Assembly: GCA_035534915.1 (NCBI GenBank)
Contig: DATLQZ010000074.1
Location: forward strand, 6,167 to 70,166
DNA from: Candidatus Dormiibacterota bacterium
GTDB taxonomy: Bacteria > Chloroflexota > Dormibacteria > Aeolococcales > Bog-877
Direction of reading: 5' to 3'
Length of the DNA: 64,000 bases
Part shown: in pieces, positions 1-64,000 of the stretch
Layout of the letters: every line of letters begins with the position of its first letter
Numbering within the stretch: the stretch's first letter is position 1
Notes under the pieces: generated by a model
The model's database searches: none
Told to the model about the DNA's origin: nothing
The model's input: the letters and a program-made list of their open reading frames with translations, nothing else
Program-made: the position numbers and the translations under genes

Positions 1-564
1 GTCGGCTACGGCGAGATAGCAGCCCGGACCGTCGTCCTGAGATGGGCGGCGGGGGAGGAGGACGCGACGCCGCCGAAAAGCTCGGCGAGCTCCATCCCAT
101 TGGTTTCTCGACCGAGCCCCAGTGGTGGGGTGCGTGTGGCCGGCCTCGGGGATCTGCTGACCAACATCGCCCGTTGCTGTAAGCCGGTCCCGGGCGAGCC
201 CATCCGCGGGTACGTCACTCGGGGCAGGGGGGTTACCGTGCATCGTGATGAGTGCGTCAACATTCGTCATGCGGGAGACCCACGCCGCATCGTTGAGGTG
301 GAGTGGGATGAGGACAGCCGCCAGGTATACCCGGTCCGGCTGAGGATTGAGGGGCGCGATCGCACCGGCTTGCTCCGCGATGTGGCGACCGCGATTGCAG
401 AGAGCAAGGTCAATCTAAGCGGGGCTGCGGTGGAGGTGGAGGGTGACCACAGCGCGGTGATCTCAACTGTGGTCGAAGTCGCCAGTCTGACCGAATTGAG
501 CCGCCTCCTCGAACGGCTCGAAGGTATCCGCGATGTGCAGCAGGTGACGCGAGAAGTGGGCTGA
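1..564 (+). CDS. relA: RelA/SpoT-family (p)ppGpp synthetase/hydrolase, C-terminal fragment (5' end outside window)
   Basis: Frame 1 is open from base 1 to TGA 562-564. The translation contains the RelA/SpoT conserved-cysteine segment (NIARCCKPVPGEPIRGYVTRGRGVTVHRDEC) followed by an ACT/RRM-like end domain (VRLRIEGRDRTGLLRDVATAIAE). Confidence 0.85.
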   Translation, partial: VGYGEIAARTVVLRWAAGEEDATPPKSSASSIPLVSRPSPSGGVRVAGLGDLLTNIARCCKPVPGEPIRGYVTRGRGVTVHRDECVNIRHAGDPRRIVEVEWDEDSRQVYPVRLRIEGRDRTGLLRDVATAIAESKVNLSGAAVEVEGDHSAVISTVVEVASLTELSRLLERLEGIRDVQQVTREVG

Positions 565-600
565 GGCGCGCTGGGTCCGGGCGTTTAAACTTCCTAGGAA

Positions 601-1866
601 GTGCCTGGGATCTCACGTCCGCGCGGAACCGACGACCTGATGCCCGAGCGCCTGGCTGCTATGGAGCACGCGGTGACAGTCGGAATGGGCATTTCCGACG
701 AATACGGATATCGGAGGCTGGAGACTCCCATTTTCGAGTCCACTGACCTGTTCGTGCGTGGGGTCGGCGACACCACAGATGTGGTGAGTCGCGAGATGTA
801 CACCTTCGCCGACCGCGGTGGCCGCTCCCTAACCCTGCGTCCCGAGGGGACCGCGTCAACGGTTCGAGCGTTCTGGGAGTCGGAGCTGCGCCAGGAGCCT
901 CTGCCGGTTCGGCTCAGCTACGCCGGGCCGATGTTTCGCTACGACCGCCCTGGTCGCGGACGCTATCGCCAGTTCAACCAGTTCGGAGTGGAGGTGCTGG
1001 GGGAGGACGAGCCAGAGCTCGACGCCGAGGTGATTGCGGTCGCGTGGCGATGGCTCCGGGAGCTCGGGGTGACGGGAACCAGCCTGCAGCTGAACAGTAT
1101 TGGCGATGGGATCTGCCGGCCCCGATATCGGCAGGCGCTGCTGGACTTCTTCGAGCCGCATCTGGCACAGCTGGACCGGCTCGACCAGGAGCGGCTTCGC
1201 CGCAACCCATTGCGCATCCTGGACAGCAAGGAGCTGGCCAGTGCCTCGCTGCTAGACGCTGCCCCCAAGACCACGGATTTTCTCTGCGACGATTGCCGGG
1301 CGGCCTTCGAGCGGGTGCTCGGGGCTCTGGACGCGTACGGGATCGACTACCAGCTGAATCCGCTTTTGGTAAGGGGGCTGGACTACTACGCCAGAACCAC
1401 CTTCGAAGTCTGGCACGAGGATCTCAAGGGGGCCCAGAACTCTCTCTTCGGAGGGGGCCGTTACGACGGCCTCTCCCAGCTGCTCGGATATCCCCCCTGT
1501 GCTGGCGTGGGCTTTGCAGCGGGGCTGGAACGGGTCGTCCTACTGTCCCCTCCCTTGGCGGCGCGACCCAAGCCGCCGGTTTGGGTTCTGGGTGCCCAGT
1601 TGGTGGCTGCCAAGGCGGTGATTGAGACGGCTGAGCGATTGCGGCGAGCGGGCATTCGGGTGGTATCGGACCCTGGGCGCAGGAGCCTCAAGTCGAAGAT
1701 GCGCAGCGCCGAGCGGGGAGGGGCAGCGCTGGTAGCTCTCGTGGGGGAGGATGAGCTTGCAAGGGGGGTGGTTGCCCTGCGCAGGCTCCAAGATGGCACT
1801 CAGGTTGAGAGCGGGCTGATTGGTCTCGAGGCGGCCGTGACCTCTCTTTTGGCCGAATTCCCATGA
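601..1866 (+). CDS. hisS: histidine--tRNA ligase
   Basis: 421-aa ORF from GTG 601. HisRS signatures are present: N-terminal PRGTDDLMPE, class II motif-2 region FRYDRPGRGRYRQFNQFGVEVLG, the GGGRYDGL motif and a C-terminal anticodon-binding domain. Confidence 0.93.
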   Translation: MPGISRPRGTDDLMPERLAAMEHAVTVGMGISDEYGYRRLETPIFESTDLFVRGVGDTTDVVSREMYTFADRGGRSLTLRPEGTASTVRAFWESELRQEPLPVRLSYAGPMFRYDRPGRGRYRQFNQFGVEVLGEDEPELDAEVIAVAWRWLRELGVTGTSLQLNSIGDGICRPRYRQALLDFFEPHLAQLDRLDQERLRRNPLRILDSKELASASLLDAAPKTTDFLCDDCRAAFERVLGALDAYGIDYQLNPLLVRGLDYYARTTFEVWHEDLKGAQNSLFGGGRYDGLSQLLGYPPCAGVGFAAGLERVVLLSPPLAARPKPPVWVLGAQLVAAKAVIETAERLRRAGIRVVSDPGRRSLKSKMRSAERGGAALVALVGEDELARGVVALRRLQDGTQVESGLIGLEAAVTSLLAEFP

Positions 1867-1882
1867 TTTCTGGAGGTGGGCC

Positions 1883-3688
1883 TTGAGAGGCAGACGCATG
1901 TGTGGGACCGTGAGTGCTGCGGATCAGGGCCATCCGATTGTCGTGGCGGGATGGGTGAACCATCGTCGGGATCACGGCGGGTTGACCTTCATCGACCTTC
2001 GCGACCACACAGGAGTGGTGCAGCTGGTCTTCAACCCCGCCAAGTCGCCGTCCGCTCAGGCGGTGGCGGAGCGCAGCCGACTGGAGTGGGTGCTGAGGGT
2101 TGAAGGGACGGTCGGGCTACGACCTGAGGGGAGCGAGAATCCCAACTTGCCCACTGGGGAGATCGAGATCGCGGTGCAGAGCTGTGAGGTCTTGGGGCAG
2201 TCGGAGGGGATCCCGCTAGGCATCTCTGACGACAGCACGGCCGAGGAGAGGGTCAGGCTTCAGTACCGATACCTGGACCTTAGACGTCCTCGGATGCAGC
2301 GCAACCTGCGCGCCCGCCATCGCTTCATCAAGGCGCTCAGAGACGCCGCCGACGACATGGATTTCGTTGAGATCGAAACTCCGACGATGATCCCAAGCAC
2401 CCCAGAGGGGGCTCGCGACTTCATAGTCCCGAGTCGACTTTGGCCCGGGCACGTGTGGGCGCTACCGCAATCGCCTCAGATCTACAAACAGCTCTCCATG
2501 GTGGGTGGGTTCGATCGCTACTTTCAGATAGCGAGATGCTGGCGGGACGAGGACCTCCGTGCCGATCGTCAGTTCGAATTCACGCAGTTGGACCTGGAGA
2601 TGTCGTTCGTGGACGAGGACGAGATCTTCGAGGTGCTGGAGAAGATGATCTCCCTTGCCTTCGAGGAGGCGTTCGGGATCCCTGTGCCCATCCCGTGGCC
2701 GCGGCTGCCGTATGCAGAAGCTATTCGTCGCTACGGGTCGGACAAGCCGGATACGAGGTTCGGAAATGAGCTCCATGAGGTTTCCGACATTTTCGGGCAA
2801 TCGCAGTTCCGCGTCTTCGAGGGCGCGGTGGCCTCGGGGGGGTCGGTGATCGCCCTTCGGGTCCCGGGAGGCGGCGAGCTGACCCGAGGCGAGATGGAGG
2901 GAGAGTGGTTGCAGGTCGCCCGCACCTACGGCGCTCCGGGACTGGCATACATGTGGCGTCGAGCGGGGTCATACGAGGGGGCGATCGCCAAGTTCATCTC
3001 GGTGGCGGAACAGGTGGCACTGACTACGCGGCTTGGGGTTGAGGACGGTGATCTGGTCTGCTTCACGGCCGGGGCACCCCGGGTCGCCGCGACCGCTCTG
3101 GGAGCGGTGCGCCTGCACGCGAGCCGTCGGTTCTCATGGATTCCCAAGGGTCAATTCAACTTTCTATGGGTCACCGAGTTCCCACTGTTCGAGAGAGATG
3201 TGTCCACGGGGAGGATCGGCGCGGTCCATCACCCATTCACCCAGCCCCATCCCGACGATTGGTCGCTCATCAGCACCGACCCGGAGAGGGTCAGGTCGCG
3301 GGCATACGACATCGTCTGCAACGGGGTGGAGCTCGGCAGCGGCTCCCTGCGAATTACCAGGCCCGACCAGCAGGCAGCCATCTTCGAGGCACTGGGGTTG
3401 ACCGCCGAGGAGGCCGAGAGGAAGTTCGGCTTTCTGATGAGCGCCTTTCGCTATGGTCCACCGCCGCATGGAGGATTTGCCGCCGGTGTCGACAGGATCG
3501 TGATGCTTGGGGTGGGGGAGAGCTCAATCCGCGAGGTCATAGCCTTTCCCAAGACTCAAACCGGAGGCGACCCCATGACCGGTTCGCCGACGCCGGTCTC
3601 GGTCGAGCAACTCTCCGAAGTCGGGCTCAGACTCAGCCCCAAGGGACTGCCTGCCAAGCCCGCGGGGGATGTCGACCGTGGGGCGTGA
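1883..3688 (+). CDS. aspS: aspartate--tRNA ligase (bacterial type)
   Basis: 601-aa ORF. It has an OB-fold N-terminus (GWVNHRRDHGGLTFIDLRDHTGVVQLV), motif 2 (QSPQIYKQLSMVGGFDRYFQIARCWRDEDLRADRQFEFTQLDLE) and motif 3 (GGFAAGVDRIVML). TTG 1883 is preceded by GGAGGTG; ATG 1898 is an alternative start. Confidence 0.93.
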   Translation: MRGRRMCGTVSAADQGHPIVVAGWVNHRRDHGGLTFIDLRDHTGVVQLVFNPAKSPSAQAVAERSRLEWVLRVEGTVGLRPEGSENPNLPTGEIEIAVQSCEVLGQSEGIPLGISDDSTAEERVRLQYRYLDLRRPRMQRNLRARHRFIKALRDAADDMDFVEIETPTMIPSTPEGARDFIVPSRLWPGHVWALPQSPQIYKQLSMVGGFDRYFQIARCWRDEDLRADRQFEFTQLDLEMSFVDEDEIFEVLEKMISLAFEEAFGIPVPIPWPRLPYAEAIRRYGSDKPDTRFGNELHEVSDIFGQSQFRVFEGAVASGGSVIALRVPGGGELTRGEMEGEWLQVARTYGAPGLAYMWRRAGSYEGAIAKFISVAEQVALTTRLGVEDGDLVCFTAGAPRVAATALGAVRLHASRRFSWIPKGQFNFLWVTEFPLFERDVSTGRIGAVHHPFTQPHPDDWSLISTDPERVRSRAYDIVCNGVELGSGSLRITRPDQQAAIFEALGLTAEEAERKFGFLMSAFRYGPPPHGGFAAGVDRIVMLGVGESSIREVIAFPKTQTGGDPMTGSPTPVSVEQLSEVGLRLSPKGLPAKPAGDVDRGA

Positions 3689-3880
3689 TACGGTTTGTGG
3701 GGGTCTGGGGCCCCGCCGTTTGCCAGCACCCGACCCTAGTGATGTTTTTTTCGGGAGCGCCAACAGAGCGGGCGGCCCACGGGCCTCCTTGAGAGGAAGT
3801 GGAAAGTCGCGTGAGGCGCACCCACCTGGGTTATCAGGGATCGGAGCCGGGCCGGCGGGTGCCCCCAGGCCCGATCGTCG

Positions 3881-3907
3881 GGTTTGAATAACGGGTGCAG
3901 CGGGCAA
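3881..3907 (+). promoter_or_regulatory. possible SigB/SigF-type promoter (GGTTT-N16-GGGCAA) in front of the kinase/sigma operon
   Basis: GGTTT at 3881-3885 and GGGCAA at 3902-3907 are separated by 16 nt. This resembles the GTTT-N15-17-GGGTAT consensus of stress and group-3 sigma factors, and it lies directly upstream of ATG 3919. Pattern match only. Confidence 0.25.
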
Positions 3908-3918
3908 GTACTGCTGTG

Positions 3919-4359
3919 ATGAGTTCACGCACATTCGCTCAAACCGAGCTGCGGATCCCCGCAGATCCCAATTACATCGTCGTCGCCAAGCGGACGGCCG
4001 CTGGAATGGCCAGTGTGGCTGGCCTCGGGGTGGAAGCACTGGATGAGCTGAACATCGCTATTGCGGAGGCGTGCGAGCACACGATCAGCTCCGCCCTGGC
4101 GGCTGGGTTCGCCGACGCCAAGGTGAGAATCAACTTCCGGGTCCAGGCGGACGCCTTGCGCGTCGACGTGCGTCTCCTCACAGGGCGCTCGGAGGCGGTG
4201 GAGCGGCCGGTTCCCAAGGTGGCCGTCAGCGCCGTGGCGGAGCGTGAGGCTTTGGACATGGCGATTCAGATGTTGCGTTGCTTCGCCGACGACGTCGACT
4301 TCCAGGCGGTGGGAGGCGGGCTTATGCACGTCAGTCTGGCCAAGTACCGCTGGCGGTGA
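3919..4359 (+). CDS. anti-sigma factor serine kinase, RsbW/SpoIIAB-like
   Basis: The translation ELRIPADPNYIVVAKRTAAGMASVAGLGVEALDELNIAIAEACEHTI is typical of RsbW-type GHKL anti-sigma kinases. The stop TGA 4357-4359 overlaps the GTG of the downstream sigma gene. GTG 3895 (track start) is an alternative start. Confidence 0.7.
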   Translation: MSSRTFAQTELRIPADPNYIVVAKRTAAGMASVAGLGVEALDELNIAIAEACEHTISSALAAGFADAKVRINFRVQADALRVDVRLLTGRSEAVERPVPKVAVSAVAEREALDMAIQMLRCFADDVDFQAVGGGLMHVSLAKYRWR

Positions 4360-5132
4360 CCGAGGCGGGGTTCCGATCCGCCCCGACTTCCAGCAGGTTT
4401 GACCGGAAGCTTCAACATCGACTGTTCGAAGAGTACCGGCGCACCCGAGATCACGTGGTGCGCGAGCAGTTGGTTGAGCAGTACACCGCTCTGGTGAGAT
4501 CCCTGGCCCGGCGATTTGCGGGCAGAGGGGAGCCGTTAGAGGATCTTGAACAGGTGGGGTACCTGGGGCTCATAGCTGCGATCGATCGCTTCGAACCGGA
4601 GATGGGCCTTGAGTTCACCACCTTCGCCACCCCAACCATCCTAGGGGAGATCAAACGCTACTTCAGGGACAAGAGCTGGGCGGTCCGGGTCCCCAGAAGG
4701 CTGCAGGAGACCTACAGCCGTGTCACCCGCATCCAGCAGGACTTGGGCCAGCGTTTGGGCCGGAGCCCCACCGTGCCCGAGATCGCCGCCGAGCTGGGGC
4801 TGGAACCGGACGACGTGCTGCAGGCACTGGAGGCTGGGCCGGCTCACCGAGCGGTGTCCCTAGACGCTCCAGCGCCGGGCCAGGATGAGGCCGGCGAGAT
4901 GGGGGACCGCATCGGCTTCGAAGATGAGAACCTCAATCTCATCGAGCTGCGGGATGTGCTCGGATCTGCGATGCAGCACCTCACCCCCAGAGAGCAGGAG
5001 ATCATGATCTTGCGGTTCGTGGAAGAGTTGCCCCAGACCGAGGTCGCTCGGCGGCTGGGAATCAGTCAGATGCATGTAAGCCGGCTGCAGCGGGCCGCGC
5101 TCGAGCAGCTCAAAAGGGAACTGCCCGAGTAA
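4356..5132 (+). CDS. RNA polymerase sigma factor, SigB/SigF/SigG-like (sigma-70 group 3)
   Basis: Region 2 (YLGLIAAIDRFEPEMGLEFTTFATPTILGEIKRYFRD), region 3 (RVPRRLQETYSRV) and the region 4.2 HTH (LPQTEVARRLGISQMHVSRLQRAAL) are recognisable. The track ORF opens at 4278 inside the upstream gene; GTG 4356, overlapping that gene's stop (GTGA), is the more economical start. Confidence 0.85.
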   Translation: MTEAGFRSAPTSSRFDRKLQHRLFEEYRRTRDHVVREQLVEQYTALVRSLARRFAGRGEPLEDLEQVGYLGLIAAIDRFEPEMGLEFTTFATPTILGEIKRYFRDKSWAVRVPRRLQETYSRVTRIQQDLGQRLGRSPTVPEIAAELGLEPDDVLQALEAGPAHRAVSLDAPAPGQDEAGEMGDRIGFEDENLNLIELRDVLGSAMQHLTPREQEIMILRFVEELPQTEVARRLGISQMHVSRLQRAALEQLKRELPE

Positions 5133-5207
5133 ATCAGCGCGCTCCCAACCGTGCCCCAAGCCGGGTGACTGGTAGAATCCGGCAGACCTCCCTGGAGCTG
5201 TTGCACA

Positions 5208-7787
5208 TTGCTAAGTGATCAGATTCGCGCGCACTTCCTGGACTTTTTCCAACAGCAGGGCCATCTCCTCGTGCCCAGCGCTCCGCTGGTGCCCCGGGAC
5301 GACGCCAGCCTGCTCTTGGTAAGTGCCGGCATGGTGCCTTTCAAACCATTCTTCCTGGGATTGCGTGAGCCGCCGCGTGATCGGCTGACCTCCTGCCAGA
5401 AGGCCTTCCGAACCGTCGACATCGAGGAGGTCGGTAGCAGCTCGTACCACGACACCTTCTTTGAGATGCTCGGCAACTTCAGCTTCGGGGCCTACTTCAA
5501 AGAGGAGGCGATTCGGTACGCGTTCACCCTGCTGACGGATGTGTTTGGCCTCGAAGCCGAGCGTTTGCATCCGAGCGTCCATCCCAGTGACGAGGCATCC
5601 ATCGCGATCTGGCAGAAGGTGGCCGGAATCCCCGCCAGCGGGGTGGTGATGCTGGAGGACAACTTCTGGCAAGCCGGGCCGGTCGGCCCCTGTGGGGTCG
5701 ATAGCGAGATCTACTACGACCTGGGACCGGAGTTCGGAAGCGGAGCGCAGGAGAGTCCCGGCGCCGGTAGCCGCTTTCTGGAGATTTGGAACCTGGTTTT
5801 CATGGACGGTGAGCAGTTTGAGGATGGCACGGTCAAGCCGCTGACCCGCCCCGGGGTGGATACCGGCATGGGGCTGGAGCGGATCGCCATGGTGCTGCAG
5901 GGCAAGCGGTCCATCTTTGACACCGATCTCTTTCAGCCGCTGCTGGCCGACTTCGATGCGAGAGCCCAGAAGCGGCTGGAACAGCTGCCGGGCGATCAGC
6001 GGCTGAGGCACTTGCGGATCCTGGCCGACCATACCCGTGGTGCCTGCTGCCTGATCGCCGACGGGGTCCTCCCCTCCAACGAGGGCAGGGGGTACGTGCT
6101 GAGGCGGATCCTCCGACGCGCCATGGTGAGCGCTCAGGGCCTGGGTGTGGAAGATGGTCTGTTGCCGGCGGTGGCGGTGGTGGCCCAGATACTCGGCGGC
6201 CAGTATCCCAATCTGGTGGAGCAGATGAGGGCGATCACGGACACGGTGAGCCAGGAGCAGTACCGCTTTGGCGAGGTGGTCTCTCGTGGCCTGGCCCGCT
6301 TCGAGGAGATCGCGGAGGGCGCTGCGACCGGAATCTCTGGAGACGACGCCTTTCTGCTGCACGATACCTTCGGCTTTCCACTCGAGCTGACCTTGGATCT
6401 CGCTGCGGCCCGCGGCCTTGAGGTCGATCGCGAGCGCTTTCAGCAGCTGCTGACCGAACAGCGTGAGCGGGCCCGATCCAGCCGTTCCCGCGGTGAACAT
6501 GCCTTGGTTCAGGTGGCCCTTCCCGAGAACAGCTTCTGTGGCTATGACCGAATGGAGGTGGCCACGGAGGTGTTGGCTCTGGTCGTGGAGGGCGCGACGG
6601 TCGCGAGCCGCCACGCTGGCTCCGACGTCCGGGTGGTTTTGGCCCAGAACCCCTTCTACCCGGAAGGTGGTGGTCAGGTTGGAGACCGGGGCGAAATCGT
6701 CTGGGACAGTGGACGGGCCGCTGTGCTCGACTCCCAGAGTTCCGCCGGTGGCACGGCGGTGCAGCTGTGTCGGGTCGAGGCGGGTGAGCTTGCGGTTGGA
6801 CAGATGGTCACCGGTCGGGTCGACGCCGAGTGGCGGAGCGGTTGTGCTGCCCACCACTCCGCCACTCATCTGCTCAACCAATCTCTGCGGGTCGTTCTGG
6901 GACCGGGGGTTGTCCAGCGGGGCTCGCTGGTCGCGCCCGATCACGCGACCTTCGACTTCAGTTGGCCGAGTGCGATTCCCGAATCCCAGCTGCTTGAGAT
7001 CGAAGGGGTGCTGAACGAACAGCTGCGTCGCGACCTGGAGCGGTCGGTGGAGCTGATGTCGGTTGAGGAGGCACGCGGCTCCGGGGCGCTGGCCCTGCCA
7101 GAGGAGACCTACTCTTCCGAGGTTCGGGTCGTGAGCTTTGGTGATTTCTCCCGAGAGCTCTGCGGAGGTACTCACGTCAAGCGGTCGGGACAGATGGGGG
7201 TCGTGGTGCTTACCGGCTCGCGCAGCATCGGCCAGGGATTGCGACGGATTGAGCTGCTCTCGGGGTTGGCTGCCGAAGGATACTGGCAGCGCCAGCGCGC
7301 CCTCGTCTCCGAGCTGTCTGGTCTCTTCAAGAGCCAGCCCGCAGAGGTGCCCGAGCGGGTTGTCGCGCTACAGGAGCGAACCAGACAGCTGGAACGTGAG
7401 CTTCGCCGGAGCAGACAGGTGGGGGAGGGCGCAGCCCCCGACGCAGTTCGACAAGAGAAGGTCGCGGGGATTGTGGTGGCGGTGGAGGAACTTCCCTACG
7501 AGATGGAGCGCCCGGAGCGTCGGCGCCACGCGGACAGGCTCTTGGAGATCTCGGTCGATGGGGTCGGGCTCCTATTGGCAGGAGCCCAGATGGTGGTTAG
7601 AATTTCAGAGGCGCTGGTAGGTCGAGGCCTCAATGCCGGTACCATGGCGCAGGCGGTGTGCCGGGGGCTGGGCGGCCAGGGCGGAGGCAACCAGCAGCTG
7701 GGTCAGGGAGGGATTCCTGAGGACGGCCACCACGCGGCTTTGGCCGCGGTGCGAACCATCCTGGAGTCCGCTCTGGAGGAAGCTTGA
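5208..7787 (+). CDS. alaS: alanine--tRNA ligase
   Basis: 859-aa ORF with AlaRS features: FLDFFQQQGHLLVPSAPLVP, FEMLGNFSFGAYFK, WNLVFM, the editing-domain motifs HHSATHLL and CGGTHV, and a C-terminal DHHA1-like tail. Confidence 0.95.
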   Translation: MLSDQIRAHFLDFFQQQGHLLVPSAPLVPRDDASLLLVSAGMVPFKPFFLGLREPPRDRLTSCQKAFRTVDIEEVGSSSYHDTFFEMLGNFSFGAYFKEEAIRYAFTLLTDVFGLEAERLHPSVHPSDEASIAIWQKVAGIPASGVVMLEDNFWQAGPVGPCGVDSEIYYDLGPEFGSGAQESPGAGSRFLEIWNLVFMDGEQFEDGTVKPLTRPGVDTGMGLERIAMVLQGKRSIFDTDLFQPLLADFDARAQKRLEQLPGDQRLRHLRILADHTRGACCLIADGVLPSNEGRGYVLRRILRRAMVSAQGLGVEDGLLPAVAVVAQILGGQYPNLVEQMRAITDTVSQEQYRFGEVVSRGLARFEEIAEGAATGISGDDAFLLHDTFGFPLELTLDLAAARGLEVDRERFQQLLTEQRERARSSRSRGEHALVQVALPENSFCGYDRMEVATEVLALVVEGATVASRHAGSDVRVVLAQNPFYPEGGGQVGDRGEIVWDSGRAAVLDSQSSAGGTAVQLCRVEAGELAVGQMVTGRVDAEWRSGCAAHHSATHLLNQSLRVVLGPGVVQRGSLVAPDHATFDFSWPSAIPESQLLEIEGVLNEQLRRDLERSVELMSVEEARGSGALALPEETYSSEVRVVSFGDFSRELCGGTHVKRSGQMGVVVLTGSRSIGQGLRRIELLSGLAAEGYWQRQRALVSELSGLFKSQPAEVPERVVALQERTRQLERELRRSRQVGEGAAPDAVRQEKVAGIVVAVEELPYEMERPERRRHADRLLEISVDGVGLLLAGAQMVVRISEALVGRGLNAGTMAQAVCRGLGGQGGGNQQLGQGGIPEDGHHAALAAVRTILESALEEA

Positions 7788-7788
7788 G

Positions 7789-9057
7789 ATGGCGTCACCG
7801 CAGCCCGACACCGCACGTCGACAGCCGCGCTTTCACGTCACCGCTCTGGATATTGGCACCCAGGTGATCAAGGCGCTGGTCGTCAAGAAAGAGGCCGGCG
7901 AGGCGATCGTCCTCGGAGTCGGCCGCGCCGAGCAGGGGCCGGGAAATCTGGATCCAGCTGTCCCGCCGGACCTGGAGACGGTTCTCGAGGGGTGCCACAC
8001 CGCGTTGGAAGCCGCTGAGGACATGGCCGAGGTCATCCCTACCCGTCTGGTGATTGGGATCGGGGGAACGCGGGTGCGCGTTGTGAGCACCAGTGGCTCG
8101 AAGATACGGGGCAGGAGCCAGGAGCGGATCTCCCAGAGGGAGCTGGAGGACCAGGTCGAGTCGATTCAGCGACGCGCCCTCCGCGACGCCCAGACCAAGA
8201 TGCAGGAGGAGTCGGCATACCACGGCGAGCAGCTGCGGCTGGTGCACTCCTCTATCACTTCGGCCAGGGTCGACGGTCAGCCGATCGTGGACCCACTGAG
8301 GTACCAGGGCCAGAAGCTGGACCTGACCGTCTTCAACACCTTTACCACCGAGGATCACATCGCCGCGATTGACGAGATCGCCCGAGCGCTTGACCTGGAG
8401 CTGCTCGAGACGGTCGCGGAGCCCTACGCGGTGGCGCGGCTAGCATCGAACCCAGAAGTGCTGGAGCGGGGGGCCATCTTCATAGACATTGGGGCCCGGA
8501 CCACAACCATCACCCTGGTTCGAGGGGGAGTGTTGGAGTCGGCGCGCATGTTCGAGCTGGGTGGCCGGGCGTTCACCCGCAAGCTGGCCCACGATCTTGA
8601 CCTCTCATTGCCTCTGGCTGAGAGCCTCAAGCTCCGACATTCTGGAGGGATGCTGGGCGGGGACGAGCAGGCGCGGGTCAGGAGGGCAATGGGGGAGTCC
8701 GCCGAGGTGCTCGCCCAGGGAGTCGCGCTGGTGCTCCATGAGCTGGCTGGGGGCTCACCTCTGCCAGCCCATGTCGGACTCTGCGGCGGCGGATCGATGC
8801 TGCCGGAGATCATGGAGCAGCTTTCGGTACTCAGGTGGACAGACTATCTGCCGTTTCTGCAGCAGCCACGGTTCGTCCGCCTCGGTCCAGACGATCTCTC
8901 CGCAGTTCATGACACCACGGGGCTGCTCACCAGCGCTGCCGATGTCACCCCGATGGGGCTTGCCTACCAGGCGGCGGCCGAGATCGAGGCCCCACCAGCG
9001 GCCGGTCCCACCTGGGAGGAGATGCTCCAGCGCGTCACCGGGCTGATCCGCCGGTGA
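7789..9057 (+). CDS. FtsA/PilM-family actin-like ATPase
   Basis: ATG 7789 lies 1 nt after the alaS stop (the track start 7633 is inside alaS). 422 aa with actin-fold motifs VTALDIGTQVIKALVV, AIFIDIGARTTTITLV and VGLCGGGSMLPEI. The C-terminal amphipathic tail WEEMLQRVTGLIRR resembles an FtsA membrane-targeting helix. FtsA versus PilM cannot be decided from sequence alone. Confidence 0.65.
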   Translation: MASPQPDTARRQPRFHVTALDIGTQVIKALVVKKEAGEAIVLGVGRAEQGPGNLDPAVPPDLETVLEGCHTALEAAEDMAEVIPTRLVIGIGGTRVRVVSTSGSKIRGRSQERISQRELEDQVESIQRRALRDAQTKMQEESAYHGEQLRLVHSSITSARVDGQPIVDPLRYQGQKLDLTVFNTFTTEDHIAAIDEIARALDLELLETVAEPYAVARLASNPEVLERGAIFIDIGARTTTITLVRGGVLESARMFELGGRAFTRKLAHDLDLSLPLAESLKLRHSGGMLGGDEQARVRRAMGESAEVLAQGVALVLHELAGGSPLPAHVGLCGGGSMLPEIMEQLSVLRWTDYLPFLQQPRFVRLGPDDLSAVHDTTGLLTSAADVTPMGLAYQAAAEIEAPPAAGPTWEEMLQRVTGLIRR

Positions 9058-9125
9058 CTGACCGTGGATGCAATCATGGGTGAGCGCATGGGGGCTGGCC
9101 TGGTCAGCCGCCGGGGCTAATCAAG

Positions 9126-10880
9126 ATGTCGAAACTACTTTACGTCGAGCCCACTGACGAGATCACGGATCTGGTCGACAGGATCCGCCGAGCCGAAGGG
9201 GAGCGGGATCTGGTCTTCGTCGTGCCCCCCGATGCGCGGGTGCTTCGATCGGCGCTCGACCTCCAGCTGCTGATGCAGTACACGAGGGGTTTCCAGAAGC
9301 GAGTAGGGCTGGTGACCGCGGACCCCCAGGTGCAGGCGATGGCGATGCGGACGGGGTTTCCCACGTTCCCTTCCGTCTCGCGGATGGAGCAGGGGCTACC
9401 TCTCACCTCTGTACCGGTGGCTGCTGAGGCTGGAGCTGTGGGCGCGGCAGCGCTGGTCGGTGCAGCAGCCGCCACCGCGGTCGCCGCTCCACCCCAGGCG
9501 TCGGCGGAGAGATCGCTGGCCCGAAGGGGCCCATCCGCGATGGTTGCCGCTCCTGCGGCGCTGGGGGCCGGAGCCAAGCGCTGGTGGCAGGAACCGAATG
9601 CGAGGAACTGGAGCATTGGGGTCGGGGCGGGGATCTTCGTGGTGGGCCTTCTGGCCGTACTGCTGTTGCTGCCCACCGCCACCATCACCGTGGGCGTGCA
9701 GGCGCACCGACTGACCGACAGCGTCACGATTCAGGGCCAGGTGGGGGGTCAGTCCGGTAGCGTTCTCGATGTCATTCCGGTGGAGGCGCTGCTGACCCCG
9801 ACCGAGACTCAGACCTTCAGCATCAGCCCCAGCGGCACTCAGGTACTGCCCCCGACCCCGGCGACCGGGAGTCTGTATCTGTGCTACACCTATACAGGAC
9901 ATGGGTCCTCTCCGGCCAGTGCCACGCTCACCTTCACAGGGACCGTTACACCTGAGTTCTCCGATCAGAGTGGTAGCGGCAACCTTGGTTTCACCTCAAC
10001 TCCAGGGGGGCTGAATGGCTCCTACACCATTCAGCGGTGCCAGAGCGGTCAGGCGACCTCGTCTACGTCTAGTCCGGCCCTGCCATCGCAGGCGGACACC
10101 AACAGCCTGGGAACGCAGGGCAACGTCGGGTCGGACCAGCAATGGGGGTGGGCTGCCAGCAACCTGCAGTCGAGCACCTGTATTAGCCCGACCGGTACCA
10201 ATAACTGTCTCCTGACCGACGTCATGAACGTTTCGCTTGCTAACCCTTCAGCGATGTCCGGGGGCCAGAACTCCACCACTCAGACGATCTTCTCCAGCTC
10301 TGATGTCTCATCGGCCCAGACCCAGGAGCAGCAGATAGCCGCCACCTTGACCTCGAAGGTGGAGCAGGCCCTGAAGTCGCTGGCGGGATCCTCCAACGTC
10401 ATCGCGCAGGACTCGAGCGGGAACGGAATCCAGATAACGGTGACGGGCCCAACCTTGCCGACCGTGGGGCAGGCGGGTCAGCAGCAGACGCTCACGGTCT
10501 CAGTGAGTGCGGCTGCTACCGCCTACAGTCCAGCCACCGCCAAGGCTGCGGTGCTCGCTGATCTCAAGTCGAAGGTTCCGAGCGACGGCTCGCTGCTGGC
10601 GAGCCCGCAGACCGGCCAGATCCAGGTGGTGTCGGCGGGGCCTGGCGGGACGCTGACTCTGTCTTCCAACGCCTCTGGGTACTGGGCGCCCAAGGTGGAT
10701 CTCAGCCCATATCGGAGCAAGGTCACCTTCATGAGTCCCGGTTCGGCGCGCACGTACCTGCTTTCGCAGCTTCCCGGGGCCAGCACGGTGGTCGTTCATC
10801 AGTCGCCCTTTGGATTGCCTTGGCTGCCGCTTATCTCGGGCCGAATTAAAATCGTCCGTGAGTCGGTGACGAGCGGTTAG
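9126..10880 (+). CDS. hypothetical bitopic membrane protein with Ser/Thr/Gln-rich extracytoplasmic region
   Basis: 584-aa ORF. It has a structured-looking N-terminal soluble domain (MSKLLYVEPTDEITDLVDRIRRAEGERDLVFVVPP), an Ala-rich linker and one predicted TM helix (WSIGVGAGIFVVGLLAVLLLLP). About 400 aa rich in S/T/Q/G follow. No family recognised. Confidence 0.6.
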   Translation: MSKLLYVEPTDEITDLVDRIRRAEGERDLVFVVPPDARVLRSALDLQLLMQYTRGFQKRVGLVTADPQVQAMAMRTGFPTFPSVSRMEQGLPLTSVPVAAEAGAVGAAALVGAAAATAVAAPPQASAERSLARRGPSAMVAAPAALGAGAKRWWQEPNARNWSIGVGAGIFVVGLLAVLLLLPTATITVGVQAHRLTDSVTIQGQVGGQSGSVLDVIPVEALLTPTETQTFSISPSGTQVLPPTPATGSLYLCYTYTGHGSSPASATLTFTGTVTPEFSDQSGSGNLGFTSTPGGLNGSYTIQRCQSGQATSSTSSPALPSQADTNSLGTQGNVGSDQQWGWAASNLQSSTCISPTGTNNCLLTDVMNVSLANPSAMSGGQNSTTQTIFSSSDVSSAQTQEQQIAATLTSKVEQALKSLAGSSNVIAQDSSGNGIQITVTGPTLPTVGQAGQQQTLTVSVSAAATAYSPATAKAAVLADLKSKVPSDGSLLASPQTGQIQVVSAGPGGTLTLSSNASGYWAPKVDLSPYRSKVTFMSPGSARTYLLSQLPGASTVVVHQSPFGLPWLPLISGRIKIVRESVTSG

Positions 10881-10905
10881 TGGTCTTTTCGGTTGCCGGG
10901 CGGCT

Positions 10906-11331
10906 GTGAGCAGAGGCCGAATCCTGGCGCTGGACCCGGGCAGAGTCAGGGTGGGGGTCGCCGTCAGCGACGAGACCAGGACGATCGCGCAGCCCCACAG
11001 CACCCTGTTGCGTCGGGGAGATAGGAGGCTGATGGTCGAAATCGTGGGACTGGTGCATTCACTTGAGGTGACCGAGATCGTGGTGGGACTCCCGCTCCAA
11101 ATGGACGGGTCGAGCGGGCCGTCAGCGGAAGAGGCTCGCGCCTTCGGCGACGCGGTGTCCCGGGCGACCGGGCTCCCTGTGGGCTTTGCCGACGAGCGGT
11201 TGACCACCAAACAGGCGGAGAAGATGATGCTCGAGCAGGGCGCCTCGCGACAGGTTCGCAGGGAGGCCGGCGACCGCGTTGCGGCTGCCCTTCTACTTCA
11301 GGCTGTGATGGCGGGAGGGCCTCTGCTTTGA
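10906..11331 (+). CDS. ruvX: putative pre-16S rRNA nuclease / Holliday junction resolvase-like YqgF
   Basis: 141 aa. RILALDPGRVRVGVAVSD is the YqgF RNase-H-fold N-terminus and a DERLTT motif is present. The stop overlaps the mltG start (TTGA). Confidence 0.9.
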   Translation: MSRGRILALDPGRVRVGVAVSDETRTIAQPHSTLLRRGDRRLMVEIVGLVHSLEVTEIVVGLPLQMDGSSGPSAEEARAFGDAVSRATGLPVGFADERLTTKQAEKMMLEQGASRQVRREAGDRVAAALLLQAVMAGGPLL

Positions 11332-12353
11332 TCCGGCGGCATCCTTGGCGCACGACGTTTGCTTTGCTGTTGGTCATCCTGCTGGGGTCGGCGGGGGTAA
11401 TCGGGGTGATGGCGCGGCGGGGCCTTGAGCCAGTTCAGAACAATCAGCGGCAGCAGGTGGTTGTGACCGTCGGCAGCAATGAGTCACTCTCCAACGTCGT
11501 GTCGACTCTGGGACGTGACCACTTGGTGCGGTCGCAGCTTTTCTTTCAGCTTTATGCGGAAGTCAAGGGGCTCGGCTCCAACCTGCACCCGGGCAAGTTC
11601 ATCCTCGACCGGGGCATGGGTCCAGCGGAACTGCTAGCGGTCTTGGAGGGGCCGGCAGCAGTGCTGCCAATCGATGTCACGGTCCCCGACGGGCTGAGAG
11701 CGCAGCAGGAGGCCTCCCTGCTTCAGGCAAACGGATTATTCTCAGCGGCGAGCTACATCGCCCAGGTCAGATCCGGGCAGTTTGCGGGGATCACCCAGCT
11801 TTCGGGAGCCCCAGCCGGAGCCAGCTGGGAGGGGATGGCCTTCGGCGACACCTTCCAGGTGAGCCCAAATGTCTCCGCTCAGCGGTTACTTCAGCTGCAA
11901 CTGCAGGACTTCGAGCGCAGGGCCGCTCCATCCATCACAGCCGGCGCAGCGAAGGTTGGACTGACCCCCTACCAAGTGGTGGTGCTGGCGTCGATCGTGG
12001 AGGCGGAGGCCACGACTCAGAAGGACCGGAATCTGGTGGCGGGGGTCTTCTTCAACCGAATCCACCAGGGGATGCCCCTCCAGAGTGACGTCACGGTGCT
12101 CTATGCGATGGCGGCGGCTGGTCAGTCGAGTGCTCCCTTCAGCACCACTTTCCCGTCACCCTACAACACCTATGCCCACACCGGGCTTCCGCCGGGCCCG
12201 ATCGACAGCCCAGGGCTGTCAGCGATCTCCGCTGTGCTCGCGCCCACGGCAACCAACTATCTCTATTTCGTCTCCCTGCCCAACGGCAAGATGCTCTTCG
12301 CGGTGACGGCCGCCCAGCATCAGCAGCAGGTGCAGCAGGCCGGCCTGGGGTGA
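11328..12353 (+). CDS. mltG: endolytic murein transglycosylase, YceG-like
   Basis: 341 aa with an N-terminal TM helix (TTFALLLVILLGSAGVIGVM). The YceG domain carries FFNRIHQGMPLQSDVTVLYA and YNTYAHTGLPPGPIDSPG. Confidence 0.9.
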   Translation: MIRRHPWRTTFALLLVILLGSAGVIGVMARRGLEPVQNNQRQQVVVTVGSNESLSNVVSTLGRDHLVRSQLFFQLYAEVKGLGSNLHPGKFILDRGMGPAELLAVLEGPAAVLPIDVTVPDGLRAQQEASLLQANGLFSAASYIAQVRSGQFAGITQLSGAPAGASWEGMAFGDTFQVSPNVSAQRLLQLQLQDFERRAAPSITAGAAKVGLTPYQVVVLASIVEAEATTQKDRNLVAGVFFNRIHQGMPLQSDVTVLYAMAAAGQSSAPFSTTFPSPYNTYAHTGLPPGPIDSPGLSAISAVLAPTATNYLYFVSLPNGKMLFAVTAAQHQQQVQQAGLG

Positions 12354-12390
12354 CCGGAGCGCCATCTCCTCATCTGCCGGAGCAGCTCCG

Positions 12391-13056
12391 GTGAAACTTC
12401 TGGAAGCTGCGGGCTGGGGGGTCCTGGGGGCTGGCTTAGCCATCGGAGTCGGACTCCTCTCTTTGCGGTTGGAGCGAGGAATCGGGGAGGCCGAGCCAGG
12501 TGAGACCATGGGCAGAAGCTGGATTGAAAGCTACCTGTTGCCCGGCCTTGGACTTCTCGGTTTCTTCATGTTTGCCGCCCGCGAGGGCTTTGGCGCTGAC
12601 CTCTGGATCCACAGCCTATGGATCTTGATTCTGATCCAGATGCTCGGATTTGATCTCAAACACCGCCTCATCCTCGACGTGGTTACCGCTCCCTCGATCG
12701 TGGTGGCGCTGGTTCTTTCCACCTTCAGCCCCGACCTCAACATCGGCAGATCTCTGTTCGGGATAGCGGTGGGCGGCGGGGTGTTGCTGCCGTTTGCGCT
12801 GGTCAGCTCCATCTTCCATCAAGGCCAGGGGTTTGGATGGGGCGATGTGAAACTGGGGATGGTGATCGGCGCGATCACCGGCATGAGCCTGAACTACGGA
12901 GCTCTGTACACCCTTTGGGCCCTCATCGCGGGTACTCTGATTGGGGGGGTGATCACCGTTGGGTTGCTGGCCACCAGGCGCCTGGGCCTGCGTGACTCCG
13001 TTCCTTACGGACCCTTCCTGATCATCGGGTGCGGGGTCATCCTCTACTTCATGTGA
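12391..13056 (+). CDS. A24-family prepilin peptidase-like membrane protease
   Basis: 221 aa, multi-TM, with the A24 aspartyl-protease signature GFGWGDVKLGMVIGAITG and an earlier Asp region (LGFDLKHRLILD). There is no N-terminal methyltransferase domain and no pilin gene nearby. Confidence 0.75.
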   Translation: MKLLEAAGWGVLGAGLAIGVGLLSLRLERGIGEAEPGETMGRSWIESYLLPGLGLLGFFMFAAREGFGADLWIHSLWILILIQMLGFDLKHRLILDVVTAPSIVVALVLSTFSPDLNIGRSLFGIAVGGGVLLPFALVSSIFHQGQGFGWGDVKLGMVIGAITGMSLNYGALYTLWALIAGTLIGGVITVGLLATRRLGLRDSVPYGPFLIIGCGVILYFM

Positions 13057-14530
13057 GGGTGAATCCCTCGGGCCTGCCTCGGGCAGATTCCACCATCTCG
13101 AAGAGGGCGGAAATCGGCTCTGCGGCCAGCGTACGCCCCTCCTCTTTCTTCAGCCAACGGATGGCGTCGTCGTTTTCCATCCCGCGCCTGTAGGGGCGGT
13201 CCGCGGTGAGGGCTTCGAACACATCGGCCACGGCCACGATCTGAGCTCCGAAGGTAAGGTCAGGGCCGCGGAGGTGACGGTGGTACCCGGATCCGTCCAG
13301 CCGCTCGTGGTGTGATGCCGCCATCTCGGCGACGTCGCCCAGCGGCCATAGCGGTGCAAGTATCTGGTAGGTGATATCGGTGTGGCTCTGCATTTCCATC
13401 ATTTCGCCGGCGTCGAGGGGGCCCGCCTTGTCAAGGATGGAGTTGCTGACCGCCAGCTTCCCGAGATCGTGGAGCAGTGCAGCCAGCCCGATGTGGTCCG
13501 CTTCGTCCTCGTCCAGCCCCATGACGTTGGCCATCCGGCGCGACAAGAGGGCAGTCCTGGTTGAGTGGGTCGTGGTCCAGGGCGACTTGGCGTCCACCAC
13601 CGCGGCGAATACCTGCCCGATCTGCATCATCTCAACCAGCGTCGCCGAGGGAATCTTGCGAGGACGGGGGTCGAGATGGGCGACCTGTTCGGGGTGGGAG
13701 ATCGCCCCAAAGCGGTCCCACAGTTTGTCACTGCGGGCGTGGGTCAGAACCGCATCCACGAGTTGGGGATCGAACCAGCTGCCCCTCCGCCGCCGAAGCA
13801 CCGCTTCTACGCTTCTCCGCCCGCCGTGGCGCCAGAAGATCTCCGCGGTTTGGGCCAACAGCGCGATCCTGCTCAGGACGGGGATTTCCTCGCCTTTGAG
13901 ACCCCTCGGGCGGCCTGAGCCATTCCAGTGCTCATCCAGGCACAGGACGGCCTCGGCGGACGGCTCGGCCCATCCCAACTGGCGCACCAACTCCGCTCCC
14001 CTGGTGCAGCGCACCTGGACGAGCTCATTGGCGAGGCTGGGCCCCCGAGACCCCAGCGCTACCAGCTGTGCCATGCGCCGAGTGATCGGCGCTGCCGGGG
14101 CTGTCTGGCGGATGGCGAACAGCACTGAGCGCCACTGGCTCCCCCAGTCGGACACCTTCAGCTGGGCCTTGGTGGAGCGATCGTCCGCAGCGAACCAGTG
14201 GGTGACACTGTAGGCGTTGGCGGAGCAACCGGCGTCCTTGAGCAGCAGGGCGTAAAAGAGGTCCTGGCGTTCCTCGGGGCCCAGTCCCACCCAGTCCCCA
14301 ATCCTCATCCCCAGCCAGCAGGCGCGAATGGCATGCCCCATCGGCTCGCCCTCTGCCAAGTCGAGGGCGCGGGACAAAGAGGCGATGACGACCGAGCTCG
14401 AGAGGGTCCCGGCGCGGTCTGCGCGAAGTGGGGTGGAGACGGCGCTGGCGCTCATTGCCCAAAAGGATGATGGAGATGGTCGCCGCCCCCGGTCGCGGAT
14501 CTGCACCAGCTCTTGAAGAGGCTGTAGCAA
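13049..14530 (-). CDS. tandem HD-GYP-domain protein (one degenerate plus one near-canonical domain)
   Basis: 493 aa. The C-terminal half has AALLHDLGKLAV, HHERLDGSGYHRHL and VADVFEALTADRPYR. The N-terminal half is a degenerate copy (ALLLKDAGCS, LDEHWNGSGRPRGLKGEEIP). Confidence 0.8.
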   Translation of the reverse strand: MLQPLQELVQIRDRGRRPSPSSFWAMSASAVSTPLRADRAGTLSSSVVIASLSRALDLAEGEPMGHAIRACWLGMRIGDWVGLGPEERQDLFYALLLKDAGCSANAYSVTHWFAADDRSTKAQLKVSDWGSQWRSVLFAIRQTAPAAPITRRMAQLVALGSRGPSLANELVQVRCTRGAELVRQLGWAEPSAEAVLCLDEHWNGSGRPRGLKGEEIPVLSRIALLAQTAEIFWRHGGRRSVEAVLRRRRGSWFDPQLVDAVLTHARSDKLWDRFGAISHPEQVAHLDPRPRKIPSATLVEMMQIGQVFAAVVDAKSPWTTTHSTRTALLSRRMANVMGLDEDEADHIGLAALLHDLGKLAVSNSILDKAGPLDAGEMMEMQSHTDITYQILAPLWPLGDVAEMAASHHERLDGSGYHRHLRGPDLTFGAQIVAVADVFEALTADRPYRRGMENDDAIRWLKKEEGRTLAAEPISALFEMVESARGRPEGFTLT

Positions 14531-14714
14531 AGACTGTCCGACCCCGTCATGAGTACCGCTCCGACGGGCACCGTGCCCACACCTCGTGCGAAGCTGCCAT
14601 CATCAGGCGGCGGCCACGGTATCGTGGGGCTTCGCGGGGCGGGCTTGGGATGAAAACCAGACCGCCGCAAGGGCTGTCGGTCGCCGGTGCCGTGGATGTC
14701 GAAGGAGGTGTCGG

Positions 14715-15275
14715 ATGATCAACGCCGGTGAGCTGAGGGCGGGCACAACAGTCGAGCGCAACGGCCAGCTCATGGAGGTGCTCTCGTTCGAGCACATCAA
14801 GCTCGGCCGTGGCACCGCCGTGGTCCGGACTAGGCTCCGCAACCTGACAACTGGGTCCGTGACCGAGGAGACGTTTCGTCCGGAGGAGCGATTTCCCCGT
14901 GCCCGGATTGAGAAGGTCGAGGTCCAGTACCTGTATCACGACGGCGACCAGCACGTGGTGATGGACACCACCAACTTCGAACAGTTCACCATCGGAGCTG
15001 AGCAGTTCGCCGAGGCGGCGAAGTGGATCAGGGAGTCGGACAACCTGTTTCTGCTGCGCTACGACGACAGGACTCTCGGCGTGGAGGTCCCTATCTCGGT
15101 GGCGCTGGAGGTCACCCAGACAGATCCGGGTTTCAAGGGCGACACGGCGACCGGAACTTTCAAGCCGGCGACGCTGGAGACGGGAGTTGTGGTGGACGTT
15201 CCGCTGTTCGTCACTACCGGCGAGCGAATCAAGGTCGACACGAGAACTGGCAAGTACTCGGAGCGCGCTCAGTGA
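14715..15275 (+). CDS. efp: elongation factor P
   Basis: ATG 14715 is preceded by GAAGGAGG (14701-14708). 186 aa: MINAGELRAGTTVERNGQLMEVLSFEHIKLGRGTAVVRTRLRNL and KPATLETGVVVDVPLFV. The track start 14586 is an unsupported upstream extension. Confidence 0.93.
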   Translation: MINAGELRAGTTVERNGQLMEVLSFEHIKLGRGTAVVRTRLRNLTTGSVTEETFRPEERFPRARIEKVEVQYLYHDGDQHVVMDTTNFEQFTIGAEQFAEAAKWIRESDNLFLLRYDDRTLGVEVPISVALEVTQTDPGFKGDTATGTFKPATLETGVVVDVPLFVTTGERIKVDTRTGKYSERAQ

Positions 15276-15634
15276 CACCAGCCATCCCGGTGCGGGAGAG
15301 GCCTCTGGGCAAGGTCAGGGTGGCCAGCGAGGTTGTCTCCTCGATCGCTGCGATGGGGGCGCTCGGGACCCCTGGGGTGGCGGCGATGTGCGAGCCGTCC
15401 GGGGTGCCTGTCCCTCGCCTCTTACGCGGTCAGCATGGACATCGTGGGGTCCGGCTGGAGATGATCGGATCCTCGGCGATCAAGGTGGAGCTCTTCATCG
15501 CCATCACTCCTTCCGCTTCGCTGCCCGAACTCGCGGGCGAGCTGCAAAAGCGGGTGGCACGGGATCTCCACAAAATGCTGGGGCTGGAAGTGGTAGAGAT
15601 CAACCTCCACGTGCTTGAAATGGCGGGAGGGTGA
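15272..15634 (+). CDS. Asp23/Gls24-family envelope stress protein
   Basis: GTG 15272 overlaps the efp stop (GTGA). 120 aa; VRVASEVVSSIAAMGALGTPGVAAM, KVELFIAI and LGLEVVEINLHV match the Asp23 (DUF322) family. Confidence 0.8.
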   Translation: MTPAIPVRERPLGKVRVASEVVSSIAAMGALGTPGVAAMCEPSGVPVPRLLRGQHGHRGVRLEMIGSSAIKVELFIAITPSASLPELAGELQKRVARDLHKMLGLEVVEINLHVLEMAGG

Positions 15635-15637
15635 TCA

Positions 15638-16096
15638 GTGGGGCCCCGCCACCAGGCTCGGGAGGTCGCGCTGCGGGTGCTCTTTCAGATTGAGTCCGGG
15701 CCGGGAGAGTGGGGGTCGGCCCTCGCCTACCATCTGGAGGCGGAAGGATTGGACACAGAGGCTGGCCAATTCGCCCGGCTACTGGTGGCCGGGGTGTTTG
15801 AGCATTTGGGGGAGATTGACGCCCTGCTGACCTCCTCCTCTTCCAACTGGAAGCTGGATCAGATGGGGGCCGTGGAAAGGGCGGTGCTGCGGCTGGGGTG
15901 CGAGGAGTTGGTGTGGCAGCGAACTGAGCCGGTGCCCGTCGTGATTGACGAGGCAATTCGCTTGGCCAAGGAGATGGCCGGCCCGGATGCGGGAAGGTTC
16001 GTCAACGGCGTCCTCGGTCATCTGGCGAAGTCGAGTGGCCCAGATGGGAGGGGGAGAGCTGGTGCTGGCACCGGTCCGAGTATTACAGGTAGGTGA
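15638..16096 (+). CDS. nusB: transcription antitermination factor NusB
   Basis: 152 aa from GTG 15638. HQAREVALRVLFQIE, PVPVVIDEAIRLAKEMAG and FVNGVLG are NusB hallmarks. It follows efp, as in many Gram-positive genomes. Confidence 0.9.
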   Translation: MGPRHQAREVALRVLFQIESGPGEWGSALAYHLEAEGLDTEAGQFARLLVAGVFEHLGEIDALLTSSSSNWKLDQMGAVERAVLRLGCEELVWQRTEPVPVVIDEAIRLAKEMAGPDAGRFVNGVLGHLAKSSGPDGRGRAGAGTGPSITGR

Positions 16097-17381
16097 GCTC
16101 AACTCGCTCATCCGGGCTGACCTTGAGGAGGATCCCGATCTCGGTGATCTCTATGTCGAGGCTGAGATCGGGACGTGCACCCGCTCCGCCGCAGGTCACC
16201 GGTACCTGACGCTCAAGGACGGCCGGCCAGGTCTTTCGGAGCCGGCGTCGATCAAGGCGGTGCTCTTCCGGGCGGCAGGTCGAAACCTCACCTTCGAGCC
16301 GGAGACCGGTCAGCGCGTCATAGCTCACGGACGGATCTCCTTCTACCTCTCCCGAGGCGACGTCCAACTCTACCTGGATCGTTTGGAGCCCACGGGGGTG
16401 GGAGCGCTCGCAGTTGCCTTTCAGCAGCTGGTGGCGAGACTGGAGGCTGAGGGCCTCTTCGCCCCGGAGCGCAAGCGCCCACTTCCGTTCCTGCCTAGGC
16501 GACTGGTGGTTGTGACCTCGCCGAGGGGTGCTGCCGTCCGCGACGTGCTTCAGGTGATCGGCCGCAGGTGCCCCATCACCGAGGTGGTGGTGGTGCCTAC
16601 GCTGGTGCAGGGGGAGGGCAGCCCAGCCGCGATAGTGGAGGCACTCAGGCTGGCCGAGATGGCCGCCCCTGACGTGATCCTCCTGGTGCGCGGGGGAGGC
16701 TCGCATGAGGACCTGCAGGCATTCAACACCGAGGTGGTGGCGCGGGCGGTGGCGGAGCTGAGTCATCCGGTGGTGACCGGAGTCGGCCATGAGACCGACA
16801 CCACTGTCGTCGACTTCGTCTCGGATCTGCGGGCAGCGACTCCCTCGGTCGCCGCTGAGCTGGCTGTCCCCGACCTGGAAGGGCTGAAGGCGGAGGTCCT
16901 CGCCCGGCGGCTTCGACTTCATCGGTCGGGTACGGGACGGCTGTTGTTGGAACGCCAGGCACTGGGGCGCTTGGAGGGGCGTCTTGGTCGGCTGGCGCCG
17001 AGAGCTCGGGTGGCAGCGGGACGGCAGGATCTCGACAGGCGTGCGGCGCGGCTGGAGGCAGCCGCCAAAAGAATCTTGGTTCAGGCGAGCGTGCAGGTCA
17101 GATCGCGCCGCGGGCTGCTCGATGCCCGCGGTCCGTTGTCCCGCCTTCTACGGGCGCGCGAAGAGTTCACAGGCAGGGTCGGGCGGTTGGAGGCACTCAG
17201 CCCGTTGCGGGTCCTGGGGCGCGGTTACTCGATAACCTTGCTGGCGGAGGCTGGCCAGGTGGTCCGGGATCCTTCTCAGGTTGTGCCGGGCGATCAGCTG
17301 GTCACCAGACTGCAGCGGGGCAGTCTCCGAAGCACGGTGCTGGATTCGAAGCGTATAGAAGGGGTGGCCGATGGAACCTGA
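16044..17381 (+). CDS. xseA: exodeoxyribonuclease VII large subunit
   Basis: It has an OB-fold N-terminus (VLQVGELNSLIRADLEEDPDLGDLYVEAEIG), a catalytic core (VVVTSPRGAAVRDVLQVIGRRCP, LVRGGGSHEDLQAFN) and a coiled-coil tail. ATG 16044 was chosen; GTG 16062 is possible, and the track start 15945 lies inside nusB. Confidence 0.88.
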   Translation: MGGGELVLAPVRVLQVGELNSLIRADLEEDPDLGDLYVEAEIGTCTRSAAGHRYLTLKDGRPGLSEPASIKAVLFRAAGRNLTFEPETGQRVIAHGRISFYLSRGDVQLYLDRLEPTGVGALAVAFQQLVARLEAEGLFAPERKRPLPFLPRRLVVVTSPRGAAVRDVLQVIGRRCPITEVVVVPTLVQGEGSPAAIVEALRLAEMAAPDVILLVRGGGSHEDLQAFNTEVVARAVAELSHPVVTGVGHETDTTVVDFVSDLRAATPSVAAELAVPDLEGLKAEVLARRLRLHRSGTGRLLLERQALGRLEGRLGRLAPRARVAAGRQDLDRRAARLEAAAKRILVQASVQVRSRRGLLDARGPLSRLLRAREEFTGRVGRLEALSPLRVLGRGYSITLLAEAGQVVRDPSQVVPGDQLVTRLQRGSLRSTVLDSKRIEGVADGT

Positions 17382-17670
17382 ACTGGAACTCCCTCCTGCC
17401 CCTCCGGAGGGACAGGAGGGTCTCGACTACGAAGCCGCTCTCGGAGAGTTGGACGCAGTCCTGGCCAAGTTGGAAGAAGGGAGGGTGCCTCTGGAGGAGG
17501 CGATGGCGCTCTATGAGCGGGGCGTTTCCCTGGTACGGCGCTGCTCTCTCCTTCTGGACGGAGCGGAGCGCCGGGTAACCGAGCTCTCGATGGACCCAGA
17601 CGGGCTGCTGGCGGAGCGGCCCTTCGAGGTCGGTTCTGCAGCCGATACCACGGCCCCTGGGGCGGCCTGA
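17371..17670 (+). CDS. xseB: exodeoxyribonuclease VII small subunit
   Basis: 99 aa. LDYEAALGELDAVLAKLEEGRVPLEEAMALYERGVSLVRRC matches XseB. It overlaps the xseA end by 11 nt. Confidence 0.85.
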   Translation: MEPELELPPAPPEGQEGLDYEAALGELDAVLAKLEEGRVPLEEAMALYERGVSLVRRCSLLLDGAERRVTELSMDPDGLLAERPFEVGSAADTTAPGAA

Positions 17671-17679
17671 CTCAACCAG

Positions 17680-18111
17680 GTGGGCTCGCTCCTGTCAAAT
17701 CAGTTCATCTGGGTCCCCGCTCTCGCCTGGGCGGTCGCGCAGGTGCTCAAGGTGGCGACTGACTCGTGGAGGCGACATCGATTCAGCGTGCGCTCGATCG
17801 GGTTATCTGGTGGCATGCCGAGCTCACACACCGCCATGACCGTCTGCCTGACTACCATTCTGGGCAGAAAGCTGGGTATGGGCTCGCCGGTGTTTGCGGC
17901 GGCGGTAGTCCTCACCGTGGTTGTGGTCTACGACGCCACCGGCGTGCGCCGGGCAGCGGGACAGCAGGGGCTGATACTCAACCAGATGATCGAGGATCTC
18001 CGTAGCCACCTCGGCCTTCGCTACGAGCGGGTGCGCGCCTTCCTGGGGCACACCCCGTATGAGGTGCTGGCCGGGCTCTTACTGGGTTTCCTGATCGGGA
18101 TGGTCTTTTGA
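17680..18111 (+). CDS. divergent PAP2 / DUF212-family membrane protein
   Basis: 143 aa. GGMPSSHTAM, VVVYDATGVRRAAGQQG and LGHTPYEVLAG match the family related to acid phosphatases and vanadium haloperoxidases. Confidence 0.75.
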   Translation: MGSLLSNQFIWVPALAWAVAQVLKVATDSWRRHRFSVRSIGLSGGMPSSHTAMTVCLTTILGRKLGMGSPVFAAAVVLTVVVVYDATGVRRAAGQQGLILNQMIEDLRSHLGLRYERVRAFLGHTPYEVLAGLLLGFLIGMVF

Positions 18112-18186
18112 CGTGGGTCGCCATCCCGTCTCAGGACCTAACATCCTGAGACTCATGCTGCGCACACTCTCCACCTGGAGACCCGA

Positions 18187-19113
18187 GTGACCGTCACGGC
18201 AGACCGCGGTGTAATCGCCTTCCTGCTCAATCTGAAGGAGTCCCCGGGATCTACTCCGCTGCGGGAGGCGATGGCGGTTGCTGAAGCCGCTGGTTTCCGG
18301 ACGGTTGTCGGCCAGGCGGAGCCAGAGTTGGAGATCCTGCCGTACCTGGCGGACCTTCGACTGCTGGTTTCGATCGGCGGAGACGGCACCCTTCTTTACG
18401 CCGCTCGCCTGGTCGAGGAGGTCGGTATTCCGGTGTTGGGAGTCAACCGGGGACACCTGGGGTTCCTGGCCAATGTTGAGCTGCCGGACCTTCCGGCGGC
18501 AATCGATAGCTTTGCCGCGAACCGGTGTCAGCTGCAGCGCCGCCGTACCCTGAGCGGCTCTCTCACTCCAACCCCTGGCGGCCAAGTGCAGCGGGAGCTC
18601 CGCGTGGCTGTCAATGAAGTTGTGATCAAGGCCGACGCGTTCAATCTGGTGCGCCTCAGGGTTAGGACCGGGGCGTTGTTGGTGGGGGACTTTGACGCTG
18701 ATGGCCTCATCGTTGCCACCAGCATTGGCTCCACCGCCTACTCGCTCTCGGCCGGCGGTCCGCCCGTCGATCCGGGGGTGCCGGCCTTGGTCGTGACGGC
18801 CATAAACCCTCACGCCCTGCTGAGCCGGTCCCTGGTGATCCCTGACAGCTGGGAGGTCCGGGTGCAACTGCTGCGGGGCCGGGCGGTGGTGGCCGCTGAT
18901 GGGCGAGCGTGGGCCGAGATGGCCGAAGGGGGCGAGATGCTGGTCGCCCCGGGGCCCACTCTCGACTTCTGCGAGCCGCCCGGGACTCCAGACTTCTTCT
19001 GGCGGCTACGCTCGAAGACCGGCTTTGGAAGAGTCCTCAAGCTCCCCTACGACGACTTCCCCCCTCCCTCCTTTGAGGACGACCGTACACCGTATGCGGG
19101 CCCTCGGACCTGA
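18187..19113 (+). CDS. nadK: NAD+ kinase
   Basis: 308 aa with VSIGGDGTLLYAAR (GGDG motif), GVNRGHLGFLA and DGLIVATSIGSTAYSLSAGGP. It has a Pro-rich C-terminal tail. Confidence 0.9.
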   Translation: MTVTADRGVIAFLLNLKESPGSTPLREAMAVAEAAGFRTVVGQAEPELEILPYLADLRLLVSIGGDGTLLYAARLVEEVGIPVLGVNRGHLGFLANVELPDLPAAIDSFAANRCQLQRRRTLSGSLTPTPGGQVQRELRVAVNEVVIKADAFNLVRLRVRTGALLVGDFDADGLIVATSIGSTAYSLSAGGPPVDPGVPALVVTAINPHALLSRSLVIPDSWEVRVQLLRGRAVVAADGRAWAEMAEGGEMLVAPGPTLDFCEPPGTPDFFWRLRSKTGFGRVLKLPYDDFPPPSFEDDRTPYAGPRT

Positions 19114-19115
19114 AC

Positions 19116-20837
19116 TTGCTACTGGAGCTCAGGATCGAGAATTTGGCGGTGATGGAGCGGGCCTCGGCCACCTTCGGACCGGGCCTCAACGCCGTAACTG
19201 GAGAGACGGGTGCCGGCAAGTCGGTTTTGCTGGCTGCACTCGCCCTCGCTCTGGGTGGGCGCTCCGATCCCGCTCTGGTCAGGGCCGGGTCTGAGCGAGG
19301 ACTGGCCACGGCGGTCTTCTCCGACGGAATGCCCCTCGACCTGCTGACCGGTCTCGGAGTCGCCCAGGATGATGTCCTGGTTGTGAGCAGAGAGCTCGTG
19401 GGTACGGGCCGGAGCACGGCTCGCATCAACGCTGGAGTGGTCCCAGCCACTGCGGTTCGAGAGCTCGGGGAGAGGCTTCTCGAGATTCACGGGCAGGGCT
19501 CGTCCAGCCGGTGGTTGCGGGAGTCAGAGCAGCGCGCCGGGCTGGACGAGTATGGAGGCGAGCCGCTTTGTGCGGTCCAGGAGGAGGTCGCCGCCAGCTA
19601 CGATCGTCGCCAAGCGCTGCTTACGGCGCTGGGTCGGTTGCGGGGCCTCCGTGACGTGGAGGGGCAGGAGTTGGAGAGGGCGGAGCTGGACCTAGACGAG
19701 TTGGGGAAGGCAGCCTTGCGGATTGGAGAAGACGACGAATTACGGACCGAGCGTATCCGTCTGGCCAATTCCTCGCGCCTTCGAGCAGCAGCGGAGCAGC
19801 TCCGCCACGCGGTCGGCGGAGATTCCCTGGGGGATGCCGAGGTGGGTCAGCAGCTGGCCCAGGCCCTTCAGGCAGCCAGGCAGGTCCAGGGCATAGACCA
19901 AGAGCTCGACGCCGCCGCCGCCCAAGCCCAAGAGATCGCCGTGGTTCTGCAGGAGCTATCGCTGCAGATGGGGTCGTACCTGGACCATCTTCCCGACGAT
20001 GGCGCCAGGTTGGCAGAGGTCGAGGAGCGGTTGGCGGTCTTGGAGCGTCTAGCCCGGCGGCACGGGGGATCCCTTGCAGCCGCGATCCGCCGGCGAGATG
20101 GGGCTGCGGCGATGCTCGGAGAACGCGGTGGTCTGGCGGCCGAGGTCAGCGCGCTCGAGACCGAGTTGGAACGGCTGGAAAAGGTGCTCAGCACCGCCTG
20201 CTCTACCCTTTCCAGCCTGCGCACCGAGGTCGCCCAGGGCTTCCAGGCTGCGGTCACCTCAGATCTGCGCAGGATGCTTATGCCGCATGCCATCTTCTCC
20301 ATTCGGATCTGGCAGCGGCCCTCCGAGGAGGGAGTCAGGGGGCCCGACGGCGCCCGGGTGGAGTGTTCCCGGCACGGTTGGGATCGGATCGCGTTCGAAC
20401 TTGCGCCCAACGTTGGAGACCAGCCCCGTGCACTGGGAGACTCGGCCTCGGGTGGTGAGGTGGCCCGGGTCGCGCTGGCCCTTCTGGCCCATCTCAGTCA
20501 CCGTTCCGGCGTCGGTACTGTGGTCTTTGATGAGGTGGATCAGGGACTAGGGGGAGAGGCCGCCAATCGGGTCGGCGAGCTTCTGTTGTCAGTCGCGGAG
20601 CGCCGACAGGTGATATGTGTGACCCACCTTGCCCCCATCGCAGCTCGGGCCCAGACCCACCTCAAGGTGGCTAAATCAGAGGTCGGCGCGGTGGTGTGCA
20701 GTCAGGTCAGCATCCTCGATCGCGACCAGCGGATTGAAGAGTTGGCCAGGCTGCTGGCCGGTGAGGCGACCCCACTTGCCGCTCGGGCCCATGCCGCTGA
20801 GCTGCTGACGTCCGTGGGTGGGGGCGGCCCGTGGTGA
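19116..20837 (+). CDS. recN: DNA repair protein RecN
   Basis: 573 aa from TTG 19116. It has Walker A GETGAGKS, a long coiled-coil middle, VVFDEVDQGLGG and VTHLAPIAARA. Confidence 0.92.
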   Translation: MLLELRIENLAVMERASATFGPGLNAVTGETGAGKSVLLAALALALGGRSDPALVRAGSERGLATAVFSDGMPLDLLTGLGVAQDDVLVVSRELVGTGRSTARINAGVVPATAVRELGERLLEIHGQGSSSRWLRESEQRAGLDEYGGEPLCAVQEEVAASYDRRQALLTALGRLRGLRDVEGQELERAELDLDELGKAALRIGEDDELRTERIRLANSSRLRAAAEQLRHAVGGDSLGDAEVGQQLAQALQAARQVQGIDQELDAAAAQAQEIAVVLQELSLQMGSYLDHLPDDGARLAEVEERLAVLERLARRHGGSLAAAIRRRDGAAAMLGERGGLAAEVSALETELERLEKVLSTACSTLSSLRTEVAQGFQAAVTSDLRRMLMPHAIFSIRIWQRPSEEGVRGPDGARVECSRHGWDRIAFELAPNVGDQPRALGDSASGGEVARVALALLAHLSHRSGVGTVVFDEVDQGLGGEAANRVGELLLSVAERRQVICVTHLAPIAARAQTHLKVAKSEVGAVVCSQVSILDRDQRIEELARLLAGEATPLAARAHAAELLTSVGGGGPW

Positions 20838-21544
20838 CGGGCACTGACGCGCGGGATCGCCTCGACAGGCTTGGGGAGATGGTCGCGAGGGCTCAACGGG
20901 GCGACCTCGAGCTTGGCGACGTGCGGCTGTCCGATATCAGCCGGGAGCTGCGTGAGCAGGTGCTGGAATGGTCGGGCGAGCTGGACCTGCTGTGGGCGGC
21001 GGAGTCGCTGCAGTTGCTCACCAAGCTCTTGGAAATCAAGATGGGTCGCCGACTGGACGAGCTCAGCGATGAGAGTCTCACCGCCCCGGTGCTGGTGGAA
21101 GACGAACCGGATCCCGGGGCCAGGCTTGAGGAGTACCGGATGTTCAAGGCGGCTGCGGGAGTCCTGCTCTCCGACGCCAGCGCCGGGCCGCGAGCGTTCC
21201 TTCGTGTGCTCGGAGTGCCCGTCGAGCCGCGGGCGACCCTGAGCCTCAGCCCTGAAGCGCTCGCCTCTGCGTTCGGAGAGCTACTGGCGCGCCTGCCCGA
21301 GGCGGATGAGCTTCAGTTCACTCTCCCCAGGTACTCGGTGGACGAGAAGGTCGCCGAGCTACGCAAGCTGCTCGAGCCAGGGGGACAGCTGCGCTTCGAC
21401 GAGGTCTTCAGGTCGGCGCGGGATCGCATGGAAGCGGTGGCACTCTTCCTGGCACTGTTGGAGCTGGTCTGGAACGGCCACGCCTCCTGCACGCAGACGG
21501 GACTGAACGGCCCCATCCTGGTGGAACGCGCCAATGGTGGCTGA
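20831..21544 (+). CDS. scpA: segregation and condensation protein A (kleisin)
   Basis: 237 aa with ScpA-like N-terminal and C-terminal winged-helix segments (ALFLALLELV). It overlaps the recN stop and the scpB start, giving the conserved scpA-scpB pairing. Confidence 0.85.
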   Translation: MVTGTDARDRLDRLGEMVARAQRGDLELGDVRLSDISRELREQVLEWSGELDLLWAAESLQLLTKLLEIKMGRRLDELSDESLTAPVLVEDEPDPGARLEEYRMFKAAAGVLLSDASAGPRAFLRVLGVPVEPRATLSLSPEALASAFGELLARLPEADELQFTLPRYSVDEKVAELRKLLEPGGQLRFDEVFRSARDRMEAVALFLALLELVWNGHASCTQTGLNGPILVERANGG

Positions 21545-22109
21545 GCGCGCCTCAGCGGAGCACATGGCCCAAGCCTTGCTGGCAGTCCTGTTTGTCCGTG
21601 CAGAGCCGATCTCACTTGCCGAGTTGGTTGGTGCCCTCGACTCGTCGGCGGACCAAGTGGTGAGCGCTGCGTCGCTGGCAGCGCTCCTACTGGAGGGCAC
21701 CGGCCTCATGCTTCAGGACCACCTCGGGGAGTTGCAGCTGGTGAGTCATCCGCATGTCGCCTGGGCGGTGGAGCGGGCATTACGACCGGAGGTGGCGAGT
21801 CGGCTCTCCCGGCCCGCCCTGGAGACACTGGCGATAGTTGCCTACCGCCAGCCGATCTCCCGAGCCGCCATAGAGGCGATCCGTGGGGTGAATTGCGATG
21901 CCGTCATCGAGCGCCTTCTTCGCCATGATCTGGTGGCCGAAGTCGGCCGCTCTGAAGGCCCGGGCCGCGCCCATCTGTTCGGGACCACGATGCGCTTCCT
22001 GCAGGTCGCCGGCATCGCCAGGATCGAGGACCTGCCGCCCCTTCCATCCGGAGAAGATGGTGGTTGGCTCACCCGGGCGGCCGAGGCGGGGAGACCAAAT
22101 GCCGACTGA
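21534..22109 (+). CDS. scpB: segregation and condensation protein B
   Basis: 191 aa. ALLAVLFVRAEPISLAEL and ALETLAIVAYRQPISRAAIEAIRGV are the two ScpB winged-helix repeats. Confidence 0.85.
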   Translation: MVAERASAEHMAQALLAVLFVRAEPISLAELVGALDSSADQVVSAASLAALLLEGTGLMLQDHLGELQLVSHPHVAWAVERALRPEVASRLSRPALETLAIVAYRQPISRAAIEAIRGVNCDAVIERLLRHDLVAEVGRSEGPGRAHLFGTTMRFLQVAGIARIEDLPPLPSGEDGGWLTRAAEAGRPNAD

Positions 22110-22827
22110 ACGGCTCGGGCGCTTCCTAGCGCGCTCAGGGGTGGCGTCGCGGCGCGGAGCGGACCGCCTCCTCGGCGAGGGCCGGGTTTCGGTGAACGGC
22201 CGCATCGCCCCTCCTCATGGGCTCCTGGTGGACCCGGCGTTCGACCTGATTGCGGTTGACGGCCGGCAACTACCAAGGGGGTTGGCGCCGCGCCGCTACC
22301 TGGCGCTGAACAAACCGATGGGGGTCGTCTCAACCGTTCGGGACCCAGGAGGCCGCCAGACGGTGATGGACCTGGTCCAGGAGGCTGCCGGGCTGTTTCC
22401 GGTGGGCCGGCTGGATGTGGACTCCAGGGGGCTGATCCTGCTCACAGATGATGGCGACCTGGCACTTCGTCTCACCCACCCTCGCTATGGAGTCCCAAAG
22501 CGCTACCGGCTCACCGTCCTCGGCTCCGTCTCCCGGCGGCAGTTCGAGCAGCTTCGTGAGGGCCCCATCCTCGACGACGGGCCGACGCATCCGCTGGCAG
22601 TAGGGGTATCCCGCCAGAGCTCTCGGCGGACGGTGCTGGATGTGACGCTGGCCGAGGGACGACATCGGGAGCTTAGGCGGATGTGCTCAGTTGTGGGCTT
22701 GGCCCTGACGGATCTGGTTCGGGTCGAGATCGCCGGAGTCAGACTGGGAACTCAGCCAGAGGGCTCGGTCCGGGAGCTGAGCGCATCCGAGGTCCAAAGA
22801 CTCCAGGGGGCGGTGGCGTCGAAGTGA
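22099..22827 (+). CDS. rluB: 23S rRNA pseudouridine synthase, RsuA/RluB family
   Basis: ATG 22099 (the track start 21898 is inside scpB). 242 aa with an S4 domain (ERLGRFLARSGVASRRGADRLLGEGRVSVNG) and the catalytic motif GRLDVDSRGLILLTDDG. Confidence 0.88.
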   Translation: MPTERLGRFLARSGVASRRGADRLLGEGRVSVNGRIAPPHGLLVDPAFDLIAVDGRQLPRGLAPRRYLALNKPMGVVSTVRDPGGRQTVMDLVQEAAGLFPVGRLDVDSRGLILLTDDGDLALRLTHPRYGVPKRYRLTVLGSVSRRQFEQLREGPILDDGPTHPLAVGVSRQSSRRTVLDVTLAEGRHRELRRMCSVVGLALTDLVRVEIAGVRLGTQPEGSVRELSASEVQRLQGAVASK

Positions 22828-23507
22828 CCGCGCCGACCGTGGTGACCATCGACGGCCCAGCTGGGGTAGGGAAGACCACCGTGGGGCGAATGCTTGCCGA
22901 GGAGCTGGATCTGCCCTTTGTCGATACGGGCATCTTCTATCGAGCCTTGGCGGTCGCCGCCGCCGCGGCGCATGTCGGCCCAGAGGATCCTCAGCACCTG
23001 GCCGAACTGGCCACGGGATTCAGAGTGGAGGTCAACACCGATCCCAGAGGCGGGGACTGGCGCGCGAGGGTGGATGGCCGATCGCTGGATCTGGAGCTGT
23101 GGGATCCTCGACTGGCGACCTTGCTCGCACGGATCGCCAGCCTGGGCCCGGTGCGGGCGGCGTTGCTGGCCAGGCAACAAGAGGCCGGCGCCCGCGGAGC
23201 GGTGGCGGTCGGGCGCGACACCGGAACGGTGGTGTTTCCCGAGGCTGTCTGCAAGTTCTATCTGGACGCTCCTCCCGCAGTGCGGCTGCAGCGCCGCCGT
23301 GCGGAGCTTGCCAGCCGAGGGGTCGACACCCCGGACGAGCTCCTGCTGGAGGAGGTCGTGGGCCGGGATCGGCGAGATTGCACGAGGGAGTACAGCCCAC
23401 TGGCGGTTGCCGAAGGGGCGATAAGGGTGGAGACCGGGGACATCTCCGCCGCCGAGGTCGTGGCTGAGCTGCGTGCCGACTGCATGCGACGCTTGCGCAC
23501 TGCTTGA
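22824..23507 (+). CDS. cmk: cytidylate kinase
   Basis: GTG 22824 overlaps the rluB stop (GTGA). 227 aa with P-loop IDGPAGVGKTTV, DTGIFYRAL and GRDTGTVVFP. Confidence 0.9.
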   Translation: MTAPTVVTIDGPAGVGKTTVGRMLAEELDLPFVDTGIFYRALAVAAAAAHVGPEDPQHLAELATGFRVEVNTDPRGGDWRARVDGRSLDLELWDPRLATLLARIASLGPVRAALLARQQEAGARGAVAVGRDTGTVVFPEAVCKFYLDAPPAVRLQRRRAELASRGVDTPDELLLEEVVGRDRRDCTREYSPLAVAEGAIRVETGDISAAEVVAELRADCMRRLRTA

Positions 23508-23550
23508 TTGTGACCAGCTAGGGCACTTGTGGATAAGGTTTCAGTAGCCT

Positions 23551-26301
23551 ATGACTGCAATCAGCGCTCGCCCTAGCAGCTACGTGTCCTTCGACCTGGA
23601 GACCACGGGGCTCTCATCGAGGTCTGACCGCATCATCGAAGTCGGGGCGGTGAAGTTCACCGAGGCTGGGGTGATCGAGACCTTCTCGACGTTGGCCGAC
23701 CCCGGCCAGCCTGTGCCGCTCGTAGTTCAGCGGCTCTGCGGGTTGCATGACTCTGATCTCGTCGGGCAGCCCAAACCGGAGGAGGTCGTTGCCCAACTGG
23801 CCGACTTCTGTGAGGGATCGGTGCTGGTCGGGCACGGGGTGGGCTTCGACCTCGCCTTCTGCTCGGAGATTCTGCCGGAGAGCTTCGCCCATCGGCCAGC
23901 AATCGACACCTCGGAGCTCGCCCGGGTCTTCATGCCGTCGGCGCCCAGTCACAGCTTGGAGCAGTTGAGCCAAGAGCTCGGGCTTTCGCACGATCGACCC
24001 CACCGCGCCCTTTCCGACGCCGACGCCACCCGGCTTCTGCTCTGGAGAATTCAGCGGCTAGTGGACCAGTTTCCGGTCGAGCTGAGGCGGCGCATCCAGG
24101 AGCTGTGCAGAGGAGGGTCATGGACTGGTGGTCGGTTCCTCGCCGACCACCTGGAGCTGTCGAAGGGCCAGCCGTCCTCGGCTGAGTTGGCTGTGTCAGT
24201 AGGGCAGATGGCCTCGGCTCCCGGGCCCGAGCCATCCCCCTCGGAGGAGCTGGATGCCACGTTTGTGGCCAAGGCCTTCGCCGCTGGCGGGTTGCTCGCG
24301 GCGGCGGACCCAGGCTTCGAGCTTCGCGAGGAGCAGCAACAGATGGCGGTGGCGGTGACGCAAGCCTTCCAGAGGAGTCAGGAGCTATTGGTGGAGGCCG
24401 GAACCGGGGTGGGAAAGTCCATGGCCTATCTGCTGCCAGCTCGCGAGTGGGCGGCTCGCCGATCCGAGCCCGTGGTGATCTCCACCCACACCATAACCCT
24501 GCAGGAGCAGCTCATGGCCAAGGACCTGCCAGCGTTGGCGGCGGCGAGGCCGCTGCCGGTAGTCGCTGCCGTTCTCAAGGGGCGGGGCAACTATCTCAGC
24601 TTGAGACGGTTGGAGCGTTGGGTGCGCTCGACCTCGACGGGCAGTCGCCGGCAGGACGCCGACGAGCTGCGATTCAAGGTGCGGGCTCTGGTCTGGGCCC
24701 ATCAGACCAAGACCGGTGACCGCTCTGAGCTGCGCCTGGCAGGCAGGGACAGCGAATACTGGGAGATGGTTGGCTCCCAGGTGGATGATTGCCTCGGTCC
24801 CGCCTGCCACAACTGGCGCGACCGGACCTGCTTCATGGCGCGGGCCCGGTTGCAGGCCCGCGAGGCGGATTTGCTGGTGGTGAATCATGCCCTGCTTCTG
24901 ACCGATGCCGACAGCGGCGGCACGGTGCTGCCGGAGTTCCATCGGTTGATCGTGGATGAGGCGCATCACCTCGAGGAGGCGGCGACCCAGGCGCAGGGAA
25001 AGCGCCTCGCTCTGGGAGCGGTATTGGCGGTGATCGATCGTCTGCCCGACCTCGGGGACAAGGAGTGCGGGCAAGCGTTGAAGTCTGCTCGGCAGGCGGC
25101 GGTCGCCGCCTTCGGCGACCTGCGCAACCTGGCGGGAGCCGATCCCGGCCGTCGCCCTGGGCACGCTGTCTTCAATCCCAAGCTGGTCGGCAACCTCGCG
25201 TGGCCTCGGACGGCGAGGTCGCTGCAGCGCATGGTCCGGACCCTGGACGCGGCGGCCTCCGCCCTGAAGTCGGTTGGTGAGCTCGGGACGGGACAGGTAG
25301 CGCTGTGGCCGCAGCCGGACAACGCCAGCCGCGAGTGCCTGGTGGCGGGGGACGCCATGGCTGGGATGGCAAAGCTGGCGGCGGCGGCGCTGGCCGCGGC
25401 TGGGTCCGAGGAGCCCAGCAGTCAGGTCGCTTGGGTGGAGATCGAGCGAGGCGATCGAGCGGTGGTGCGGACCGCTCCGATCGAGGTCGCGGACTCCTTG
25501 CGCCGCCAACTCTTCGATTCCTGCGAGACGGTGGTCCTAACTTCCGCCACGCTGGCGGTCGGGGGTTCCTTCGAGTACGTTCGTGAACGGCTCGGGTTGG
25601 GCGGGGCGGAGGAACTGGTGTTGGACTCACCCTTCGACTATCTCCATCAAGCGCTCTGTTGTCTGCCGCGCGGCATTCCTGGGCATGACGATCCCGGACA
25701 CGCCGCGACCGTGGCGCGGTTGGTGGCGGAGGTGGCTGAGGGCCTCGGAGGTAGGACGCTTGTACTGTTCACCGGATATCAGGCACTTCGGGAGGTCCAT
25801 GGGCAGCTCCGCCACCGACTCCAGAGCCGCGGGATCGCGGTCCTTGGTCAGGGGCTCGATGGCACCCGGAACCAGCTATTGCGCAACTTCCGAAACCACC
25901 CGAGGACCATCCTTCTGGGCACCAACAGCTTCTGGGAGGGCATCGACTTGCCGGGTGATGTGTTGCAGTGCGTGGTGATCGACAAGCTACCGTTCCCAGT
26001 CCCGACGGACCCAATCTTTCAGGCACGCTCCCGCGGCCGAACTGATGCCTTTGCCCAACTCTCGCTGCCTGAGGCGGTCTTGCGGCTCAAGCAGGGCTTC
26101 GGACGGCTGGTCAGAGGTCACGGCGACCGCGGCGCGGTGGTCATCTGTGACCCCCGGATTCTGGAGCGGCGTTATGGGCAGACCTTTGTGCAGGCGCTCC
26201 CTCATGCGACCTTCAACTACGACCCTGTCGAGGAGGTTGCCGCGGCGGTCACCGCATTCCTGGAGCTTCCCTCGTCTCCAGCCACTACCAAGGTCGGCTG
26301 A
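23551..26301 (+). CDS. dinG: DnaQ-like 3'-5' exonuclease fused to DinG/XPD-family helicase
   Basis: 916 aa. The N-terminal DEDDh motifs are VSFDLETTG, HGVGFDLAF and HRALSDADAT. The helicase core has Walker A EAGTGVGKS and DEAH-box LIVDEAHHLEEA, with C-terminal motifs VLFTGY and GTNSFWEGID. Confidence 0.88.
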   Translation: MTAISARPSSYVSFDLETTGLSSRSDRIIEVGAVKFTEAGVIETFSTLADPGQPVPLVVQRLCGLHDSDLVGQPKPEEVVAQLADFCEGSVLVGHGVGFDLAFCSEILPESFAHRPAIDTSELARVFMPSAPSHSLEQLSQELGLSHDRPHRALSDADATRLLLWRIQRLVDQFPVELRRRIQELCRGGSWTGGRFLADHLELSKGQPSSAELAVSVGQMASAPGPEPSPSEELDATFVAKAFAAGGLLAAADPGFELREEQQQMAVAVTQAFQRSQELLVEAGTGVGKSMAYLLPAREWAARRSEPVVISTHTITLQEQLMAKDLPALAAARPLPVVAAVLKGRGNYLSLRRLERWVRSTSTGSRRQDADELRFKVRALVWAHQTKTGDRSELRLAGRDSEYWEMVGSQVDDCLGPACHNWRDRTCFMARARLQAREADLLVVNHALLLTDADSGGTVLPEFHRLIVDEAHHLEEAATQAQGKRLALGAVLAVIDRLPDLGDKECGQALKSARQAAVAAFGDLRNLAGADPGRRPGHAVFNPKLVGNLAWPRTARSLQRMVRTLDAAASALKSVGELGTGQVALWPQPDNASRECLVAGDAMAGMAKLAAAALAAAGSEEPSSQVAWVEIERGDRAVVRTAPIEVADSLRRQLFDSCETVVLTSATLAVGGSFEYVRERLGLGGAEELVLDSPFDYLHQALCCLPRGIPGHDDPGHAATVARLVAEVAEGLGGRTLVLFTGYQALREVHGQLRHRLQSRGIAVLGQGLDGTRNQLLRNFRNHPRTILLGTNSFWEGIDLPGDVLQCVVIDKLPFPVPTDPIFQARSRGRTDAFAQLSLPEAVLRLKQGFGRLVRGHGDRGAVVICDPRILERRYGQTFVQALPHATFNYDPVEEVAAAVTAFLELPSSPATTKVG

Positions 26302-26320
26302 CGTGGCCGCCGAGAGTTCG

Positions 26321-27178
26321 ATGCGCGTCTCCTTAATACAGCATTCGCCTCGATTGGGGGATGTGGGGCACAACCTTGGATGGACTGCGGAGTGCCTGGC
26401 ACAGGAGGCGGCTTTGGGCCAGAATCTGGTGGTCTTTCCGGAGCTCAATCTCTGCGGGTACTTTCTGAAGGACCTCGTCCCTGAGACCGCCATCCGTCTC
26501 GATGGACCGGAGCTCGCACAGCTGGCAAGGGCAGCCGGATCGGCCACGGCGGTGGTGGGAGCTGTCCTTGAGTCTCGTGATCACCTCTTCTTCAACGCGG
26601 CTGTGGTGGTGGGGGCAGAGGGTGTTCTCCACGTCCATCGCAAGGTCTACTTGCCCACCTACGGCATGTTCGACGAGCAGCGTTATCTCGCCCCCGGATC
26701 AGCGCTTGAGACGGTAGATCTGAGGCTTGGCGAAGGAGAAAGCTGGCGGGTGGGAGTCTTGGTCTGTGAGGACCTGTGGCACCCCAGTGCCCCCTACCTC
26801 ATGAGCCGGAGGGGTGTGGACCTAATCGTCTGTCCATCCGCGAGCCCTGGGCGGGGCATCCAGGGCCGCGACTCGGAGTTGGGCACCGCCTCTATATGGA
26901 GCGCGATGACCACGACCTATGCCGCCCTATTCACCGCTTTCGTGGCGTACTGCAACCGGGTCGGATTCGAGGATGGCCACTACTTTTGGGGGGGGAGCCA
27001 GCTGCACGGACCCGACGGCAGCCTGCTCAGCGGTCCCTCTGATGACCAACCCGGGGTCCAGCGAGCGGAGCTGGATCGAGGGCTCTTGAGGTGGGCCCGA
27101 ATCGCCTATCCACTATTGCGGGACGAGCGGCCAGATCTATTGCTGCGGCAGCTTGGAGAAGAGCGTTCCGATGTCTGA
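26321..27178 (+). CDS. carbon-nitrogen hydrolase (nitrilase superfamily), probable glutaminase partner of NadE
   Basis: ATG 26321 (GTG 26303 possible). 285 aa with VVFPELNLCGY (Glu), HRKVYLPTYGMFDE (Lys) and VLVCEDLWHP (Cys). The stop overlaps the nadE start by 8 nt. Confidence 0.8.
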   Translation: MRVSLIQHSPRLGDVGHNLGWTAECLAQEAALGQNLVVFPELNLCGYFLKDLVPETAIRLDGPELAQLARAAGSATAVVGAVLESRDHLFFNAAVVVGAEGVLHVHRKVYLPTYGMFDEQRYLAPGSALETVDLRLGEGESWRVGVLVCEDLWHPSAPYLMSRRGVDLIVCPSASPGRGIQGRDSELGTASIWSAMTTTYAALFTAFVAYCNRVGFEDGHYFWGGSQLHGPDGSLLSGPSDDQPGVQRAELDRGLLRWARIAYPLLRDERPDLLLRQLGEERSDV

Positions 27179-27992
27179 TCTGGAGATCAATCCAACCCTC
27201 GCCTGCCACATCCTGCGACTGTTCATTCGAGATGAGGTCCTGAAGGTGGGCGCCAAGGGAGTGGTGCTCGGTGTCTCGGGAGGAATCGACTCCGCACTTG
27301 CCTTCACCTTGGCGGTGCAGGCGCTGGGGGCTGAGGCGGTGGTCGGGGTAGCTCTTCCGTACCGCCAGAGTTCGCATGAGAGCCTGGCAGATGCCCGAGA
27401 TTTGGCGAGGTCCTTGCAGGCGGAGTTAGCGGTGGTGGACATCACCGCGCAAATTGACGCTTATTTCTCGGACCGGCCGACCAAGGACCAGAATCGGCGT
27501 GGCAACAAGATGGCGCGGGAGCGGATGTCGGTGCTTTACGACATCTCCCAGGCCCGCTCGCTCTTGGTCTTGGGGACCTCGAACAAGTCTGAGCTGTTGC
27601 TTGGATACGGCACCCTGCACGGAGACATGGCGCACGCCCTCAATCCGCTCGGTGACCTCTACAAGACCCAGGTCTACCAGTTAGCCGAGCATCTCCAGCT
27701 GCCGGAAACCCTGCTCAGGAAGCGACCCTCCGCCGACCTCTTCGAAGGCCAGCTGGACGAGGACGACCTCGGCTTCACCTATGCCCAAGCGGATCTAATC
27801 CTCTACCAGATGGTCGACCGGCGGTTGCCGTACGACGAGCTAGCCAAGTTGGGCTATCCGGAAGCGATCGTTTCAGCGGTGATCGAGAGGGTGAGGCGGA
27901 ACCAGTTCAAGCGCCGGCCGCCGCTCATCGCGAAGCTGTCCGCCCGCACCATTGAGATTGACTTTCGCTACCCCCGCGACTGGGGTTGCTGA
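27171..27992 (+). CDS. nadE: NAD+ synthetase (synthetase domain only)
   Basis: ATG 27171. 273 aa with the ATP-pyrophosphatase P-loop VLGVSGGIDSAL and GTSNKSELLLGYGTLHGD. Confidence 0.9.
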   Translation: MSDLEINPTLACHILRLFIRDEVLKVGAKGVVLGVSGGIDSALAFTLAVQALGAEAVVGVALPYRQSSHESLADARDLARSLQAELAVVDITAQIDAYFSDRPTKDQNRRGNKMARERMSVLYDISQARSLLVLGTSNKSELLLGYGTLHGDMAHALNPLGDLYKTQVYQLAEHLQLPETLLRKRPSADLFEGQLDEDDLGFTYAQADLILYQMVDRRLPYDELAKLGYPEAIVSAVIERVRRNQFKRRPPLIAKLSARTIEIDFRYPRDWGC

Positions 27993-27997
27993 AGTCG

Positions 27998-28690
27998 ATG
28001 GGAACCCTTCATGTGGTGGCGACCCCGATAGGTAACCGGCGGGATCTCTCGCCCCGGGCGGCGGAGATCCTGGGCCAAGTGGAGGTGGTGGTCGCGGAGG
28101 ATACTCGCCACAGCGGTCTCCTGCTGAGCTCCATCGGAGCGCATCCGCGCTACATCTCCCTTCCCGGGGAACGCGAGGGAGCGCGGGTAGCGCAGGTCTT
28201 GGAAGCGCTCTCGGTGGGAGACGTCGCGCTCATATCCGACGCCGGCATGCCCGCTGTCAGCGATCCGGGGCGCCAGGTGGTCGATGCAGCCCGGCGCGCC
28301 GGCCACACCGTGCTGGCGGTGCCCGGGCCGTCCGCTCTGGTAGCGGCGGTGGCCGCCAGTGGACTTCGGGCCGACCGGTTCATCTTTCTGGGTTTCCTGC
28401 CCCGCACCCGCTCCCGGATGTTGCGTCTGCTGCAGGCGGATCCGGAGTTCGCGATGGTCTTCTACGAGTCTCCGCACAGGCTCGCGGCCACGCTGCGCCA
28501 CGCCTCCGAGGTGCTCGGCGACCGGAGAGTGGCGGTGGCTCGTGAGATCTCCAAGTTGCACGAGAGCTGGTACCTGGGGTCAGCCGGAGAGCTGGCGGTC
28601 CTGTTCGCGGAACTGCCAGCTCGCGGCGAGTGCACGGTGGTGGTGGAAGCGGTGCCCAGGGGCGCGGCCAGGCGGGCCGCCGATGGCTGA
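27998..28690 (+). CDS. rsmI: 16S rRNA (cytidine1402-2'-O)-methyltransferase
   Basis: ATG 27998 (TTG 27986 is the alternative). 230 aa with TLHVVATPIGNRRDLSPRAAEIL, VVVAEDTR and SDAGMPAVSDPG. Confidence 0.9.
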   Translation: MGTLHVVATPIGNRRDLSPRAAEILGQVEVVVAEDTRHSGLLLSSIGAHPRYISLPGEREGARVAQVLEALSVGDVALISDAGMPAVSDPGRQVVDAARRAGHTVLAVPGPSALVAAVAASGLRADRFIFLGFLPRTRSRMLRLLQADPEFAMVFYESPHRLAATLRHASEVLGDRRVAVAREISKLHESWYLGSAGELAVLFAELPARGECTVVVEAVPRGAARRAADG

Positions 28691-29477
28691 CCCCTTCCTG
28701 ATCGACGCCCACTGTCATCTCGATGAGGTCGCACGGCGGGGGGTGCCCGTCACTCAGGCGTTGGCCAATGCCCATCGATCTGGAGTTCATCAGGTGGTGA
28801 CCAGCGGCGATGGGCTGCTCGACAGCAGAGAGGCTTGCCGACTGGCGGAACTCCACGAGGAGGTGTTCTTCACCGTCGGCTGGCACCCGATGAACAGGCT
28901 GCCCCCGACCGATTCGGAGGCTGAGGAGTTGCGTCAGCTCCTGAGCCACCCCAAGGCCGTGGCGGTCGGGGAGATCGGGCTCGATTATCTCGAAAGGCCT
29001 GGTCACTTGGAAACTCCCCGCGACCTGCAACGGGAGATGTTCGCCATGATGCTGGTGATGGCGGCAGAACTCCACCTGCCGGCGGTGATCCATCTGCGCC
29101 AAGCTCACTCCGAACTGTTGGAGGTGTTGGACGGCGGCCCTAGCGTGCCGGCGATGCTGCACTGCTTCAGCGGCGACCAGCTGTTCGTGGCTGCGGCCAG
29201 GGAGAGGGGGCTGATGTGCTCCTTTGCCGGCAACGTGACCTTTCGCTCGGCTCGGGAGCTGCAGTCGGCAATTGTGGGCGTTCCATCCGAGTTGTTGCTG
29301 CTGGAGACCGACGCTCCCTTCCTGGCCCCGGATCAATATCGCGGCAAGGTGAATGAGCCGGCGATGTTACGAACGACCGCCACCTGGGTTGCGGCGCGTC
29401 GGGGAGAGTGCTTGGATTCCCTGGCGCGGGTCGTAACCGAGAACATCCGGCAATTCCTACACCTGCCGCCGGCTTGA
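28683..29477 (+). CDS. tatD: TatD-family metal-dependent hydrolase/DNase
   Basis: ATG 28683 overlaps the rsmI end by 8 nt. 264 aa with LIDAHCHLD, GEIGLDY, HCFSG and ETDAPFLAP. Confidence 0.88.
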   Translation: MADPFLIDAHCHLDEVARRGVPVTQALANAHRSGVHQVVTSGDGLLDSREACRLAELHEEVFFTVGWHPMNRLPPTDSEAEELRQLLSHPKAVAVGEIGLDYLERPGHLETPRDLQREMFAMMLVMAAELHLPAVIHLRQAHSELLEVLDGGPSVPAMLHCFSGDQLFVAAARERGLMCSFAGNVTFRSARELQSAIVGVPSELLLLETDAPFLAPDQYRGKVNEPAMLRTTATWVAARRGECLDSLARVVTENIRQFLHLPPA

Positions 29478-30319
29478 CCGCTCCGGACCTGTGTCGGGTC
29501 GAGACCGCGCGCGCGGTCGCCCGCCGCTTCCAGGTCGGCCCGCAGCACAGATTGGGCCAGAACTTCCTGGTAGACGACGCGGTGCGCCAGCGGATCGTCG
29601 CCAGTCTGGGCCCTGAGAGCGGTCAGCTGTTGGAGATCGGGTGCGGCCTCGGCGCGCTCAGCCAGGCGCTGCTTGGCAAGGGGCTGGCCCTGACCGGGCT
29701 GGAGTTTGACCCCGCCTGCGTGGCCGCGCTTCGCCTTCTCCAGGCCGACCACCCCGAGTTCAGGGTTGTTCAGATGGACGCCTTACGCGCCGACCCGCTG
29801 GAGCTGGGGCTCTCGGCGCCATATTCGGTGATCGCGAACCTGCCGTACCAGATCACCGGCGCGATTCTCCCGCTCCTTCTCCGGTGGCACCCAACCCCTG
29901 TGGCATGTCATCTCGTGGTCCAACGGGAGGTGGCGCGGAGGCTGGCCGCCCCCTTGGGTGACTGGTCGCTGGCGACGCTGAGCGTACGAATGGCAGCGGA
30001 CGTGGAGTCGGTCTTCGAAATCCCCCCCGCCAGTTTTTGGCCCGAGCCTAAGGTCCACAGCTCATTTATCGTGGTCCGTCCTCGTGTTGGTCCGGAACGC
30101 CTGCAGCAGGAGGGGATCCTTGACCTGGCTCGGCCCATCTTCCAGCAGCGCCGCAAGCAGCTGCATCATGGACTCGCAAATTCGCTTGGGATCAGCCCAG
30201 GTCGCGCCTCCCAACTGCTCGCGGACGCAGGAATCGATCCCGCTCGCCGGCCCGGCACCCTCACGCCGCGGGAGTGGTTGGATTTGTGGAAAGCCGTTAG
30301 CAGGGAGCCGGCCGGATGA
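29474..30319 (+). CDS. rsmA: 16S rRNA (adenine1518/1519-N6)-dimethyltransferase
   Basis: TTG 29474 overlaps the tatD stop (TTGA). 281 aa with LGQNFLVDDAV, EIGCGLGALS and NLPYQITGAIL. Confidence 0.9.
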   Translation: MTAPDLCRVETARAVARRFQVGPQHRLGQNFLVDDAVRQRIVASLGPESGQLLEIGCGLGALSQALLGKGLALTGLEFDPACVAALRLLQADHPEFRVVQMDALRADPLELGLSAPYSVIANLPYQITGAILPLLLRWHPTPVACHLVVQREVARRLAAPLGDWSLATLSVRMAADVESVFEIPPASFWPEPKVHSSFIVVRPRVGPERLQQEGILDLARPIFQQRRKQLHHGLANSLGISPGRASQLLADAGIDPARRPGTLTPREWLDLWKAVSREPAG

Positions 30320-30332
30320 TATATTCGCCGCC

Positions 30333-31682
30333 ATGACGGCTGTGGGCCAGCAGGTCACGGAGGCTCCGCCGACTGCTCTCCCGGGGCCGTCGGGCTTCCG
30401 CGAGACCCTTCGTAACCGCGACTTCAGGCTGCTGTGGGGAGCCCAGGTGGCGGCGCAACTGGGAGACAAATTCTTTGCCTTCTCCCTGCTGCTGTCGATC
30501 TACTCGCTGACGCATCTCTACCTAAGCGACGCCGCGCTGCTGCTGGCGTACACGATCCCCGCGGTGTTCCTTTCGGTACCGGCTGGGATATTCGCCGACC
30601 GCTACGACAAGAAGACCCTGATGATCTGGACCAACCTGAGCCGCGGGCTCATGGTGCTGGGCGTTCCCGCGCTGGAACTCACCGGGGTCGCCCAGCACCA
30701 AGTCATCCCCCTTTATGTGATCACCTTGGTCTTTGCCGGCGTGGGTCAGCTCTTCGCCCCGGCCGAAGCAGCCAGCATTCCCAGCTTGGTCGACCGCAGT
30801 CAGCTGCCGGCAGCGACTTCCCTGTTCACCGTGACGATCGTCCTCACGATCGTCCTCTCGGTTCCCCTCGCGTCGGTCGCCCAGCGGATCCTCGGGCTGG
30901 AAGGGCCCTACTATTTCGGCTCCGCACTCTTTATGGTGGCTGCGGGGGCTATCTGGCTCATTCGCTCCCGGCTGGCTGCGACTCAGGCTGCCGACTACAA
31001 GCGTCCGGAGGGCAAGACCGGGACGATTCAGGAGGTCAAGGAAGTCCTGGTCGTGATCAGGGAGAGTCGAGTCCTCCCGTTCGCCTTTGGCATGCTGACC
31101 CTGGCCCTGGCGGTCGTGTTCACGATTTTCGCTCTGTCAGCGGGGTACATGCAGCACGTGCTGCTGAGACGGCCGACGGACAGCTACATACTGCTGATCC
31201 CGGCAACCGCTGGAATGGTGTTCACAGGAATGGTGGTGAGCCGCCGCGGCTCTCAGGGCCATGGCGTGCGGACCGTCGTCAGGGGGCTGGTTCTGGCCGG
31301 GGTCGCGATGCTGATATTGGGGATTCTGCCTCCTATCCTGGACCGACTCCACGTGGTGGGGGGATTGGTTCCGCTGGCGATTGTGTTGGCCATCCTCTTT
31401 GGGACCGGGCTCGGCGCGGTGCTCATCCCCTCCCTTGTGCTGATTCAAGAGGCGACTGAGGAGGCCACCCGAGGACGCATCTTCGGGGGCGCGTTCCTGG
31501 CGATCAACCTGGCGATCGCCCTGCCGCTCCTAGTCGCGGGTGCCGTGGCCGATGTTGTCGGATCCAGCGACGTGATTGCCTTCCTGGGCTTGTGCCTGGT
31601 GGTGACCGGCGCGGTTGCGGCGCTGAGGTCGTGGGGCGGAGGAGCGGATGGCGACGGTCCCGCAGCGGTGACGACCGCGTAG
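30333..31682 (+). CDS. MFS transporter
   Basis: ATG 30333. 449 aa with about 12 hydrophobic segments. FRLLWGAQVAAQLGDKF and FADRYDKK are typical of an MFS subfamily. Substrate unknown. Confidence 0.8.
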   Translation: MTAVGQQVTEAPPTALPGPSGFRETLRNRDFRLLWGAQVAAQLGDKFFAFSLLLSIYSLTHLYLSDAALLLAYTIPAVFLSVPAGIFADRYDKKTLMIWTNLSRGLMVLGVPALELTGVAQHQVIPLYVITLVFAGVGQLFAPAEAASIPSLVDRSQLPAATSLFTVTIVLTIVLSVPLASVAQRILGLEGPYYFGSALFMVAAGAIWLIRSRLAATQAADYKRPEGKTGTIQEVKEVLVVIRESRVLPFAFGMLTLALAVVFTIFALSAGYMQHVLLRRPTDSYILLIPATAGMVFTGMVVSRRGSQGHGVRTVVRGLVLAGVAMLILGILPPILDRLHVVGGLVPLAIVLAILFGTGLGAVLIPSLVLIQEATEEATRGRIFGGAFLAINLAIALPLLVAGAVADVVGSSDVIAFLGLCLVVTGAVAALRSWGGGADGDGPAAVTTA

Positions 31683-31686
31683 CGAA

Positions 31687-31926
31687 TTGTCGAAAGTTGT
31701 CTGCGATGGGCCACCAGGCTGTCGGGTGCCCTTCAATGTCGGCATGCGTGCCGTAGTCACCTGCGAGGGATGCGGGTTCCGCCAGGAGGTGGCCCGAGAC
31801 ATTCCCCAGCCCACCAGCTTTCACATCATCTGTCATCGCTGCGAGCAGAGCTTGATGGTGAGTGTCTCGCAGGCTGATATCCACGCCGCCGAGGCGATGT
31901 TGAGGCCCCGTCCGGCGGTTCATTGA
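31687..31926 (+). CDS. small Cys-rich (zinc-ribbon-like) hypothetical protein
   Basis: 79-aa ORF with consistently G/C-rich third codon positions. It has three Cys pairs (CDGPPGC, CEGC, CHRC). The TTG start is uncertain. Confidence 0.45.
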   Translation: MSKVVCDGPPGCRVPFNVGMRAVVTCEGCGFRQEVARDIPQPTSFHIICHRCEQSLMVSVSQADIHAAEAMLRPRPAVH

Positions 31927-31937
31927 TCAGTCGGGGC

Positions 31938-32225
31938 TCAGACCGCCCATCGCGACAAGCCCTGGGGAACCTCCTCCCTCCCCGGCGCTATGGCCGCGAT
32001 CCTGACCTCCTCGCTATCGAAGTCGAGCTGGAGCTGTCGCGACATCGGTAGCAGCCTACCCGAGCGAGCCCGTTCGCTCAGCCGGGCCCTTCGATCTGGG
32101 TCCTCAGCCGAACAGCGGACGCTGCAGTACTTGGCGGTCTGCTTCTTGACCAGGTTGCCACAACCTGACCGAGCGCAGACTCGGAGCGCCAAAGGAGACC
32201 TCTGAGAGGGTGCCACGGGACTCAT
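31938..32225 (-). CDS. small zinc-finger-like hypothetical protein
   Basis: ATG at 32225 (minus strand) is preceded by GGAAGG. 95 aa containing CARSGCGNLVKKQTAKYCSVRCS, a C-x4-C ... YCS-x2-C pattern. The longer track ORF (to 32327) has an implausible N-terminus. Confidence 0.45.
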   Translation of the reverse strand: MSPVAPSQRSPLALRVCARSGCGNLVKKQTAKYCSVRCSAEDPDRRARLSERARSGRLLPMSRQLQLDFDSEEVRIAAIAPGREEVPQGLSRWAV

Positions 32226-32364
32226 ATTAGAGGCCTTCCATGGGGCCATGTCAACGTCAAAACAGGCCAGAAAATCGCCGCATTTCCCCAAACCTTTCCG
32301 GACCCGAGTTGTCCCCACTTTCCCCATCTCGGGGTGTGGACAACCACCGTTGGGTCGGGCCGCG

Positions 32365-32438
32365 TGGGCGCACCAGGAGTCGAACCTGGGGCCTCTACCG
32401 TGTCAGGGTAGCGCTCTAACCACCTGAGCTATGCGCCC
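32365..32438 (-). tRNA. tRNA-Val (anticodon GAC), CCA not encoded
   Basis: The reverse complement reads GGGCGCA-TA-GCTC-AGGTGGTTA-GAGC-G-CTACC-CTGACAC-GGTAG-AGGCC-CCAGG-TTCGACT-CCTGG-TGCGCCC-A. This is a full 74-nt cloverleaf with a 7-bp acceptor stem, a T-loop TTCGACT and an anticodon loop CT-GAC-AC. Confidence 0.92.
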
Positions 32439-32493
32439 GCGGAAGCCGCCGAGTGGGTCGGATTATAGCCGTCGACCGATCCCTGCCCGCTGA

Positions 32494-34269
32494 GTGCCCG
32501 TGGCGGCCGCCTACAATTCCCAGCAGAGCATGCCAGCACCTCATCTCGACCTTGACGTCCTGCGCCACAGCACAGCCCATCTCATGGCTGCGGCGGTCTG
32601 CGAGCTCTTCCCGGGGGCGGAGTATGGGATCGGACCGTCGATCGAGGACGGGTTCTACTACGACTTCCTGCTCCCAGGGGGGGAGCGGTTCACCGAGGAG
32701 GATCTTCCCAGGATCGAGGAGCGCATGCGGGAGATCCAGACTCGGCACCCCGCCTATGAGCGCAGCGAGCTGACAAGGGACAAGGCGCTGGTTGAGTTCC
32801 GGGAGAGATCACAGCGATTCAAGGTGGAGCTCATCGAGCGCATCCCGGCAGACGAGGTCATCAGCTGCTATCGGACCGGAGACTTCTTCGACCTGTGCCG
32901 CGGGCCACACGTCCCGGAGGCTGGCCAGATTCCCGCCTTCAAACTGTTGCACCCGGCAGGGGCCTACTGGCATGGTGACGAGTCTCAGCCCATGCTCCAG
33001 CGGATCTATGGGACGGCCTGGAGCAGCCAGGCGGAGCTTGACCTCTACCTGGAGCGGTTGGAGATGGCCAGGCAGCGTGACCACCGCCGGGTTGGCCGGG
33101 AGCTGGATCTGTTCTCGCTCTCTGAGGAGTTGGGGGGAGGCCTGGTTCTCTGGCACCCGAACGGAGCCACTGTGCGCACGGTGATCGAGGACTACTGGCG
33201 CCAGGAGCACCGGAGTCATGGCTACAAACTGGTCTATACCCCACACGTCGCCCGGGAGCAGCTTTGGGAGACCAGCGGGCACCTGGGTTTCTTCGCCGAC
33301 GAGATGTATGGACCGATGGAAGTTGAGGGGGATCGCTACCGGATCAAGCCGATGAGCTGTCCATTTCACATTCTCATCTTCCAGTCGCGGCAGAGGAGTT
33401 ACCGAGAGTTACCGCTGCGGCTGGCGGAGCTGGCGTCGGTCTACCGATTCCAGCGCAGCGGCACGCTCCACGGGTTGCTTCGAGTTCGAGGCTTCACCCA
33501 GGACGATGCCCACATCTTCTGCACCCCGGAGCAGGCGGAGGCGGAGGTGGCCGGTGTCCTGGACATGGTCCAGGAGATGATGGCCAGGTTCGGGTTCTTA
33601 GAGGTGGAAATCGACCTCAGCACCAAGCCCGCCAAGGCCGCCGGTGAGGACGCCATGTGGGAGGCTGCCGAAGCCGCGTTGGACCGGGCGGTGCGGAGCC
33701 GGGGACTGGACTTTCAGTTAAACCAGGGAGAGGGGGCGTTCTACGGTCCGAAGGTCGACGTCCACATCCGGGACGCCATGGGCCGCCGCTGGCAGTGCGC
33801 CACGGTCCAGTTCGACTTCAACGAGCCGGAGCGGTTCGGCCTGGAGTACATCGGAGCCGATGGCGCCGCCCACCGCCCGCTCATGGTTCACCGCACCCTA
33901 CTGGGATCGATGGAACGATTCTTCGGAGTCCTGCTCGAGCACTACGCGGGCGCCCTGCCCACCTGGCTAAGCCCGGTCCAGGTCCAGCTGCTGACCATCA
34001 CCGATGACCAGCTCGACTATGCTCATCAAGTGGTGTCTCAGCTGGAGGCGGCGGGCTTCAGAGCCGAGGTGGCTGACCGCCCCGGTCGCCAACTTAACGC
34101 CAAGATCAGAGAGGGCCAGTTGGCCAAGATTCCATATTTGGCTGTGGTAGGGAAACGTGAGGTGGAGGCGGGTGCGGTCAACCTGCGCGACACTAGAGGT
34201 GGTGATCAGCAATCGGTAACAGTGGCGCAGCTCCTTGAGAAGCTGCGGGCGGAGACTGCGCCATCCTGA
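32494..34269 (+). CDS. thrS: threonine--tRNA ligase (short form, no N-terminal TGS domain)
   Basis: 591 aa from GTG 32494 (ATG 32530 possible). The editing-domain motif LRHSTAHLMAAAV lies about 25 aa from the N-terminus. The class II core has YRFQRSGTLHGLLRVRGFTQDDAHIF, GEGAFYGPKVD and MVHRTLLGSMERFFG, followed by an anticodon-binding C-terminus. Confidence 0.92.
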   Translation: MPVAAAYNSQQSMPAPHLDLDVLRHSTAHLMAAAVCELFPGAEYGIGPSIEDGFYYDFLLPGGERFTEEDLPRIEERMREIQTRHPAYERSELTRDKALVEFRERSQRFKVELIERIPADEVISCYRTGDFFDLCRGPHVPEAGQIPAFKLLHPAGAYWHGDESQPMLQRIYGTAWSSQAELDLYLERLEMARQRDHRRVGRELDLFSLSEELGGGLVLWHPNGATVRTVIEDYWRQEHRSHGYKLVYTPHVAREQLWETSGHLGFFADEMYGPMEVEGDRYRIKPMSCPFHILIFQSRQRSYRELPLRLAELASVYRFQRSGTLHGLLRVRGFTQDDAHIFCTPEQAEAEVAGVLDMVQEMMARFGFLEVEIDLSTKPAKAAGEDAMWEAAEAALDRAVRSRGLDFQLNQGEGAFYGPKVDVHIRDAMGRRWQCATVQFDFNEPERFGLEYIGADGAAHRPLMVHRTLLGSMERFFGVLLEHYAGALPTWLSPVQVQLLTITDDQLDYAHQVVSQLEAAGFRAEVADRPGRQLNAKIREGQLAKIPYLAVVGKREVEAGAVNLRDTRGGDQQSVTVAQLLEKLRAETAPS

Positions 34270-34344
34270 CCTTGCGAGCCGGGGCTGGGTGGTCCGGCGT
34301 GATAGCATCGGCAACTCGAACTCACCCGTAAGGAGGGCGCGTCC

Positions 34345-34911
34345 ATAGCGTTTCGCGAGCTGCGCATCAACGACCAGATCCGGATCCCGTCACTCCGGCT
34401 CTTCGACGACACCACCGACGAAGCGATAGGCATCGTGACCCTGGCGGAGGCCCAGAAGCTGGCTCAGGAGCGCGGACTCGATCTGGTCGAGGTAGCCCCT
34501 CAGGCTCAACCGCCGGTGTGTCGGCTTATGGACTACGGACGCTTCAAGTTCGAGGCTCTGAAGCGCGAGAAGGAGGCCAAACGGGAGCACAATGCGGTCC
34601 GGCTGAAGGAGATGAAGCTCCGGCCCAAGATCAGCGAGCACGACTTTCAGACCAAGTATGGGTACGTGCGGCACTTCCTGGAGGAGGGTGACAAGGTCAA
34701 GCTCACTATCATGTTCCGTGGCCGGGAGCTCGTCCACCAGGAAATCGGTAGGGCTCTCCTCCAGCGACTGGCGGAGAATGTCAAGGAAGTAGCTATGGTT
34801 GAGCGGCAGCCCCTTCTGGAGGGGCGCAACATGATCATGATTCTGAACCCGCTTCCGAAGAAGCAGATCAGGGGAGAAGCGAAGGAAGATGCCGAAGATC
34901 CGAAGTCATAA
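34345..34911 (+). CDS. infC: translation initiation factor IF-3, non-canonical ATA start
   Basis: The track ORF (34435) lacks the IF-3 N-domain. The same frame upstream reads IAFRELRINDQIRIPSLRLFDDTTDEAIGIV, the conserved IF-3 N-terminus. No ATG/GTG/TTG occurs between the in-frame stops (34300, 34303) and 34435. ATA 34345 lies 8 nt after AGGAGG (34331-34336). Confidence 0.85.
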   Translation: MAFRELRINDQIRIPSLRLFDDTTDEAIGIVTLAEAQKLAQERGLDLVEVAPQAQPPVCRLMDYGRFKFEALKREKEAKREHNAVRLKEMKLRPKISEHDFQTKYGYVRHFLEEGDKVKLTIMFRGRELVHQEIGRALLQRLAENVKEVAMVERQPLLEGRNMIMILNPLPKKQIRGEAKEDAEDPKS

Positions 34912-35092
34912 GGGGACCCAGAAGCGGTTTCGCCTGTCCGGCACGGGCAAGCTGCTGCGCCGAGGCGCCTTCCAGTCGCACATGCTCGAGCACAAGTCGG
35001 CCAAGCGTAAGCGCGGATACGCCCAGACCAAGGCTGTGGTATCTGGGGATGCCAAGTCGATCCGGCGCAATGCGCCGTATCTGGGTCACTGA
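34889..35092 (+). CDS. rpmI: 50S ribosomal protein L35
   Basis: 67 aa: MPKIRSHKGTQKRFRLSGTGKLLRRGAFQSHML. It overlaps the infC end by 23 nt. Confidence 0.92.
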   Translation: MPKIRSHKGTQKRFRLSGTGKLLRRGAFQSHMLEHKSAKRKRGYAQTKAVVSGDAKSIRRNAPYLGH

Positions 35093-35095
35093 CCG

Positions 35096-35458
35096 GTGGC
35101 CAGGGTCAAACGCGGCGTCACGGCGAGGAAGCGGCACAAGCGGGTTCTGGAGCTCGCCTCCGGGCTGACCGGTACTCACAATCGACTGTTTCGGCCGGCC
35201 AACGAGGCGGTCATGCACTCGCTGGCATACCAGTACCGAGATCGCCGCAAGCGCAAGGGGGACTTCCGTCGGCTGTGGATCGCCAGAATCAACGCGGCTT
35301 CCCGGCAGGCGGGGATCCCATACAGCAGATTCATCGCGGCCATCGGTGAGGCCGGCGTGGAGATATCGCGGAAGCAGCTCTCCGAAATGGCGGTGCGGGA
35401 CCCGGGGGCGTTTGAGCAGCTGTTGGCGGTTGCCCGGGAGAAAGTCGCTCCGAAGTGA
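35096..35458 (+). CDS. rplT: 50S ribosomal protein L20
   Basis: 120 aa from GTG 35096, with ARVKRGVTARKRHKRVLELASG and RLWIARINAA. Confidence 0.93.
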   Translation: MARVKRGVTARKRHKRVLELASGLTGTHNRLFRPANEAVMHSLAYQYRDRRKRKGDFRRLWIARINAASRQAGIPYSRFIAAIGEAGVEISRKQLSEMAVRDPGAFEQLLAVAREKVAPK

Positions 35459-36489
35459 CCGGTGACGACCTCCAGGCGCTAGCGCGTAAGGCCCTGGAGG
35501 AGATCGCCCGGGTTGCCGACCTGGACCAGCTGGAGCTGGTCAGGCGTAGGTACATGGCGCGTCACGGCGGTCTCATAACCAGCGTGGCGGCGGAGCTTGG
35601 GGGCCTCACCGGAGATGCCCGTGCGCAAATAGGGAAAGCGTTCAACGCCGCCAAGGTCACGGTCGGGGACGCCTTGGCCGAGCGTCAGCGCGGGCTCGAA
35701 GGGGATGGTGCCGGCGCTGGGCAGGCCGATGAGTGGCTGGACCTATCCCACCCGATCCACCCACTGGGGCGCGGGCATGAACACCCTGTTGCCCGTACGA
35801 TTCGCGAGATCGAGGATATCTTTGCCAAGTTGGGCTACACCTCGGTTGCGGGCCCGGAGATAGAGGACGATCTGCACAACTTCCAGCTCCTCAACATGCC
35901 TCCCGAGCATCCGGCCCGGGATGCGCACGATACCTTCTATCTGACGGGGACAGGCTCGGGGTGGCTGTATCGGACCCACACCTCCCCAATGCAGATGCGC
36001 ACGATGCTCTCCGGGGTTCCCCCATTTAGGATCATCGTCCCGGGCAAGGTAGCTCGTAGGGACAATCCCGACCCCACGCACAATCCGGTGTTTCACCAGG
36101 TAGAAGGACTCTGCGTGGACGAGGGGGTGACGGTGGGAGATCTCAAGGGCACCCTGGAGCATGTGGCTCGCGAGCTCTTTGGGGCGGATCGGGGAGTCAG
36201 ATTGCGGTCGAGCTACTTCCCCTATACCGAGCCTTCCCTGGAGGCGGACGTTGCCTGTGGGATTTGCAAAGGGGCGGGCTGCCGGAGCTGCCACGGCAAG
36301 GGTTGGATAGAGATCCTGGGCTCTGGTATGGTGCATCCGGCGGTGCTGCGCAATGCCGGGGTCGACCCCGAGCGATATAGCGGGTTCGCCTTCGGCATGG
36401 GGCCGGACCGGATCGCGGCACTCCGCTACTCCCTGCGCGACGTACGTGATCTGTACGAGAACGACCTGCGTCTACTGGAGTGCTTCTGA
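35455..36489 (+). CDS. pheS: phenylalanine--tRNA ligase alpha subunit
   Basis: GTG 35455 overlaps the rplT stop (GTGA). 344 aa with HPVARTIREIEDIFAKLGY, FRIIVPGKVARRD and GFAFGMGPDRIA. Confidence 0.93.
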   Translation: MTGDDLQALARKALEEIARVADLDQLELVRRRYMARHGGLITSVAAELGGLTGDARAQIGKAFNAAKVTVGDALAERQRGLEGDGAGAGQADEWLDLSHPIHPLGRGHEHPVARTIREIEDIFAKLGYTSVAGPEIEDDLHNFQLLNMPPEHPARDAHDTFYLTGTGSGWLYRTHTSPMQMRTMLSGVPPFRIIVPGKVARRDNPDPTHNPVFHQVEGLCVDEGVTVGDLKGTLEHVARELFGADRGVRLRSSYFPYTEPSLEADVACGICKGAGCRSCHGKGWIEILGSGMVHPAVLRNAGVDPERYSGFAFGMGPDRIAALRYSLRDVRDLYENDLRLLECF

Positions 36490-36490
36490 G

Positions 36491-38899
36491 GTGCGCGTCA
36501 GTCACGAGTGGCTCACATCGATGGTGGACCTCAGTGGGGTCTCCCCCCGGGAGGTTGCTCACCTCCTGACGGTGACCGGAACCGAGGTGGAGAAGATCAC
36601 AGAGTTCGCCCAGGGCCTGGAGGGGGTGGTCGTGGGCGAGGTGGTTGGCCTCAAGCGGGTGGAGCGCAGCGACCATCTCTTCCTCGCGGAGGTCAGAGCA
36701 GGAGGGGACGAGCCGCTGGAGGTGGTCTGCGGTGCTCCCAACGTCTTCGTGGGGGCGCTCGTGCCGTGGGCTCGACCCGGAACCAAGCTTCCTTCAGGCG
36801 TTGAGATCGGGCGGCGTCGAATCAGGGGAGTTGAGAGTCACGGCATGCTCTGCGCTCCCGACGAGCTCGGTCTGGGACCCGACCACGCCGGGATCATGGT
36901 CCTGGCGCCTGGGGACGCCGCCGTGGGCCAGCCGCTCTCCGTGGCATTTCCCCATGATGTCGTGTACGAGCTGGAGATCCTCAGTAACCGGGCGGACTGC
37001 CTCTCGCACTGGGGGGTCGCCAGAGAGCTGGCAGCATGCTTGCGGCGACCGCTGCAGGACCCCGACATCTCACCTGTCATTCGCGAGGGTCAGCCGCTCG
37101 CAGAACGGGTTGCTGTGGAGATTGAGGACAGCGGACTGTGTCCGGTCTACTGGGCGGAGGGCTTCCTCGGAATTCCCCAAGGTCCGACCCCCCTCTGGAT
37201 CCGCCGCCGGCTTCTCGCCGTTGGCCAGCGGTCTGTTGGAGCGGTGGTGGATCTTGGGAACTACGTGATGCTGGAGATCGGCCAGCCACTCCACACCTTT
37301 GACCTGGACCGCATTCGCGATCAAGTGGGGTCAACTGCTCTGTCGGTAAGATTTGGGTTCGATGGCGAGCGGATGCTGGGCCTCGACGGTGCTGAGCGCT
37401 CACTCGATCCAGAGACATTGGTGATTGCTGCCAATGGCAGGGCGAGCGCCATCGCTGGGGTTATGGGGGCGATGGAGTCGGCGGTAACTGCAGCTACCAC
37501 GAACTTGCTACTGGAGTCTGCCAGCTTCGCGTGGACCTCGATCCGCGGCACCTCCAGGCGCCTCGGCGTGCGCACCGAGGCTTCGTCCCGCTTCGAGCGA
37601 CCGCTGTCGCCCCACCTGGTTCCGGTCGGCGCAGCCCGGTTCACACGGCTGTTGCGGGAGACGCTGGGTGTGGCCCCTCTACCAGGTCCCTGCGTAGCCG
37701 GAGCGTTACCGCCTGCCCCGCCAGCGATTCGGATCTCTGCCGATCGGATCTCTGCGCTCCTGGGAATGCGGGTTGATGAGGCAAAGGCCGGTGAGATCCT
37801 CAAGAGCCTTGAGTTTCTGGTCGATCGTGGGGCAGAGGAACTGCTGGTGACGCCTCCAGCCGTTCGGACGGACGTGTCGCTACCCATCGACATCGTGGAG
37901 GAAGTGGGGCGGATAGTGGGATACGCCGCCATTGCTTCCACCCTGCCCCCGTTGCGCCAGCCACCCCCGCATGTTGTGGGGGCCTCGCCGCTGCGATTGG
38001 CGGCGGAGGTGGCGATGGGGGCAGGGTTCAACGAGTGCGTGACTCTGAGCTTGGTGGACTCTGGTCGGCAGGCCCCGGTAGCCGGCCTGGCTGGCATGGG
38101 CGGGAACCGCCCTGCGCTCCAGATAGGGAACCCTCTGTCTACTGCTTTGGGCGCGTTGCGAACCGGGATTCTTCCAGGGCTCTTGGGTGCCTGCCAGCTG
38201 AATCAGTCGAGAGGTCGTGCACGGATTCGCCTCTTCGAGCAGGGGCGCGCGTTCTGGGCGACATCCGAGAACGACCGGCCCCTGGAGCCGGACCTGATTG
38301 GGTTTGTGGACCAATCGGTGGATGGCGATGCGGATGACAGCGCCCTCCGACTCCGCCATCTCTTGGCGGTCTGCCAAGCCTTGGGCGACCGTCTGAGCGC
38401 GCAAAACACCACTTTTAGGATGGGGGAGTGCCCGGGTTTCCACCCGACCCGTTGCGCCCTGGTAGTCAGCGGCGGTGTCGTTCGGGGGGTGGTTGGGGAA
38501 CTTGACCAGAGGTCCACCGCGGCCCTGCAGTTGCGCGGACGCGTCGTCGCCGCCGAGCTCAGAACAGACCACTGGTTGGTTCCCGGTGGCCGCCCGAGCA
38601 CCACAGTCGATCTAGCCCGCACTCCACAGTTGGTGATGGACCTCGCGGTCAAAGTTCCTGTCCGGGCGGAGCTGGGGTTCGCCTTGGAGGCAGTCAAAGG
38701 CGCCAATGTGTCCGAACTAGAAGAGATCCGGGTTCTGGATGAGTACCGTGGCCCTCAACTCGGCAACGACCTCAAGGGGTGGACCTTCAGGCTGGTCTTC
38801 CGAGACCCGATCAAGACGCTGACCAATAGCCGGGGCGAGGCGCTTCGGGATCGAGTTGCCGAAGCGTTGCACGCATCGGCTGGAGCCGTAGTTCGCTGA
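36491..38899 (+). CDS. pheT: phenylalanine--tRNA ligase beta subunit
   Basis: GTG 36491 lies 1 nt after the pheS stop (the track start 36353 is inside pheS). 802 aa with a tRNA-binding OB N-terminus (VVVGEVVGLKRVERSDHLFLAEV), B3/4 and B5 regions and an FDX-ACB-like C-terminus (WTFRLVFRDP). Confidence 0.92.
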   Translation: MRVSHEWLTSMVDLSGVSPREVAHLLTVTGTEVEKITEFAQGLEGVVVGEVVGLKRVERSDHLFLAEVRAGGDEPLEVVCGAPNVFVGALVPWARPGTKLPSGVEIGRRRIRGVESHGMLCAPDELGLGPDHAGIMVLAPGDAAVGQPLSVAFPHDVVYELEILSNRADCLSHWGVARELAACLRRPLQDPDISPVIREGQPLAERVAVEIEDSGLCPVYWAEGFLGIPQGPTPLWIRRRLLAVGQRSVGAVVDLGNYVMLEIGQPLHTFDLDRIRDQVGSTALSVRFGFDGERMLGLDGAERSLDPETLVIAANGRASAIAGVMGAMESAVTAATTNLLLESASFAWTSIRGTSRRLGVRTEASSRFERPLSPHLVPVGAARFTRLLRETLGVAPLPGPCVAGALPPAPPAIRISADRISALLGMRVDEAKAGEILKSLEFLVDRGAEELLVTPPAVRTDVSLPIDIVEEVGRIVGYAAIASTLPPLRQPPPHVVGASPLRLAAEVAMGAGFNECVTLSLVDSGRQAPVAGLAGMGGNRPALQIGNPLSTALGALRTGILPGLLGACQLNQSRGRARIRLFEQGRAFWATSENDRPLEPDLIGFVDQSVDGDADDSALRLRHLLAVCQALGDRLSAQNTTFRMGECPGFHPTRCALVVSGGVVRGVVGELDQRSTAALQLRGRVVAAELRTDHWLVPGGRPSTTVDLARTPQLVMDLAVKVPVRAELGFALEAVKGANVSELEEIRVLDEYRGPQLGNDLKGWTFRLVFRDPIKTLTNSRGEALRDRVAEALHASAGAVVR

Positions 38900-38921
38900 A
38901 GTGAGGGGTTGGTGACCTCGG

Positions 38922-39530
38922 ATGCGCGGCACTCCGCCGACCGCCCAGACCCGCCCGGTGCCCAGAGACTTCTTCGCGCGCCAGAGCCCACTCGTGGCTC
39001 GCGCCTTGCTCGGCTGCTGGCTGGTGCGTAGAACCCGAGATGGGCTCTTCCGGGTCCGAATCTCGGAGACCGAGGCATACCTGGGGCAGGGGGATCCCGC
39101 ATCTCACGCGTATCGGGGCCCGACTCGACGGAACCGTCCGATGTTCGGGCCTCCAGGTCATGCCTATGTCTACTTCATTTACGGCATGCACCACTGCTTC
39201 AATGTGGTGACTGGAAAAGAAGGGGAGGCGGAGGCAGTGCTCCTAAGGGGAGCGATGGGTCGTTCTCCCGCCGGGGGCAGTCTCCGAGGCCCTGGCCGGC
39301 TCTGCCGCGCGATGGAGATCGGCCGGGAGCATGACTCACTGGATCTCTGTTCAGGAGTGCTCGACCAGATTTGGATAGAAGCCGGCAGAATCCCACCGGG
39401 AATGGCCCGTCGTACCGGTCCACGGGTCGGGGTGAGCGATAAGTCCCAGTTGCGCTTTTGGCTGGCAGAGGAGCCGGGAACTGAGCCTCGAGCGCAGCAC
39501 CGGCCAGATATCAAAGAGCGGACCCCGTAG
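38922..39530 (+). CDS. mpg: DNA-3-methyladenine glycosylase (AAG/Mpg family)
   Basis: 202 aa with FFARQSPLVARALLGCWLV and ISETEAYLGQGDPASHAYRGPTRRNRPMFGPPGHAYVYFIYGMHHCFNVV. Confidence 0.88.
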   Translation: MRGTPPTAQTRPVPRDFFARQSPLVARALLGCWLVRRTRDGLFRVRISETEAYLGQGDPASHAYRGPTRRNRPMFGPPGHAYVYFIYGMHHCFNVVTGKEGEAEAVLLRGAMGRSPAGGSLRGPGRLCRAMEIGREHDSLDLCSGVLDQIWIEAGRIPPGMARRTGPRVGVSDKSQLRFWLAEEPGTEPRAQHRPDIKERTP

Positions 39531-39539
39531 GGTCCGCTC
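39516..39539 (+). terminator. perfect 10-bp GC-rich hairpin spanning the mpg stop codon (terminator-like, no U-tract)
   Basis: GAGCGGACCC-CGTA-GGGTCCGCTC at 39516-39539. It marks the end of the long plus-strand housekeeping run. It is followed by ACAATCTTGCC rather than a U-run. Confidence 0.45.
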
Positions 39540-40162
39540 ACAATCTTGCCGGTGCGCTAACACCGAGTCCAGCGGATAAGCCGGACTAAATTCAGGTGGT
39601 CGGCTAGCCCTGTACCGAGGTCACAATAATCTGGCGGTGGCGATACTCCACCGTCGTGCACCGGCCTCGGGGGGCCGATCACTCCGCCCTAGTCTGCCTC
39701 AGAAGTCTCCAGACGGTACGCATCGACTTTACCTCCGTCTGAGTCCAGTAACCTGAGTCAACATTAGCACCGATAGCCGCCGAAGTGTTGCTGACGGGGA
39801 AAGAGGCAGGAGGGGGCATCGGGCCGAACGTCAGCCCGGGTGTCTGACTTCGGAATACGGTAGTCGCCTGCGCGCTCCCGCCGGGTGGTTCTGCTTGCGC
39901 CGCACCGCAGCCACGGCGAGTCTGGGAGCCGCTTGCGCTGACCGGTAGGACGGGGGTATGGTATTGCCTACTCAAGTAGGGTGGAGTGCAAGTCTGCTTG
40001 CCAACAGCGCCTTGATCTGTGGGGCTCACTCTGGGTTCACAGATAGCGGGGAGAGCGGGCAGTGCAACTTGGATCCCTTCCTCATATGAGATGGATCTGG
40101 CTCCGGGACGGAGACCGCGACGCCGAGAAGGCGCCGACTCAAAACGAGATGGAGGGACGGAG

Positions 40163-41449
40163 ATGCGTCGAGCCCTGGTGATCCCGGCAGTAGGCTTGCT
40201 TACGGTCCTTGCGGGCTGTGGGGCGAGCACCCCTGTTGGTACGCCTGCGAAACCGGGTCCAATCAACGTCGGCGTGATCGCCCCCTTCAGCGGGTCCGCT
40301 GCCGAGTTTGGGACACTGCTGTCGGCTCCCTGTGAGGCGGCGACTCTGCTGATCAACAATGCGGGCGGGGTGCTTGGACATAAGCTTCAATGCACTGCCG
40401 TCGACGACACCGGGGACGCCGCCGACGCCGTCCCAAATGTGACGCGGGCAGTCGCCACCATCTCCAACTTGGACATGGCCATGGGCTTGGAGAGTAATAC
40501 CGCTGCCACGACCGTCCCGATCATCAACAAGGCTGGGATTCCCTTTGTTACGACCAACGGTCTGGTCGCGTTCAACCGTACGACCGACAAGTACTATTGG
40601 CGGCTGACCCCAGCCGATAACGCCAACGGCGCGGCATTCGCGGTGTGGGCAGCCGACAAGGGCTACAAGCGGGTCGCAGTGATCTTCGAGAACAACATCG
40701 GATCGCAGGGGAATCTGCCCGGCATTGTCTCGGCCGCTCCCAAGCTCGGACTCAAGATCACCAGCAACCTCACCATTCCTGCCGACGCCAGTTCGTACTC
40801 CAGCGTGGTGTCGACCGTTCTGAGCGGCCATCCGCAAGCATTGATTTTCTCTGCGGACCCCCAGACCACTGCCACCTTCCTGGCCAACTATTCCCAGCTC
40901 AACAACGGCAGTATCCCCGCCATGATCACGGCCACCGACTCGTTGACGCCCGACTTTTACTCGGCAGTGGCTAAGGCCGTGGGGGCAAGCTACCTTCTCC
41001 ACGATATGTTTCTTGTGGGGTCGTACTTCAGCAACACCACCCCTGCCTTCTACGCTTATAAGCAAGCAATGGAGGTGAATCCCAAGACTCATGCAATCGC
41101 CGGAGTCATCACCACGGTCGGACCGCCCGCTTCGGCCTACGACGGCATGAACATACTGGCCTTGGCTATGCTGGCATCCAAGAGCACTACGGGGTCGGTG
41201 TACAACTCCTATGTGCCCCAAATCGTCTCGAAGAAGTCCGGCGCTGTAGTGGTGCACACATTCGCGGAGGGGAAGAAGGCACTGGCTGAGGGCAAGCAGA
41301 TTCAGTACGTCGGTGTCGTGGGCCCGGTCAGCTTCAACAAGTACCACAACTTCTCGGGCCAGTTCGCGGTTGTAGTCTTCACAAGTGCGACCCAGTCGAC
41401 TTCAGTGAAGGTCATCTCTGGGGCCCAGGTCTCGCAACTGCTGCAGTAA
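40163..41449 (+). CDS. ABC transporter substrate-binding lipoprotein, LivK/Peripla_BP_6 family
   Basis: ATG 40163 follows GGAGGGACGGAG. 428 aa with the lipoprotein signal MRRALVIPAVGLLTVLAGC (lipobox LAGC) and a type-I periplasmic-binding-fold body. Ligand not assignable. Confidence 0.85.
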   Translation: MRRALVIPAVGLLTVLAGCGASTPVGTPAKPGPINVGVIAPFSGSAAEFGTLLSAPCEAATLLINNAGGVLGHKLQCTAVDDTGDAADAVPNVTRAVATISNLDMAMGLESNTAATTVPIINKAGIPFVTTNGLVAFNRTTDKYYWRLTPADNANGAAFAVWAADKGYKRVAVIFENNIGSQGNLPGIVSAAPKLGLKITSNLTIPADASSYSSVVSTVLSGHPQALIFSADPQTTATFLANYSQLNNGSIPAMITATDSLTPDFYSAVAKAVGASYLLHDMFLVGSYFSNTTPAFYAYKQAMEVNPKTHAIAGVITTVGPPASAYDGMNILALAMLASKSTTGSVYNSYVPQIVSKKSGAVVVHTFAEGKKALAEGKQIQYVGVVGPVSFNKYHNFSGQFAVVVFTSATQSTSVKVISGAQVSQLLQ

Positions 41450-41466
41450 TTCTTCTCATTAGCTAG

Positions 41467-41499
41467 AGCGGGCCGCCAGTCCGGGGCTGGCGGCCCGCT
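41467..41499 (+). terminator. perfect 13-bp hairpin between the binding-protein and permease genes (intra-operon attenuator/terminator-like)
   Basis: AGCGGGCCGCCAG-TCCGGGG-CTGGCGGCCCGCT at 41467-41499, starting 18 nt after the stop at 41449. No U-tract. Confidence 0.5.
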
Positions 41500-41531
41500 G
41501 TCTACCCCCTAATCATGGGCAGGAGTCATCT

Positions 41532-42419
41532 GTGCATCTTCTGATCGAGGCGATAGGATTCGGGGTCGCCTCCGGCGCGGTCCTGGCATTGGGCGCGGTC
41601 GGATTCACATTGCAGTTCGGAATCAGTAACGTGCTGAACATCACCTACGGTTCTCTCATGACGCTGGCTGCCTTCCTTGGGGTCTTTCTGCTGGGGCTGG
41701 GGTTGAACGTGTGGTTGGTTATGGCCCTCGGCGGCCTACTTATCGGACTCGCCTCGGTCGCGTTGAACCGAGGCTTGCTGGCACCGCTCATGCGGCGGGG
41801 GCTGCAGCCTTTCGGTCTGATCATCGTGACGGTGTCGGCTGGGATCGTTATCCAGTACGTCATTGTCGCGGTCGCCGGTCCATCGACCCTCTCGTATGGG
41901 AACCTCAGCGGCGCCACCCTGCATTTTCTGGGTTGGACGCTGACCACGGCGCAGGTGGTTATCCTGGTTGTCGCGCTGGTACTCATGGCGGGGCTCCACG
42001 TCCTGCTTACGAGGACGCAACTCGGTAGGGCCATGCGGGCGACCTCGTCGAATCGGACTCTGGCCCGCAGTTGTGGGATCGCCACGGGGCGGATCGGCGA
42101 CATCGCCTGGTTCCTGTCCGGGACCTTTTGTGGCATGGCGGGGATTGCACTCGCCATCACCATTGAGTCGTTCGACTTCACTCTGGGATCCATATTTCTG
42201 ATCCCCATCATCGCGGCGGCGGTGCTGGGTGGCGTGGGGCAGCCATACGGGGCCATGGTGGGGGGATTAGTGGTCGGAATCGTCAGTCAGGTTTCCGCCG
42301 CCTACTGGAGTCCTTCCTATGAGAACGTCGTCGCCCTGGCCATGCTCATCGTGATGCTCTTGGTCCGACCACGGGGACTGTTCGGCGCGAACTCCTCGTC
42401 CCGCAAGTTGTTGGCTTGA
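41532..42419 (+). CDS. livH: branched-chain-amino-acid-type ABC transporter permease (LivH family)
   Basis: 295 aa, multi-TM, with RAMRATSSNRTLARSCGI and IIAAAVLGGVGQPYGAMVGG. Confidence 0.85.
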   Translation: MHLLIEAIGFGVASGAVLALGAVGFTLQFGISNVLNITYGSLMTLAAFLGVFLLGLGLNVWLVMALGGLLIGLASVALNRGLLAPLMRRGLQPFGLIIVTVSAGIVIQYVIVAVAGPSTLSYGNLSGATLHFLGWTLTTAQVVILVVALVLMAGLHVLLTRTQLGRAMRATSSNRTLARSCGIATGRIGDIAWFLSGTFCGMAGIALAITIESFDFTLGSIFLIPIIAAAVLGGVGQPYGAMVGGLVVGIVSQVSAAYWSPSYENVVALAMLIVMLLVRPRGLFGANSSSRKLLA

Positions 42420-42457
42420 CCTGGTGATCCGGGTTATCCGCAGAAGGAGGCGCTGCG

Positions 42458-43471
42458 ATGAGCGGAATTGAATTTTATGTCGTGGTGCTGTTGGTATATC
42501 TCGGTACGGACCTGCTCGCGGCGTGGGGCTTGAATCTCGAGTACGGGATTAGCGGGGTCGCCAATCTCGCATTCATCGTGGTTATAGCCGCTGGTGCTTA
42601 CACCTATGCGATCCTGAGCCTAGGGCCGGATTCCGGCAACGGAGGCTTCCAGCTGTATGTCATTGGCTTGCAGCTTCCCTTTGCAGTCGCGGTCATAGCG
42701 GCCGCCGTAGTGGGTGCGGTTGTGGGGGTCCTTATCGGTGTCACTGGGCTGAAGCGCATCCGCCAGGACTACCAGGGGATGGTGATGCTGGTAATTTCGC
42801 TTATGGCGGTGACCGTGGTCGGGGCGGATACCGGCTTTCTCAACGGGCAGGCGGGCCTGAGTTTGATTCCCAATCCCTTCTCGTCGCTCAGTCCGGTTGT
42901 CGGCGACTGGACCTATGTCGCAATGGTAGGTGTCGCCTGCGTGATCGGCTTTTTCGTGATGAAGCGCTTCACCGGGGGGCCCATGGGAAGGGCGCTGCGG
43001 GCCATGCGAGACGACGAGCACGCAGTGGCAGCGCTGGGCTTTAGCGTGGTCCGGCTGCGGCTCATGAGCCAGGCGGTCGGGGGGGCTTTCGGCGGAGTCA
43101 GCGGGGCGCTGCTAGCTGCCTTCATTGGTGGGTGGTCCCCCGGGGCTTGGGCTTATGTTGAGACCCTCGCTTTACTCACCGCGATCATCGTGGGCGGGAT
43201 GGGTAACGACATGGGAGTGAGCCTTGGCACCTTCGTGATCGCCGTCCTGTTACTTCAGGGGGTCCAGTTCCTCCCGCAGATCAGCTCCCACACAGGGCTT
43301 ACCGAGGCGCTCGGCTGGATCATTCTCGGCGTTCTCACGATCACATTCCTGTGGGTTCGTCCGCAGGGGATATTCAAAGAAAGAAGACCCTTTTATCGAT
43401 CACCTAGTGGTTCGGACCGGCCGTCGCCCGGTGACTCCGGAACCGGCCGAGTCGCGGCTCCGCCAGCTTGA
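42458..43471 (+). CDS. livM: branched-chain-amino-acid-type ABC transporter permease (LivM family)
   Basis: 337 aa, multi-TM, with GRALRAMRDDEHAVAALGF and IIVGGMGN. Confidence 0.85.
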   Translation: MSGIEFYVVVLLVYLGTDLLAAWGLNLEYGISGVANLAFIVVIAAGAYTYAILSLGPDSGNGGFQLYVIGLQLPFAVAVIAAAVVGAVVGVLIGVTGLKRIRQDYQGMVMLVISLMAVTVVGADTGFLNGQAGLSLIPNPFSSLSPVVGDWTYVAMVGVACVIGFFVMKRFTGGPMGRALRAMRDDEHAVAALGFSVVRLRLMSQAVGGAFGGVSGALLAAFIGGWSPGAWAYVETLALLTAIIVGGMGNDMGVSLGTFVIAVLLLQGVQFLPQISSHTGLTEALGWIILGVLTITFLWVRPQGIFKERRPFYRSPSGSDRPSPGDSGTGRVAAPPA

Positions 43472-44304
43472 GCTCGAATGCAAGCGGCGAGGGGCGGGAC
43501 TCCGGGGTGGCGTCAGCAACCGCGGTGGTTGCGGGTCAGGAGCCCCGAGGAGCCATTCTCAGGGTTACCGACCTGGTCAAGCAGTACGGGGGGGTCAGGG
43601 CCGTCGACGGGGTGAGCTTCGATGTTCAGCCGGGGACAATCATTGGAATCATAGGCCCGAACGGGGCTGGGAAGTCCACTGCCCTGACGATGATCAGCGG
43701 CTTCGCATCGCCGACATCGGGACTGATTGAGTTTGCTGGTCAGGATGTGACCAATGAACCCATGCACATGCGGGCCCGACGAGGTCTGGTGAGGACCTTT
43801 CAAATCGCTCGGGTCTTCGACGGACTGACAGCCATTGAGAACCTGATTGTGGCGGTTCCCAATCAGCGATCCTTGACGCCTCTAGGCCTGCTCGCGGGCA
43901 AGCGGTATTGGAAGGCCGAGGAGGAGGCAATCGTCGACCGGGCCCACCGTCTGATGGCGACCTTTGGTATGGAGGAGAAAGCGAACGAACGGGCGCGCAA
44001 CCTCAGCGGCGGGCAGCGCCGGGCTGTGGAGATCATGCGAACGTTGATGATGCGGCCTAAATTGCTGTTGGTTGACGAGCCCATGGCCGGCCTCAATCCG
44101 CGGCTCACGCACCAGTTAGAGGATATATTCCTGGAACTTCGCGCGGAGGGCCTCACCGTCATCCTCATAGAGCATGAGCTCGGCACGGTGGAGCGGATCT
44201 GCTCCGAAGTGCTAGTGATGGCGTGGGGAAAGATCATCGCCCGGGGCGAGATGTCAGAGTTGCGGACTCGCCGGGAGGTTCAGGATGCCTACGTCATCGG
44301 TTAG
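43468..44304 (+). CDS. livG: ABC transporter ATP-binding protein (LivG type)
   Basis: TTG 43468 overlaps the livM stop (TTGA). 278 aa with Walker A GPNGAGKST, signature LSGGQRRAVEI and Walker B LLLVDEPMAGLNP. Confidence 0.88.
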   Translation: MSSNASGEGRDSGVASATAVVAGQEPRGAILRVTDLVKQYGGVRAVDGVSFDVQPGTIIGIIGPNGAGKSTALTMISGFASPTSGLIEFAGQDVTNEPMHMRARRGLVRTFQIARVFDGLTAIENLIVAVPNQRSLTPLGLLAGKRYWKAEEEAIVDRAHRLMATFGMEEKANERARNLSGGQRRAVEIMRTLMMRPKLLLVDEPMAGLNPRLTHQLEDIFLELRAEGLTVILIEHELGTVERICSEVLVMAWGKIIARGEMSELRTRREVQDAYVIG

Positions 44305-45070
44305 GGGGGGGCAGGAGGGCGTTCCGGCTCTGGCGGTTCGCGACCTGGTCGCTGGGTACGGTGACTTCGCGGTGGTTGATGGCATCAGCCTGGAGGTTCC
44401 CGCCGGCAAGGTGGTGGCGGTCGCTGGCCCGAATGGGGCCGGCAAGAGCACACTGCTCAAGGCGATGCTGGGCATCGCCAAGGTGATGGGGGGCCAAGTC
44501 TTCCTGGAGGGGCGGGATGTCACATCCGTTCCCCTCGAACAGCTGGCTCGACTAGGGGTGGGATACGTGCCCCAGCTCGATGACGTGTTCGACTCGCTGA
44601 AGGTGATCGAAAATCTGGAGATGGGCGGGTATCTGTGCAATCGCGCGGAACGACAGCGGCGGATAGAAAGTGTGCTCCAGGTGTTCCCTCAACTCCAGGC
44701 CAAGCTCCACCGCTACGCCGAGACCTTGAGCGGGGGCGAGCGCAAGATGACTGCAATTGCGAGAGTCCTGATGCTCGACCCGAAGGTTCTGGTTCTCGAC
44801 GAGCCAACCGCCAGCCTCACCCCTGAGCTGTCCCGAGTTGTGCTGGAAGAACAGGTTCGTCCCCTGAGTGCGATGGGGAAGTCGGTCTTGTTGGTGGAGC
44901 AGAAGGCTGTCGCAGCGCTAGCGATAGCTGACTGGGCCTACCTGTTGGTGCGTGGCCGAGTCGAGGTGTCCGCCCCGGCCGCCGAGGTGTTGAGTGACCC
45001 CCACATGCGGGAGATATTTCTGGGTCGCGCGGCGGCGGAGGTCGCCGCAAGCGGCCTCGACAGCAAATGA
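44285..45070 (+). CDS. livF: ABC transporter ATP-binding protein (LivF type)
   Basis: 261 aa with GPNGAGKST, LSGGERKMTAI and VLVLDEPTASL. It overlaps the livG end by 20 nt. Confidence 0.88.
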   Translation: MPTSSVRGGQEGVPALAVRDLVAGYGDFAVVDGISLEVPAGKVVAVAGPNGAGKSTLLKAMLGIAKVMGGQVFLEGRDVTSVPLEQLARLGVGYVPQLDDVFDSLKVIENLEMGGYLCNRAERQRRIESVLQVFPQLQAKLHRYAETLSGGERKMTAIARVLMLDPKVLVLDEPTASLTPELSRVVLEEQVRPLSAMGKSVLLVEQKAVAALAIADWAYLLVRGRVEVSAPAAEVLSDPHMREIFLGRAAAEVAASGLDSK

Positions 45071-46719
45071 ACGGTGCAGATGCCTTCGTCGCGACACTCC
45101 GGGAGTGGGGGGTTGACACGTTTTTTGGGCTGCCCGGCTCGACCGAAGCTCCGCTCCTGGAAGCTCTGCGGGAGGATGGCGGGATTCGCTACGTGCTTGC
45201 CCTGCACGAGGGGGTGGTGGTGGCGATGGCAGATGGTTATGCTCGGGCCGCAGGTCGACCGGGAGTGGTCGGGCTGCACACCACTGTGGGCGCCATGAAC
45301 GGGATGAGCCAGCTGTTCAATTCCGCCAAGGATGGGGTGCCAGTGGTGATGACCGTCGGTCACAAAGACACCTCAGTGCTGGCCGAGGACGGATTCTGCA
45401 CCATTCCAGACTTGGCATCGCTGCTGCGTCCCTTTACGAAGAGGGCCCGACAGACGTTGGCACCCCAATCGATCGCGGCCGATCTCGCCAGGTCCCTGCA
45501 AGCGGCGGTCAGCAGCCCTTCAGGGCCTACCTTCCTAGCCGTGCCTGAGGACTTTATGGCGGCCCCGGTCAGCTTGAGCCCGGAGCCCGGTTCCTTGCCA
45601 GGTCTCCGGCGCCCGGTGGGGCTCGGATCCGGTCCGCGTGAGGAGATCGAGGCCGCAGCTAAGTTGCTCGCTCAGTCCTCGCGACCGCTCCTGGTCCTGG
45701 GTACCGCTGGGGCCCCGGCAAGGACACAGGTAGCCGAGCTGGCTCGCGCCGCGGGTATCGCGGTGGTCGCGGCCGACCTTACCGACTTGGCCAGCCTGTC
45801 TTACCAGGGATCCGACCCCGGTTATCTCGGGGTCTACGGAGACGAGCCCGCCGTTCTGGACGGGTGCGACCTGGTCCTGGCGGTTGGATGCAGAGTCTTC
45901 TACCCATTTTCCCATCGCCTGCGGCCGCGCCTACCTGAAGGCGCTGCGCTGGTGCATATCCACCCCGACGCGGCTCAGATCGGGATGGCCGCAGCGCCGA
46001 CCGTTGGGATAGTCGCTGATCCCAAACGGGCACTTCAGGCGCTGTTGGAGGCGTATGTGGGCTTGGATGTCGCCAAGATGATCGCGGCCCGCAGGGCTCG
46101 GCTGGGAGAGCTCCAAGCGAAGCGGGCTCAGGCGCTGGCCGAGGAGCTGGCGGCCAGTAAGGGGCAATCTCCGGTCGAGATGGCCGATCTTGCGGACGCC
46201 ATCTCCGACGCTCTTCCAGAGGGGACCATCCTGGTGGAAGAGGCGGTGCGGGGGTCCCGGCTGATCTTTCGCCACTGCGGGGTGCCCAAGGGCGGCGAGA
46301 TTTGGCGGAGCAGTGGAGGCGCGCTGGGCTGGGGCCTTCCGGCTGCGGTGGGCGCCAAGCTGGCGAGGCCCGATCGCTCAGTGGTGGCGGTGGTCGGAGA
46401 CGGAACCCTGCACTTCTCCGTCCAGGCGCTCTGGAGCGCCGTCTCACAGCGCGCCCCAATCGTGGTTGTGGTACTGGACAACGGCGGCTATCTGGCCGTG
46501 AAGCGTGCCATCGAGAACATGTTGCGGGTGCCGCTCGACCCACGTCTGCATCCGGGCACTGAGATCCAAGGAGTTGATCACGAGGCTGCGGCGCACGCCT
46601 ACGGGGCCGAGGCCGTGACAGTGACCAGCGCTGCCGAGGCTGGGGCGGCGATCAGGGAGGGATTGGCCGCGGAGCGGGTCACGGTGGTGGTCGTCCCGGT
46701 GGCGAAGATCAGGCCGTGA
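45067..46719 (+). CDS. thiamine-diphosphate-dependent enzyme (acetolactate synthase / benzoylformate decarboxylase-like)
   Basis: ATG 45067 overlaps the livF stop (ATGA). 550 aa with an N-terminal PYR domain (GADAFVATLREWGVDTFFGLPGSTEAPLLEAL). The C-terminal ThDP motif is GDGTLHFSVQALWSAV...VVVLDNGGY. Substrate not assignable. Confidence 0.85.
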   Translation: MNGADAFVATLREWGVDTFFGLPGSTEAPLLEALREDGGIRYVLALHEGVVVAMADGYARAAGRPGVVGLHTTVGAMNGMSQLFNSAKDGVPVVMTVGHKDTSVLAEDGFCTIPDLASLLRPFTKRARQTLAPQSIAADLARSLQAAVSSPSGPTFLAVPEDFMAAPVSLSPEPGSLPGLRRPVGLGSGPREEIEAAAKLLAQSSRPLLVLGTAGAPARTQVAELARAAGIAVVAADLTDLASLSYQGSDPGYLGVYGDEPAVLDGCDLVLAVGCRVFYPFSHRLRPRLPEGAALVHIHPDAAQIGMAAAPTVGIVADPKRALQALLEAYVGLDVAKMIAARRARLGELQAKRAQALAEELAASKGQSPVEMADLADAISDALPEGTILVEEAVRGSRLIFRHCGVPKGGEIWRSSGGALGWGLPAAVGAKLARPDRSVVAVVGDGTLHFSVQALWSAVSQRAPIVVVVLDNGGYLAVKRAIENMLRVPLDPRLHPGTEIQGVDHEAAAHAYGAEAVTVTSAAEAGAAIREGLAAERVTVVVVPVAKIRP

Positions 46720-47035
46720 CGCTGTTTTTGGTGACCGCAGGTAGCAGATGAGGGTCTTTTCGGCGGCTGCGACTGCTAGGTGTCTTGGAGGAGGCTTTCG
46801 GTGGCCAGGGCGTCCGTGTCGCATCCTGGCTGGTGTTGATCCCCTTCCCTTTCCGTTGGTTATGGAGGGCTAGAGAGGTGGCCATGTCAACTTCTCGCGA
46901 GGTGCGCTCGGGTCACGAAGGACCAGCGTCTTGTGGCGCGAGCCAGGTTCCATTGACCGAAGCCCTTCCCTGGTCCGGCGGGCACGGGGTCGGGCCTGTC
47001 CCCCAGGGTTCGCGGAGCGGCGAAGGACGGTACAG

Positions 47036-48061
47036 TTGAGGCCGCCGCTCGGGATCATGCTGCACACGGGTGACATGGGATACCCGGACATCGTGCGGTT
47101 CGCACGGCGGGCGGAGGACGCGGGCTATGAGCACTTCCTGCTCACCGAGGAGTCTGCGAAAGAGGCCTTCTCGCTCCTGGCCGCGCTCGCTACCGCCACC
47201 CAGAAGATCAGGCTGGGCACCGGAATTGTCAGCTTCTACACGAGGACTCCCACTTTGCTGGCCATGGCGGCACGATCCATTTGGGAGCTTTCCTCGGGCC
47301 GATTCAGCCCTCTCGGGATTGGCACCGGCGGCATTGGCTTCATGACCCGCGGCCACGGGATGACCTTGGACCGGCCGGTTGGGCGGGCGCGTGAAACGGT
47401 GGAGATCGTGCGCAGCTTGCTGACCGAGCCCAGAACCTCCTACCAGGGTAAGTGGTTTCGAGTAGAAGACTTTCATCTGCGCGAGGGTGCTCTCCCGGAC
47501 GGTGCCAGGATCCCGATTTGGCTCGCCGCGTTGGGTCCGCAGATGGCCACCATGAGCGGAAGGGTCGCGGACGGGATGATCAGCAACTGGCTCATTCCCG
47601 AGTCGCTGGCGGAGTACCGCACTTTGATCCAGGCTGGGGCCACAATTTCCGGGCGCAGTCAGAGTGACTTCCAGATTTCGAGTCTGACCATGGTCTGCGT
47701 CGACCCTAGTGATGAAGAGGCCGTGCGCGCCGCCAGACGGGGGGTGGCCTTCTATTGTGCCAGCACCCACTACCACCACATAGCAGATCTGGCCGGGTTG
47801 GGCGAGCAGGCCCGACGGGTGCAGTCCGTATGGGAGACCCGAGATTTCGAGGCGGCGGCTGCCATGGTGAGCGATGAGATGCTGGCCCGCTTCACGCTGG
47901 CCGGTTCGGACCGCGAGAATGAGGCCCGCCTAAAATGGATGATCTCCGAGGGAGTGCTGCCGATCATCTATCCACTCCCGCGCCGGTCGCGGGTGGTTGA
48001 GGACCACTTCACCGTCCTCGAGCGAGCGGCCGCCTGGAGTGGCCTGGGTGGTAAAGACTGA
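47036..48061 (+). CDS. LLM-class (luciferase-like) flavin/F420-dependent oxidoreductase
   Basis: LRPPLGIMLHTGDMGYPDIVRFARRAEDAGYEHFLLTEE, IRLGTGIVSFYTRTP and WLAALGPQM are typical of luciferase-like monooxygenase-fold proteins. TTG 47036 or ATG 47057 is the likely start; the track start 46931 adds a non-homologous extension. Confidence 0.78.
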   Translation: MRPPLGIMLHTGDMGYPDIVRFARRAEDAGYEHFLLTEESAKEAFSLLAALATATQKIRLGTGIVSFYTRTPTLLAMAARSIWELSSGRFSPLGIGTGGIGFMTRGHGMTLDRPVGRARETVEIVRSLLTEPRTSYQGKWFRVEDFHLREGALPDGARIPIWLAALGPQMATMSGRVADGMISNWLIPESLAEYRTLIQAGATISGRSQSDFQISSLTMVCVDPSDEEAVRAARRGVAFYCASTHYHHIADLAGLGEQARRVQSVWETRDFEAAAAMVSDEMLARFTLAGSDRENEARLKWMISEGVLPIIYPLPRRSRVVEDHFTVLERAAAWSGLGGKD

Positions 48062-48063
48062 GG

Positions 48064-49725
48064 ATGGAAGGGGTGACCTCGTTTCCAAGGGCCCTAGCGG
48101 AGCGATATCGACTCCGCGGGTATTGGGAGGACCGTGCACTTGGCGAGGTCTTTCAAGAGTGTTTCCAGAAGTTCGGGGATTCGCTAGCTGTGATCGACGG
48201 GGACGAACGATGGAGCTTCGCAGAGCTGGGCCAGGGTGTGGAGCGATTGGCGCTGAACCTTCTGGATCTGGGGATTCAGCCGCTCGATCGAGTGGTGCTC
48301 CAACTCCCCAACCGCGTGGAGTTCATTCTCTTGTACTTTGCGCTGCAACGCTTGGGGGCGATTCCACTGCTGGCCCTGCCAGGGCACAGAGAGTACGAGA
48401 TTGGTCACTACCTGGATTTCGTGGAGGCAGTGGGGTACGCCGCGCCTCCGAAGTACGGCGATTTCGATTGCCTGGGACTGGCGGCACGTCTCCAGGGGCA
48501 CAACCCCAATCTCCGTCTGATACTGGTCGCGGGGCCGGCCCCTGATCGGCCCGGGCATGTGGGCATCCGCGACCTGCTGCAACGCGCTCCCAAGGCCACG
48601 GTTGACCAGCTGCGCGGACTCTCAATTGACCCGGATGAACCGTGTGTATTCCAGCTGTCCGGGGGGACGACCGGTATCCCCAAAGTGATCCCACGCAGCC
48701 ACAATGACTACCTCTACAACAGCCGTCTGATCGCTTCGGTCAATGACATCAGGGCAGGGGATCGCTTGCTCGTTACGGCCCCGATTGGCCACAACTTTCC
48801 CCTTGCTTCTCCAGGTATACAGGGCTTCTTCCTGCACGGCGGGACGGTGGTGATGTGCCCCAGCCCTCGGTCGGGAGTGGTGCTACCGCTCATCGAACGT
48901 GAAAGCGTGACTCACCTGGAAATCGTGCCGGCGATGGTTCTGTCCTGGCTCCACGACGGCCTCATCCACGATCATCACCTGGAGTCTGTTCGCGTGATCA
49001 ACAGCGGGGGCCAGAAGTTCCAGCGTGATACCAAGATCCGGACCGAGGCCGCTTTCGTCGGCGCCAAGGTACAGGAGGTCTTCGGAATGGCTGAGGGCCT
49101 TCTGATGATCACCCGACTGGACGATCCCCGGGAGGTCAGGCTGGAGACGGCGGGCCGACCAATCTGCCCTGACGATGAGGTCATGTTGGTGGGCGAGGAT
49201 GGGCTCGAGGTCCGCGGGGGGGAGATCGGAGAGCTCCTCTGTCGCGGGCCGTACACCCTGCGTGGTTACTACCGTGCTCCCGAGGCGAACCGACGCGCGT
49301 TCACCGAGGACGGCTTCTACTGCTCGGGCGACCTGCTGCGACTGCACTCCTCAGGCAACTACGTGGTGGAGGGGCGTAAGAAGGATCTGGTGAATCGCGG
49401 GGGGGAGAAGATCAGCGCTGAAGAGGTAGAGGAGATGCTTCTCGGTCATCCCCTGGTAGCCAACGTCGCCTGCGTGCCGATGCCCGATCCAATCCTCGGG
49501 GAGCGCATGTGTGCCTTCGTCCAACCGATCCACGGTGCCACACCTGCGTTGAGTCAGCTGACCGCCATGTTGACGGAGCGCGGGTTGGCGCGCTTCAAAC
49601 ATCCGGAAAAGTTGGTGCTCGTCGCGGAGCTCCCGCTATCCCCGTTTGGCAAAGTACAGAAAAGCGTTCTGAGCCGGCGGGCCGCCGAGCTGGTCGACAC
49701 TACCAAGGAGGGTTACCCAAATTGA
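48064..49725 (+). CDS. aryl-acid adenylating enzyme, (2,3-dihydroxybenzoate)-AMP ligase DhbE/EntE-like, copy 1
   Basis: 553 aa; ATG lies 2 nt after the LLM stop. It has an EntE-like N-terminus (LAERYRLRGYWEDRALGEVF), ANL motifs LSGGTTGIPKVIPRSHNDYLYN, GEIGELLCRGPYTLRGYY and VNRGGEKISAEEVE, and the A10 motif PLSPFGKVQK. Confidence 0.85.
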   Translation: MEGVTSFPRALAERYRLRGYWEDRALGEVFQECFQKFGDSLAVIDGDERWSFAELGQGVERLALNLLDLGIQPLDRVVLQLPNRVEFILLYFALQRLGAIPLLALPGHREYEIGHYLDFVEAVGYAAPPKYGDFDCLGLAARLQGHNPNLRLILVAGPAPDRPGHVGIRDLLQRAPKATVDQLRGLSIDPDEPCVFQLSGGTTGIPKVIPRSHNDYLYNSRLIASVNDIRAGDRLLVTAPIGHNFPLASPGIQGFFLHGGTVVMCPSPRSGVVLPLIERESVTHLEIVPAMVLSWLHDGLIHDHHLESVRVINSGGQKFQRDTKIRTEAAFVGAKVQEVFGMAEGLLMITRLDDPREVRLETAGRPICPDDEVMLVGEDGLEVRGGEIGELLCRGPYTLRGYYRAPEANRRAFTEDGFYCSGDLLRLHSSGNYVVEGRKKDLVNRGGEKISAEEVEEMLLGHPLVANVACVPMPDPILGERMCAFVQPIHGATPALSQLTAMLTERGLARFKHPEKLVLVAELPLSPFGKVQKSVLSRRAAELVDTTKEGYPN

Positions 49726-50717
49726 TCATCGATGCCTACTCCCATGTCTGCCCGGAGCGTCTCATCGCGGCGATCAACCGGGATTACCCCAGCGCCGAGG
49801 CGGCCGCGCTCGACAGTCGACCTTATCTTCGGGACGCCGCCAAGCGTGTCCGATTCATGGATGAGGTGGGCATTGACGTACAGGTCCTGGTACTGGTCCG
49901 TCCTCCAATGTGGCTAGGCATGCCGCGCGAGGTCATGTACCGGATGATGCGTGAGGCCCATCTCGGGATCGCAGCCATGGTCGCCGAGTACCCGGACCGC
50001 TTCGTGGGTACGGCGGTGGCGCCGGCCTGCGACGAGCGGATCTTGACCGAACTTCGATTCGCCTGGGATGAATTGGGTTTGGTGGGGGCGGAGATCTTCT
50101 CCAATGTTGAGGGACAGCCGCTGGACGCCCAAGAGATGTGGCCCCTATATGCAGAGGTTGAGCAGCGCGGTGTGCCACTGTGGATACATCCCCAGCACAC
50201 CTCCTACCTGTACCCTTGGATCAAGGAGTCCCTTTTGGATCGCAGCCTGGGGTGGCCGTTCGACACCTCGCTAGCGATGATGCGGCTGGTCTATGGCGGT
50301 GTCATGGAGCGCTATCCAGACCTGAAGATCGTCACCCATCACTTGGGGGGCATGATCCCTTACTTTGGTGCTCGGCTGGACGCCTTTGACCATGAGATCG
50401 CTGAGTATCGCGCCAAGCAGCTTACCGGCGCCGCCGCCGTGGAGCTCTCCGCCCCCGTGGGTGATTATCTGCGACGTTTCTACAACGATACTGCCATCAG
50501 TTACAGCCCGGCTACCTTGCGCTGCGGGCTGGACTACTTCGGACCGCTTCACGTGATGTTCGGTACCGACTTTCCCATGGGATCGGCGGACGGGGAGACA
50601 TGGACCCGAGACATCTTGCGGGCCATTGGAGACACCGCGATGTCAGCGGAACACCGCGCTCTCTTGCTCGGAGGCAACGTCCAGCGGCTGCTGGGCTTGG
50701 ATCGCGCCGGGAGCTGA
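49722..50717 (+). CDS. amidohydrolase_2 (ACMSD / aromatic-acid decarboxylase-like) family protein, copy 1
   Basis: TTG 49722 overlaps the ligase stop (TTGA) and AAGGAGG lies at 49705-49711. 331 aa with LIIDAYSHVCP at the N-terminus, WIHPQH, GWPFDTSLAMMRLVYGGVMERYPDLKIVTHHLGG and MFGTDFP. Confidence 0.8.
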   Translation: MIIDAYSHVCPERLIAAINRDYPSAEAAALDSRPYLRDAAKRVRFMDEVGIDVQVLVLVRPPMWLGMPREVMYRMMREAHLGIAAMVAEYPDRFVGTAVAPACDERILTELRFAWDELGLVGAEIFSNVEGQPLDAQEMWPLYAEVEQRGVPLWIHPQHTSYLYPWIKESLLDRSLGWPFDTSLAMMRLVYGGVMERYPDLKIVTHHLGGMIPYFGARLDAFDHEIAEYRAKQLTGAAAVELSAPVGDYLRRFYNDTAISYSPATLRCGLDYFGPLHVMFGTDFPMGSADGETWTRDILRAIGDTAMSAEHRALLLGGNVQRLLGLDRAGS

Positions 50718-50857
50718 AACGGGTTTGCCCGCGCACAACCTTGGAGTTTGTTAAAAATGGTACTGTCGGGCGTAGGGGGGTGCGGCCGAGCGGCTCGGGT
50801 GCGAACAGCACCAGCCGGCGGCGACAGATCGGAGCCGGAAACGGGGAGTCTTAGGCC

Positions 50858-51712
50858 ATGACCAGAGATCAGCCCAACGTCGCCGAGGAGTTGGTGCGCC
50901 TCGGGTTCTCCACCTATGAGGCACGCACCTACGTCGGCCTGCTAGTAGCCGGCGAGAGTACCGGGTACCGGATCTCCAATGACACTGGAGTCCCGCAGCC
51001 AAAGGTTTACGAGACCCTGCGTCGGCTCGCGGAGAGGGGGGCTGCGACGCTGGTCAACCAGCGTCCCGCCCGTTACGCAGCCGTGCCCCCGGAACAACTG
51101 CTCGGTCGTCTACAAGGGGACTTCAGCAAGCGGTTGGAGCGGGCGCGCACCGGTTTTCGGGAACTGCCCTCCGGAGTCGGCGGCACGACCGGGCTCACGG
51201 TTAACCGTCTGGCCAGCATCGACGCCGCTTTGGAGCACACCCGCCGAGCCATCGACAAATCCGCCACTCGGGTGTACCTGCACGCCCGCCGAGACGAGCT
51301 CACGCCGCTTGCGGGAGCGGTGAAGTCGGCCGCTGCCCGCGGGGTCGAGTTCGTCATGGTCCACTTCGGCGCTCTGCCTTTCCCAGCTCCGCCGGGGCGG
51401 GTGGTCAGGCATGCCAGCACCGATGGCACCCTCTACGCCTCACGCGGAGTTCGTCATCTGGCGGCCGTGGTCGATTCGCGGTGGGGGCTGTGGGTGCTCT
51501 CTCGGGAGGGGCAGGCGGACGAGGGATTCCATGCCGACAGCCCACTCATGGCTAGCTTGGTCAAGACGTACATCCGTCACGACCTGTTCGTCCAGCGTAT
51601 CTACTCTGACTTTTCGACCGAGCTGGAGGAGGCGTACGGTCCCGGCCTGCTCAGCCTCACCGATTTTTCCGCGGAAGACGGGCTGGAGGAGGTTGCGGGC
51701 CAGGTCGGCTAG
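50858..51712 (+). CDS. TrmB-family transcriptional regulator
   Basis: 284 aa with the winged-HTH LGFSTYEARTYVGLLVAGESTGYRISNDTGVPQPKVYETLRRLAERGAA and a TrmB-type C-terminal domain. Confidence 0.8.
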   Translation: MTRDQPNVAEELVRLGFSTYEARTYVGLLVAGESTGYRISNDTGVPQPKVYETLRRLAERGAATLVNQRPARYAAVPPEQLLGRLQGDFSKRLERARTGFRELPSGVGGTTGLTVNRLASIDAALEHTRRAIDKSATRVYLHARRDELTPLAGAVKSAAARGVEFVMVHFGALPFPAPPGRVVRHASTDGTLYASRGVRHLAAVVDSRWGLWVLSREGQADEGFHADSPLMASLVKTYIRHDLFVQRIYSDFSTELEEAYGPGLLSLTDFSAEDGLEEVAGQVG

Positions 51713-51821
51713 CCATCGTCCTGGTAGCCCACCCACTACGGTAGGTATCTTTAGACCGCGGTGTGCCTACGGCCGGGTCTCAAACCGTCGCGAACGTTTT
51801 CTGAAGGGAGCAAGGATATCT

Positions 51822-53393
51822 ATGACGCTTGATGGAGTGGTCCCGTTTCCAGCTGAATTCCAGCAGCGCTACCGGGAACGAGGATATTGGGAGGACCTGA
51901 CCATGGATCAGGTCTTTCGGGCCGCCTTCGCTCGCCACGCCGACCGAACCGCCATTATTTTTCAAGACCACGAGGTCACATATTCGCAGCTGCAAGAGCA
52001 CGCTGACCGGCTGGCGGGGTGGCTCTGGCAGGAGGGGGTCAGGCCCCTTGATCGGGTGGTGGTGCACCTGCCCAACCGTCCGGACTTCATCTACCTCCAT
52101 TTCGCTCTTCAGCGGCTGGGAGCCGTCCCGATCATGGCATTGGCCGCGCACCGTCGCTACGAGATCGACCACTACCTCCGGCTGGCGGAGGCAACTGCTT
52201 ATTTCGGCACAGATCCGGAGCTAGCCGCGGAGGTGCAACTCACGAATCCGCAGCTGCGGCTCGTGGTTACCGGGGATGAGCTATCTCGGCCCTCAGCTGC
52301 CCCGGAAGCCCCGGCTGTGGCAATCGATCCCACCGATCCTTGCCTGCTCCTACTGTCAGGCGGCACCACCGGCGTCCCCAAGCTCATCCCCCGCACTCAC
52401 AACGACTACATCTACAACACGAAGGCGGCTTCCGCTGCCCAGGACATCACTCCTGAGACGGTGCAGTTGTGTGTCCTGCCGCTGGCTCACAATATGCCGC
52501 TGGCTTGCCCTGGGATCCAGGGGGTGTTTCTTGCAGGTGGCAAGGTGATTCTTCGCGGCAGCACCAGACCTGAGGACGTGCTCCCGGCGATCGAGCGCCA
52601 CCGCGCGACGCATGTGGCTGGGGTTCCGGCGCTCTATATCCGATGGCTGAGCGACCCGCTCAGTGCCGCGTGCGACCTGAGCTCGGTTCAGCTTCTGCAA
52701 TCTGGCGGCCAACGGCTTCAGCCCGAAGTGAGGCGGCGGATGGCGCGCGCCTTTCCCAACGCCTTCGTCCAAGAGAACTTCGGGATGAGTGAAGGGACGC
52801 TGTTCTTCACCAGCCGAGACGATCCGGAGGAGGTGCGCCTGGAGACGGTTGGCGTTCCGGTGTGCCCGGACGACGAGGTTCGACTGACCCAGGAAGACGG
52901 GAGGGATGTGCTCGACGGGGAGGTTGGCGAGCTCACTGTCCGGGGTCCCTACACCCTGCGCGGGTACTACCGAGCCGCGGACTACAACCATCGGGTGTTC
53001 ACCCCAGACGGCTTCTACAGGTCCGGCGACCTGATGCGACGTCACCCCTCGGGGGCTTATCTGGTGGAGGGCAGGATTAAGGACCTGGTCAATCGCGGCG
53101 GCGAAAAGATCAGCGCCGAGGAGGTGGAGAATCTCATTCTCACCCACCATAAGGTCCGCGATGTAGCCTGCGTGCCTCTTCCCGACCCGGTCCTGGGAGA
53201 GAGGATGTGCGCCTGTGTCATCGCCAAAGACGGCGAGACGGTGACGTTGCCGGAGTTAACAGCACACCTGCTGGACCTAGGTTTGGCGAAGTTCAAGCTC
53301 CCGGAGCGCGTTGAGTTGGTGGAGTCCTTTCCGCTCTCGCCCTTTGGGAAGGTATCCAAGAAGGCGCTCGCAGATCGGTTCGCAGCCGCGTGA
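51822..53393 (+). CDS. aryl-acid adenylating enzyme, DhbE/EntE-like, copy 2
   Basis: ATG 51822 follows GAAGGGAG. 523 aa with FQQRYRERGYWEDLTMDQVF, LSGGTTGVPKLIPRTHNDYIYN, GEVGELTVRGPYTLRGYY, VNRGGEKISAEEVE and PLSPFGKVSK. By eye it matches copy 1 at roughly half of its positions. The track start 51411 is an unsupported extension. Confidence 0.85.
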   Translation: MTLDGVVPFPAEFQQRYRERGYWEDLTMDQVFRAAFARHADRTAIIFQDHEVTYSQLQEHADRLAGWLWQEGVRPLDRVVVHLPNRPDFIYLHFALQRLGAVPIMALAAHRRYEIDHYLRLAEATAYFGTDPELAAEVQLTNPQLRLVVTGDELSRPSAAPEAPAVAIDPTDPCLLLLSGGTTGVPKLIPRTHNDYIYNTKAASAAQDITPETVQLCVLPLAHNMPLACPGIQGVFLAGGKVILRGSTRPEDVLPAIERHRATHVAGVPALYIRWLSDPLSAACDLSSVQLLQSGGQRLQPEVRRRMARAFPNAFVQENFGMSEGTLFFTSRDDPEEVRLETVGVPVCPDDEVRLTQEDGRDVLDGEVGELTVRGPYTLRGYYRAADYNHRVFTPDGFYRSGDLMRRHPSGAYLVEGRIKDLVNRGGEKISAEEVENLILTHHKVRDVACVPLPDPVLGERMCACVIAKDGETVTLPELTAHLLDLGLAKFKLPERVELVESFPLSPFGKVSKKALADRFAAA

Positions 53394-53398
53394 ACAGA

Positions 53399-53441
53399 GG
53401 AGGCAGCCGCTCTGGTCTATTTGACCCGAGCGGCTGCCTCC
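53399..53441. terminator. perfect 14-bp hairpin between convergent genes (bidirectional terminator-like)
   Basis: GGAGGCAGCCGCTC (53399-53412), a 15-nt loop, then GAGCGGCTGCCTCC (53428-53441). It sits between the ligase-2 stop (53393) and the amidohydrolase-2 stop (53444). Confidence 0.55.
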
Positions 53442-53443
53442 CG

Positions 53444-54274
53444 CTAGTCCTCGTCAGTGCCGAACAGCAGCCGGTGAGAGTTGGCGTACAGGATCTTGTG
53501 CTTCACGTCCTCGGGCAGCTCAATTGCCTCGAAGTCCTTGAGCCACCGCGCCGCCGTCATTACCGGGGCATCGGTGCCAAAGAGCACTCGGTCCGGGAAT
53601 ATCGACTTCGCGTACTGCCACACGGTGTCCGGGATGTATTTTGGCGACCATCCGGATAGTTCGAGGTAACAGTTGCGGCGGATCCAGACCACGGAGATTG
53701 CCTGGTTCACCCAGGGAAAGCCGAAGTGCGAAAGAATGATCTTGAGATCGGGAAAATCGAGAGCGACCTCGTCGAGTAGGGTCGGGTCGCCATACTGCAT
53801 CCGGCCTCCGGACTGGTTGTGTCCAGTGTGCACCAATACCGGAATCCCGAGCTCCTGGGCCTTCGCCCAGAGCGGGTAGTGGGCCCGATCATTGGGATAG
53901 AAGTGCTGGGTCGGGGGGTGCAGCTTGAGGCCACTCATGCCCAGGTCGCGAATGGCGTGCTCCAACTCGATGACCGCCATCTCGTGCTTGTTGGGGTCGA
54001 CACTGGCGAATCCGACAAATCGGTCGGGCGCCTGTGCCACCAGCTTGGCGACCACCTCGTTGGGCACCTTCCACCCGTGAGTTGTCTCACAGTCAAACGC
54101 CAAGAGTACAGACTTCTCGACCTCGGTCTGGTCCATCTCCCGCACCATGTCTTCCACGGTGATGGGATTGCCACCGAAATTGAAGGTTTTGCGGGCGTGA
54201 CCCCAGAACCAATCTGGGGTCACGGCCAGGACCTCCTCGGTGTACGGGTGAACGTGAATGTCGATTGACTTCAA
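53444..54274 (-). CDS. amidohydrolase_2 (ACMSD-like) family protein, copy 2
   Basis: 276 aa with a canonical N-terminal MKSIDIHVHP (HxH), GLKLHP, VLVHTGH, ILSHFGFPW and LFGTDAP. Confidence 0.85.
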   Translation of the reverse strand: MKSIDIHVHPYTEEVLAVTPDWFWGHARKTFNFGGNPITVEDMVREMDQTEVEKSVLLAFDCETTHGWKVPNEVVAKLVAQAPDRFVGFASVDPNKHEMAVIELEHAIRDLGMSGLKLHPPTQHFYPNDRAHYPLWAKAQELGIPVLVHTGHNQSGGRMQYGDPTLLDEVALDFPDLKIILSHFGFPWVNQAISVVWIRRNCYLELSGWSPKYIPDTVWQYAKSIFPDRVLFGTDAPVMTAARWLKDFEAIELPEDVKHKILYANSHRLLFGTDED

Positions 54275-54323
54275 TGTCTGCTCCCCAAATTCATCTTCCG
54301 CAGTCCTCCGACTCTCCGTTGTC

Positions 54324-55088
54324 CTACGTGGTGGCGCTGTAGCCGCCGTCGATCACGACGACCGACCCTGTGACCATGTGGTTCGATGTGATCAACGAGA
54401 CCACGACCTCGGACACGTCCTCGGCCGTCACCACCCGGCCGAGCGGCGTGTGACTTGAGCGCCGGTCCATGAGGCGCTGGTAGTTGTCGCCCAGCGTCTG
54501 CTCCATCCACTCTCCCAGGACCCATCCTGGTGCCACCGCGTTGACTCGGACCTGGGGGGCGAGAGCCCGTGCCAGGGTCCTGGTGAGGTTGGCGACCGCT
54601 GCCTTGGTGGCCGCGTACGGGAGTGGCTGGGCGCTGGGTCGAAGTCCGGCGATGCTCGACATGTTGACAACGCTCGCGTCATCGGACAGCCGCAACAGTG
54701 GGACGGCGGCTCGAGTCACCTGAAACAGCCCGCGGACGTTCACCGCGAAGACCCGATCCCACGCCTCCAGATCCATCGATTCAAGGTCCTCGGGGGCGGT
54801 CTCGACGGTCATGCCCGCGTTGTTAACCAGCGCGTCCAGCCGGCCGAAGGTATGAGCGCAGGTCTGCAGCATCGCCCTGACCGCGGATTCGTCACTCACA
54901 TCTGCCTGCAGGGGCATCGCCTGAGCACCAAAGCTACGGACCAGCGCTGCGGTCTCCTCCGCCTGCTCCGCGCTGCGGCTGAAGTTGACCGCTACGTCAT
55001 AGCCGCGCTGGGCGAGGGCGACCGCCACACTCCTGCCCATCCCGCGAGAGGCTCCGGTTACCAAAGCCGCTCTGCGAATCTCGCTCAA
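54324..55088 (-). CDS. SDR-family oxidoreductase (FabG-like)
   Basis: 254 aa with the Rossmann motif VTGASRGMG, NNAG, and the catalytic S...YAATK. The TTG start overlaps the stop of the upstream OsmC-like gene (TTGA). Confidence 0.9.
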   Translation of the reverse strand: MSEIRRAALVTGASRGMGRSVAVALAQRGYDVAVNFSRSAEQAEETAALVRSFGAQAMPLQADVSDESAVRAMLQTCAHTFGRLDALVNNAGMTVETAPEDLESMDLEAWDRVFAVNVRGLFQVTRAAVPLLRLSDDASVVNMSSIAGLRPSAQPLPYAATKAAVANLTRTLARALAPQVRVNAVAPGWVLGEWMEQTLGDNYQRLMDRRSSHTPLGRVVTAEDVSEVVVSLITSNHMVTGSVVVIDGGYSATT

Positions 55089-55639
55089 CTCAAATCCTCC
55101 GGGGACGAGATATCCAACTCCGATCCATTGAGGTCGACGGCCATGGTCGTGGCCACCGGGTGGCGGAACGTCTGACTGGCGTGGCAGGCTCTTTCGGCAT
55201 GTTGGCAGAGGCGGGCCACGGCCTCCGGAGGCGCCGGGCTCTTCACGCGGAGCAGAAACTCAACGTGCTGAAAGGCGCCCGGGGGACCCCCGAGGTCGTA
55301 CTTGTCCGCGAGGCTAAAGGTGGCCCGCACATCGGCCTCGGCTTCCCAGATCGTCACATCGTAAAGAGGCGAAAACTTCGCCAATTGGGTGAGCATTCAA
55401 AAGGCCGCTCCGGCCAGCAGATACTGCAGCGGACGGGGCGCGGAGCCCCCGCCACCTCCCGCAACCGGCTCGTCCGATTCCAGCCGAAAGGTGCCGACCC
55501 GACCCTCCATATGTAGGTCGCGATCGATGCGAGCGACCGCCCGCTGGGTGATCAGTGGCTGCTCCGCTGTCTCGGCCCTGGTGGCCTCGTAAACCTGCCG
55601 CATCCGTTCCAGGTTGACCCTCGGCTCGGGGTCGCTCAT
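55085..55639 (-). CDS. OsmC/Ohr-family peroxidase-like protein interrupted by one in-frame TGA at the first catalytic Cys position (candidate selenoprotein, or pseudogene)
   Basis: Track ORFs 55397..55666 and 55085..55396 are in the same frame, separated only by TGA (55399-55397). The joined product reads ...SAPRPLQYLLAGAAF[TGA]MLTQLAKF...HAERACHASQTF, which fits the OsmC fold and both Cys motifs. ATG 55639 overlaps the upstream gene's stop (ATGA); GTG 55666 is an alternative start. Confidence 0.6.
55368..55382 (-). promoter_or_regulatory. SECIS-like hairpin 14 nt downstream of the in-frame UGA
   Basis: The minus-strand RNA reads UGA-AUGCUCACCCAAUU-GGCGAA-GUU-UUCGCC. This is a 6-bp stem with G-U at the start of the apical loop, about 20 nt after the UGA. 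It is short and was not tested for covariation. Confidence 0.3.
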
Positions 55640-57978
55640 ATCGACGGTCCTCCCATTAGGCGCCACAGCTTCTCGGGTGAGTACGGGGGGTTGGCGTGGC
55701 GCACGCCGAGTTCCCGGAGAGCATCAAACACGGCATTCGCGATCGCCGCAGGTACCACGATGCAGCCTGATTCCGCCACCCCTTTGGTCCCCAGCGGGCT
55801 GAGAGGCGAGCGGGTCGGTCGGAACTCCGTGATCATCTCGATGTCCACATCGGGCATGGTGGGGATGGCGTAGCTCATGAAGCCCTCGGTCAGCGGCTGA
55901 CCGTTGCCATCGTGGGACACCTCCTCGAAGATCGCGGCCGCGACTCCTTGAATGCTGGAACCGATCACCTGTCCTTCCGCCAAGAGCGGGTTGATGATTG
56001 GGCCGGCGTCGTCGACTGTCACCAGCCGTTCCACCCGCACAAAGCCGGTCTCCCGATCTATCTCGACAGTGGCAACGGAGGCGCTGGAGCCAAACGCCAG
56101 CCGGGGAAGGGTGAATCGGCCATCTCCCCGGAGTTCTGGCAAGTCGGCGTTCGGCCATTCTGCAGCTGCCCGAGCGATCTCGGCTAGGGTGAGGAGACGT
56201 TCGCCGGCCGGTCCGACAATCGCTCCCTGATCCCAACGGAGCTGCTCTTCGGGGATGTCCAGCATGTGGGCGGCCCAGATCTGACAACGGCGCTGCAGCT
56301 CCTCGATTGCCAGCAGGATCGCCCCCCCGCCGACAGTCACAGAGCGGCTGGCGAAGGTTCCCATGCCAAGAGGAACTTCAGCGGAGTCCCCACTGTGAAC
56401 TTCGATGTCGTCGGTATCGAGCCCCAGGGCATCGGCCGCGATTTGAGAGAAGGTTGTCGCGTGGCCCTGCCCGTGGTCGCTGGATCCAGGCAGCAGCAGG
56501 ACCCGCCCATCGGGTTGTAGCTTGGCGGCGGCCGTCTCCCAGTTGCCGTTGCCGCTCGACTCGACGGCGACGGCAACACCAATTCCCCGCAGCTTCCCCT
56601 GAGATCTGTCGAGCGCCAGGTCGGCGCGGGCCCGTGCGTAGTCCGCGAGCTCCAACGCCCTGTCTAAAAGTCCTGGGTAGTCTCCCGAGTCATACTCCGT
56701 GCCGGTGGCGGCAAGGTACGGGAGTGCTTCTGGCGGCACCAGATTCAACTTCCGTATCGCCACCGGGTCCATGCCCAGTTCGGCCGCGGCGAGGTCTGCT
56801 AGCCGCTCGATAACGAAGGTCGCCTCGGGCCGACCGGCGCCCCGATAGGGGCCGGTGGGGACCTTGTTCGTGGCCGCTCCAACGACTTCCACGTCGGCCG
56901 CTGAGATGTCGTAGGGTCCGGTCGCCAGACTGCTCGAGGTTGATCCCACCACCGCGGTATGGCCCAGTAGATAGGCGCCGGCATCAAAGATCATTCGTAC
57001 TCGGAGCGCTTTGAATCGTCCCGTGGCATCCACGGCAAGCTCGGCGTCCGCGTCCATGCCGCGGCCCTGGTAGGAGGCGACGAATGCTTCCGAGCGGGTC
57101 TCGACCCACTTGACAGGCCGTCCGGTCTGTATCGCCGTCAAGGCGGCGACCACATACTCGGGAGCCAAGCCGCCCTTGCTGCCGAAGGCGCCGCCGACGT
57201 CTGGTACGACAACCCGGATGCGGTCCGCCGGACGGCCGAGGACGTACGCCATCTGAAGGCGAGGTCGGTGCGGATCTTGGGATGAACACCAGAGCGTCAA
57301 GAGATCGTCGTCTGCTGAGTACTTCGCGACACAGCCCCGCGGTTCGATTGGAGATGCCTGCAGTCGGGGAATCGAGAAATCGGCTCGGATCACCCTGGCT
57401 GCCCGTTGCAGTTCCCCGCTCACGTCTCCTGAAGCATGTCGGTAGGAGAAGAGCACGTTGTCAGGGGCAGCCGGCTGGACGGGCGGGCCGCCGTCCAGGG
57501 CTGCCCTCGGTGCGCCCACCGAGGGCAGCGCATCCAGCTCGGGCCAGACGAGGTCGGCGGCATCGGCAGCCTGGCTCCTGGTCTCTGCCAGCACCGCCGC
57601 AACGGCCTCGCCGACGAACCGGACCTTCTCTGCGGCCAGAATCGGCATTGGAACGTCCGCCACCTTGAAGCCATCTGGGAGTTGGGTCGCGCGAAGGGGC
57701 AGGGGTAGCAGACTCTTCGGCAGGTCTGCCGCCGTTATGACCTGAACGACGCCGGGTGAGGCCTGGGCCGCTGCGAGGTTCAGGCCTCGAATGCTGGCGT
57801 GGGGAACCTGGCTCCTAACGAAGGCGAGATGTAGGCAATCCGCAAACTCAAGATCGTCCAAGTAGGCACCCTGCCCGAGCACCAAGCGGGCATCCTCCCG
57901 TCGGATCTGGGGCCGTCCGATCCATGGCTCAGTCAAAGAACTCCCACTCCAGTCTGCCCTGCCCTGGCTCCCCCTCAT
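55636..57978 (-). CDS. xanthine dehydrogenase / aldehyde oxidase / CoxL-family molybdopterin-binding subunit
   Basis: 780 aa with IGRPQIRREDARLVLGQGAYLDD (a/b hammerhead), GGAFGSKG and GPYRGAGRPEATFVIERL. No FeS (CoxS) or FAD (CoxM) subunit gene is adjacent. Confidence 0.9.
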   Translation of the reverse strand: MRGSQGRADWSGSSLTEPWIGRPQIRREDARLVLGQGAYLDDLEFADCLHLAFVRSQVPHASIRGLNLAAAQASPGVVQVITAADLPKSLLPLPLRATQLPDGFKVADVPMPILAAEKVRFVGEAVAAVLAETRSQAADAADLVWPELDALPSVGAPRAALDGGPPVQPAAPDNVLFSYRHASGDVSGELQRAARVIRADFSIPRLQASPIEPRGCVAKYSADDDLLTLWCSSQDPHRPRLQMAYVLGRPADRIRVVVPDVGGAFGSKGGLAPEYVVAALTAIQTGRPVKWVETRSEAFVASYQGRGMDADAELAVDATGRFKALRVRMIFDAGAYLLGHTAVVGSTSSSLATGPYDISAADVEVVGAATNKVPTGPYRGAGRPEATFVIERLADLAAAELGMDPVAIRKLNLVPPEALPYLAATGTEYDSGDYPGLLDRALELADYARARADLALDRSQGKLRGIGVAVAVESSGNGNWETAAAKLQPDGRVLLLPGSSDHGQGHATTFSQIAADALGLDTDDIEVHSGDSAEVPLGMGTFASRSVTVGGGAILLAIEELQRRCQIWAAHMLDIPEEQLRWDQGAIVGPAGERLLTLAEIARAAAEWPNADLPELRGDGRFTLPRLAFGSSASVATVEIDRETGFVRVERLVTVDDAGPIINPLLAEGQVIGSSIQGVAAAIFEEVSHDGNGQPLTEGFMSYAIPTMPDVDIEMITEFRPTRSPLSPLGTKGVAESGCIVVPAAIANAVFDALRELGVRHANPPYSPEKLWRLMGGPSI

Positions 57979-58881
57979 GGGCCTGCCCGGCTAGCGCCAT
58001 GCTACCGACGACGGTGAGTAGGATTTTAAGGCCTAGGACCCGGTCCGAGCAGGAACTGTCACGACCTGGTTTCAGCGGAAATCCTGGGGACCGCGCGGGG
58101 AATCTAGGGCAGAGTAGCCATCTCCGATGGGCAGGCGCTTGACGGAGAGGGGGGAACCCGCCATCGCAACGCATGGCGACCCAGCTCTACGGCGCACGCC
58201 TCCGGGCGACGGAGCCGGCTCAGGTAGTGCCCTTGAGGACCACGTTCCAATACCTGAAGGGCCGACCATGCCGCCTCGGCAACCATATGAGGGGGATCGT
58301 CGGGTGCGGCTCCGTGGTGTAGTCGAAGTCGCTACTAGCATTCGGGTGCGGACCGTGGTGAGATGGGCCGAGGCATACCCGTCGTGGGTCGGCCCCGGCT
58401 GACCGGAAGACGCGACCGCTCCGAGGTTGGCAACGACGACTGGCGGCGGATCCGATCTTCGAATTGGGCGAGCTGCCACAGGTGCCCAGTGAACAGACAT
58501 TGGGATACCGCTCGTGCTGAAATGTTCTTGTCGGTCGTGACGTAACCAAGAGGGGCTGGCGGCATCTGTGAGCGGCGACGAGTACACCCAATCGGGGGCG
58601 CTCTGAGGGGGACCAAGTGCATGTGGTCGCCGGCGATCTCCCCGCCGCGCTCATCGGCGTGGTTGAAGATGGCCGCGGTCTGCCTGGAGGGTCCCCTCAC
58701 TGGGGTCCAAACGGGCTGATCGTAGTGAGTATCCGATAGGTTGATGACACCACATTCGCTTCACCGGCCCGTCGCAGTCGGGCCGAGTCCGAGATTTCCC
58801 CGGCCGACCACCACCTGGTGCGCCACAGCCTCTCGCCTGCCCGGGATCCCCCCTGCTAGCCTCTGACGCCTGGGAGGTGGG

Positions 58882-60234
58882 TCAGCTCTGAATGGGTAGT
58901 CCAGCTTCTTTGGCGTTGTCGAAGTCGTCGTCGATGAGAACGACCGAGTGACCCGCTCGGTCGAGCAGGCTGGCTGCGACGCTGGCGCGATAGCCCACCC
59001 CGCAGTGAACCCAGAGCTCTTGCCGCGGAATCTCACGCATCCGTCCGGGAAGCTCCTGAATCGGGACGTTCCTTGACCCTGGAATGTGGCCGGATCGCCA
59101 TTCATCCGATTGGCGTACGTCCAGTACGACGGCCGCCTCGGGCAGCCCCTGTGCAACTCGGGCAAAGTCAGTCACCGGATAACCGCGCACCGGTAGCTGG
59201 GCGGAGTGCCCCGCGAATCCGACGGTGCTCGCCTCAAGTCGGTCCAGTCCGATCCGGGACAGGGCCCGGCGGGCGGCGCGGAAGTCGTCAAGACCGTCGG
59301 TCAGCAAGGTGAGCGAGGTGTCAAACGGCGACAACCAACCGGCGTAGGTCGAGAAGCTGCTGGATAGCTCCATCCCGACCGTACCCTGAAGGTGGGCGGC
59401 GGCGAATTGCCGTCGTGGCCTGGTGTCGATGACCCAACTGCCTCCTTCCAGCTTGACACGAAGCGCCTCGGAGTCCAGCTCGGAGATCTCCGTGATCTCG
59501 GCAAAGGCGGTGGGACCGAGCCGGTTGAGTGGAGCCATGTGGGAGTAATAGGAGGGGTACGGACCCAGTCCGGCGATGATCGATGCCACGAAGGCCGTCT
59601 CGTCATCCGTCGTCGCCGCCACGTTCTGTGCCCGCTCGCTGGCGATATTTCCAGCCCCGGCGCTGGAGGTGCCAGAGGATGCGCAGAAGCTTCCAAAGCC
59701 GTGCGTGGGTAACACCTGGGCGTCAGGTGGGACTTCCGCCATGAGCCGACGAGCCGAGCGATACTGATCTCGAGTGAGGCTCTCGGTGAGTTCCGACGAA
59801 ATTAGATCGGTGCGTCCCACGGTGCCGTAGAGGAGCGATCCCCCGGTCAGCACCGCGACCGCTGTGCCCGCTTCCAGAACCGCGTATGAGAGGTGGTTAG
59901 GGGTGTGCCCGGGAGTGTGCAGTGCTCGGACCGTCAAGCTGCCCGACTCAAAGGTATCGCCCTCATTGACGGCGCGACGGGCAAATTCGACCGAGTCGGC
60001 CGCTGCCACGCAATAATCGGCGCCCACCACCTTAGCCAGCGCCAGTCCGCCAGTCACGTAGTCATTGTGAATGTGGGTCTCGAACACATGGGTCACCCGT
60101 ATCCCGGAGCTCGTGATGCGACTCAGGAGCTTGTCAATGTCTCTTTGGGCGTCGACCACGAAGCCGAAGCTGCCGTCGTGAACGAGGTAGCTTCGGTCGC
60201 CGAGTTCAGGGGTTTCCACGACCACGACTTGCAC
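58882..60234 (-). CDS. MBL-fold metallohydrolase (persulfide-dioxygenase-like) fused to two rhodanese domains
   Basis: 450 aa. The N-terminal metallo-beta-lactamase fold has VFETHIHNDYVTG and HTPGHTPNH. The first rhodanese-like domain has no Cys. The C-terminal rhodanese domain has the active-site loop HCGVGYRAS. Confidence 0.88.
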   Translation of the reverse strand: MQVVVVETPELGDRSYLVHDGSFGFVVDAQRDIDKLLSRITSSGIRVTHVFETHIHNDYVTGGLALAKVVGADYCVAAADSVEFARRAVNEGDTFESGSLTVRALHTPGHTPNHLSYAVLEAGTAVAVLTGGSLLYGTVGRTDLISSELTESLTRDQYRSARRLMAEVPPDAQVLPTHGFGSFCASSGTSSAGAGNIASERAQNVAATTDDETAFVASIIAGLGPYPSYYSHMAPLNRLGPTAFAEITEISELDSEALRVKLEGGSWVIDTRPRRQFAAAHLQGTVGMELSSSFSTYAGWLSPFDTSLTLLTDGLDDFRAARRALSRIGLDRLEASTVGFAGHSAQLPVRGYPVTDFARVAQGLPEAAVVLDVRQSDEWRSGHIPGSRNVPIQELPGRMREIPRQELWVHCGVGYRASVAASLLDRAGHSVVLIDDDFDNAKEAGLPIQS

Positions 60235-60502
60235 CGCGCGTATCCTCCTCGGATGGCTCGGGCGGAAGGCGCTTGCCCGTCCAAATGTACGGACTTGCGC
60301 ACATACTAGTGCTCATCGTTGAAGATTTCAAGTCTCAGGGCAACCCTGGGTTGAGGGAGTCTACCGCCTGCCTCGGATGCGGTCCCTTCTGGGGATTCCG
60401 GGCGGGTCGGGTTGGCGTCGGCGATTGGCGGTCTCGCTCCCCGCGGAGCAAGGAGGCAAGAGGAGAGTTCCCGTGGCGAAGGCAGGCGAAACCACCGAGA
60501 CC

Positions 60503-61288
60503 ATGGGCCGTAGGCCACTGCGGCGCGACCATCCCTTGCCTCTTTGGGCTCAGTTGGCAGCCGAGCTACAGCGCCGGATAGATGGACAGGAGTTCGCCAC
60601 CGCCTTCCCCACCGAGCTTGAGTTGTCGTCCGGATACCAGGTCAGCCGGCACACCGTTCGTGAGGCCCTCCGCAAGCTGCGGACCGAGGGGGTTGTGGAC
60701 TCCAGAAGGGGACGAGGCAGCCGGGTGGTGGAGCCCCGCTTTCAGCAACCAGTCGGGGCGCTGTACAGCCTGTTCCGGTTTGTGGAATCTCAGGGGGCTG
60801 AGCAGACCAGCCAGGTGCGGAGGCTGGAACAGACCACCAATGCACTGGCCGCAAGGAAGCTGGGACTACCTCCGGAGGGCCAGTTGATCTATCTCGAGAG
60901 ACTTCGGCTGGCTGACGGGGATCCGCTCGCCCTGGATCGGGCCTGGGTGTCGGCTGGGCTCGGAGGGCCGCTGCTGAAGGCTGATTTTTCGCACTCGGCA
61001 CTCTACGATCAGATGGCGGCGCTTTGTGGCACCAGGCCCGACAGCGGCCGGGAGGAGATTCGCGCTGTGGTGCCAACCGCCACTGAGCGAGCGCTTCTGA
61101 AGCTTCGGTCCGGGACGGGGGCATTTCAGATCGAGCGTCTGGGATATGCCGACCTCGAACCGATCGAGTGGCGCAGCACCCTGATCCGCGCAGACCGCTA
61201 CAGCTTTGCCATCGACTGGTTGGGGCGTCACAGTGTCCGCGTGGGAGCTCAGAGGTCCTCTTTAGGGCGCGCCCCGATCGACGGCTGA
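60503..61288 (+). CDS. GntR-family transcriptional regulator (HutC/UTRA subfamily)
   Basis: ATG 60503. 261 aa with PLWAQLAAELQRRIDGQEF, the wHTH LELSSGYQVSRHTVREALRKLRTEGVVDSRRGRGSRV, and a UTRA-like C-terminal half. Confidence 0.85.
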   Translation: MGRRPLRRDHPLPLWAQLAAELQRRIDGQEFATAFPTELELSSGYQVSRHTVREALRKLRTEGVVDSRRGRGSRVVEPRFQQPVGALYSLFRFVESQGAEQTSQVRRLEQTTNALAARKLGLPPEGQLIYLERLRLADGDPLALDRAWVSAGLGGPLLKADFSHSALYDQMAALCGTRPDSGREEIRAVVPTATERALLKLRSGTGAFQIERLGYADLEPIEWRSTLIRADRYSFAIDWLGRHSVRVGAQRSSLGRAPIDG

Positions 61289-61382
61289 TCGGTGTCGCCC
61301 CGGGCAGGCCGGTGGCACTAGCTGGACGCTGGCGGGGTCAAAGCCCCTAAAATCCGGACAACCGGTCAAAAGCGAAGGGGCT

Positions 61383-62927
61383 ATGAGATACGGGTTCGCG
61401 ATAGATCAGGGGACGTGCATAGGGTGCCACGCGTGCACGGTCGCCTGCAAGACCGAGCATAAGATCCCGGTCGGGCAGTTCCGGACGTGGGTGAAATATG
61501 TGGAGAAGGGTGCTTTCCCCTCCACGCGCCGGGAGTTCGCGGTGATGCGCTGCAATCACTGCACCGACGCCCCCTGCGTGAGGATCTGTCCCACCCAGGC
61601 GCTCTTCAAGCGTCCCGACGGGATCGTCGACTTCGACAGTGACCGCTGCATCGGCTGCAAGAGCTGCCTGCAGGCCTGCCCGTACGACGCCATCTACATA
61701 GACGCGGACACCCACACTGCGGCCAAGTGCAACTTCTGCGCTCACAGGGTCGATCAGGGGATGGAGCCAGCGTGCGTGGTGGTGTGCCCCACCCATTCGA
61801 TATGGGTTGGTGACCTGGATGACCCCAAGAGCGGGATCAGCCGCCTGATCGCGGAGAAGCCGACGGCGGTGCGGTCGCCGGAGCAGAACACACATCCCAA
61901 CGTCTTCTACCTGGGCGCTGACCGAGTAGCCCTGGACCCGCTGGAGGCTCCGGTGGCCGACACCTACATCTTCTCGAAGCCCGACGAACAGCGGCTGCAG
62001 TACGCGCAGGGACAGCCGGAGCGCCCGGCGGAGGCGGCACGGACGACGCTCAACACCTCGCACCCGAGACCGTGGGGGTGGAGGGTGTCCGGCTATCTGT
62101 GGACCAAGTCGGTGGCGACCGGGGCGTTGTTGGTGGCCGCTCTGTCTCTCATCGCCAATGGCCGCTTGGGGGCAGAGGTCCTGCTGGCGGCGCCCGCCAT
62201 CGCTCTACTCATGTCCATCGTGACCGGGGTGCTCCTGATCTGGGACCTGAAGCGCCCGGAGCGGTTCTTATACATCTTCCTAAAGGCGAACCCGACCTCT
62301 TGGTTGGTGTGGGGGACGGTTGCCTTCAGCCTGTACTCCGCCGTCAGCGGGCTTTGGCTCCTTTTGGGGTTGCTCGGAACCGCTGCGGTCATTGGGCATT
62401 CGGCCCTTCAGCTCAGCTTTGAGATCCTGCGCTGGGCGGTCTTGCCGGTGGCGGCGGTGACCGCAGGTTACTCGGCTTTGCTATTCAATCAGGCGGAGGG
62501 GCGGGACCTGTGGCAGTCCCCCATCTTCTTCTGGCACCTCCTCGACCAGGCGCTGCTGGCTGGATCCGGTGCGCTGCTGCTGGTGGGACTCCTCACCTCT
62601 CCGGTCGCCGCTGAGACCAGATTCCTGCTGGTGATCTTGGTGTGTGCCGCGGTCGGTCACCTGCTCCTGCTGACCCTGGAGCACGTCGGCCACCACCCGA
62701 GCCGTCAGGCCGCCATGGCGGCCAAGCTCATGATCCTAGGGCCCTACGCCAAGGAGTTCTGGTTGGGCGCAGTCGCTGTTCCGGTACTGGTCATCGCTCT
62801 CGCCAGTGGCTCCCTCCCGGGAGCCGTGCTGGCGGTCGGAGCGGTGGCTGGAGCGATCGTGCAACCGGGGCTGCTGGCGTATGAAACCGCCTTTGTGCGA
62901 GCTGGTCAGGATGTCCCGCTCTCCTAG
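61383..62927 (+). CDS. four-cluster 4Fe-4S ferredoxin subunit (PsrB/DmsB-like) fused to a polytopic NrfD/PsrC-like membrane domain
   Basis: 514 aa. The N-terminal ~200 aa carry four Cys groups (CIGCHACTVAC, CNHCTDAPCVRICP, CIGCKSCLQACP, CNFCAHRV...CVVVCP). The C-terminal ~300 aa contain about 8 hydrophobic helices. Confidence 0.85.
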   Translation: MRYGFAIDQGTCIGCHACTVACKTEHKIPVGQFRTWVKYVEKGAFPSTRREFAVMRCNHCTDAPCVRICPTQALFKRPDGIVDFDSDRCIGCKSCLQACPYDAIYIDADTHTAAKCNFCAHRVDQGMEPACVVVCPTHSIWVGDLDDPKSGISRLIAEKPTAVRSPEQNTHPNVFYLGADRVALDPLEAPVADTYIFSKPDEQRLQYAQGQPERPAEAARTTLNTSHPRPWGWRVSGYLWTKSVATGALLVAALSLIANGRLGAEVLLAAPAIALLMSIVTGVLLIWDLKRPERFLYIFLKANPTSWLVWGTVAFSLYSAVSGLWLLLGLLGTAAVIGHSALQLSFEILRWAVLPVAAVTAGYSALLFNQAEGRDLWQSPIFFWHLLDQALLAGSGALLLVGLLTSPVAAETRFLLVILVCAAVGHLLLLTLEHVGHHPSRQAAMAAKLMILGPYAKEFWLGAVAVPVLVIALASGSLPGAVLAVGAVAGAIVQPGLLAYETAFVRAGQDVPLS

Positions 62928-64000
62928 GGAGGAAGGCGCCAGCGCGCCCGGGCCAGACGCCCAGCGTTGGGGTTCGGTGGAACTGCCCGGGCAGCGCAGC
63001 CACGAGCACTTGAGCAACTACCCACCGGTCGAGAGCTGGGACGACCACATGGAGTTGGACGCACAGGCCCACCCCCGCCGCGTCGAGCACCACTACACCC
63101 TGGTCCCCACCACTTGCTTCAACTGTGAGAGCGGGTGTGGGTTGCTGGCGTACGTGGACCAGGAGGATCTCTCCATCCGCAAGCTGGAGGGCAACCCTGC
63201 CCACCCAGGCTCTAGGGGCCGAAATTGCGCCAAAGGGCCGGCCACCGTGAATCAATTGGATGACCCTGAACGGATCCTTCACCCGCAGCGCCGGGTGGGA
63301 CCAAGGGGCGGTGGCCAGTGGGAGGATGTCAGTTGGGACCAGGCGCTGGACGACATCGCCCAGCGCATCCGCACCGCGATCCAGGAAGATCGACGGCGAG
63401 AGGTCATGTACCACGTTGGCCGACCCGGCGAGGACGGGTTCGCTGAGCGGTTCCTGATGGCGTGGGGGGTGGACGGCCACAACAGCCACACCAACATCTG
63501 CTCGGCGGGGGCCAGATTTGGGATGACTTTGTGGGCAGGGTACGATCGGCCCTCTCCTGACTACGCCAACGCCAAGGTGATCCTCCTGCTGTCAAGTCAC
63601 CTGGAGACCGGCCACTACTTCAATCCCCACGCCCAGAGGATCATGGAGGCAAGGCAGAACGGCGCGCGCCTGGCGGTCGTCGACCCGAGGTTGTCCAACA
63701 CGGCGGCCAAGGCGGACCTGTGGGTCTCTCCGTGGCCCGGAAGCGAGGCGGCGATTCTGCTTGCGATCGCTTCCTATCTCCTGCGCACTGGCAGGGTGGA
63801 TCGGGAGTTCGTCAGGCGATGGGTGAACTGGCAGACCTACCTGCAGGAGCTGCATCCGGCGGCACCGGCGACCTTCGAGAGCTTCCTTGAGCAGTTGGAG
63901 TCGGACTACTCCCAGTACACCTTTGAGTTCGCAGCCGAAGAGGCGCAGATCCCTGTGGAGGAGGTCGAGAGGCTGGCGGAGCTGGTGGCCAACTCGGACC
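62911..64000 (+). CDS. molybdopterin (bis-MGD) oxidoreductase catalytic subunit, Psr/Phs/Soe-like, 3' end outside window
   Basis: Frame 1 is open from ATG 62911 to the window end; the ORF is not in the track because no stop is present. It has the FS0 motif TTCFNCESGCG...NCAKG, then MYHVGRPGEDG, HNSHTNICSAGARFG and ARLAVVDPRLSNTAAKADLWVSPWPGSE. No twin-arginine signal is seen in the first 60 aa. Confidence 0.87.
   Translation, partial: MSRSPREEGASAPGPDAQRWGSVELPGQRSHEHLSNYPPVESWDDHMELDAQAHPRRVEHHYTLVPTTCFNCESGCGLLAYVDQEDLSIRKLEGNPAHPGSRGRNCAKGPATVNQLDDPERILHPQRRVGPRGGGQWEDVSWDQALDDIAQRIRTAIQEDRRREVMYHVGRPGEDGFAERFLMAWGVDGHNSHTNICSAGARFGMTLWAGYDRPSPDYANAKVILLLSSHLETGHYFNPHAQRIMEARQNGARLAVVDPRLSNTAAKADLWVSPWPGSEAAILLAIASYLLRTGRVDREFVRRWVNWQTYLQELHPAAPATFESFLEQLESDYSQYTFEFAAEEAQIPVEEVERLAELVANSD

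Follow-up and report, generated by a model that had tools for sequence, protein, structure and literature searches.

Stand-alone DhbE-like adenylases and their partner genes in a putative catabolic island of Candidatus Dormibacterota

A soil bacterium of Candidatus Dormibacterota encodes two acid-activating enzymes of the siderophore type within a 64,000-nucleotide stretch of DNA, referred to here as the window. The question is whether these enzymes serve a siderophore or a catabolic pathway. Positions 47036–54274 contain an F420-type luciferase-like oxidoreductase (LLM), adenylase 1 (ADE1), the PF04909 protein AH1, a TrmB regulator, adenylase 2 (ADE2) and the convergent PF04909 protein AH2. 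All of the genes placed in this interval by a previous sequence-only reading are present. That reading proposed a catabolic role in which a phenol is carboxylated and the acid then activated; the first part is supported here, the second is not.

Gene content and organisation

The first 40 kb of the window are housekeeping, and no ORF of the window exceeds 916 aa. For the small ORFs between genes, Pfam gives no match even at E<=1. The region from 40.0 to 58.0 kb (Table 1) is best explained as a chromosomal catabolic island with two related three-gene modules, an explanation that, taken as a whole, has about an even chance of being correct. Module A is the LLM, ADE1 and AH1. Module B is the FabG-like SDR, ADE2 and AH2.

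Table 1. Features of the 40.0–58.0 kb region of the window
Feature	Coordinates	Strand	Details
Liv-type ABC substrate-binding protein	40019..41449	+	Peripla_BP_6 (Pfam); opens the putative island
BPD_transp_2 permeases (two)	41532-42419, 42458-43471 (block 41532..45070)	+	Pfam and synteny
ABC ATPases (two)	43468-44304, 44285-45070	+	Pfam and synteny
TPP enzyme, benzoylformate-decarboxylase-like	45067..46719	+	NF005485, 303 bits (cut-off of 493 not reached)
F420-type LLM	47036..48061	+	PF00296, E 4e-67; module A
ADE1	48064..49725	+	553 aa; PF00501 and PF13193; clade A
AH1	49722..50717	+	331 aa; PF04909; ACMSD/LigW/gamma-RSD-like branch
TrmB-family regulator	50858..51712	+	PF01978
ADE2	51822..53393	+	523 aa; clade B
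Perfect hairpin	53399..53441	.	43 nt, 14-bp outer stem; between ADE2 and AH2
AH2	53444..54274	-	276 aa; PF04909, E 1e-53; BB4693/CouO-like branch
FabG-like classical SDR	54324..55088	-	third conserved member of module B
Small OsmC-like protein	55085..55396	-	weak Pfam match, 26 bits, just under cut-off
Molybdenum hydroxylase/aldehyde oxidoreductase, large subunit	55636..57978	-	homologues in 11 related loci

The substrate-binding gene is syntenic in the Dormibacterota relatives (L009–L012), the TPP enzyme homologue recurs in 11 related loci, and TrmB adjoins the modules in 15, mostly of Dormibacterota and Actinomycetota. The OsmC-like gene is kept in Dormibacterota relatives only. No Fe-S or FAD subunit genes adjoin the molybdenum hydroxylase. 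The SDR lies just beyond the interval first described and was missed there; it belongs to the module of ADE2 and AH2.

The LLM has a TTG start codon with GAAGGA 8 nt upstream. Its ten best NCBIfam matches, out of 27, all belong to F420 classes and none reaches cut-off, and its PDB matches are F420 enzymes (Mer, Fgd, fHMAD) apart from one entry whose sole name is 'Luciferase family protein'. LLM and ADE1 are separated by the 2-nt gap that had been described, and the TTGA start/stop overlap of ADE1 and AH1 is also present, with AAGGAGGG 11 nt upstream; AH1 is translationally coupled to ADE1. The true start of ADE2 is the ATG at 51822, with GAAGGGAG directly before it. ADE2 and AH2 converge, as reported, and the hairpin between them (-40.5 kcal/mol, z -7.95), which none of 200 shuffled sequences equalled in folding, is probably a bidirectional terminator.

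The adenylases and the siderophore question

The best model for both adenylases is that of DhbE, TIGR02275 (512 and 498 bits, with the runner-up family at 280 bits), and in the PDB they match the salicylate-AMP ligase 5wm2 and DhbE 1md9 best. Both model scores are under the curated cut-off of 723.55. The earlier description of the adenylases as DhbE/EntE-like and stand-alone is borne out.

EntC, DhbC, EntB, the EntB ArCP alone, EntD, EntH and YbdZ gave no tblastn match at E<=1e-3 in the window and 90 related loci, where EntF matched adenylation domains only. Genes for a carrier protein, isochorismate synthase, isochorismatase or NRPS are likewise lacking around 47036–54274, and tblastn confirms the reported absence of ArCP, isochorismate synthase, isochorismatase and NRPS from the window.

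In DhbE numbering the pocket of ADE1 is H234 N235 F236 S240 Q308 V329 L337 and that of ADE2 is H234 N235 M236 C240 Q308 N329 L337. H234 and N235, which bind the ortho-hydroxyl in DhbE, are invariant in 92/92 sequences. The residues Y236 and V337 of the DHB pocket are altered in both, a polar Q308 is added in clades A and B, and N329 is added in clade B. To our knowledge, all characterised members of the DhbE lineage activate aromatic acids, and we know of no beta-keto-acid ligase among them, which counts against the route proposed below.

It is extremely improbable that the adenylases prime siderophore or natural-product synthesis by loading an aryl carrier protein or NRPS whose gene lies elsewhere in the genome. 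Their top-scoring model and the NCBI protein name, (2,3-dihydroxybenzoyl)adenylate synthase, would favour this. Against it are the scores under the curated cut-off, the changed Y236 and V337, the consistently catabolic neighbour genes, and the absence of ICS, isochorismatase/ArCP, PPTase, MbtH and NRPS from the 64-kb window and within 10 kb in the 90 related loci. The catabolic role is also supported by the uptake systems, TPP decarboxylase and molybdenum hydroxylase, and in relatives by thiolase, enoyl-CoA hydratases (ECH) and dioxygenases of ring cleavage.

ADE1 and ADE2 are 52% identical to each other and 38–45% identical to EntE, DhbE and SdgA. In a neighbour-joining tree ADE1 falls with LLM-linked adenylases (clade A) and ADE2 with SDR/PF04909-linked adenylases (clade B), and EntE, DhbE and two SdgA proteins fall outside both. 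SdgA is an already known stand-alone catabolic DhbE-like adenylase. In the published Sdg pathway (PMC4600096, PMC13215587) salicylate is converted through salicylyl-AMP/CoA and 5-hydroxylation to gentisyl-CoA and gentisate, followed by ring cleavage. The SdgA-type adenylases on catabolic plasmids (L091, L092) are also stand-alone and 42–45% identical to ADE1 and ADE2. However, SdgB and SdgD have no tblastn match in the window or the 90 loci, SdgC matches three loci, the window not among them, and ADE1 and ADE2, besides their position outside the SdgA pair, differ at V305S, A/S308Q and Q328E. A pathway of the Sdg type is highly improbable, being largely refuted by the missing SdgB/C/D partners in the window.

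Conservation of the modules and their partner proteins

The 50 clade B loci counted have 2.5 kb or more of sequence on either side; 15 loci were counted for clade A. A PF04909 homologue is present in 48/50 clade B loci, an SDR within 2.5 kb in 48/50, and both in 47/50, with the SDR 55–66% identical across phyla. The loci span about eight phyla (Dormibacterota, Chloroflexota, Actinomycetota, Pseudomonadota, Binatia, Acidobacteriota, Eremiobacterota and Bacillota). The pairing of adenylase and PF04909 protein noted in the window is strongly conserved. Clade A adenylases are partnered by an F420-type LLM, with a PF04909 protein present or not, and AH1 homologues at 54% identity occur without an adenylase. 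The proposal of a duplicated (de)carboxylase-plus-adenylase module does not stand: the adenylase clades differ, the oxidoreductase partners differ (LLM versus SDR), and AH1 shares only 25% identity with AH2.

Within module A, conservation is greatest for the adenylase–LLM pair. Of the clade A loci, 10/15 have an LLM (within 300 bp in 9/15), sometimes without a PF04909 gene (L007, L008, L028), and in L007 and L008 the pair is directly beside F420 biosynthesis genes. This, with the close spacing of LLM and ADE1 in the window, would fit a split carboxylate reductase in which the acyl-adenylate or thioester from ADE1 is reduced to the aldehyde by the F420H2-dependent LLM, AH1 acting later. Such a role is very unlikely. 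Known F420-dependent LLMs transfer hydride in alcohol/ketone, imine or nitroaromatic reactions, and we know of none that reduces acyl-adenylates or thioesters. The molybdenum enzyme in the window is of the aldehyde-oxidising type, the opposite direction.

The earlier placement of the amidohydrolases in the ACMSD family holds for AH1. Among characterised proteins AH1 is closest to ACMSD, LigW and gamma-resorcylate decarboxylase (E 2e-26 to 2e-21), and it retains equivalents of ACMSD H174, H224, R235 and D291; Tyr replaces the first His of HxH in its N-terminal motif, IDAYSH. AH2 is far nearer to an annotated hydrolase of the CouO/HpeF/Atu1421 type than to any decarboxylase. This hydrolase, a Rhizobium protein named 4-hydroxyphenyl-beta-ketoacyl-CoA hydrolase by annotation rather than assay, is 36% identical to AH2 over the full length (E 7e-62). 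The matches of AH2 to decarboxylases are partial (about 90 residues, E about 1e-8 to 1e-11). AH2 retains HxH (H7, H9), H119, H183 and D235. The module B PF04909 proteins are 35% identical to the Rhizobium hydrolase and most carry HxY rather than HxH, therefore their metal site may differ from that of CouO. The Rhizobium gene clusters with feruloyl-CoA synthase, ECH, SDR and MarR genes, as in A. fabrum Atu1415-1422 (PMC7797058). This homology points to AH2 as a putative beta-ketoacyl-CoA hydrolase. AH1 has no BLAST match to the CouO-type annotated hydrolase; this and its retained ACMSD catalytic residues suggest that module A of this genome may use different chemistry.

If the PF04909 proteins were instead reversible non-oxidative hydroxybenzoate (de)carboxylases, a phenol would be carboxylated ortho to the hydroxyl and the unfavourable equilibrium pulled by ATP-dependent adenylation/CoA ligation of the ortho-hydroxy acid; alternatively, the acid would be activated ahead of ring modification. 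A carboxylate-then-thioesterify logic is established in anaerobic phenol catabolism. A carboxylate ortho to a hydroxyl is the motif recognised by characterised members of the adenylase and amidohydrolase families alike, and the invariant N235, the relatives and retained residues of AH1, and the superposition of the predicted AH2 model on hydroxybenzoate decarboxylases (TM about 0.7) agree with this. However, AH2 and the other module B proteins are nearer to the CouO-type hydrolase and some 50–100 residues shorter than the decarboxylases compared, and carboxylation leaves the universally conserved SDR or LLM without a role, as it does the ECH and thiolase genes. The modules adjoin carboxylate uptake systems, which suggests that the acid is imported. 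Carboxylation is rather improbable.

ECH genes are found in 23 related loci and thiolase genes in 14. Module B loci often extend to a PcaF-type thiolase, two ECHs and a carboxylate uptake system, which by genome is of the TTT, TRAP, Liv-ABC or MFS kind. In Burkholderiales an eight-gene operon has the order TctC-SDR-adenylase-PF04909-carboxylesterase-thiolase-ECH-ECH, with the adenylase as the sole activating enzyme, a thiolase of 680 bits (PcaF cut-off 597) and one PaaF-like ECH. Two arrangements are related: in R. opacus an amidohydrolase, ligase, SDR and MaoC dehydratase are in a row, and L095 has a CouO-type amidohydrolase, LLM, clade A adenylase and LigAB together.

The Burkholderiales operon has no oxygenase, yet its last genes encode a PcaF-type thiolase and PaaF/PaaG-like ECHs, enzymes that process ring-derived dicarboxyl-CoAs. 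This would be consistent with oxygen-independent ring opening. The ortho-hydroxy- or dihydroxybenzoyl-CoA made by the adenylases would be dearomatised by the SDR or F420H2-LLM, and the cyclic beta-oxoacyl-CoA, a plausible CouO-type substrate, hydrolytically opened by the PF04909 enzyme to 3-oxopimeloyl- or 3-oxoadipyl-CoA, which would pass to the thiolase. Phloroglucinol reductases of the SDR type are known, as is F420-dependent hydride transfer by LLMs to aromatic rings, and the DhbE/salicylate-like pocket shape is kept, with Q308 and N329 added. However, NAD(P)H or F420H2 dearomatises resorcinol- or phloroglucinol-type rings only, ring reduction by the SDR or LLM here finds support in no characterised homologue, and the nearest relatives of the SDR are generic FabG and glucose dehydrogenase. 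In some other loci the modules adjoin LigAB or Rieske dioxygenases, which suggests ordinary aerobic ring cleavage. Ring opening is unlikely.

A CoA-dependent route for imported acids

The linkage of the modules to carboxylate uptake and CoA-ester enzymes suggests import of an acid and its conversion to a thioester, rather than carboxylation of a phenol as first proposed. The adenylases most likely make CoA thioesters, which are then cleaved by the partner hydrolase. No ECH, thioesterase, thiolase or other CoA-dependent gene is present in the window. For this genome CoA use is deduced from homologous loci elsewhere. In the Sdg pathway, the closest catabolic relative to have been characterised, SdgA reportedly requires a CoA synthase of its own, SdgB; the absence of SdgB here is counted against stand-alone CoA ligation by ADE1 and ADE2.

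HpeE and HpeF, encoded by adjacent genes, perform the same ligate-then-cleave step as is proposed here: HpeE is an AMP-forming CoA synthetase acting on a beta-keto acid, and HpeF is homologous to CouO (PMC9618137). CouO itself, of the amidohydrolase superfamily, catalyses the final step of beta-oxidative deacetylation (PMC4737184). Hydantoinase A/B genes flank module B in five loci, and acetophenone carboxylase, of this family, supplies a beta-keto acid to a CoA ligase (PMC4729919, PMC5214803).

We infer the order of steps, the CoA acceptor, the specificity for a beta-carbon oxygen and each substrate as follows. The Liv-type ABC system would import a carboxylic acid, which the benzoylformate-decarboxylase-like TPP enzyme and the molybdenum aldehyde oxidoreductase may trim before its activation. 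Each adenylase would act as a stand-alone acid:CoA ligase on an acid with a beta-carbon oxygen function, that is an ortho-hydroxyaryl, beta-hydroxy or beta-oxo (enol) acid. The partner oxidoreductase would set the beta-oxo state, the SDR with NAD(P) and the LLM with F420, although the SDR of the window shares just 28% identity with the Cou-type dehydrogenase. The PF04909 partner would then break a C-C bond of the beta-oxoacyl-CoA. For AH2 this would be hydrolytic, as published for the 4-hydroxyphenyl-beta-ketoacyl-CoA hydrolases CouO, HpeF and Atu1421 (PMC4737184, PMC9618137, PMC7797058); the ACMSD-like AH1 may decarboxylate or hydrate instead. In other genomes the products would pass to ECHs and a PcaF-type thiolase.

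By their placement in the tree, clades A and B are uncharacterised sister clades outside both DhbE/EntE and the catabolic SdgA. The chances are roughly equal for and against their modules being CoA-dependent units that activate, oxidise and cleave imported acids with a beta-carbon oxygen.

Arrangement of the catabolic island

The G+C content of the window is 63–67%, and adenylase 1 (ADE1) is 100% identical to a protein of a Candidatus Dormibacteria MAG. Positions 1–40 kb are housekeeping in character, encoding the His-, Asp-, Ala-, Thr- and Phe-tRNA synthetases and a sigma factor, together with RecN, XseA, DinG, NadE, TatD and KsgA. The catabolic island that follows contains two modules. Module A consists of an F420-type LLM, ADE1 and its PF04909 amidohydrolase partner AH1; module B consists of a FabG-like SDR, adenylase 2 (ADE2) and its PF04909 partner AH2. 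The 2-nt gap between LLM and ADE1, noted earlier, is confirmed at the sequence level, as is the TTGA overlap of ADE1 and AH1, where there is a strong Shine-Dalgarno sequence.

Positions of features in the window
Feature	Position	Strand
Six aminoacyl-tRNA synthetase genes	601–38899	
FtsA/PilM-like gene	7633–9057	
584-aa ORF	9126–10880	+
tRNA-Val (GAC)	32364–32438	−
Start of catabolic island; Liv-type ABC transporter (substrate-binding protein, two permeases, two ATPases)	from 40,019	
Benzoylformate-decarboxylase-like TPP enzyme	45067–46719	
317-nt gap, TPP enzyme to LLM	46720–47035	
LLM	47036–48061	
ADE1	48064–49725	
AH1	49722–50717	
TrmB	50858–51712	
ADE2	51822–53393	
Perfect hairpin at convergence point of ADE2 and AH2	53399–53441	
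AH2	53444–54274	opposite (−)
SDR	54324–55088	opposite (−)
Small OsmC-like gene	between SDR and Mo-hydroxylase gene	opposite (−)
Mo-hydroxylase large subunit, aldehyde oxidoreductase type	55636–57978	−
ORFs without Pfam match	57979–58881	
Metallo-beta-lactamase-fold + rhodanese fusion	58882–60234	−
GntR/UTRA regulator	60377–61288	+
Fer4_11–NrfD/PsrC-type fusion	61383–62927	+

None of the small intergenic ORFs of the window has a Pfam match. Scans for σ70 promoters and intrinsic terminators gave no excess over the shuffled expectation, and no common operator motif was found in the five promoter regions, with no 9-mer present in at least three of them. The gap between the TPP enzyme and LLM is filled in several Dormibacterota relatives (L001 and L010–L012) by a gene for an S15 (CocE/NonD) hydrolase of 621 aa. 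This gene is missing from the window and from the homologous locus L009, and no remnant of it is detectable in the gap in the window.

Several other features of the window were observed. The Mo-hydroxylase large subunit is solitary, the 900 nt upstream containing only ORFs without a Pfam match; no gene for a Fer2/Fer2_2 or FAD_binding_5 subunit is found near it. All three subunits are consecutive in the related locus L099. The metallo-beta-lactamase–rhodanese fusion is of the persulfide dioxygenase-rhodanese type, with the GntR/UTRA regulator divergent to it. In a single ORF of 514 aa, a 4Fe-4S dicluster domain (Fer4_11) is joined with an NrfD/PsrC-type membrane domain; as a rule the two are separate subunits. 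The six synthetase genes (HisRS, AspRS, AlaRS, ThrRS, PheRS alpha and beta) lie within 38 kb, in the same stretch as the tRNA-Val gene. The 584-aa ORF downstream of the FtsA/PilM-like gene has no Pfam match (E≤1e-6).

Family, binding pocket and partners of the adenylases

The sequence-only reading described two DhbE/EntE-like adenylases with no carrier protein or NRPS nearby. Their likeness to DhbE and EntE is borne out by HMM and PDB searches. TIGR02275 is the top model for both (512.4 bits for ADE1 and 498.5 bits for ADE2, leading the next family by more than 200 bits), with both scores under its curated whole-protein cut-off of 723.55 bits. The top solved relatives are the salicylate-AMP ligase CahJ (5wm2), DhbE, PchD and EntE, with PDB E values of 1e-139 to 1e-105. 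Both adenylases have the two-domain ANL architecture (PF00501 and PF13193) and were aligned to 1md9. They are 52% identical to each other and 38–45% identical to EntE, DhbE and SdgA.

A genome scan gave 80 loci with adenylases of 47–82% identity in at least eight phyla, and metagenome look-ups added more. Two sister clades, A (with ADE1) and B (with ADE2), are seen alike by tblastn of the window proteins against the loci, by all-against-all ORF clustering and in a neighbour-joining tree, in which neither clade includes EntE, DhbE or the two SdgA proteins. Three spurious out-of-frame ORFs taken into the tree (L081_521, L007_9961 and L004_10102) were disregarded.

In DhbE numbering, H234, N235 and G331 are present in 92/92 clade sequences and the catalytic K519 in 91/92; H234 and N235 of DhbE contact the ortho-OH. 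The DHB-type pocket (Y236, S240, A308, V329, V337) is matched by neither adenylase, ADE1 having F236, S240, Q308, V329 and L337, and ADE2 having M236, C240, Q308, N329 and L337. At position 236, DhbE and EntE have Y, SdgA and clade A share F, and clade B has L or M. The S found at position 240 of DhbE and EntE recurs in most of clade A; SdgA and all 77 clade-B enzymes have C there. L or I takes the place of V337. The changes V305S, A/S308Q and Q328E are common to both clades, to which clade B adds V329N (77/77). The comparison of pocket residues proposed earlier finds H234/N235 kept and several other pocket positions altered. The adenylases retain the residues contacting an oxygen at the position beta to the carboxylate, and gain one or two polar pocket residues. 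Because of this combination, their substrate is predicted to be an ortho-hydroxyaryl, beta-hydroxy or enolised beta-oxo acid with an extra polar group.

The relationship to EntE and DhbE raises the possibility that these enzymes prime siderophore synthesis. No tblastn match to EntB, the EntB ArCP, EntC, DhbC, EntD, EntH or YbdZ was found in the window and 90 loci, and EntF matches adenylation domains only. Isochorismate synthase, isochorismatase/ArCP, PPTase, MbtH-like protein, proofreading thioesterase and NRPS were likewise undetected in the window and within about 10 kb around the 90 loci. The stand-alone nature of the adenylases is upheld by these searches; a siderophore role was rejected on them, and siderophore priming is unlikely.

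The partners of the two clades are fixed. Clade A is linked to an F420-type LLM, no more than 300 bp away from the adenylase in 9 of 15 loci, and mostly also to a PF04909 gene, which is AH1-type in the Dormibacterota and in L004, and AH2-type in L013, L014, L015 and L095. In clade B the SDR is directly upstream and an AH2-like PF04909 gene directly downstream of the adenylase. Among the 50 clade-B loci with sufficient flank, PF04909 is present in 48, the SDR in 48 and both in 47, and the PF04909 gene is within 300 bp of the adenylase in 37. The adjacency of adenylase and PF04909 amidohydrolase reported for the window, where ADE2 converges on AH2 and ADE1 overlaps AH1, is therefore conserved in relatives. 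The whole window arrangement is kept in the Dormibacterota relatives L009–L012.

One non-Dormibacterota genome (L004–L006; GCA_027335405.1, GCA_027417635.1 and ENA sample ERZ27237319) has both modules in a single locus. Its first part carries Liv-ABC, Rieske alpha and beta, LigB, tautomerase and LLM-adenylase-AH1, and the remainder a class II aldolase, thiolase, S15 hydrolase and SDR-adenylase-ECH. This union suggests that both modules act in one pathway.

The LLM carries PF00296. Its best ten NCBIfam matches are F420 classes, all under cut-off (177 versus 345 bits), and its PDB matches are F420 enzymes such as Mer, Fgd and hydroxymycolate dehydrogenase, save one named only 'Luciferase family protein'. 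It has been considered whether ADE1 and this LLM could form a split carboxylate reductase, which is unlikely. The genes cofC/D/E/G/H adjoin the adenylase-LLM pair in two loci, L007 (1280–6729) and L008 (3212–8184). The F420 biosynthesis genes there encode F420_ligase, CofD, CofC and CofG/H, with an F420_oxidored gene in L007 only. They are followed immediately downstream by genes for an FAD monooxygenase and a small VOC protein and by the adenylase-LLM pair, an order that resembles an F420-dependent catabolic island complete in itself. The SDR belongs to the classical FabG-like enzymes and shows 55–66% identity across phyla.

Gene context in the relatives speaks for CoA-dependent breakdown of an acid taken up from outside. 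In the Burkholderiales, a LysR gene is divergent to a TctC-SDR-adenylase-PF04909-carboxylesterase-thiolase-ECH-ECH operon. The thiolase scores 680 bits, over the PcaF equivalog cut-off of 597, and one ECH is PaaF-like, the other a member of the PRK09245 crotonase family. Since the adenylase is the sole activating enzyme of this operon, it presumably must supply the CoA ester. Of all loci, 23 carry ECH and 14 carry thiolase. Carboxylate uptake systems of four kinds accompany the modules, depending on the genome: TTT, TRAP, Liv-ABC and MFS. Clade A is often neighboured by ring-cleavage genes (Rieske, LigB/LigA, tautomerase, aldolase, VOC and FAA hydrolase). Hydantoinase A/B genes flank module B in 5 loci; this family includes acetophenone carboxylase, the source of benzoylacetate for a CoA ligase (PMC4729919, PMC5214803).

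The amidohydrolases and comparison with known systems

Both AH1 and AH2 are PF04909 proteins with a TIM-barrel fold, and they are only 25% identical. They had been seen as one duplicated (de)carboxylase kind within the ACMSD family. This does not hold for the pair: the placement stands for AH1, with ACMSD, LigW and gamma-resorcylate decarboxylase nearest, and fails for AH2, for which the nearest annotated homologue is a C–C hydrolase.

AH1 aligns with human ACMSD over residues 38–328 and with the uncharacterised 3ij6 protein over 3–318; further matches are LigW and gamma-resorcylate decarboxylase (E 2e-26 to 2e-21). Equivalents of ACMSD H174, H224, R235 and D291 are present. AH1 differs from the ACMSD-type decarboxylases (COG2159) in having Tyr for the first metal-binding His (IDAYSH: Y6-S7-H8), as in PDB entry 3ij6; H156 and D283 are present. 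Homologues of AH1 with 54% identity are found without adenylases. The sequence-only reading, in which a phenol is carboxylated and the resulting acid then activated, may apply to AH1. It leaves unexplained why oxidoreductases are conserved, why acid transporters and CoA enzymes are present, and the affinity of AH2.

AH2 is 276 aa long with putative metal ligands H7 and H9 (HxH), H119, H183 and D235. Its top solved relative is the uncharacterised BB4693 (3irs), with a sequence E value of 4e-27 and a Foldseek TM of 0.82 on a model of pLDDT 94; hydroxybenzoate decarboxylases come next, at a TM of about 0.7. In tblastn against plasmids, AH2 is matched by a gene of Rhizobium sp. Q54 annotated as 4-hydroxyphenyl-beta-ketoacyl-CoA hydrolase (36% identity, full length, 97% coverage, E 7e-62). 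This protein shares 35% identity with the module-B proteins of the Burkholderiales and 42% with that of L095, and has no match to AH1. The link of AH2 to the CouO/HpeF/Atu1421 family runs via this one annotated intermediate. Its gene clusters with SDR, feruloyl-CoA synthase, ECH and MarR genes, matching the Atu1415–1422 hydroxycinnamate cluster of A. fabrum (PMC7797058). An R. opacus plasmid has consecutive genes for an amidohydrolase (60% identical to the Q54 protein), a ligase, an SDR and a MaoC dehydratase. Homologues of AH2 with 45% identity in Bathyarchaeia have unrelated neighbours and are uninformative. A lactonase placement was rejected, LigI-type entries appearing only at E 0.009 for AH1 and in none of the top 50 Foldseek matches for AH2. 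Most proteobacterial module-B PF04909 proteins (e.g. L089 13690–14532 and L072 11686–12528) have IDLHCY, in which the second His of HxH is Tyr; HxH is kept in AH2 of the window and in CouO-like proteins, and the AH1 orthologues have the opposite change (Y-x-H).

CouO, of the amidohydrolase superfamily, catalyses the last step of the hydroxycinnamate pathway in R. jostii RHA1 (PMC4737184). HpeE of R. rhodochrous GD02 is an AMP-forming CoA synthetase for hydroxyphenyl-beta-ketopropionate, and the adjacent HpeF is 95% identical to CouO; the pair ligates and then cleaves (PMC9618137). Where an adenylate-forming ligase has been published as paired with a PF04909 protein, the system is therefore one of beta-ketoacyl-CoA hydrolysis and not of decarboxylation. 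The modules resemble Cou/Hca (CouL/N/M/O of RHA1; Atu1415–1421), which carries out beta-oxidative deacetylation of hydroxycinnamates, and the HpeE/HpeF step in the catabolism of acetovanillone. In each case genes for an AMP-forming ligase (here a putative acid:CoA ligase), a dehydrogenase and an amidohydrolase-superfamily protein (here a putative C–C hydrolase of a beta-ketoacyl-CoA) are encoded together, with AH2 and the module-B PF04909 proteins 35–36% identical over full length to the annotated hydrolase of a Cou/Hca-type cluster (PMC4737184, PMC7797058, PMC9618137). However, the ligase here is of the DhbE/EntE/SdgA lineage and not the CouL/FCS/HpeE family, with only 22–30% identity to feruloyl-CoA synthase and the R. 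opacus ligase. The dehydrogenase also differs: another SDR (28% identity to the Hca-type enzyme) is present, and module A has an F420-type LLM instead. ECH is missing from the window, TrmB stands in place of a MarR regulator, and AH1 is not of the CouO type.

The Sdg salicylate-to-gentisate pathway (Streptomyces sp. WA46; pASPHE301 and pDF01; reference clusters L091 and L092) also has a stand-alone catabolic DhbE-like adenylase without a carrier protein, and handles the acid as an activated acyl derivative (PMC4600096). Unlike Sdg, the modules lack SdgB (a CoA synthase of the acetate-CoA ligase family), SdgC (the salicylyl-CoA 5-hydroxylase) and SdgD (gentisate dioxygenase), and their adenylases form separate clades partnered by LLM or SDR plus PF04909. 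In the window and 90 loci, tblastn gave no match for SdgB or SdgD, and SdgC only in L017, L020 and L021. The salicylyl-CoA pathway was rejected with SdgB and SdgD missing, and an Sdg-type pathway is unlikely here.

DhbE, EntE, PchD and CahJ, aryl-acid adenylating enzymes that serve siderophore and NRPS pathways, are the best sequence and structure relatives of the adenylases, with H234, N235, G331 and K519 conserved, but the pocket differs at 236, 305, 308, 328 and 337–339, plus 329 in clade B, and the proteins here are under the TIGR02275 cut-off with no ArCP, ICS or NRPS nearby. The acetophenone carboxylase Apc and the benzoylacetate-CoA ligase Bal of Aromatoleum aromaticum are alike in logic, a beta-keto acid being made, thioesterified and cleaved (PMC4729919, PMC5214803); no such carboxylase is present in the window or most loci, however, and cleavage in Apc/Bal is by thiolase. 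A furoyl-CoA-type logic (ligase, Mo hydroxylase, lactone hydrolase) was considered and set aside, the Mo enzyme being in only 11 loci and here without Fe-S/FAD subunits.

A stand-alone catabolic DhbE-like adenylase (SdgA) and pairs of a ligase with a CouO-type hydrolase are already known. No description of the two adenylase clades, of their fixed SDR/PF04909 and F420-LLM partnerships or of their widespread operon was found in the literature. NcsB2 and MdpB2 are presumably DhbE-like aryl-CoA ligases of natural-product pathways; a literature search on NcsB2 found nothing.

Proposed pathway and significance

From the sequence comparisons, an activate–oxidise–cleave scheme for each module is most likely. 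Each module would import or receive an acid and thioesterify it, the module oxidoreductase would set the beta-oxo group, and the PF04909 enzyme would break the C–C bond, with the products passing to beta-oxidation-type enzymes or ring-cleavage dioxygenases. A mandelate-like feeder, taking a 2-oxo acid through the aldehyde to the acid, may be formed in the window by the TPP decarboxylase together with the Mo aldehyde oxidoreductase.

A bolder reading, which is improbable, is that the SDR-adenylase-PF04909 operon and its F420-LLM counterpart open the ring of ortho-hydroxy- or dihydroxybenzoates independently of oxygen. The ligase of siderophore lineage would make the aryl-CoA, the SDR or F420H2-LLM would dearomatise it, and the CouO-type hydrolase would convert the cyclic beta-oxoacyl-CoA to 3-oxopimeloyl- or 3-oxoadipyl-CoA. 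If true, this would be a third strategy beside the oxygenolytic and benzoyl-CoA-reductase routes, widespread in soil Burkholderiales, Actinomycetota, Chloroflexota and Dormibacterota, and the first F420-linked step of CoA-dependent aromatic acid catabolism.

Annotation pipelines label such proteins (2,3-dihydroxybenzoyl)adenylate synthase, and thousands of metagenomic homologues are so named. The label wrongly implies catecholate siderophore synthesis in Dormibacterota, Chloroflexota, Actinomycetota and Burkholderiales. The proteins instead fall into two sister clades, large and uncharacterised, whose fixed partners are either an F420-type LLM or a FabG-like SDR and, in addition, a PF04909 protein, which for AH2 and module B is probably of the CouO-like type annotated as beta-ketoacyl-CoA hydrolase. 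The compact activate–oxidise–cleave module is proposed to serve plant- or lignin-derived acids, and is present in the cultured Acidovorax sp. DW039, Sphaerotilus sulfidivorans D-507, Pusillimonas noertemannii and Ramlibacter rhizophilus. Knowing its substrate would supply a missing piece of aromatic-acid catabolism in soil and put right a systematic misannotation.

Follow-up and report, generated by a model that had tools for sequence, protein, structure and literature searches.

An in-frame TGA codon at the catalytic cysteine position of an OsmC-related gene from a Candidatus Dormiibacterota bacterium very probably encodes selenocysteine

Introduction

A small OsmC-type gene of a Candidatus Dormiibacterota bacterium carries a TGA codon in the middle of its reading frame. 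Does this TGA stop translation, or is it decoded as selenocysteine (Sec)? The gene lies on the minus strand of a 64,000-nt stretch of contig DATLQZ010000074.1 (assembly GCA_035534915.1), which is called the window here. A first-pass annotation of the window had proposed that the gene is a candidate selenoprotein gene, and had rightly noted that computational surveys have predicted OsmC-like selenoproteins (PMC1088965, PMC9312934, PMC13188914). The OsmC-like selenoprotein family was described by Zhang, Fomenko and Gladyshev in 2005 from the Sargasso Sea (COG1765/YhfA, motif UxxT; published examples are AACY01145085, MBR72571.1 and MCS5647933.1), and it is included in reviews of 2022 and 2026. 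The literature that we found on this family is computational throughout. From our comparison of sequences, the TGA is almost certainly a genuine Sec codon in a small OsmC-type redox protein of 184 residues.

Results

Gene structure

Reading of the sequence confirmed that the two adjacent minus-strand ORFs noted before are one frame broken by a single TGA. The ORF at 55639-55085 consists of 184 codons and a stop, and the TGA at 55399-55397 is its sole interruption. The 4-nt overlaps that had been reported at both ends of the gene, with an XDH-like ORF and with an SDR ORF, are also present. The features of the locus are as follows.

55636..57978, minus strand: XDH/CoxL-family molybdopterin-binding subunit gene, upstream, translationally coupled to the predicted selenoprotein gene
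55649..55654 (55654-55649), minus strand: Shine-Dalgarno-like GGGAGG, with a 9-nt spacer to the ATG
55085..55639, minus strand: predicted OsmC-related selenoprotein CDS, complete, with the TGA at codon 81 read through (NF041052, fold model, Foldseek)
55639-55637, minus strand: ATG start, in a 4-nt overlap (ATGA) with the stop of the XDH-like ORF that precedes it
55397..55399, minus strand: in-frame TGA, predicted Sec codon U81, motif U-M-L-T (UxxT)
55368..55382, minus strand: SECIS-like hairpin GGCGAA-GUU-UUCGCC, 6-bp stem and 3-nt loop starting with G-U
55184..55186, minus strand: TGC codon of C152 (AERACHASQ), predicted resolving cysteine, aligned with the second Cys of 3CJE and Cys124 of Ohr 1N2F
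55085..55087, minus strand: true stop TGA, which forms a TTGA overlap with the start codon (TTG, 55088-55086) of the SDR gene downstream
54324..55088, minus strand: short-chain dehydrogenase/reductase (SDR) gene, downstream, in the same operon as the predicted selenoprotein gene
53444..54274, minus strand: Amidohydrolase_2 (PF04909) gene, with which the same-strand cluster ends

The TGA codon is paired with cysteine in homologues

At the U81 column, 135 of 156 related loci have TGA and the other 21 have TGC/TGT; open frames lie on both sides in nearly all of them. The relatives are mostly MAGs labelled Dormibacterota, Chloroflexota/Ktedonobacterales and Actinomycetes; the TGA-bearing loci come from several phyla, and Sec forms outnumber Cys forms by about 6 to 1. 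TGA was found in 74 of 76 GTDB species genome loci and 61 of 79 metagenome loci, with Cys at the column in all the others. The alignment contains Cys/Sec pairs at this column, and the earlier assignment of the TGA to the catalytic Cys holds, because the 21 Cys homologues, the first Cys of the OsmC-like structure 3CJE and Cys60 of Ohr 1N2F all align there. The distance of 12 residues that had been given from a conserved Pro to the Sec was not correct; it is 11 from P70 and 13 from P68. Cys in the non-TGA homologues at the position of the TGA is the classic Sec signature.

The frame is intact around the TGA. In about 66 of the 74 TGA genome loci, at least 78 codons are open upstream and 94-106 downstream of the TGA. 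On both sides, codon positions 1 and 2 are conserved and position 3 is variable, with entropies typical of coding sequence. The UxxT motif is U81-M-L-T84 in this protein, and its T is invariant (65/65 genes).

A conserved SECIS-like hairpin follows the TGA

The hairpin with a G-U loop was found as it had been described: 14 nt (AUGCUCACCCAAUU) separate the TGA from the 5' arm GGCGAA (55382-55377), and between this arm and the 3' arm UUCGCC (55373-55368) lies the loop GUU (55376-55374). The bacterial SECIS model has a loop of 3-9 nt, a stem of 4-16 bp, G in the first two loop positions, a distance of 16-37 nt from the UGA and an MFE of -7.5 or lower (PMC13188914). The hairpin has a 3-nt loop that starts 20 nt after the UGA, a 6-bp stem and a folding energy of -7.7 kcal/mol in its 45-nt context, and the spacing claimed for it is thus borne out by the published constraints. 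The window's A-U-containing stem passes the energy limit only marginally, and the other version of the stem, which contains C-G pairs, folds at -10.7. Because this one sequence is no stabler than its shuffles (z = -0.68), the significance of the hairpin is taken from comparative data only. As in the bacterial SECIS consensus (bSECISearch model; prototype E. coli fdhF), the element is located in the coding region right after the UGA, and G and then U open a small apical loop at a similar spacing and energy. Unlike the consensus, it is at the minimal end of the model in loop and stem, has no detectable lower stem or bulge, and is nearly sequence-invariant across phyla.

The stem comes in only two versions, AA..UU and CG..CG, which are compensatory: two pairs switch from AU/AU to CG/GC. 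Apart from this compensatory change in 2 pairs, the alignment of the hairpin has 99.5% of its cells paired, and RNAalifold recovers the same helix. Furthermore, the third-codon positions +5, +6, +7 and +9, which are synonymous and lie inside the hairpin, are invariant G with zero entropy in 65 of 65 genes; four-fold sites near the hairpin are saturated (1.5-2.0 bits). After removal of redundancy, the loop is GUU in all 119 Sec genes and CUU/UUU in all 17 Cys genes, and the stem is relaxed in 6 of these 17. The conserved peptide A-K/R-F-S/A-P fixes a part of the stem, and that part persists in most Cys forms. The K-type stem belongs to one clade and the Cys forms to one clade; the stem covariation and the association of TGA with the loop G are each probably a single evolutionary event. 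The hairpin is thus conserved in orthologues, a point that the first-pass annotation had left to be checked, with both compensatory changes and frozen synonymous sites. As judged from these alignments, it is under RNA-level selection and conserved beyond the needs of the protein sequence.

Protein family, fold and redox residues

The joined protein matched NCBIfam NF041052 ('OsmC_like_Se', OsmC-related (seleno)protein) with 137.8 bits (E 2.5e-40; curated cut-off 95 bits) over residues 30-172, model positions 2-144 of 144. As a plain member of this family, it matches the whole 144-position model with no detectable difference. Pfam OsmC (PF02566) was matched with 47.3 bits (E 2.9e-12; gathering cut-off 27.5 bits) over residues 63-165, and 3CJE aligned to residues 50-159; the OsmC domain runs across the TGA. 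The fold model is also OsmC-like (pLDDT 75.6), and the best Foldseek matches were 3CJE, 1LQL, 6MJN, 2ONF and 1QWI. U81 and C152 are predicted redox residues at the positions of the peroxidatic and resolving cysteines of OsmC/Ohr. C152 is conserved in our alignment (A1) and aligns with the second Cys of 3CJE and of 1N2F, in agreement with the earlier view that the second catalytic motif is intact. An earlier alignment with E. coli OsmC stood for this second motif (hhalign, E 0.21), and the first motif was not recoverable.

Compared with the two-cysteine hydroperoxide reductases (P. aeruginosa Ohr 1N2F and E. coli OsmC 1QWI), the protein has the same fold and aligned redox residues, but Sec replaces the peroxidatic Cys, and the similarity is weak (E 0.01-0.02 to Ohr). 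In the model, about 40 additional residues at the N-terminus form a helix and a strand. The catalytic Glu50 of Ohr is absent, L71 being at the aligned position, and Arg18 of Ohr is not conserved, as R40 aligns there and is K or E in relatives. Therefore, the protein should not be filed as Ohr proper, and because the catalytic Glu is not conserved, peroxidase chemistry is proposed only by analogy.

A model for decoding and catalysis

A recoding signature is present at this locus; it consists of the conserved TGA/Cys pair, the constrained and conserved hairpin, the intact frames and membership of a curated family. We propose that the 15-nt hairpin is a minimal bacterial SECIS. Its G-U apical loop would be bound by SelB with Sec-tRNA(Sec), Sec would be delivered to the ribosome paused at the UGA, and translation would go on to the real stop at 55087-55085. 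Both the dependence on SelB and the actual insertion of selenium are what we infer from this signature. In the protein, U81 would take the place of the peroxidatic cysteine and C152 that of the resolving cysteine. By analogy with OsmC/Ohr, the selenolate may attack a hydroperoxide or similar oxidant and form an Se-S bond with C152, which would be re-reduced by a reductant, presumably a thiol donor.

Alternative explanations

If the gene were truly split, translation would stop at the TGA (80 aa) and restart at the adjacent ATG (103 aa), and the OsmC fold would be made without catalytic residue 81. JGI, ENA and NCBI-derived gene calls give exactly these 80-aa and 103-aa products, and many 103-aa database entries begin at the Met directly after the TGA. 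In the window the ATG indeed follows directly (TGA-ATG), with a weak GGAG 11 nt upstream. However, relatives mostly lack this ATG: Leu (CTG/CTC/CTA/CTT) occupies codon +1 in 57 of the 65 intact genes from genomes and in 58 of the 61 TGA genes from metagenomes. A split gene also leaves unexplained why the break is always on the catalytic Cys column and why the next element is a hairpin that has a G-U loop and frozen synonymous sites, and the OsmC domain is continuous across the site. We regard a split gene as exceedingly unlikely. The view that the gene is a pseudogene disabled by mutation, or that the TGA is an error of sequencing or assembly, is effectively refuted by the comparative data, as TGA is found in the 135 loci of several phyla, both halves are under purifying selection, and independent JGI, ENA and NCBI assemblies of this sequence (L077-L079) contain the same TGA with identical flanks. 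Extra frame disruptions in a few related loci (L061, L072-L075) and three Logan contigs that break exactly at the TGA codon might be taken as signs of such a defect, but the Logan breaks are accounted for by a 35-nt stretch common to a co-occurring relative.

The UGA might also be read through as another amino acid, by near-cognate Trp or Cys decoding, by a suppressor or allo-tRNA, or by a SelB-dependent Cys-tRNA that mimics tRNA-Sec, of a kind known in some bacteria. Unusual tRNA-Sec-like and UGA-suppressor tRNAs are known from Chloroflexi, Actinobacteria, Acidobacteria and deltaproteobacteria (PMC5389517). In favour of this, searches of the window, of 10 kb past its right end and of about 1.6 Mb of related flanks revealed no tRNA-Sec (selC), selA, selB or selD. 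SelA of these lineages, sought in protein databases, gave matches only from Enterobacteria, Myxococcota and unnamed clusters. The JGI translation puts Trp at the TGA codon (P0001-P0003), but this is a gene-calling artefact: the DNA at codon 81 is TGA, and a second TGA of the same call is also read as W. Of 42 confident ORFs in the window, 34 terminate in TGA; it is therefore the ordinary stop and a reassigned genetic code is excluded, as had been argued before, and general suppression of UGA would be harmful because TGA is the dominant true stop. In addition, with its G-U loop at 20 nt the hairpin has a SelB-type signature, NF041052 is defined as a selenoprotein family, and the non-TGA homologues have Cys at the site. 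Read-through as a residue other than Sec is thus highly unlikely. Sec at codon 81 would imply that Sec machinery is at work in this organism, which is probably a soil bacterium of the Dormibacterota.

Discussion

Relation to known selenoproteins

Because OsmC-like selenoproteins were already surveyed and NF041052 models the exact family, the novelty of this gene is lowered. It is a well-supported, ordinary and already-known kind of selenoprotein, and neither a new mechanism nor a new protein family is involved. By its description, the Sargasso Sea family shares with it the OsmC Pfam domain, a single Sec, the UxxT motif, a small apical loop with G and Cys-containing homologues. The published members of that family are marine and few (3 sequences), whereas the relatives found here are mostly the Dormibacterota, Chloroflexota/Ktedonobacterales and Actinomycetes MAGs.

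We found no paper on selenocysteine use in Dormibacterota or in soil Chloroflexota/Actinomycetes, and none that mentions Dormibacter* together with selenocysteine. A broader proposal, which we consider doubtful, is that the OsmC-related family is Sec-dominant (~88% Sec) and a principal selenoprotein of Dormibacterota and soil Chloroflexota/Actinomycetes, spread with a near-invariant 15-nt SECIS whose loop G separates Sec from Cys genes. If this were true, the family, rather than FdhA or SelD, could maintain the Sec-decoding trait in these phyla.

Annotation and gene neighbourhood

The practical value of the result is mainly in annotation. The selenoprotein gene is mis-annotated in public gene calls: in those examined, this copy and most relatives, well over a hundred of them, are split or translated with Trp. 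When it is read correctly, a complete redox enzyme is recovered whose catalytic position carries selenocysteine. For SECIS prediction, the family also offers a very clean natural test set, with a 15-nt element, two compensatory stems, and a loop G shared by all Sec genes and missing from all Cys genes.

In this lineage, the selenoprotein gene is coupled with the XDH-like molybdoenzyme and SDR genes inside an aromatic-acid-type catabolic cluster. The GGAGG...ATGA junction occurs also in relatives (L001, L004, L006, L007 and L015). Synteny of the selenoprotein gene with the XDH-like gene is kept in the closest relatives only, and the XDH-like/SDR catabolic context is not common to the whole OsmC-related selenoprotein family. 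The best NCBIfam matches of the XDH-like gene were all under their cut-offs, and the JGI call for it is 749 aa with a start at 57885.

An OsmC-related gene with an in-frame TGA

The minus-strand gene at 55639-55085 belongs, as an ordinary member, to a selenoprotein family that has already been curated, and we consider it highly probable that the TGA at its codon 81 is a selenocysteine (Sec) codon accompanied by its SECIS. The modest novelty is descriptive: Sec forms predominate over Cys forms, relatives are concentrated in MAGs that carry Dormibacterota, Chloroflexota and Actinomycetes labels, the SECIS is very small and nearly invariant, and these genes are systematically mis-annotated in public gene calls. 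The features are as follows.

ATG 55639-55637 to stop TGA 55087-55085, minus strand: OsmC-related selenoprotein gene, joined product of 184 residues
9 nt 5' of the ATG at 55639-55637, minus strand: GGGAGG, read from the sequence
Start of the gene, minus strand: ATGA overlap of the selenoprotein ATG with the stop codon of the XDH-like ORF 5' of it
55399-55397, minus strand: internal in-frame TGA, codon 81, the sole interruption of the frame
55382-55368, minus strand: hairpin GGCGAA-GUU-UUCGCC, beginning 14 nt 3' of the internal TGA
Residues 53-88 of the joined protein, spanning Sec: LESDEPVAGGGGGSAPRPLQYLLAGAAF-U-MLTQLAK
End of the gene, minus strand: TTGA overlap of the final stop with the TTG that starts the SDR ORF

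The first-pass annotation had described a single frame broken by one TGA, the hairpin 14 nt after it and 4-nt overlaps at both gene ends, and all of these are present. It had also taken TGA as the ordinary stop here. TGA terminates 34 of the 42 confident ORFs in the window, and therefore the genetic code is standard. The identical sequence, including the internal TGA, was also found in JGI, ENA and NCBI assemblies; the MAG GCA_054637535.1 (JBTSRI01) carries it.

The joined protein matches Pfam OsmC (E 2.9e-12, 47.3 bits, cut-off 27.5) and, end to end, NCBIfam NF041052, 'OsmC-related (seleno)protein' (137.8 bits, cut-off 95). Among solved structures, the OsmC-like protein 3CJE is closest in sequence (E 1.2e-9), and OsmC-like structures are also the best matches of an AlphaFold model (pLDDT 75.6). 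U81 and C152 align with both cysteines of 3CJE and with Cys60 and Cys124 of Ohr 1N2F. The motif at Sec, U-M-L-T, is the UxxT of the OsmC-like selenoprotein family, which was described from Sargasso Sea data in 2005 and kept in reviews of 2022 and 2026 (PMC1088965, PMC9312934, PMC13188914), in agreement with the first-pass annotation, which placed such proteins in computational and metagenomic surveys. The proposed alignment to both E. coli OsmC motifs held only in part: direct profile alignment recovers the second motif, weakly, but not the first. Unlike in Ohr, the catalytic Glu is not conserved; therefore this is an OsmC-superfamily redox protein, not Ohr. Its most likely chemistry, predicted by homology only, would be selenolate-based hydroperoxide reduction resolved by C152.

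Sec and Cys forms among relatives

Scanning GTDB with a single genome for each species gave 76 loci, and a scan of JGI metagenomes gave 80 more. One TGA-carrying relative, L010, lies on the closed chromosome OY969934.1. Cys/Sec pairs occur at the TGA column in both sets: TGA in 74 and TGC in 2 of the genome loci, and in the metagenome loci TGA in 61 and Cys codons in 18 (17 TGC, 1 TGT), with the motif not found in one. By submitters' labels, the genome loci are Dormibacterota (29), Chloroflexota, many of them Ktedonobacterales (26), Actinomycetes-type (10), and Bacillota, Eisenbacteria, Myxococcaceae, unclassified and others (the remaining 11). Some labels are implausible, probably through binning errors.

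Coding extends across the TGA. Of the 74 genome loci with TGA, about 66 have open frames of at least 78 codons upstream and 94-106 downstream, and in the comparative alignment codon positions 1 and 2 are conserved and position 3 is free on both sides. Each 103-aa 'protein' in databases is the C-terminal half of one of these genes. A stop at the TGA followed by restart at the ATG directly after it would suit the window gene, but that codon is ATG in only about 1 in 12 genes and a Leu codon in all others, which removes stop-restart as a general explanation. The Sec reading of the first-pass annotation is supported by the TGA/Cys column, the intact frames and NF041052 membership, together with the constrained hairpin.

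A small, nearly invariant hairpin

The window hairpin has a 3-nt loop starting with G-U, a 6-bp stem, a UGA-to-loop distance of 20 nt and a folding energy of -7.7 kcal/mol (-10.7 for the CG version). It agrees with the constraints published for bacterial SECIS elements (PMC13188914), as had been proposed from its loop and spacing. For the window sequence alone the fold is no better than shuffles (z = -0.68), and the stem sequence is partly dictated by the conserved peptide. Orthologues, where its conservation was to be checked, retain the hairpin: across 75 aligned sequences, 99.5% of the cells for its six pairs are paired, and RNAalifold predicts the same helix. It gave no lower stem or helix extension on this alignment, and an extended SECIS was rejected. 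The two loop-proximal pairs are A-U/A-U in 22-23 sequences and C-G/G-C in 51, and this switch tracks a peptide change from K-F-S to R-F-A. At codons +5, +6, +7 and +9 the third position is G in 65/65 intact genes; at nearby invariant Gly, Pro, Ala and Val codons third-position entropy is 1.5-2.0 bits. The strongest single argument is that these synonymous sites are frozen in more than 100 genes that are saturated elsewhere.

Table. Hairpin in Sec and Cys genes after redundancy removal (119 Sec, 17 Cys)
All six pairs formed: Sec 116/119; Cys 11/17
Loop: Sec GUU 119/119; Cys CUU 16/17, UUU 1/17
Degraded stem: Sec 3/119 (five pairs); Cys 6/17

In a neighbour-joining ordering, the K-type stem forms one clade and so do the Cys forms; this makes the covariation roughly one event, and likewise the coupling of TGA to the loop G. 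Two paralogues in one MAG, JBAUTF01 (loci L012 and L042), both have TGA, one with the AA..UU and the other with the CG..CG stem. If this bin is clean, a single decoding machinery must work with either version of the hairpin.

Sec machinery

No tRNA-Sec, selA, selB or selD was found in the window, in roughly 1.6 Mb of related loci or in the 10 kb past the window's right end, where only TyrRS, YebC, RuvCAB, QueA, Tgt and SecDF were seen. ARAGORN and Rfam were run on the window and ARAGORN on all related loci for the tRNA; the tblastn queries were the E. coli sequences of SelA (identical to PDB 8UZW), SelB and SelD. The lone tblastn match, in related locus L038, is a TypA/BipA GTPase. A SelA profile search of protein databases was dominated by Enterobacteria, and 4284 SelA clusters were returned when representatives were searched exhaustively. 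The highest-GC candidate, P0211, is Myxococcota-like and was rejected as the SelA of these lineages; clusters looked up were, where named, from Gemmatimonadota, Deltaproteobacteria and Tectomicrobia. So none is tied to a Dormibacterota or Chloroflexota genome. The Sec trait is on record for some Chloroflexi and Actinobacteria, with an unusual 8/4 tRNA-Sec, and a literature search found no co-mention of Dormibacter* with selenocysteine. A scan of the window and all flanks for TGA-interrupted coding frames returned only the OsmC-related family, and the GGCGNNGUUNNCGCC hairpin has no further copy in the window or the collected related sequence.

Genomic neighbourhood

The gene order is XDH-like, selenoprotein, SDR and amidohydrolase_2, adjoining DHB-AMP-ligase-like genes. 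This synteny and the GGAGG...ATGA coupling are kept only in the closest relatives; no neighbour gene is shared family-wide among the loci compared, and a conserved partner was rejected. XDH-OsmC fusions suspected from long upstream open frames in loci L015 and L007 proved to be stop-poor out-of-frame reading, with the ATGA junction intact. Further observations in the surroundings are as follows.

55636-57978, minus strand: XDH/CoxL-family large subunit, with no gene for a small Fe-S or a medium FAD subunit next to it; best NCBIfam matches glyceraldehyde dehydrogenase alpha and CO dehydrogenase large subunit, all below cut-offs
58882-60234, minus strand, some 1 kb 5' of the XDH-like gene: 450-aa protein in which a metallo-beta-lactamase fold domain is fused to a C-terminal rhodanese, resembling persulfide dioxygenase/sulfurtransferase fusions, below all NCBIfam cut-offs
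61383-62927, plus strand: 514-aa fusion of a 4Fe-4S ferredoxin module and an NrfD-type membrane subunit
62911-64000 and past the window end, plus strand, 3' of the NrfD fusion: 964-aa molybdopterin oxidoreductase (Molybdop_Fe4S4, Molybdopterin, Molydop_binding), a single ORF call in the source contig
About 45000-54300 (11123-20312 in L077, another assembly of this sequence): cluster of two DHB-AMP-ligase-like adenylating enzymes, two Amidohydro_2 proteins, a luciferase-like monooxygenase, a TPP-dependent enzyme and a TrmB-type regulator

The 514-aa fusion and the 964-aa oxidoreductase look like a Psr/Nrf or ACIII-like module, and the cluster resembles a catabolic island for aromatic or carboxylic acids beside the selenoprotein operon.

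Annotation and assembly artefacts

Three JGI proteins (P0001-P0003) have Trp at the Sec site where the DNA reads TGA. In related locus L083 (702-1253, P0001; also P0002 and P0003), Trp was called at the Sec TGA and at another TGA close to the C-terminus, indicating that a TGA=Trp code was applied to the contig; the active-site residue and the C-terminus are both wrong as a result. Three Logan contigs from different runs (L080, L081, L082) end at the A of the Sec TGA (55397). They are 100% identical to the window, and a structural variant was rejected. The window shares the 35-nt stretch TTTTGAATGCTCACCCAATTGGCGAAGTTTTCGCC with a co-occurring relative (L002, L085 and L086, sister samples), and a de Bruijn graph branch there is the likely cause of the breaks. 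The contigs of L007 (DATLUG01, labelled 'Candidatus Micrarchaeia archaeon') and L002 (DATKSV01, labelled 'Nanopelagicaceae', a freshwater actinobacterium) carry close relatives of the high-GC operon, with 73-77% protein identity and the same synteny, and are probably mis-binned in their MAGs.

Follow-up and report, generated by a model that had tools for sequence, protein, structure and literature searches.

The window analysed here, a 64,000-nucleotide stretch of DNA from a soil bacterium of the Dormibacteria, carries a conserved module that combines a membrane-bound, inward-facing molybdoenzyme (Mo enzyme) with an unusual relative of persulfide enzymes and a regulator. The layout is divergent. 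A minus-strand gene encodes an MBL-rhodanese protein (58882..60234, 450 aa), while the plus strand encodes a GntR/UTRA regulator of the HutC type (60503..61288, alternative start 60377), a fusion of an FeS domain (Fer4_11) with an NrfD-type anchor (61383..62927, 514 aa) and the N-terminal 363 of the 964 residues of a bis-MGD catalytic subunit (62911..64000), whose stop lies 1.8 kb past the window at window-equivalent position 65805. Pfam and open reading frame anatomy confirmed all four genes at the places given in the initial annotation, including the divergent regulator (60377/60503-61288) and the fused FeS and anchor gene ahead of the catalytic subunit. All are intact, syntenic in four congeneric genomes and under purifying selection (dN/dS 0.05-0.19 for each gene against two congeners). 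Dedicated chaperone and Mrp genes, present in most relatives, are absent from the window operon. Directly downstream of the MBL-rhodanese gene lies a type II SQR pseudogene (58229..58760, minus strand), and a stand-alone xanthine-dehydrogenase (XDH)-family large subunit (780 aa; Pfam Ald_Xan_dh_C, MoCoBD_1 and MoCoBD_2) is encoded at 55636..57978 on the same strand. The XDH-family gene is syntenic in congeners G005 and G002 and is a recurrent neighbour of the module in other lineages, following the Mo subunit in loci L032 and L143 and lying near it in L030. The module was probably acquired laterally from Actinomycetota.

The MBL-rhodanese protein aligned over its full length with CstB-type structures (3tp9, E 8.5e-64; 3r2u, E 7.8e-36) and shares with CstB of Staphylococcus aureus (3R2U) and Alicyclobacillus 3TP9 the succession of MBL domain, degenerate rhodanese and rhodanese. 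Pfam detected Lactamase_B and a single C-terminal Rhodanese with the loop HCGVGYRAS (C411); of the two rhodaneses first described, the middle one is degenerate, lacks a Cys and went undetected by Pfam. Residues were mapped onto H56/H119/D145/R154/C201/C408 of CstB (PMC12934615). The key positions in the window protein are H54, H56, D58, Y59, H110, G132, R141, H178, C184 (loop) and C411 (rhodanese). Equivalents of CstB H56, H58, H119, R154, loop C201 and rhodanese C408 are conserved, and both sulfur-carrying cysteines, C184 and C411, are retained, whereas G132 occupies the iron-ligand position held by D145 in CstB. The same Gly is found in 120 of the 120 closest homologs, which we refer to as the 'Gly' subfamily (dN/dS 0.15-0.19 for the window gene against the two congeners). 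Since the iron-binding Asp of the His2Asp triad is common to all characterised persulfide dioxygenases and is absent here, the persulfide dioxygenase identity originally suggested is unproven, and the upstream step may not be dioxygenation. The window protein also differs from the CstB type in its HxHxDY (rather than HxHxDF) motif and C-A/S (rather than C-G) loop, and is only 33% identical to a canonical CstB-like protein of Mycolicibacterium. As with CstB, relatives carry their MBL-rhodanese gene in genomic association with one for a type II SQR, but the window protein is linked to a molybdoenzyme and CstB to CstA/TauE. CstB-type enzymes release thiosulfate, not sulfite, and S-sulfonate is shuttled on CstB C201 (PMC12934615).

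The SQR of locus L030, which matches human SQOR (E 3e-108), yielded tblastn fragments in the window covering residues 33-55, 232-288, 260-358 and 289-401 in three frames. The local SQR is thus a decayed pseudogene, but congener G004 has an intact copy at the equivalent position, whose product shares 66% identity with that of L030. Neither a TauE exporter nor a NIR_SIR sulfite reductase was found in the recovered genome, which is only 78% complete; a small sulfite-oxidase-fold protein is encoded elsewhere in it. The regulator scored 45 bits for GntR and 97 bits for UTRA in Pfam, with HutC and PhnF as best NCBIfam matches, all far under cut-off, and its homologs align from near residue 45 of the long reading frame that starts at 60377. 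Within the divergent promoter region (60235-60502), an intergenic alignment of five congeners revealed a conserved block, GTACGGAC (60287..60294), with the genus consensus GTCCGGAC, a GT-N4-AC palindrome. Related elements lie 5' of the MBL-rhodanese gene in the distant loci L032 (GTACGTAC) and L030 (GTCAGAAC). We infer that this block is a candidate GntR operator. The HutC-type regulator probably represses both divergent units via a GTCCGGAC-like operator, and a small effector at the UTRA domain would lift that repression.

The catalytic subunit starts at ATG 62911, with a 17-nt overlap with the preceding stop; the stretch before a later ATG is conserved in homologs, supporting this start. Its FS0 cluster is formed by Cys69/72/76/106, and the putative Mo ligand is Cys197 (63499-63501). 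Its counterpart in T. thermophilus PsrA is Cys173, the Mo ligand of the PsrABC structure. In place of a Tat signal the N-terminus carries a clade-specific 'LxNYPPVxxWD' extension. The absence of a twin-arginine signal, noted initially, was borne out on the full-length sequence: whichever candidate start is taken, the region ahead of the first Cys cluster contains neither a twin-arginine motif nor a hydrophobic h-region, and the same holds for 120 homologs. The best PDB match was 2vpw (E 2.8e-30). Among curated HMMs, PhsA scored highest on the A subunit, at 177 bits (cut-off 694), and TtrB on the B part, at 192 bits, while TtrA reached 103 bits on the A subunit (cut-off 1750); every match fell far below the curated-family cut-offs of 694, 416 and 1750 bits. 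Similarity scores to SoeA (128 bits) and PhsA (143 bits) place the subunit at equal distance from both, and homology therefore gives no substrate call. In the maximum-likelihood tree the window family groups, at 100/100 support, with sisters that bear a Tat signal (P0248, P0304 and P0267) and share the YPP..W extension. A 99/98-supported clade joins the window family to Tat-exported Psr-like enzymes, leaving SoeA and TtrA outside, and a joint clade with SoeA was rejected by the AU test (p=0.003), a comparison made with Aquificales SoeA. One sister-clade relative, on a Sulfurovum plasmid, has separate B and C genes in B-C-A order plus a TorD gene. The closest relatives of the window enzyme are Tat-exported B-C-A enzymes.

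The fusion protein joins a four-cluster ferredoxin (residues 1-~200), N-terminal to TM1, to a quinone-interacting NrfD-type anchor of eight helices (residues ~225-514), all eight TM cores being present. The FeS part shares 46% identity with TtrB and 36% with SoeB, and the anchor is 27% identical to Sulfurovum NrfD; comparison of the anchor with SoeC gave no match. Its even loops hold 12 K+R residues against three in the odd loops, whereas the even/odd counts in Tat-type anchors are 6/15 (Sulfurovum), 3/10 (Azoarcus) and 6/12 (TtrC). Neither Mo-enzyme subunit has a Tat or Sec signal in the window or in 120 homologs. Because export signals are lacking, the FeS domain precedes TM1 and the anchor K/R bias is inverted relative to Tat-type anchors, the active site and FeS wire are placed on the cytoplasmic face, in agreement with the initial annotation.

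Outside the genus, a Gly-type MBL-rhodanese adjoins the FeS-NrfD/Mo pair in five of seven sampled contigs, in four gene orders, often accompanied by GntR and type II SQR; one contig carries the single-strand array LysR-BC-A-NarJ-MBLRhd-SQR. Among 151 same-phylum genomes, MBL-rhodanese homologs occur in 11 of the 22 that are Mo-positive and in 32 of the other 129 (Fisher p=0.02, ignoring phylogeny). Because the linkage persists through gene-order shuffling in distant lineages, the proposal that these genes form a conserved functional module is supported. The sulfur-oxidation setting proposed for it also held up, as sulfur-oxidation and persulfide genes neighbour the Mo enzyme across phyla. In Mycolicibacterium moriokaense the Mo genes are flanked on one side by an sHdr-LbpA cluster with TusA/DsrE and on the other by Mrp, SQR-like, Trx, CstB-like, rhodanese, TauE and CstR-like genes. 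They directly follow DsrE-TusA on Rhodococcus jostii RHA1 plasmid pRHL3, come after a CsoR/CstR-like regulator in Thermomicrobium roseum and precede a SulP/STAS transporter in Prauserella; in T. roseum and Natrinema the pair has no carrier gene nearby. A survey of NarJ-family chaperones described 2-3-ORF 'nrfD-hybA-bisC' operons in Gram-positives and Archaea, in which genes for an NrfD protein and a ferredoxin accompany that for a BisC-annotated molybdoenzyme, often with a NarJ-family (TorD/DmsD-like) chaperone (PMC4464133). Loci L030, L141 and L142 resemble these by description; the survey gave its operons no function, orientation or sulfur link.

The substrate of the Mo enzyme is deduced solely from its gene neighbours. 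We judge it an even call that the enzyme is a sulfite:menaquinone oxidoreductase that resembles SoeABC by convergence and is coupled to the processing of persulfide. Most likely, it would oxidise toxic cytoplasmic sulfite to sulfate, the two electrons travelling along the FeS clusters to reach menaquinone at the NrfD domain. The MBL-rhodanese would most likely convert persulfide sulfur, originally supplied by the adjacent SQR, to sulfite or thiosulfate, the Mo enzyme completing the oxidation. Electron transfer from sulfite/sulfate (~-516 mV) to menaquinone (~-74 mV) is strongly downhill; quinol-driven persulfide reduction at the cytoplasmic side is not. The missing TauE and NIR_SIR count in favour, as a need for a sulfite enzyme. 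Counted against it are thiosulfate release by CstB-type enzymes (PMC12934615) and also the SQR pseudogene, the small sulfite-oxidase-fold protein and the lack of a dedicated chaperone/Mrp. The initially proposed route from persulfide via sulfite to sulfate remains the best hypothesis, although the MBL Asp is missing and the SQR partner decayed.

Other readings have to be weighed against this one. DsrE-TusA, immediately 5' in the same operon in RHA1, suggests that the substrate could be carrier-bound sulfur, not free sulfite: a Cys-persulfide or Cys-S-sulfonate on MBL-rhodanese, TusA or DsrE would be oxidised in an O2-independent, quinone-linked manner, the Gly-type MBL having given up dioxygenase chemistry. 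The tight, specific linkage of the Mo pair to an Asp-less MBL-rhodanese that keeps both sulfur-carrying cysteines fits this idea, as does the S-sulfonate shuttle of CstB (PMC12934615). We nonetheless think it unlikely, since Mo-bisPGD enzymes usually act on small substrates by single two-electron oxo-transfers, the T. roseum and Natrinema pairs lack a nearby carrier gene, and sHdr, the neighbour in Mycolicibacterium, already makes sulfite from carrier-bound sulfur. Distinctly less probable still is a non-sulfur substrate (arsenite/arsenate, selenite, nitrate or an organic N-/S-oxide) with sulfur neighbours that are coincidental or serve cofactor/Fe-S maturation. The family is uncharacterised, XDH-family, Mrp/NBP35 and NarJ-like genes likewise recur near the Mo pair, and HutC-like GntR regulators are typical of organic-compound catabolism. 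Yet Actinomycetota, Thermomicrobia and Dormibacteria each independently show recurrent sulfur-handling neighbours, across differing gene orders and regulators (CstR-like, ArsR, LysR and GntR), and recurrent arsenic, selenium or nitrogen genes were not found among the neighbours.

Relatedness might instead suggest a cytoplasm-facing, menaquinol-driven reductase of polysulfide/persulfide, thiosulfate or tetrathionate that clears excess sulfane sulfur, like Psr, Phs or Ttr. PhsA and TtrB are the top HMMs, Tat-exported Psr-like enzymes form the sister clade and the B-C-A order is that of ttrBCA (PMC12949373). PsrABC and PhsABC (T. thermophilus 2VPW; Salmonella/E. coli PhsABC) share the aligned Cys Mo ligand and the NrfD-type 8-helix anchor, but Psr and Phs are Tat-exported and periplasm-facing; the window enzyme has an inverted anchor topology, ~200 additional A-subunit residues and a catalytic direction that is likely opposite. 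TtrBCA matches in gene order, FeS part and NrfD-type anchor, but TtrA and TtrB bear Tat signals and TtrA falls outside the window clade. The HMM matches lie far under their cut-offs, quinol-driven persulfide reduction would be uphill with proton-motive-force help removed by the inward orientation, and the neighbours (sHdr, SQR, PDO-like, TauE and CstR) belong to oxidative or detoxifying, sulfite-generating pathways; we consider such a reductase improbable. The SoeABC-type assignment of the initial annotation, taken as true orthology with fused SoeB-SoeC, is barely credible. SoeABC of Allochromatium vinosum and Aquifex aeolicus does share Mo-bisPGD, FS0, a four-cluster FeS subunit, a haem-free quinone-interacting anchor, a Tat-less, cytoplasm-facing arrangement, a similar A-subunit length (964 versus about 949 aa) and a genomic tie to cytoplasmic sulfur oxidation. 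Orthology to Aquificales SoeA is, however, contradicted by identity (23.5% over 562 aa to Aquifex SoeA), by the tree and AU test that set the A subunit in a separate lineage, by the anchor family (SoeC is DmsC-type, 302 bits; the window anchor NrfD-type) and by gene order (unfused A-B-C versus (BC)-A with the B-C fusion), and the YPP..W extension is found only on the window enzyme's side.

On the favoured reading, as a convergent sulfite:menaquinone oxidoreductase, the ancestor would have been a Tat-exported B-C-A enzyme related to polysulfide/thiosulfate reductases, which turned inward through Tat-signal loss, B-C fusion and inversion of the anchor charge bias. The window lineage would thus have reached the job of SoeABC independently, and its Mo enzyme represents an unstudied lineage, distinct from known SoeABC.

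The four genes that the initial annotation described between position 58882 and the end of the window are present as drawn. From 58882 on the minus strand lies a gene for a 450 aa protein combining an MBL fold with rhodanese domains, transcribed divergently from a regulator gene with GntR and UTRA domains (Pfam). These are followed by a four-cluster ferredoxin fused to an NrfD-type membrane anchor (BC, 514 aa) and a molybdopterin (bis-MGD) catalytic subunit (A), which starts at ATG 62911 and reaches 964 aa once the contig is read past the window end. This ATG overlaps the stop codon of the preceding gene by 17 nt, and we take it as the correct start because homologues conserve sequence upstream of the next ATG. 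Downstream of A the contig continues with tyrS and then housekeeping genes. The host genome is a MAG of 1.87 Mb, 78% complete, and the nearest relatives of its proteins carry Candidatus Dormibacteria labels. Four congeneric genomes retain the synteny of all four genes, and dN/dS values of 0.05–0.19 indicate purifying selection on each gene; these values rule out decay of the module in the window genome, with the exception of a sulfide:quinone oxidoreductase (SQR) gene discussed below.

The catalytic subunit had been placed on the cytoplasmic face of the membrane for want of a twin-arginine signal, and this assignment stood once the full-length protein was examined. No twin-arginine motif or hydrophobic stretch was found at any candidate A N-terminus, upstream starts included, and neither the A nor the B subunit carries an RR motif or h-region; a Tat signal at an alternative upstream start was discounted, as no such start exists. 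In place of a Tat signal, the A N-terminus of 120 homologues is a hydrophilic, conserved extension, ‘LPGxRxHExLxN(Y/F)PPVxxWD’. In the FeS domain, the first Cys cluster begins from residue 1, ahead of the first transmembrane helix. We aligned ten fused subunits with three separate anchors of Tat systems (Sulfurovum, Azoarcus and the E. coli plasmid TtrC), and an alignment-based scan gave eight helix cores, where a crude single-sequence hydropathy scan gave only seven. The window anchor has 12 K/R residues in even loops, on the side of the FeS domain, and three in odd loops, whereas the even/odd counts for the Sulfurovum, Azoarcus and TtrC anchors are 6/15, 3/10 and 6/12, respectively. Under the positive-inside rule, this inverted bias indicates that the whole complex is flipped, with the FeS and catalytic subunits on the cytoplasmic side.

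The proposed kinship with SoeABC, on the other hand, was not upheld. Our SoeA reference was drawn solely from Aquifex and Hydrogenobacter genomes (Aquifex-group MAGs and isolates, not strain VF5, located via the PDB sequence of Aquifex YebC). These genomes hold only one Tat-less A-B-C molybdoenzyme, their other large Mo enzyme being NapA; it is the SoeABC whose biochemistry has been characterised in A. aeolicus (cited in PMC8076601). Matches from Caballeronia, Thioclava and Agrobacterium, considered as further SoeA candidates, were rejected as unrelated soluble Mo enzymes. In the reference loci, soeA, soeB and soeC are contiguous in an Aquifex sp. (L134), and one or two small genes of approximately 184 aa separate soeA from soeB in Hydrogenobacter/Aquificaceae (L135:3943-5036 and L136:5066-5617).

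By BLASTP, the window A subunit shares 23.5% identity with Aquifex SoeA over 562 aa (128 bits), which is no closer than PhsA (143 bits). In a maximum-likelihood tree of 37 sequences (LG+G4), with atypical composition and long branches in several rows, the window family forms a 100/100 clade with some divergent Tat-less relatives and three Tat-bearing relatives that share a YPP..W extension. The sister of this clade (99/98 support) comprises Tat-exported Psr-like enzymes, including a B-C-A-TorD system on an Azoarcus plasmid, while SoeA, PhsA and TtrA all fall outside; an AU test rejected a single clade of the window family and SoeA (p = 0.003). The best-matching solved structures for A were T. 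thermophilus PsrA (E 2.8e-30) and ArrA, and matches in the representative library were mostly fragments, with cluster names devoid of functional labels.

SoeABC and the window enzyme both lack a Tat signal and have the catalytic dimer on the cytoplasmic side, but Aquifex SoeC is a DmsC protein (PF04976, 302 bits), whereas the window anchor is NrfD (PF03916, 71.5 bits) with no BLAST match to SoeC; the SoeABC genes run A-B-C with a separate SoeC, whereas B and C form one polypeptide in the window, encoded before A. Shared with Psr/Phs enzymes are the FS0 motif CxxCxxxC...C at residues 69–106, the NrfD-type anchor (Pfam) and Cys197, which aligns with the Mo-ligand Cys173 of PsrA. However, the NCBIfam PhsA score of the window A subunit is 177.5 bits against a cut-off of 694, and the A and B subunits of Psr/Phs are Tat-exported and periplasm-facing, unlike those of the window. 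The order ttrBCA, seen in the plasmid comparison, resembles that of the window, where the B–C fusion precedes A, but scores for TtrA (102.9 bits, cut-off 1750) and TtrB (192.5, cut-off 416) are low and the window enzyme has no Tat signals. A sister-clade relative on a Sulfurovum plasmid has B and C as separate genes, in the order B-C-A, with a TorD chaperone. The tree, AU test, identity, anchor type and Sulfurovum gene order together show that the window enzyme is not a member of SoeABC; it is a B-C-A enzyme of periplasmic type in which export was lost, the B and C subunits were fused and the topology was inverted. On the Sulfurovum mangrovi plasmid NZ_CP087125.1 (L036, 7001–10169), the sister-clade A is frameshifted into unannotated ORFs of 337 and 737 aa, probably reflecting either gene decay or an error in sequencing.

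Homology between the MBL-rhodanese protein and the CstB-type structures 3tp9 and 3r2u extends across the full length. According to a 2026 structural analysis of S. aureus CstB, Fe(II) is bound by H56, H119 and D145, the loop cysteine C201 (C201-G202) is self-S-sulfonated, thiosulfate is released by the rhodanese cysteine C408 and R154 stabilises the loop (PMC12934615). The window protein has the same MBL(PDO)-pseudo-rhodanese-rhodanese architecture, with C184 as the loop cysteine (C201 in CstB) and C411 as the rhodanese cysteine (C408), both invariant in 19/19 aligned sequences and in motif counts of 120 homologues; H54, H56, H110 and R141 are also retained. The protein differs in having Y59 in HxHxDY and in the His2Asp triad (H79, H135 and D154 in ETHE1): H54 and H110 are kept, but the Asp position is G132. 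Hence the initial reading of this protein as a persulfide dioxygenase (PDO)–sulfurtransferase fusion is borne out in its architecture and both cysteines and fails at the iron-binding Asp. The Gly, HxHxDY and HGFGSFC motifs occur in 120/120 of the closest database homologues (at least 50% identity), whereas a canonical CstB-like protein of Mycolicibacterium, 33% identical to the window protein, has the Asp. These Gly-type proteins constitute a distinct, conserved subfamily lacking the Asp of the metal site that defines PDOs. As three histidines remain, a 3-His site is conceivable, and we can only speculate that the MBL domain switched to one from His2Asp.

Linkage of this subfamily to the molybdoenzyme extends beyond the congeners, as the co-occurrence expected in related genomes would have it. 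BC-A is adjacent in 5/7 non-congeneric contigs with a Gly-type gene, in four gene orders: MBLRhd<->GntR-LysR-WhiB-BC-A-NarJ, GntR-MBLRhd-BC-A-XDH (seen twice), LysR-BC-A-NarJ-MBLRhd-SQR and GntR...MBLRhd<->NarJ-A-BC-LysR. Three or four of these five linked contigs also carry a GntR/UTRA gene, and in two the gene immediately after MBL-rhodanese is a type II SQR, within what is a small sampling of gene contexts. Phylum-wide, co-occurrence of MBL-rhodanese with the Mo enzyme was 11/22 versus 32/129 (p = 0.02, phylogeny ignored). An XDH-family large subunit also recurs beside the module, at 55636–57978 (minus strand) in the window, where no FeS or FAD subunit genes adjoin it, and in three non-congeneric contigs (L032:14077-16359, L143:7029-9311 and L030:14421-16826).

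Between the XDH-family and MBL-rhodanese genes of the window is a 900-bp gap that had seemed empty. An RNA element was considered here and rejected, as the gap has no Rfam match and is occupied by a decayed type II SQR gene (58229–58760, minus strand), whose fragments lie frameshifted in three frames, marking it as a pseudogene, with the N-terminal half missing. At the same locus, congener G004 has an intact SQR after the MBL-rhodanese gene, and in congeners G005 and G002 the SQR is fully deleted. Intact copies in G004 and relatives, together with the window remnant, indicate an ancestral unit in which an sqr/PDO-like pair was joined to the Mo enzyme, with SQR since lost at this locus in the window genome. 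The pairing with type II SQR in relatives also argues for persulfide as the substrate of the MBL-rhodanese protein.

Genes akin to sqr and cst, looked for elsewhere in the genome, were found on two contigs. On C67 (112704–114012), a TusA-like gene abuts a second SQR-like flavoprotein gene, and on C23 (42548–43732), a CstR-like regulator of the CsoR family (Cys…Cys, without the copper-ligand His; 69% identity to its Mycolicibacterium counterpart) faces two single-domain rhodaneses. There is one small sulfite-oxidase-fold protein. No NIR_SIR sulfite reductase, sHdr, DsrE or NarJ-like gene was found in the recovered genome (78% complete), nor a TauE-family exporter, which is present in 13/14 control genomes; as the genome is incomplete, these absences are provisional. 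Within the window, an OsmC/Ohr-like gene (55085–55666, minus strand) has a single in-frame TGA at 55397–55399 (…LLAGAAF-TGA-MLTQLAKF…), approximately at the peroxidatic Cys of the family, with a second Cys motif, ERACHAS, downstream. Congener G005 (83% identity) conserves this TGA together with the sequence on either side, and a tRNA-Sec was detected in the genome by aragorn, making this a candidate selenocysteine-containing OsmC-like peroxidase.

The regulator is a HutC-type GntR protein, with an N-terminal winged-helix GntR domain (Pfam, 45.2 bits) and a C-terminal UTRA effector domain (97 bits); no curated NCBIfam equivalog was reached, the best being HutC (102.6 bits against 220). Across five congeners, the divergent intergenic region holds one conserved block, centred on GTCCGGAC, of which the window version is GTACGGAC (60287–60294). 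Elements of a similar GT-N4-AC form precede the MBL-rhodanese gene in two distant loci, and the block is a plausible GntR operator.

The gene company of BC-A in other taxa bears on its substrate. In Mycolicibacterium moriokaense, BC-A is flanked on one side by an sHdr-LbpA cluster for sulfur oxidation, together with TusA and DsrE, and on the other by genes for Mrp/NBP35, HesB, an SQR-like flavoprotein, thioredoxin, a canonical CstB-like protein, a rhodanese, TauE and a CsoR-like regulator. Rhodococcus jostii pRHL3 has DsrE-TusA-BC-A-Mrp facing MBL and ArsR genes; a CsoR/CstR-like regulator lies upstream in Thermomicrobium roseum, a SulP/STAS transporter downstream in Prauserella and Mrp alone after BC-A in Natrinema. 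Independently of one another, these contexts tie the molybdoenzyme to cytoplasmic sulfane-sulfur oxidation, of which sulfite is the product. The Mrp/NBP35 ATPase gene overlaps the end of the A gene in Actinomycetota and haloarchaea (L025, L027, L034 and L038), a NarJ/TorD-family chaperone takes its place in other relatives, and the Dormibacteria locus has neither, with tyrS directly after A. We found no functional description of the BC-A family in the literature searched, the nearest mention being in a survey from 2015, which covers ‘nrfD-hybA-bisC’ operons accompanied by TorD-like chaperones in Gram-positives and Archaea (PMC4464133).

Genomic context thus suggests a sulfite:quinone oxidoreductase. 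The MBL-rhodanese protein would convert persulfide, supplied in the past by the adjacent SQR and at present by the second SQR-like enzyme, by cysteine catabolism or by rhodaneses, into sulfite or thiosulfate. The inward-facing molybdoenzyme would oxidise sulfite to sulfate at its Cys-ligated Mo centre, passing electrons via FS0 and the four FeS clusters to menaquinone in the NrfD domain, with the GntR protein gating both transcription units. The analysis establishes the orientation, lineage, linkage and selection; the substrate, the direction of electron flow, the MBL chemistry and the regulation are inferred. In the main rival reading, carrier-bound sulfur is the substrate of the Mo enzyme, and this would also account for the loss of the dioxygenase iron ligand in a dedicated MBL-rhodanese partner. 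In a bolder form, which we regard as improbable, the Gly-type protein, its iron site lost, could serve solely to carry or position a Cys-persulfide or S-sulfonate that the molybdoenzyme oxidises with water-derived oxygen, electrons passing to the quinone pool: a previously unrecognised, O2-independent cytoplasmic oxidation of sulfane sulfur. If true, sulfide detoxification would conserve energy without consuming O2. Sulfite oxidation remains our preferred reading, and the Gly subfamily offers a direct test of the true requirements for persulfide dioxygenase chemistry.

The A subunit is 72–77% identical to proteins of Pseudonocardia, Amycolatopsis, Prauserella, Mycolicibacterium, Gordonia and Rhodococcus, compared to 57–62% within its own phylum. 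In the tree, Dormibacteria copies nest in Actinomycetota (99/98 and 95/89), outside which branch those of Thermomicrobium and a haloarchaeon, and MBL-rhodanese identity is 51–57% to Actinomycetota and at most 42% in the phylum outside the genus. Two kinds of Mo enzyme are found in the same family/order, one ‘actinobacterial-like’ (80–92% to the window, 72–77% to Actinomycetota) and one ‘native-like’ (59–61%; G033 and G008). Their coexistence points to lateral acquisition of the whole module, most likely from an actinobacterium.

Homologues of A are currently labelled ‘formate dehydrogenase’ or ‘anaerobic selenocysteine-containing dehydrogenase’, so standard annotation misses the family. The complex offers a clean natural case of whole-complex topology inversion, with Tat loss, B–C fusion and a flipped charge bias. 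Persulfide oxidation, sHdr and organosulfonate breakdown all generate sulfite within the cell, and to our knowledge the disposal of this sulfite is poorly understood in Actinomycetota, Chloroflexota/Dormibacteria and haloarchaea, many of which lack SoeABC and Sor-type enzymes. That gap would be filled if a widespread enzyme, highly conserved at 72–77% identity between phyla, had, through inversion of a reductase-type periplasmic enzyme, reached the SoeABC solution independently.
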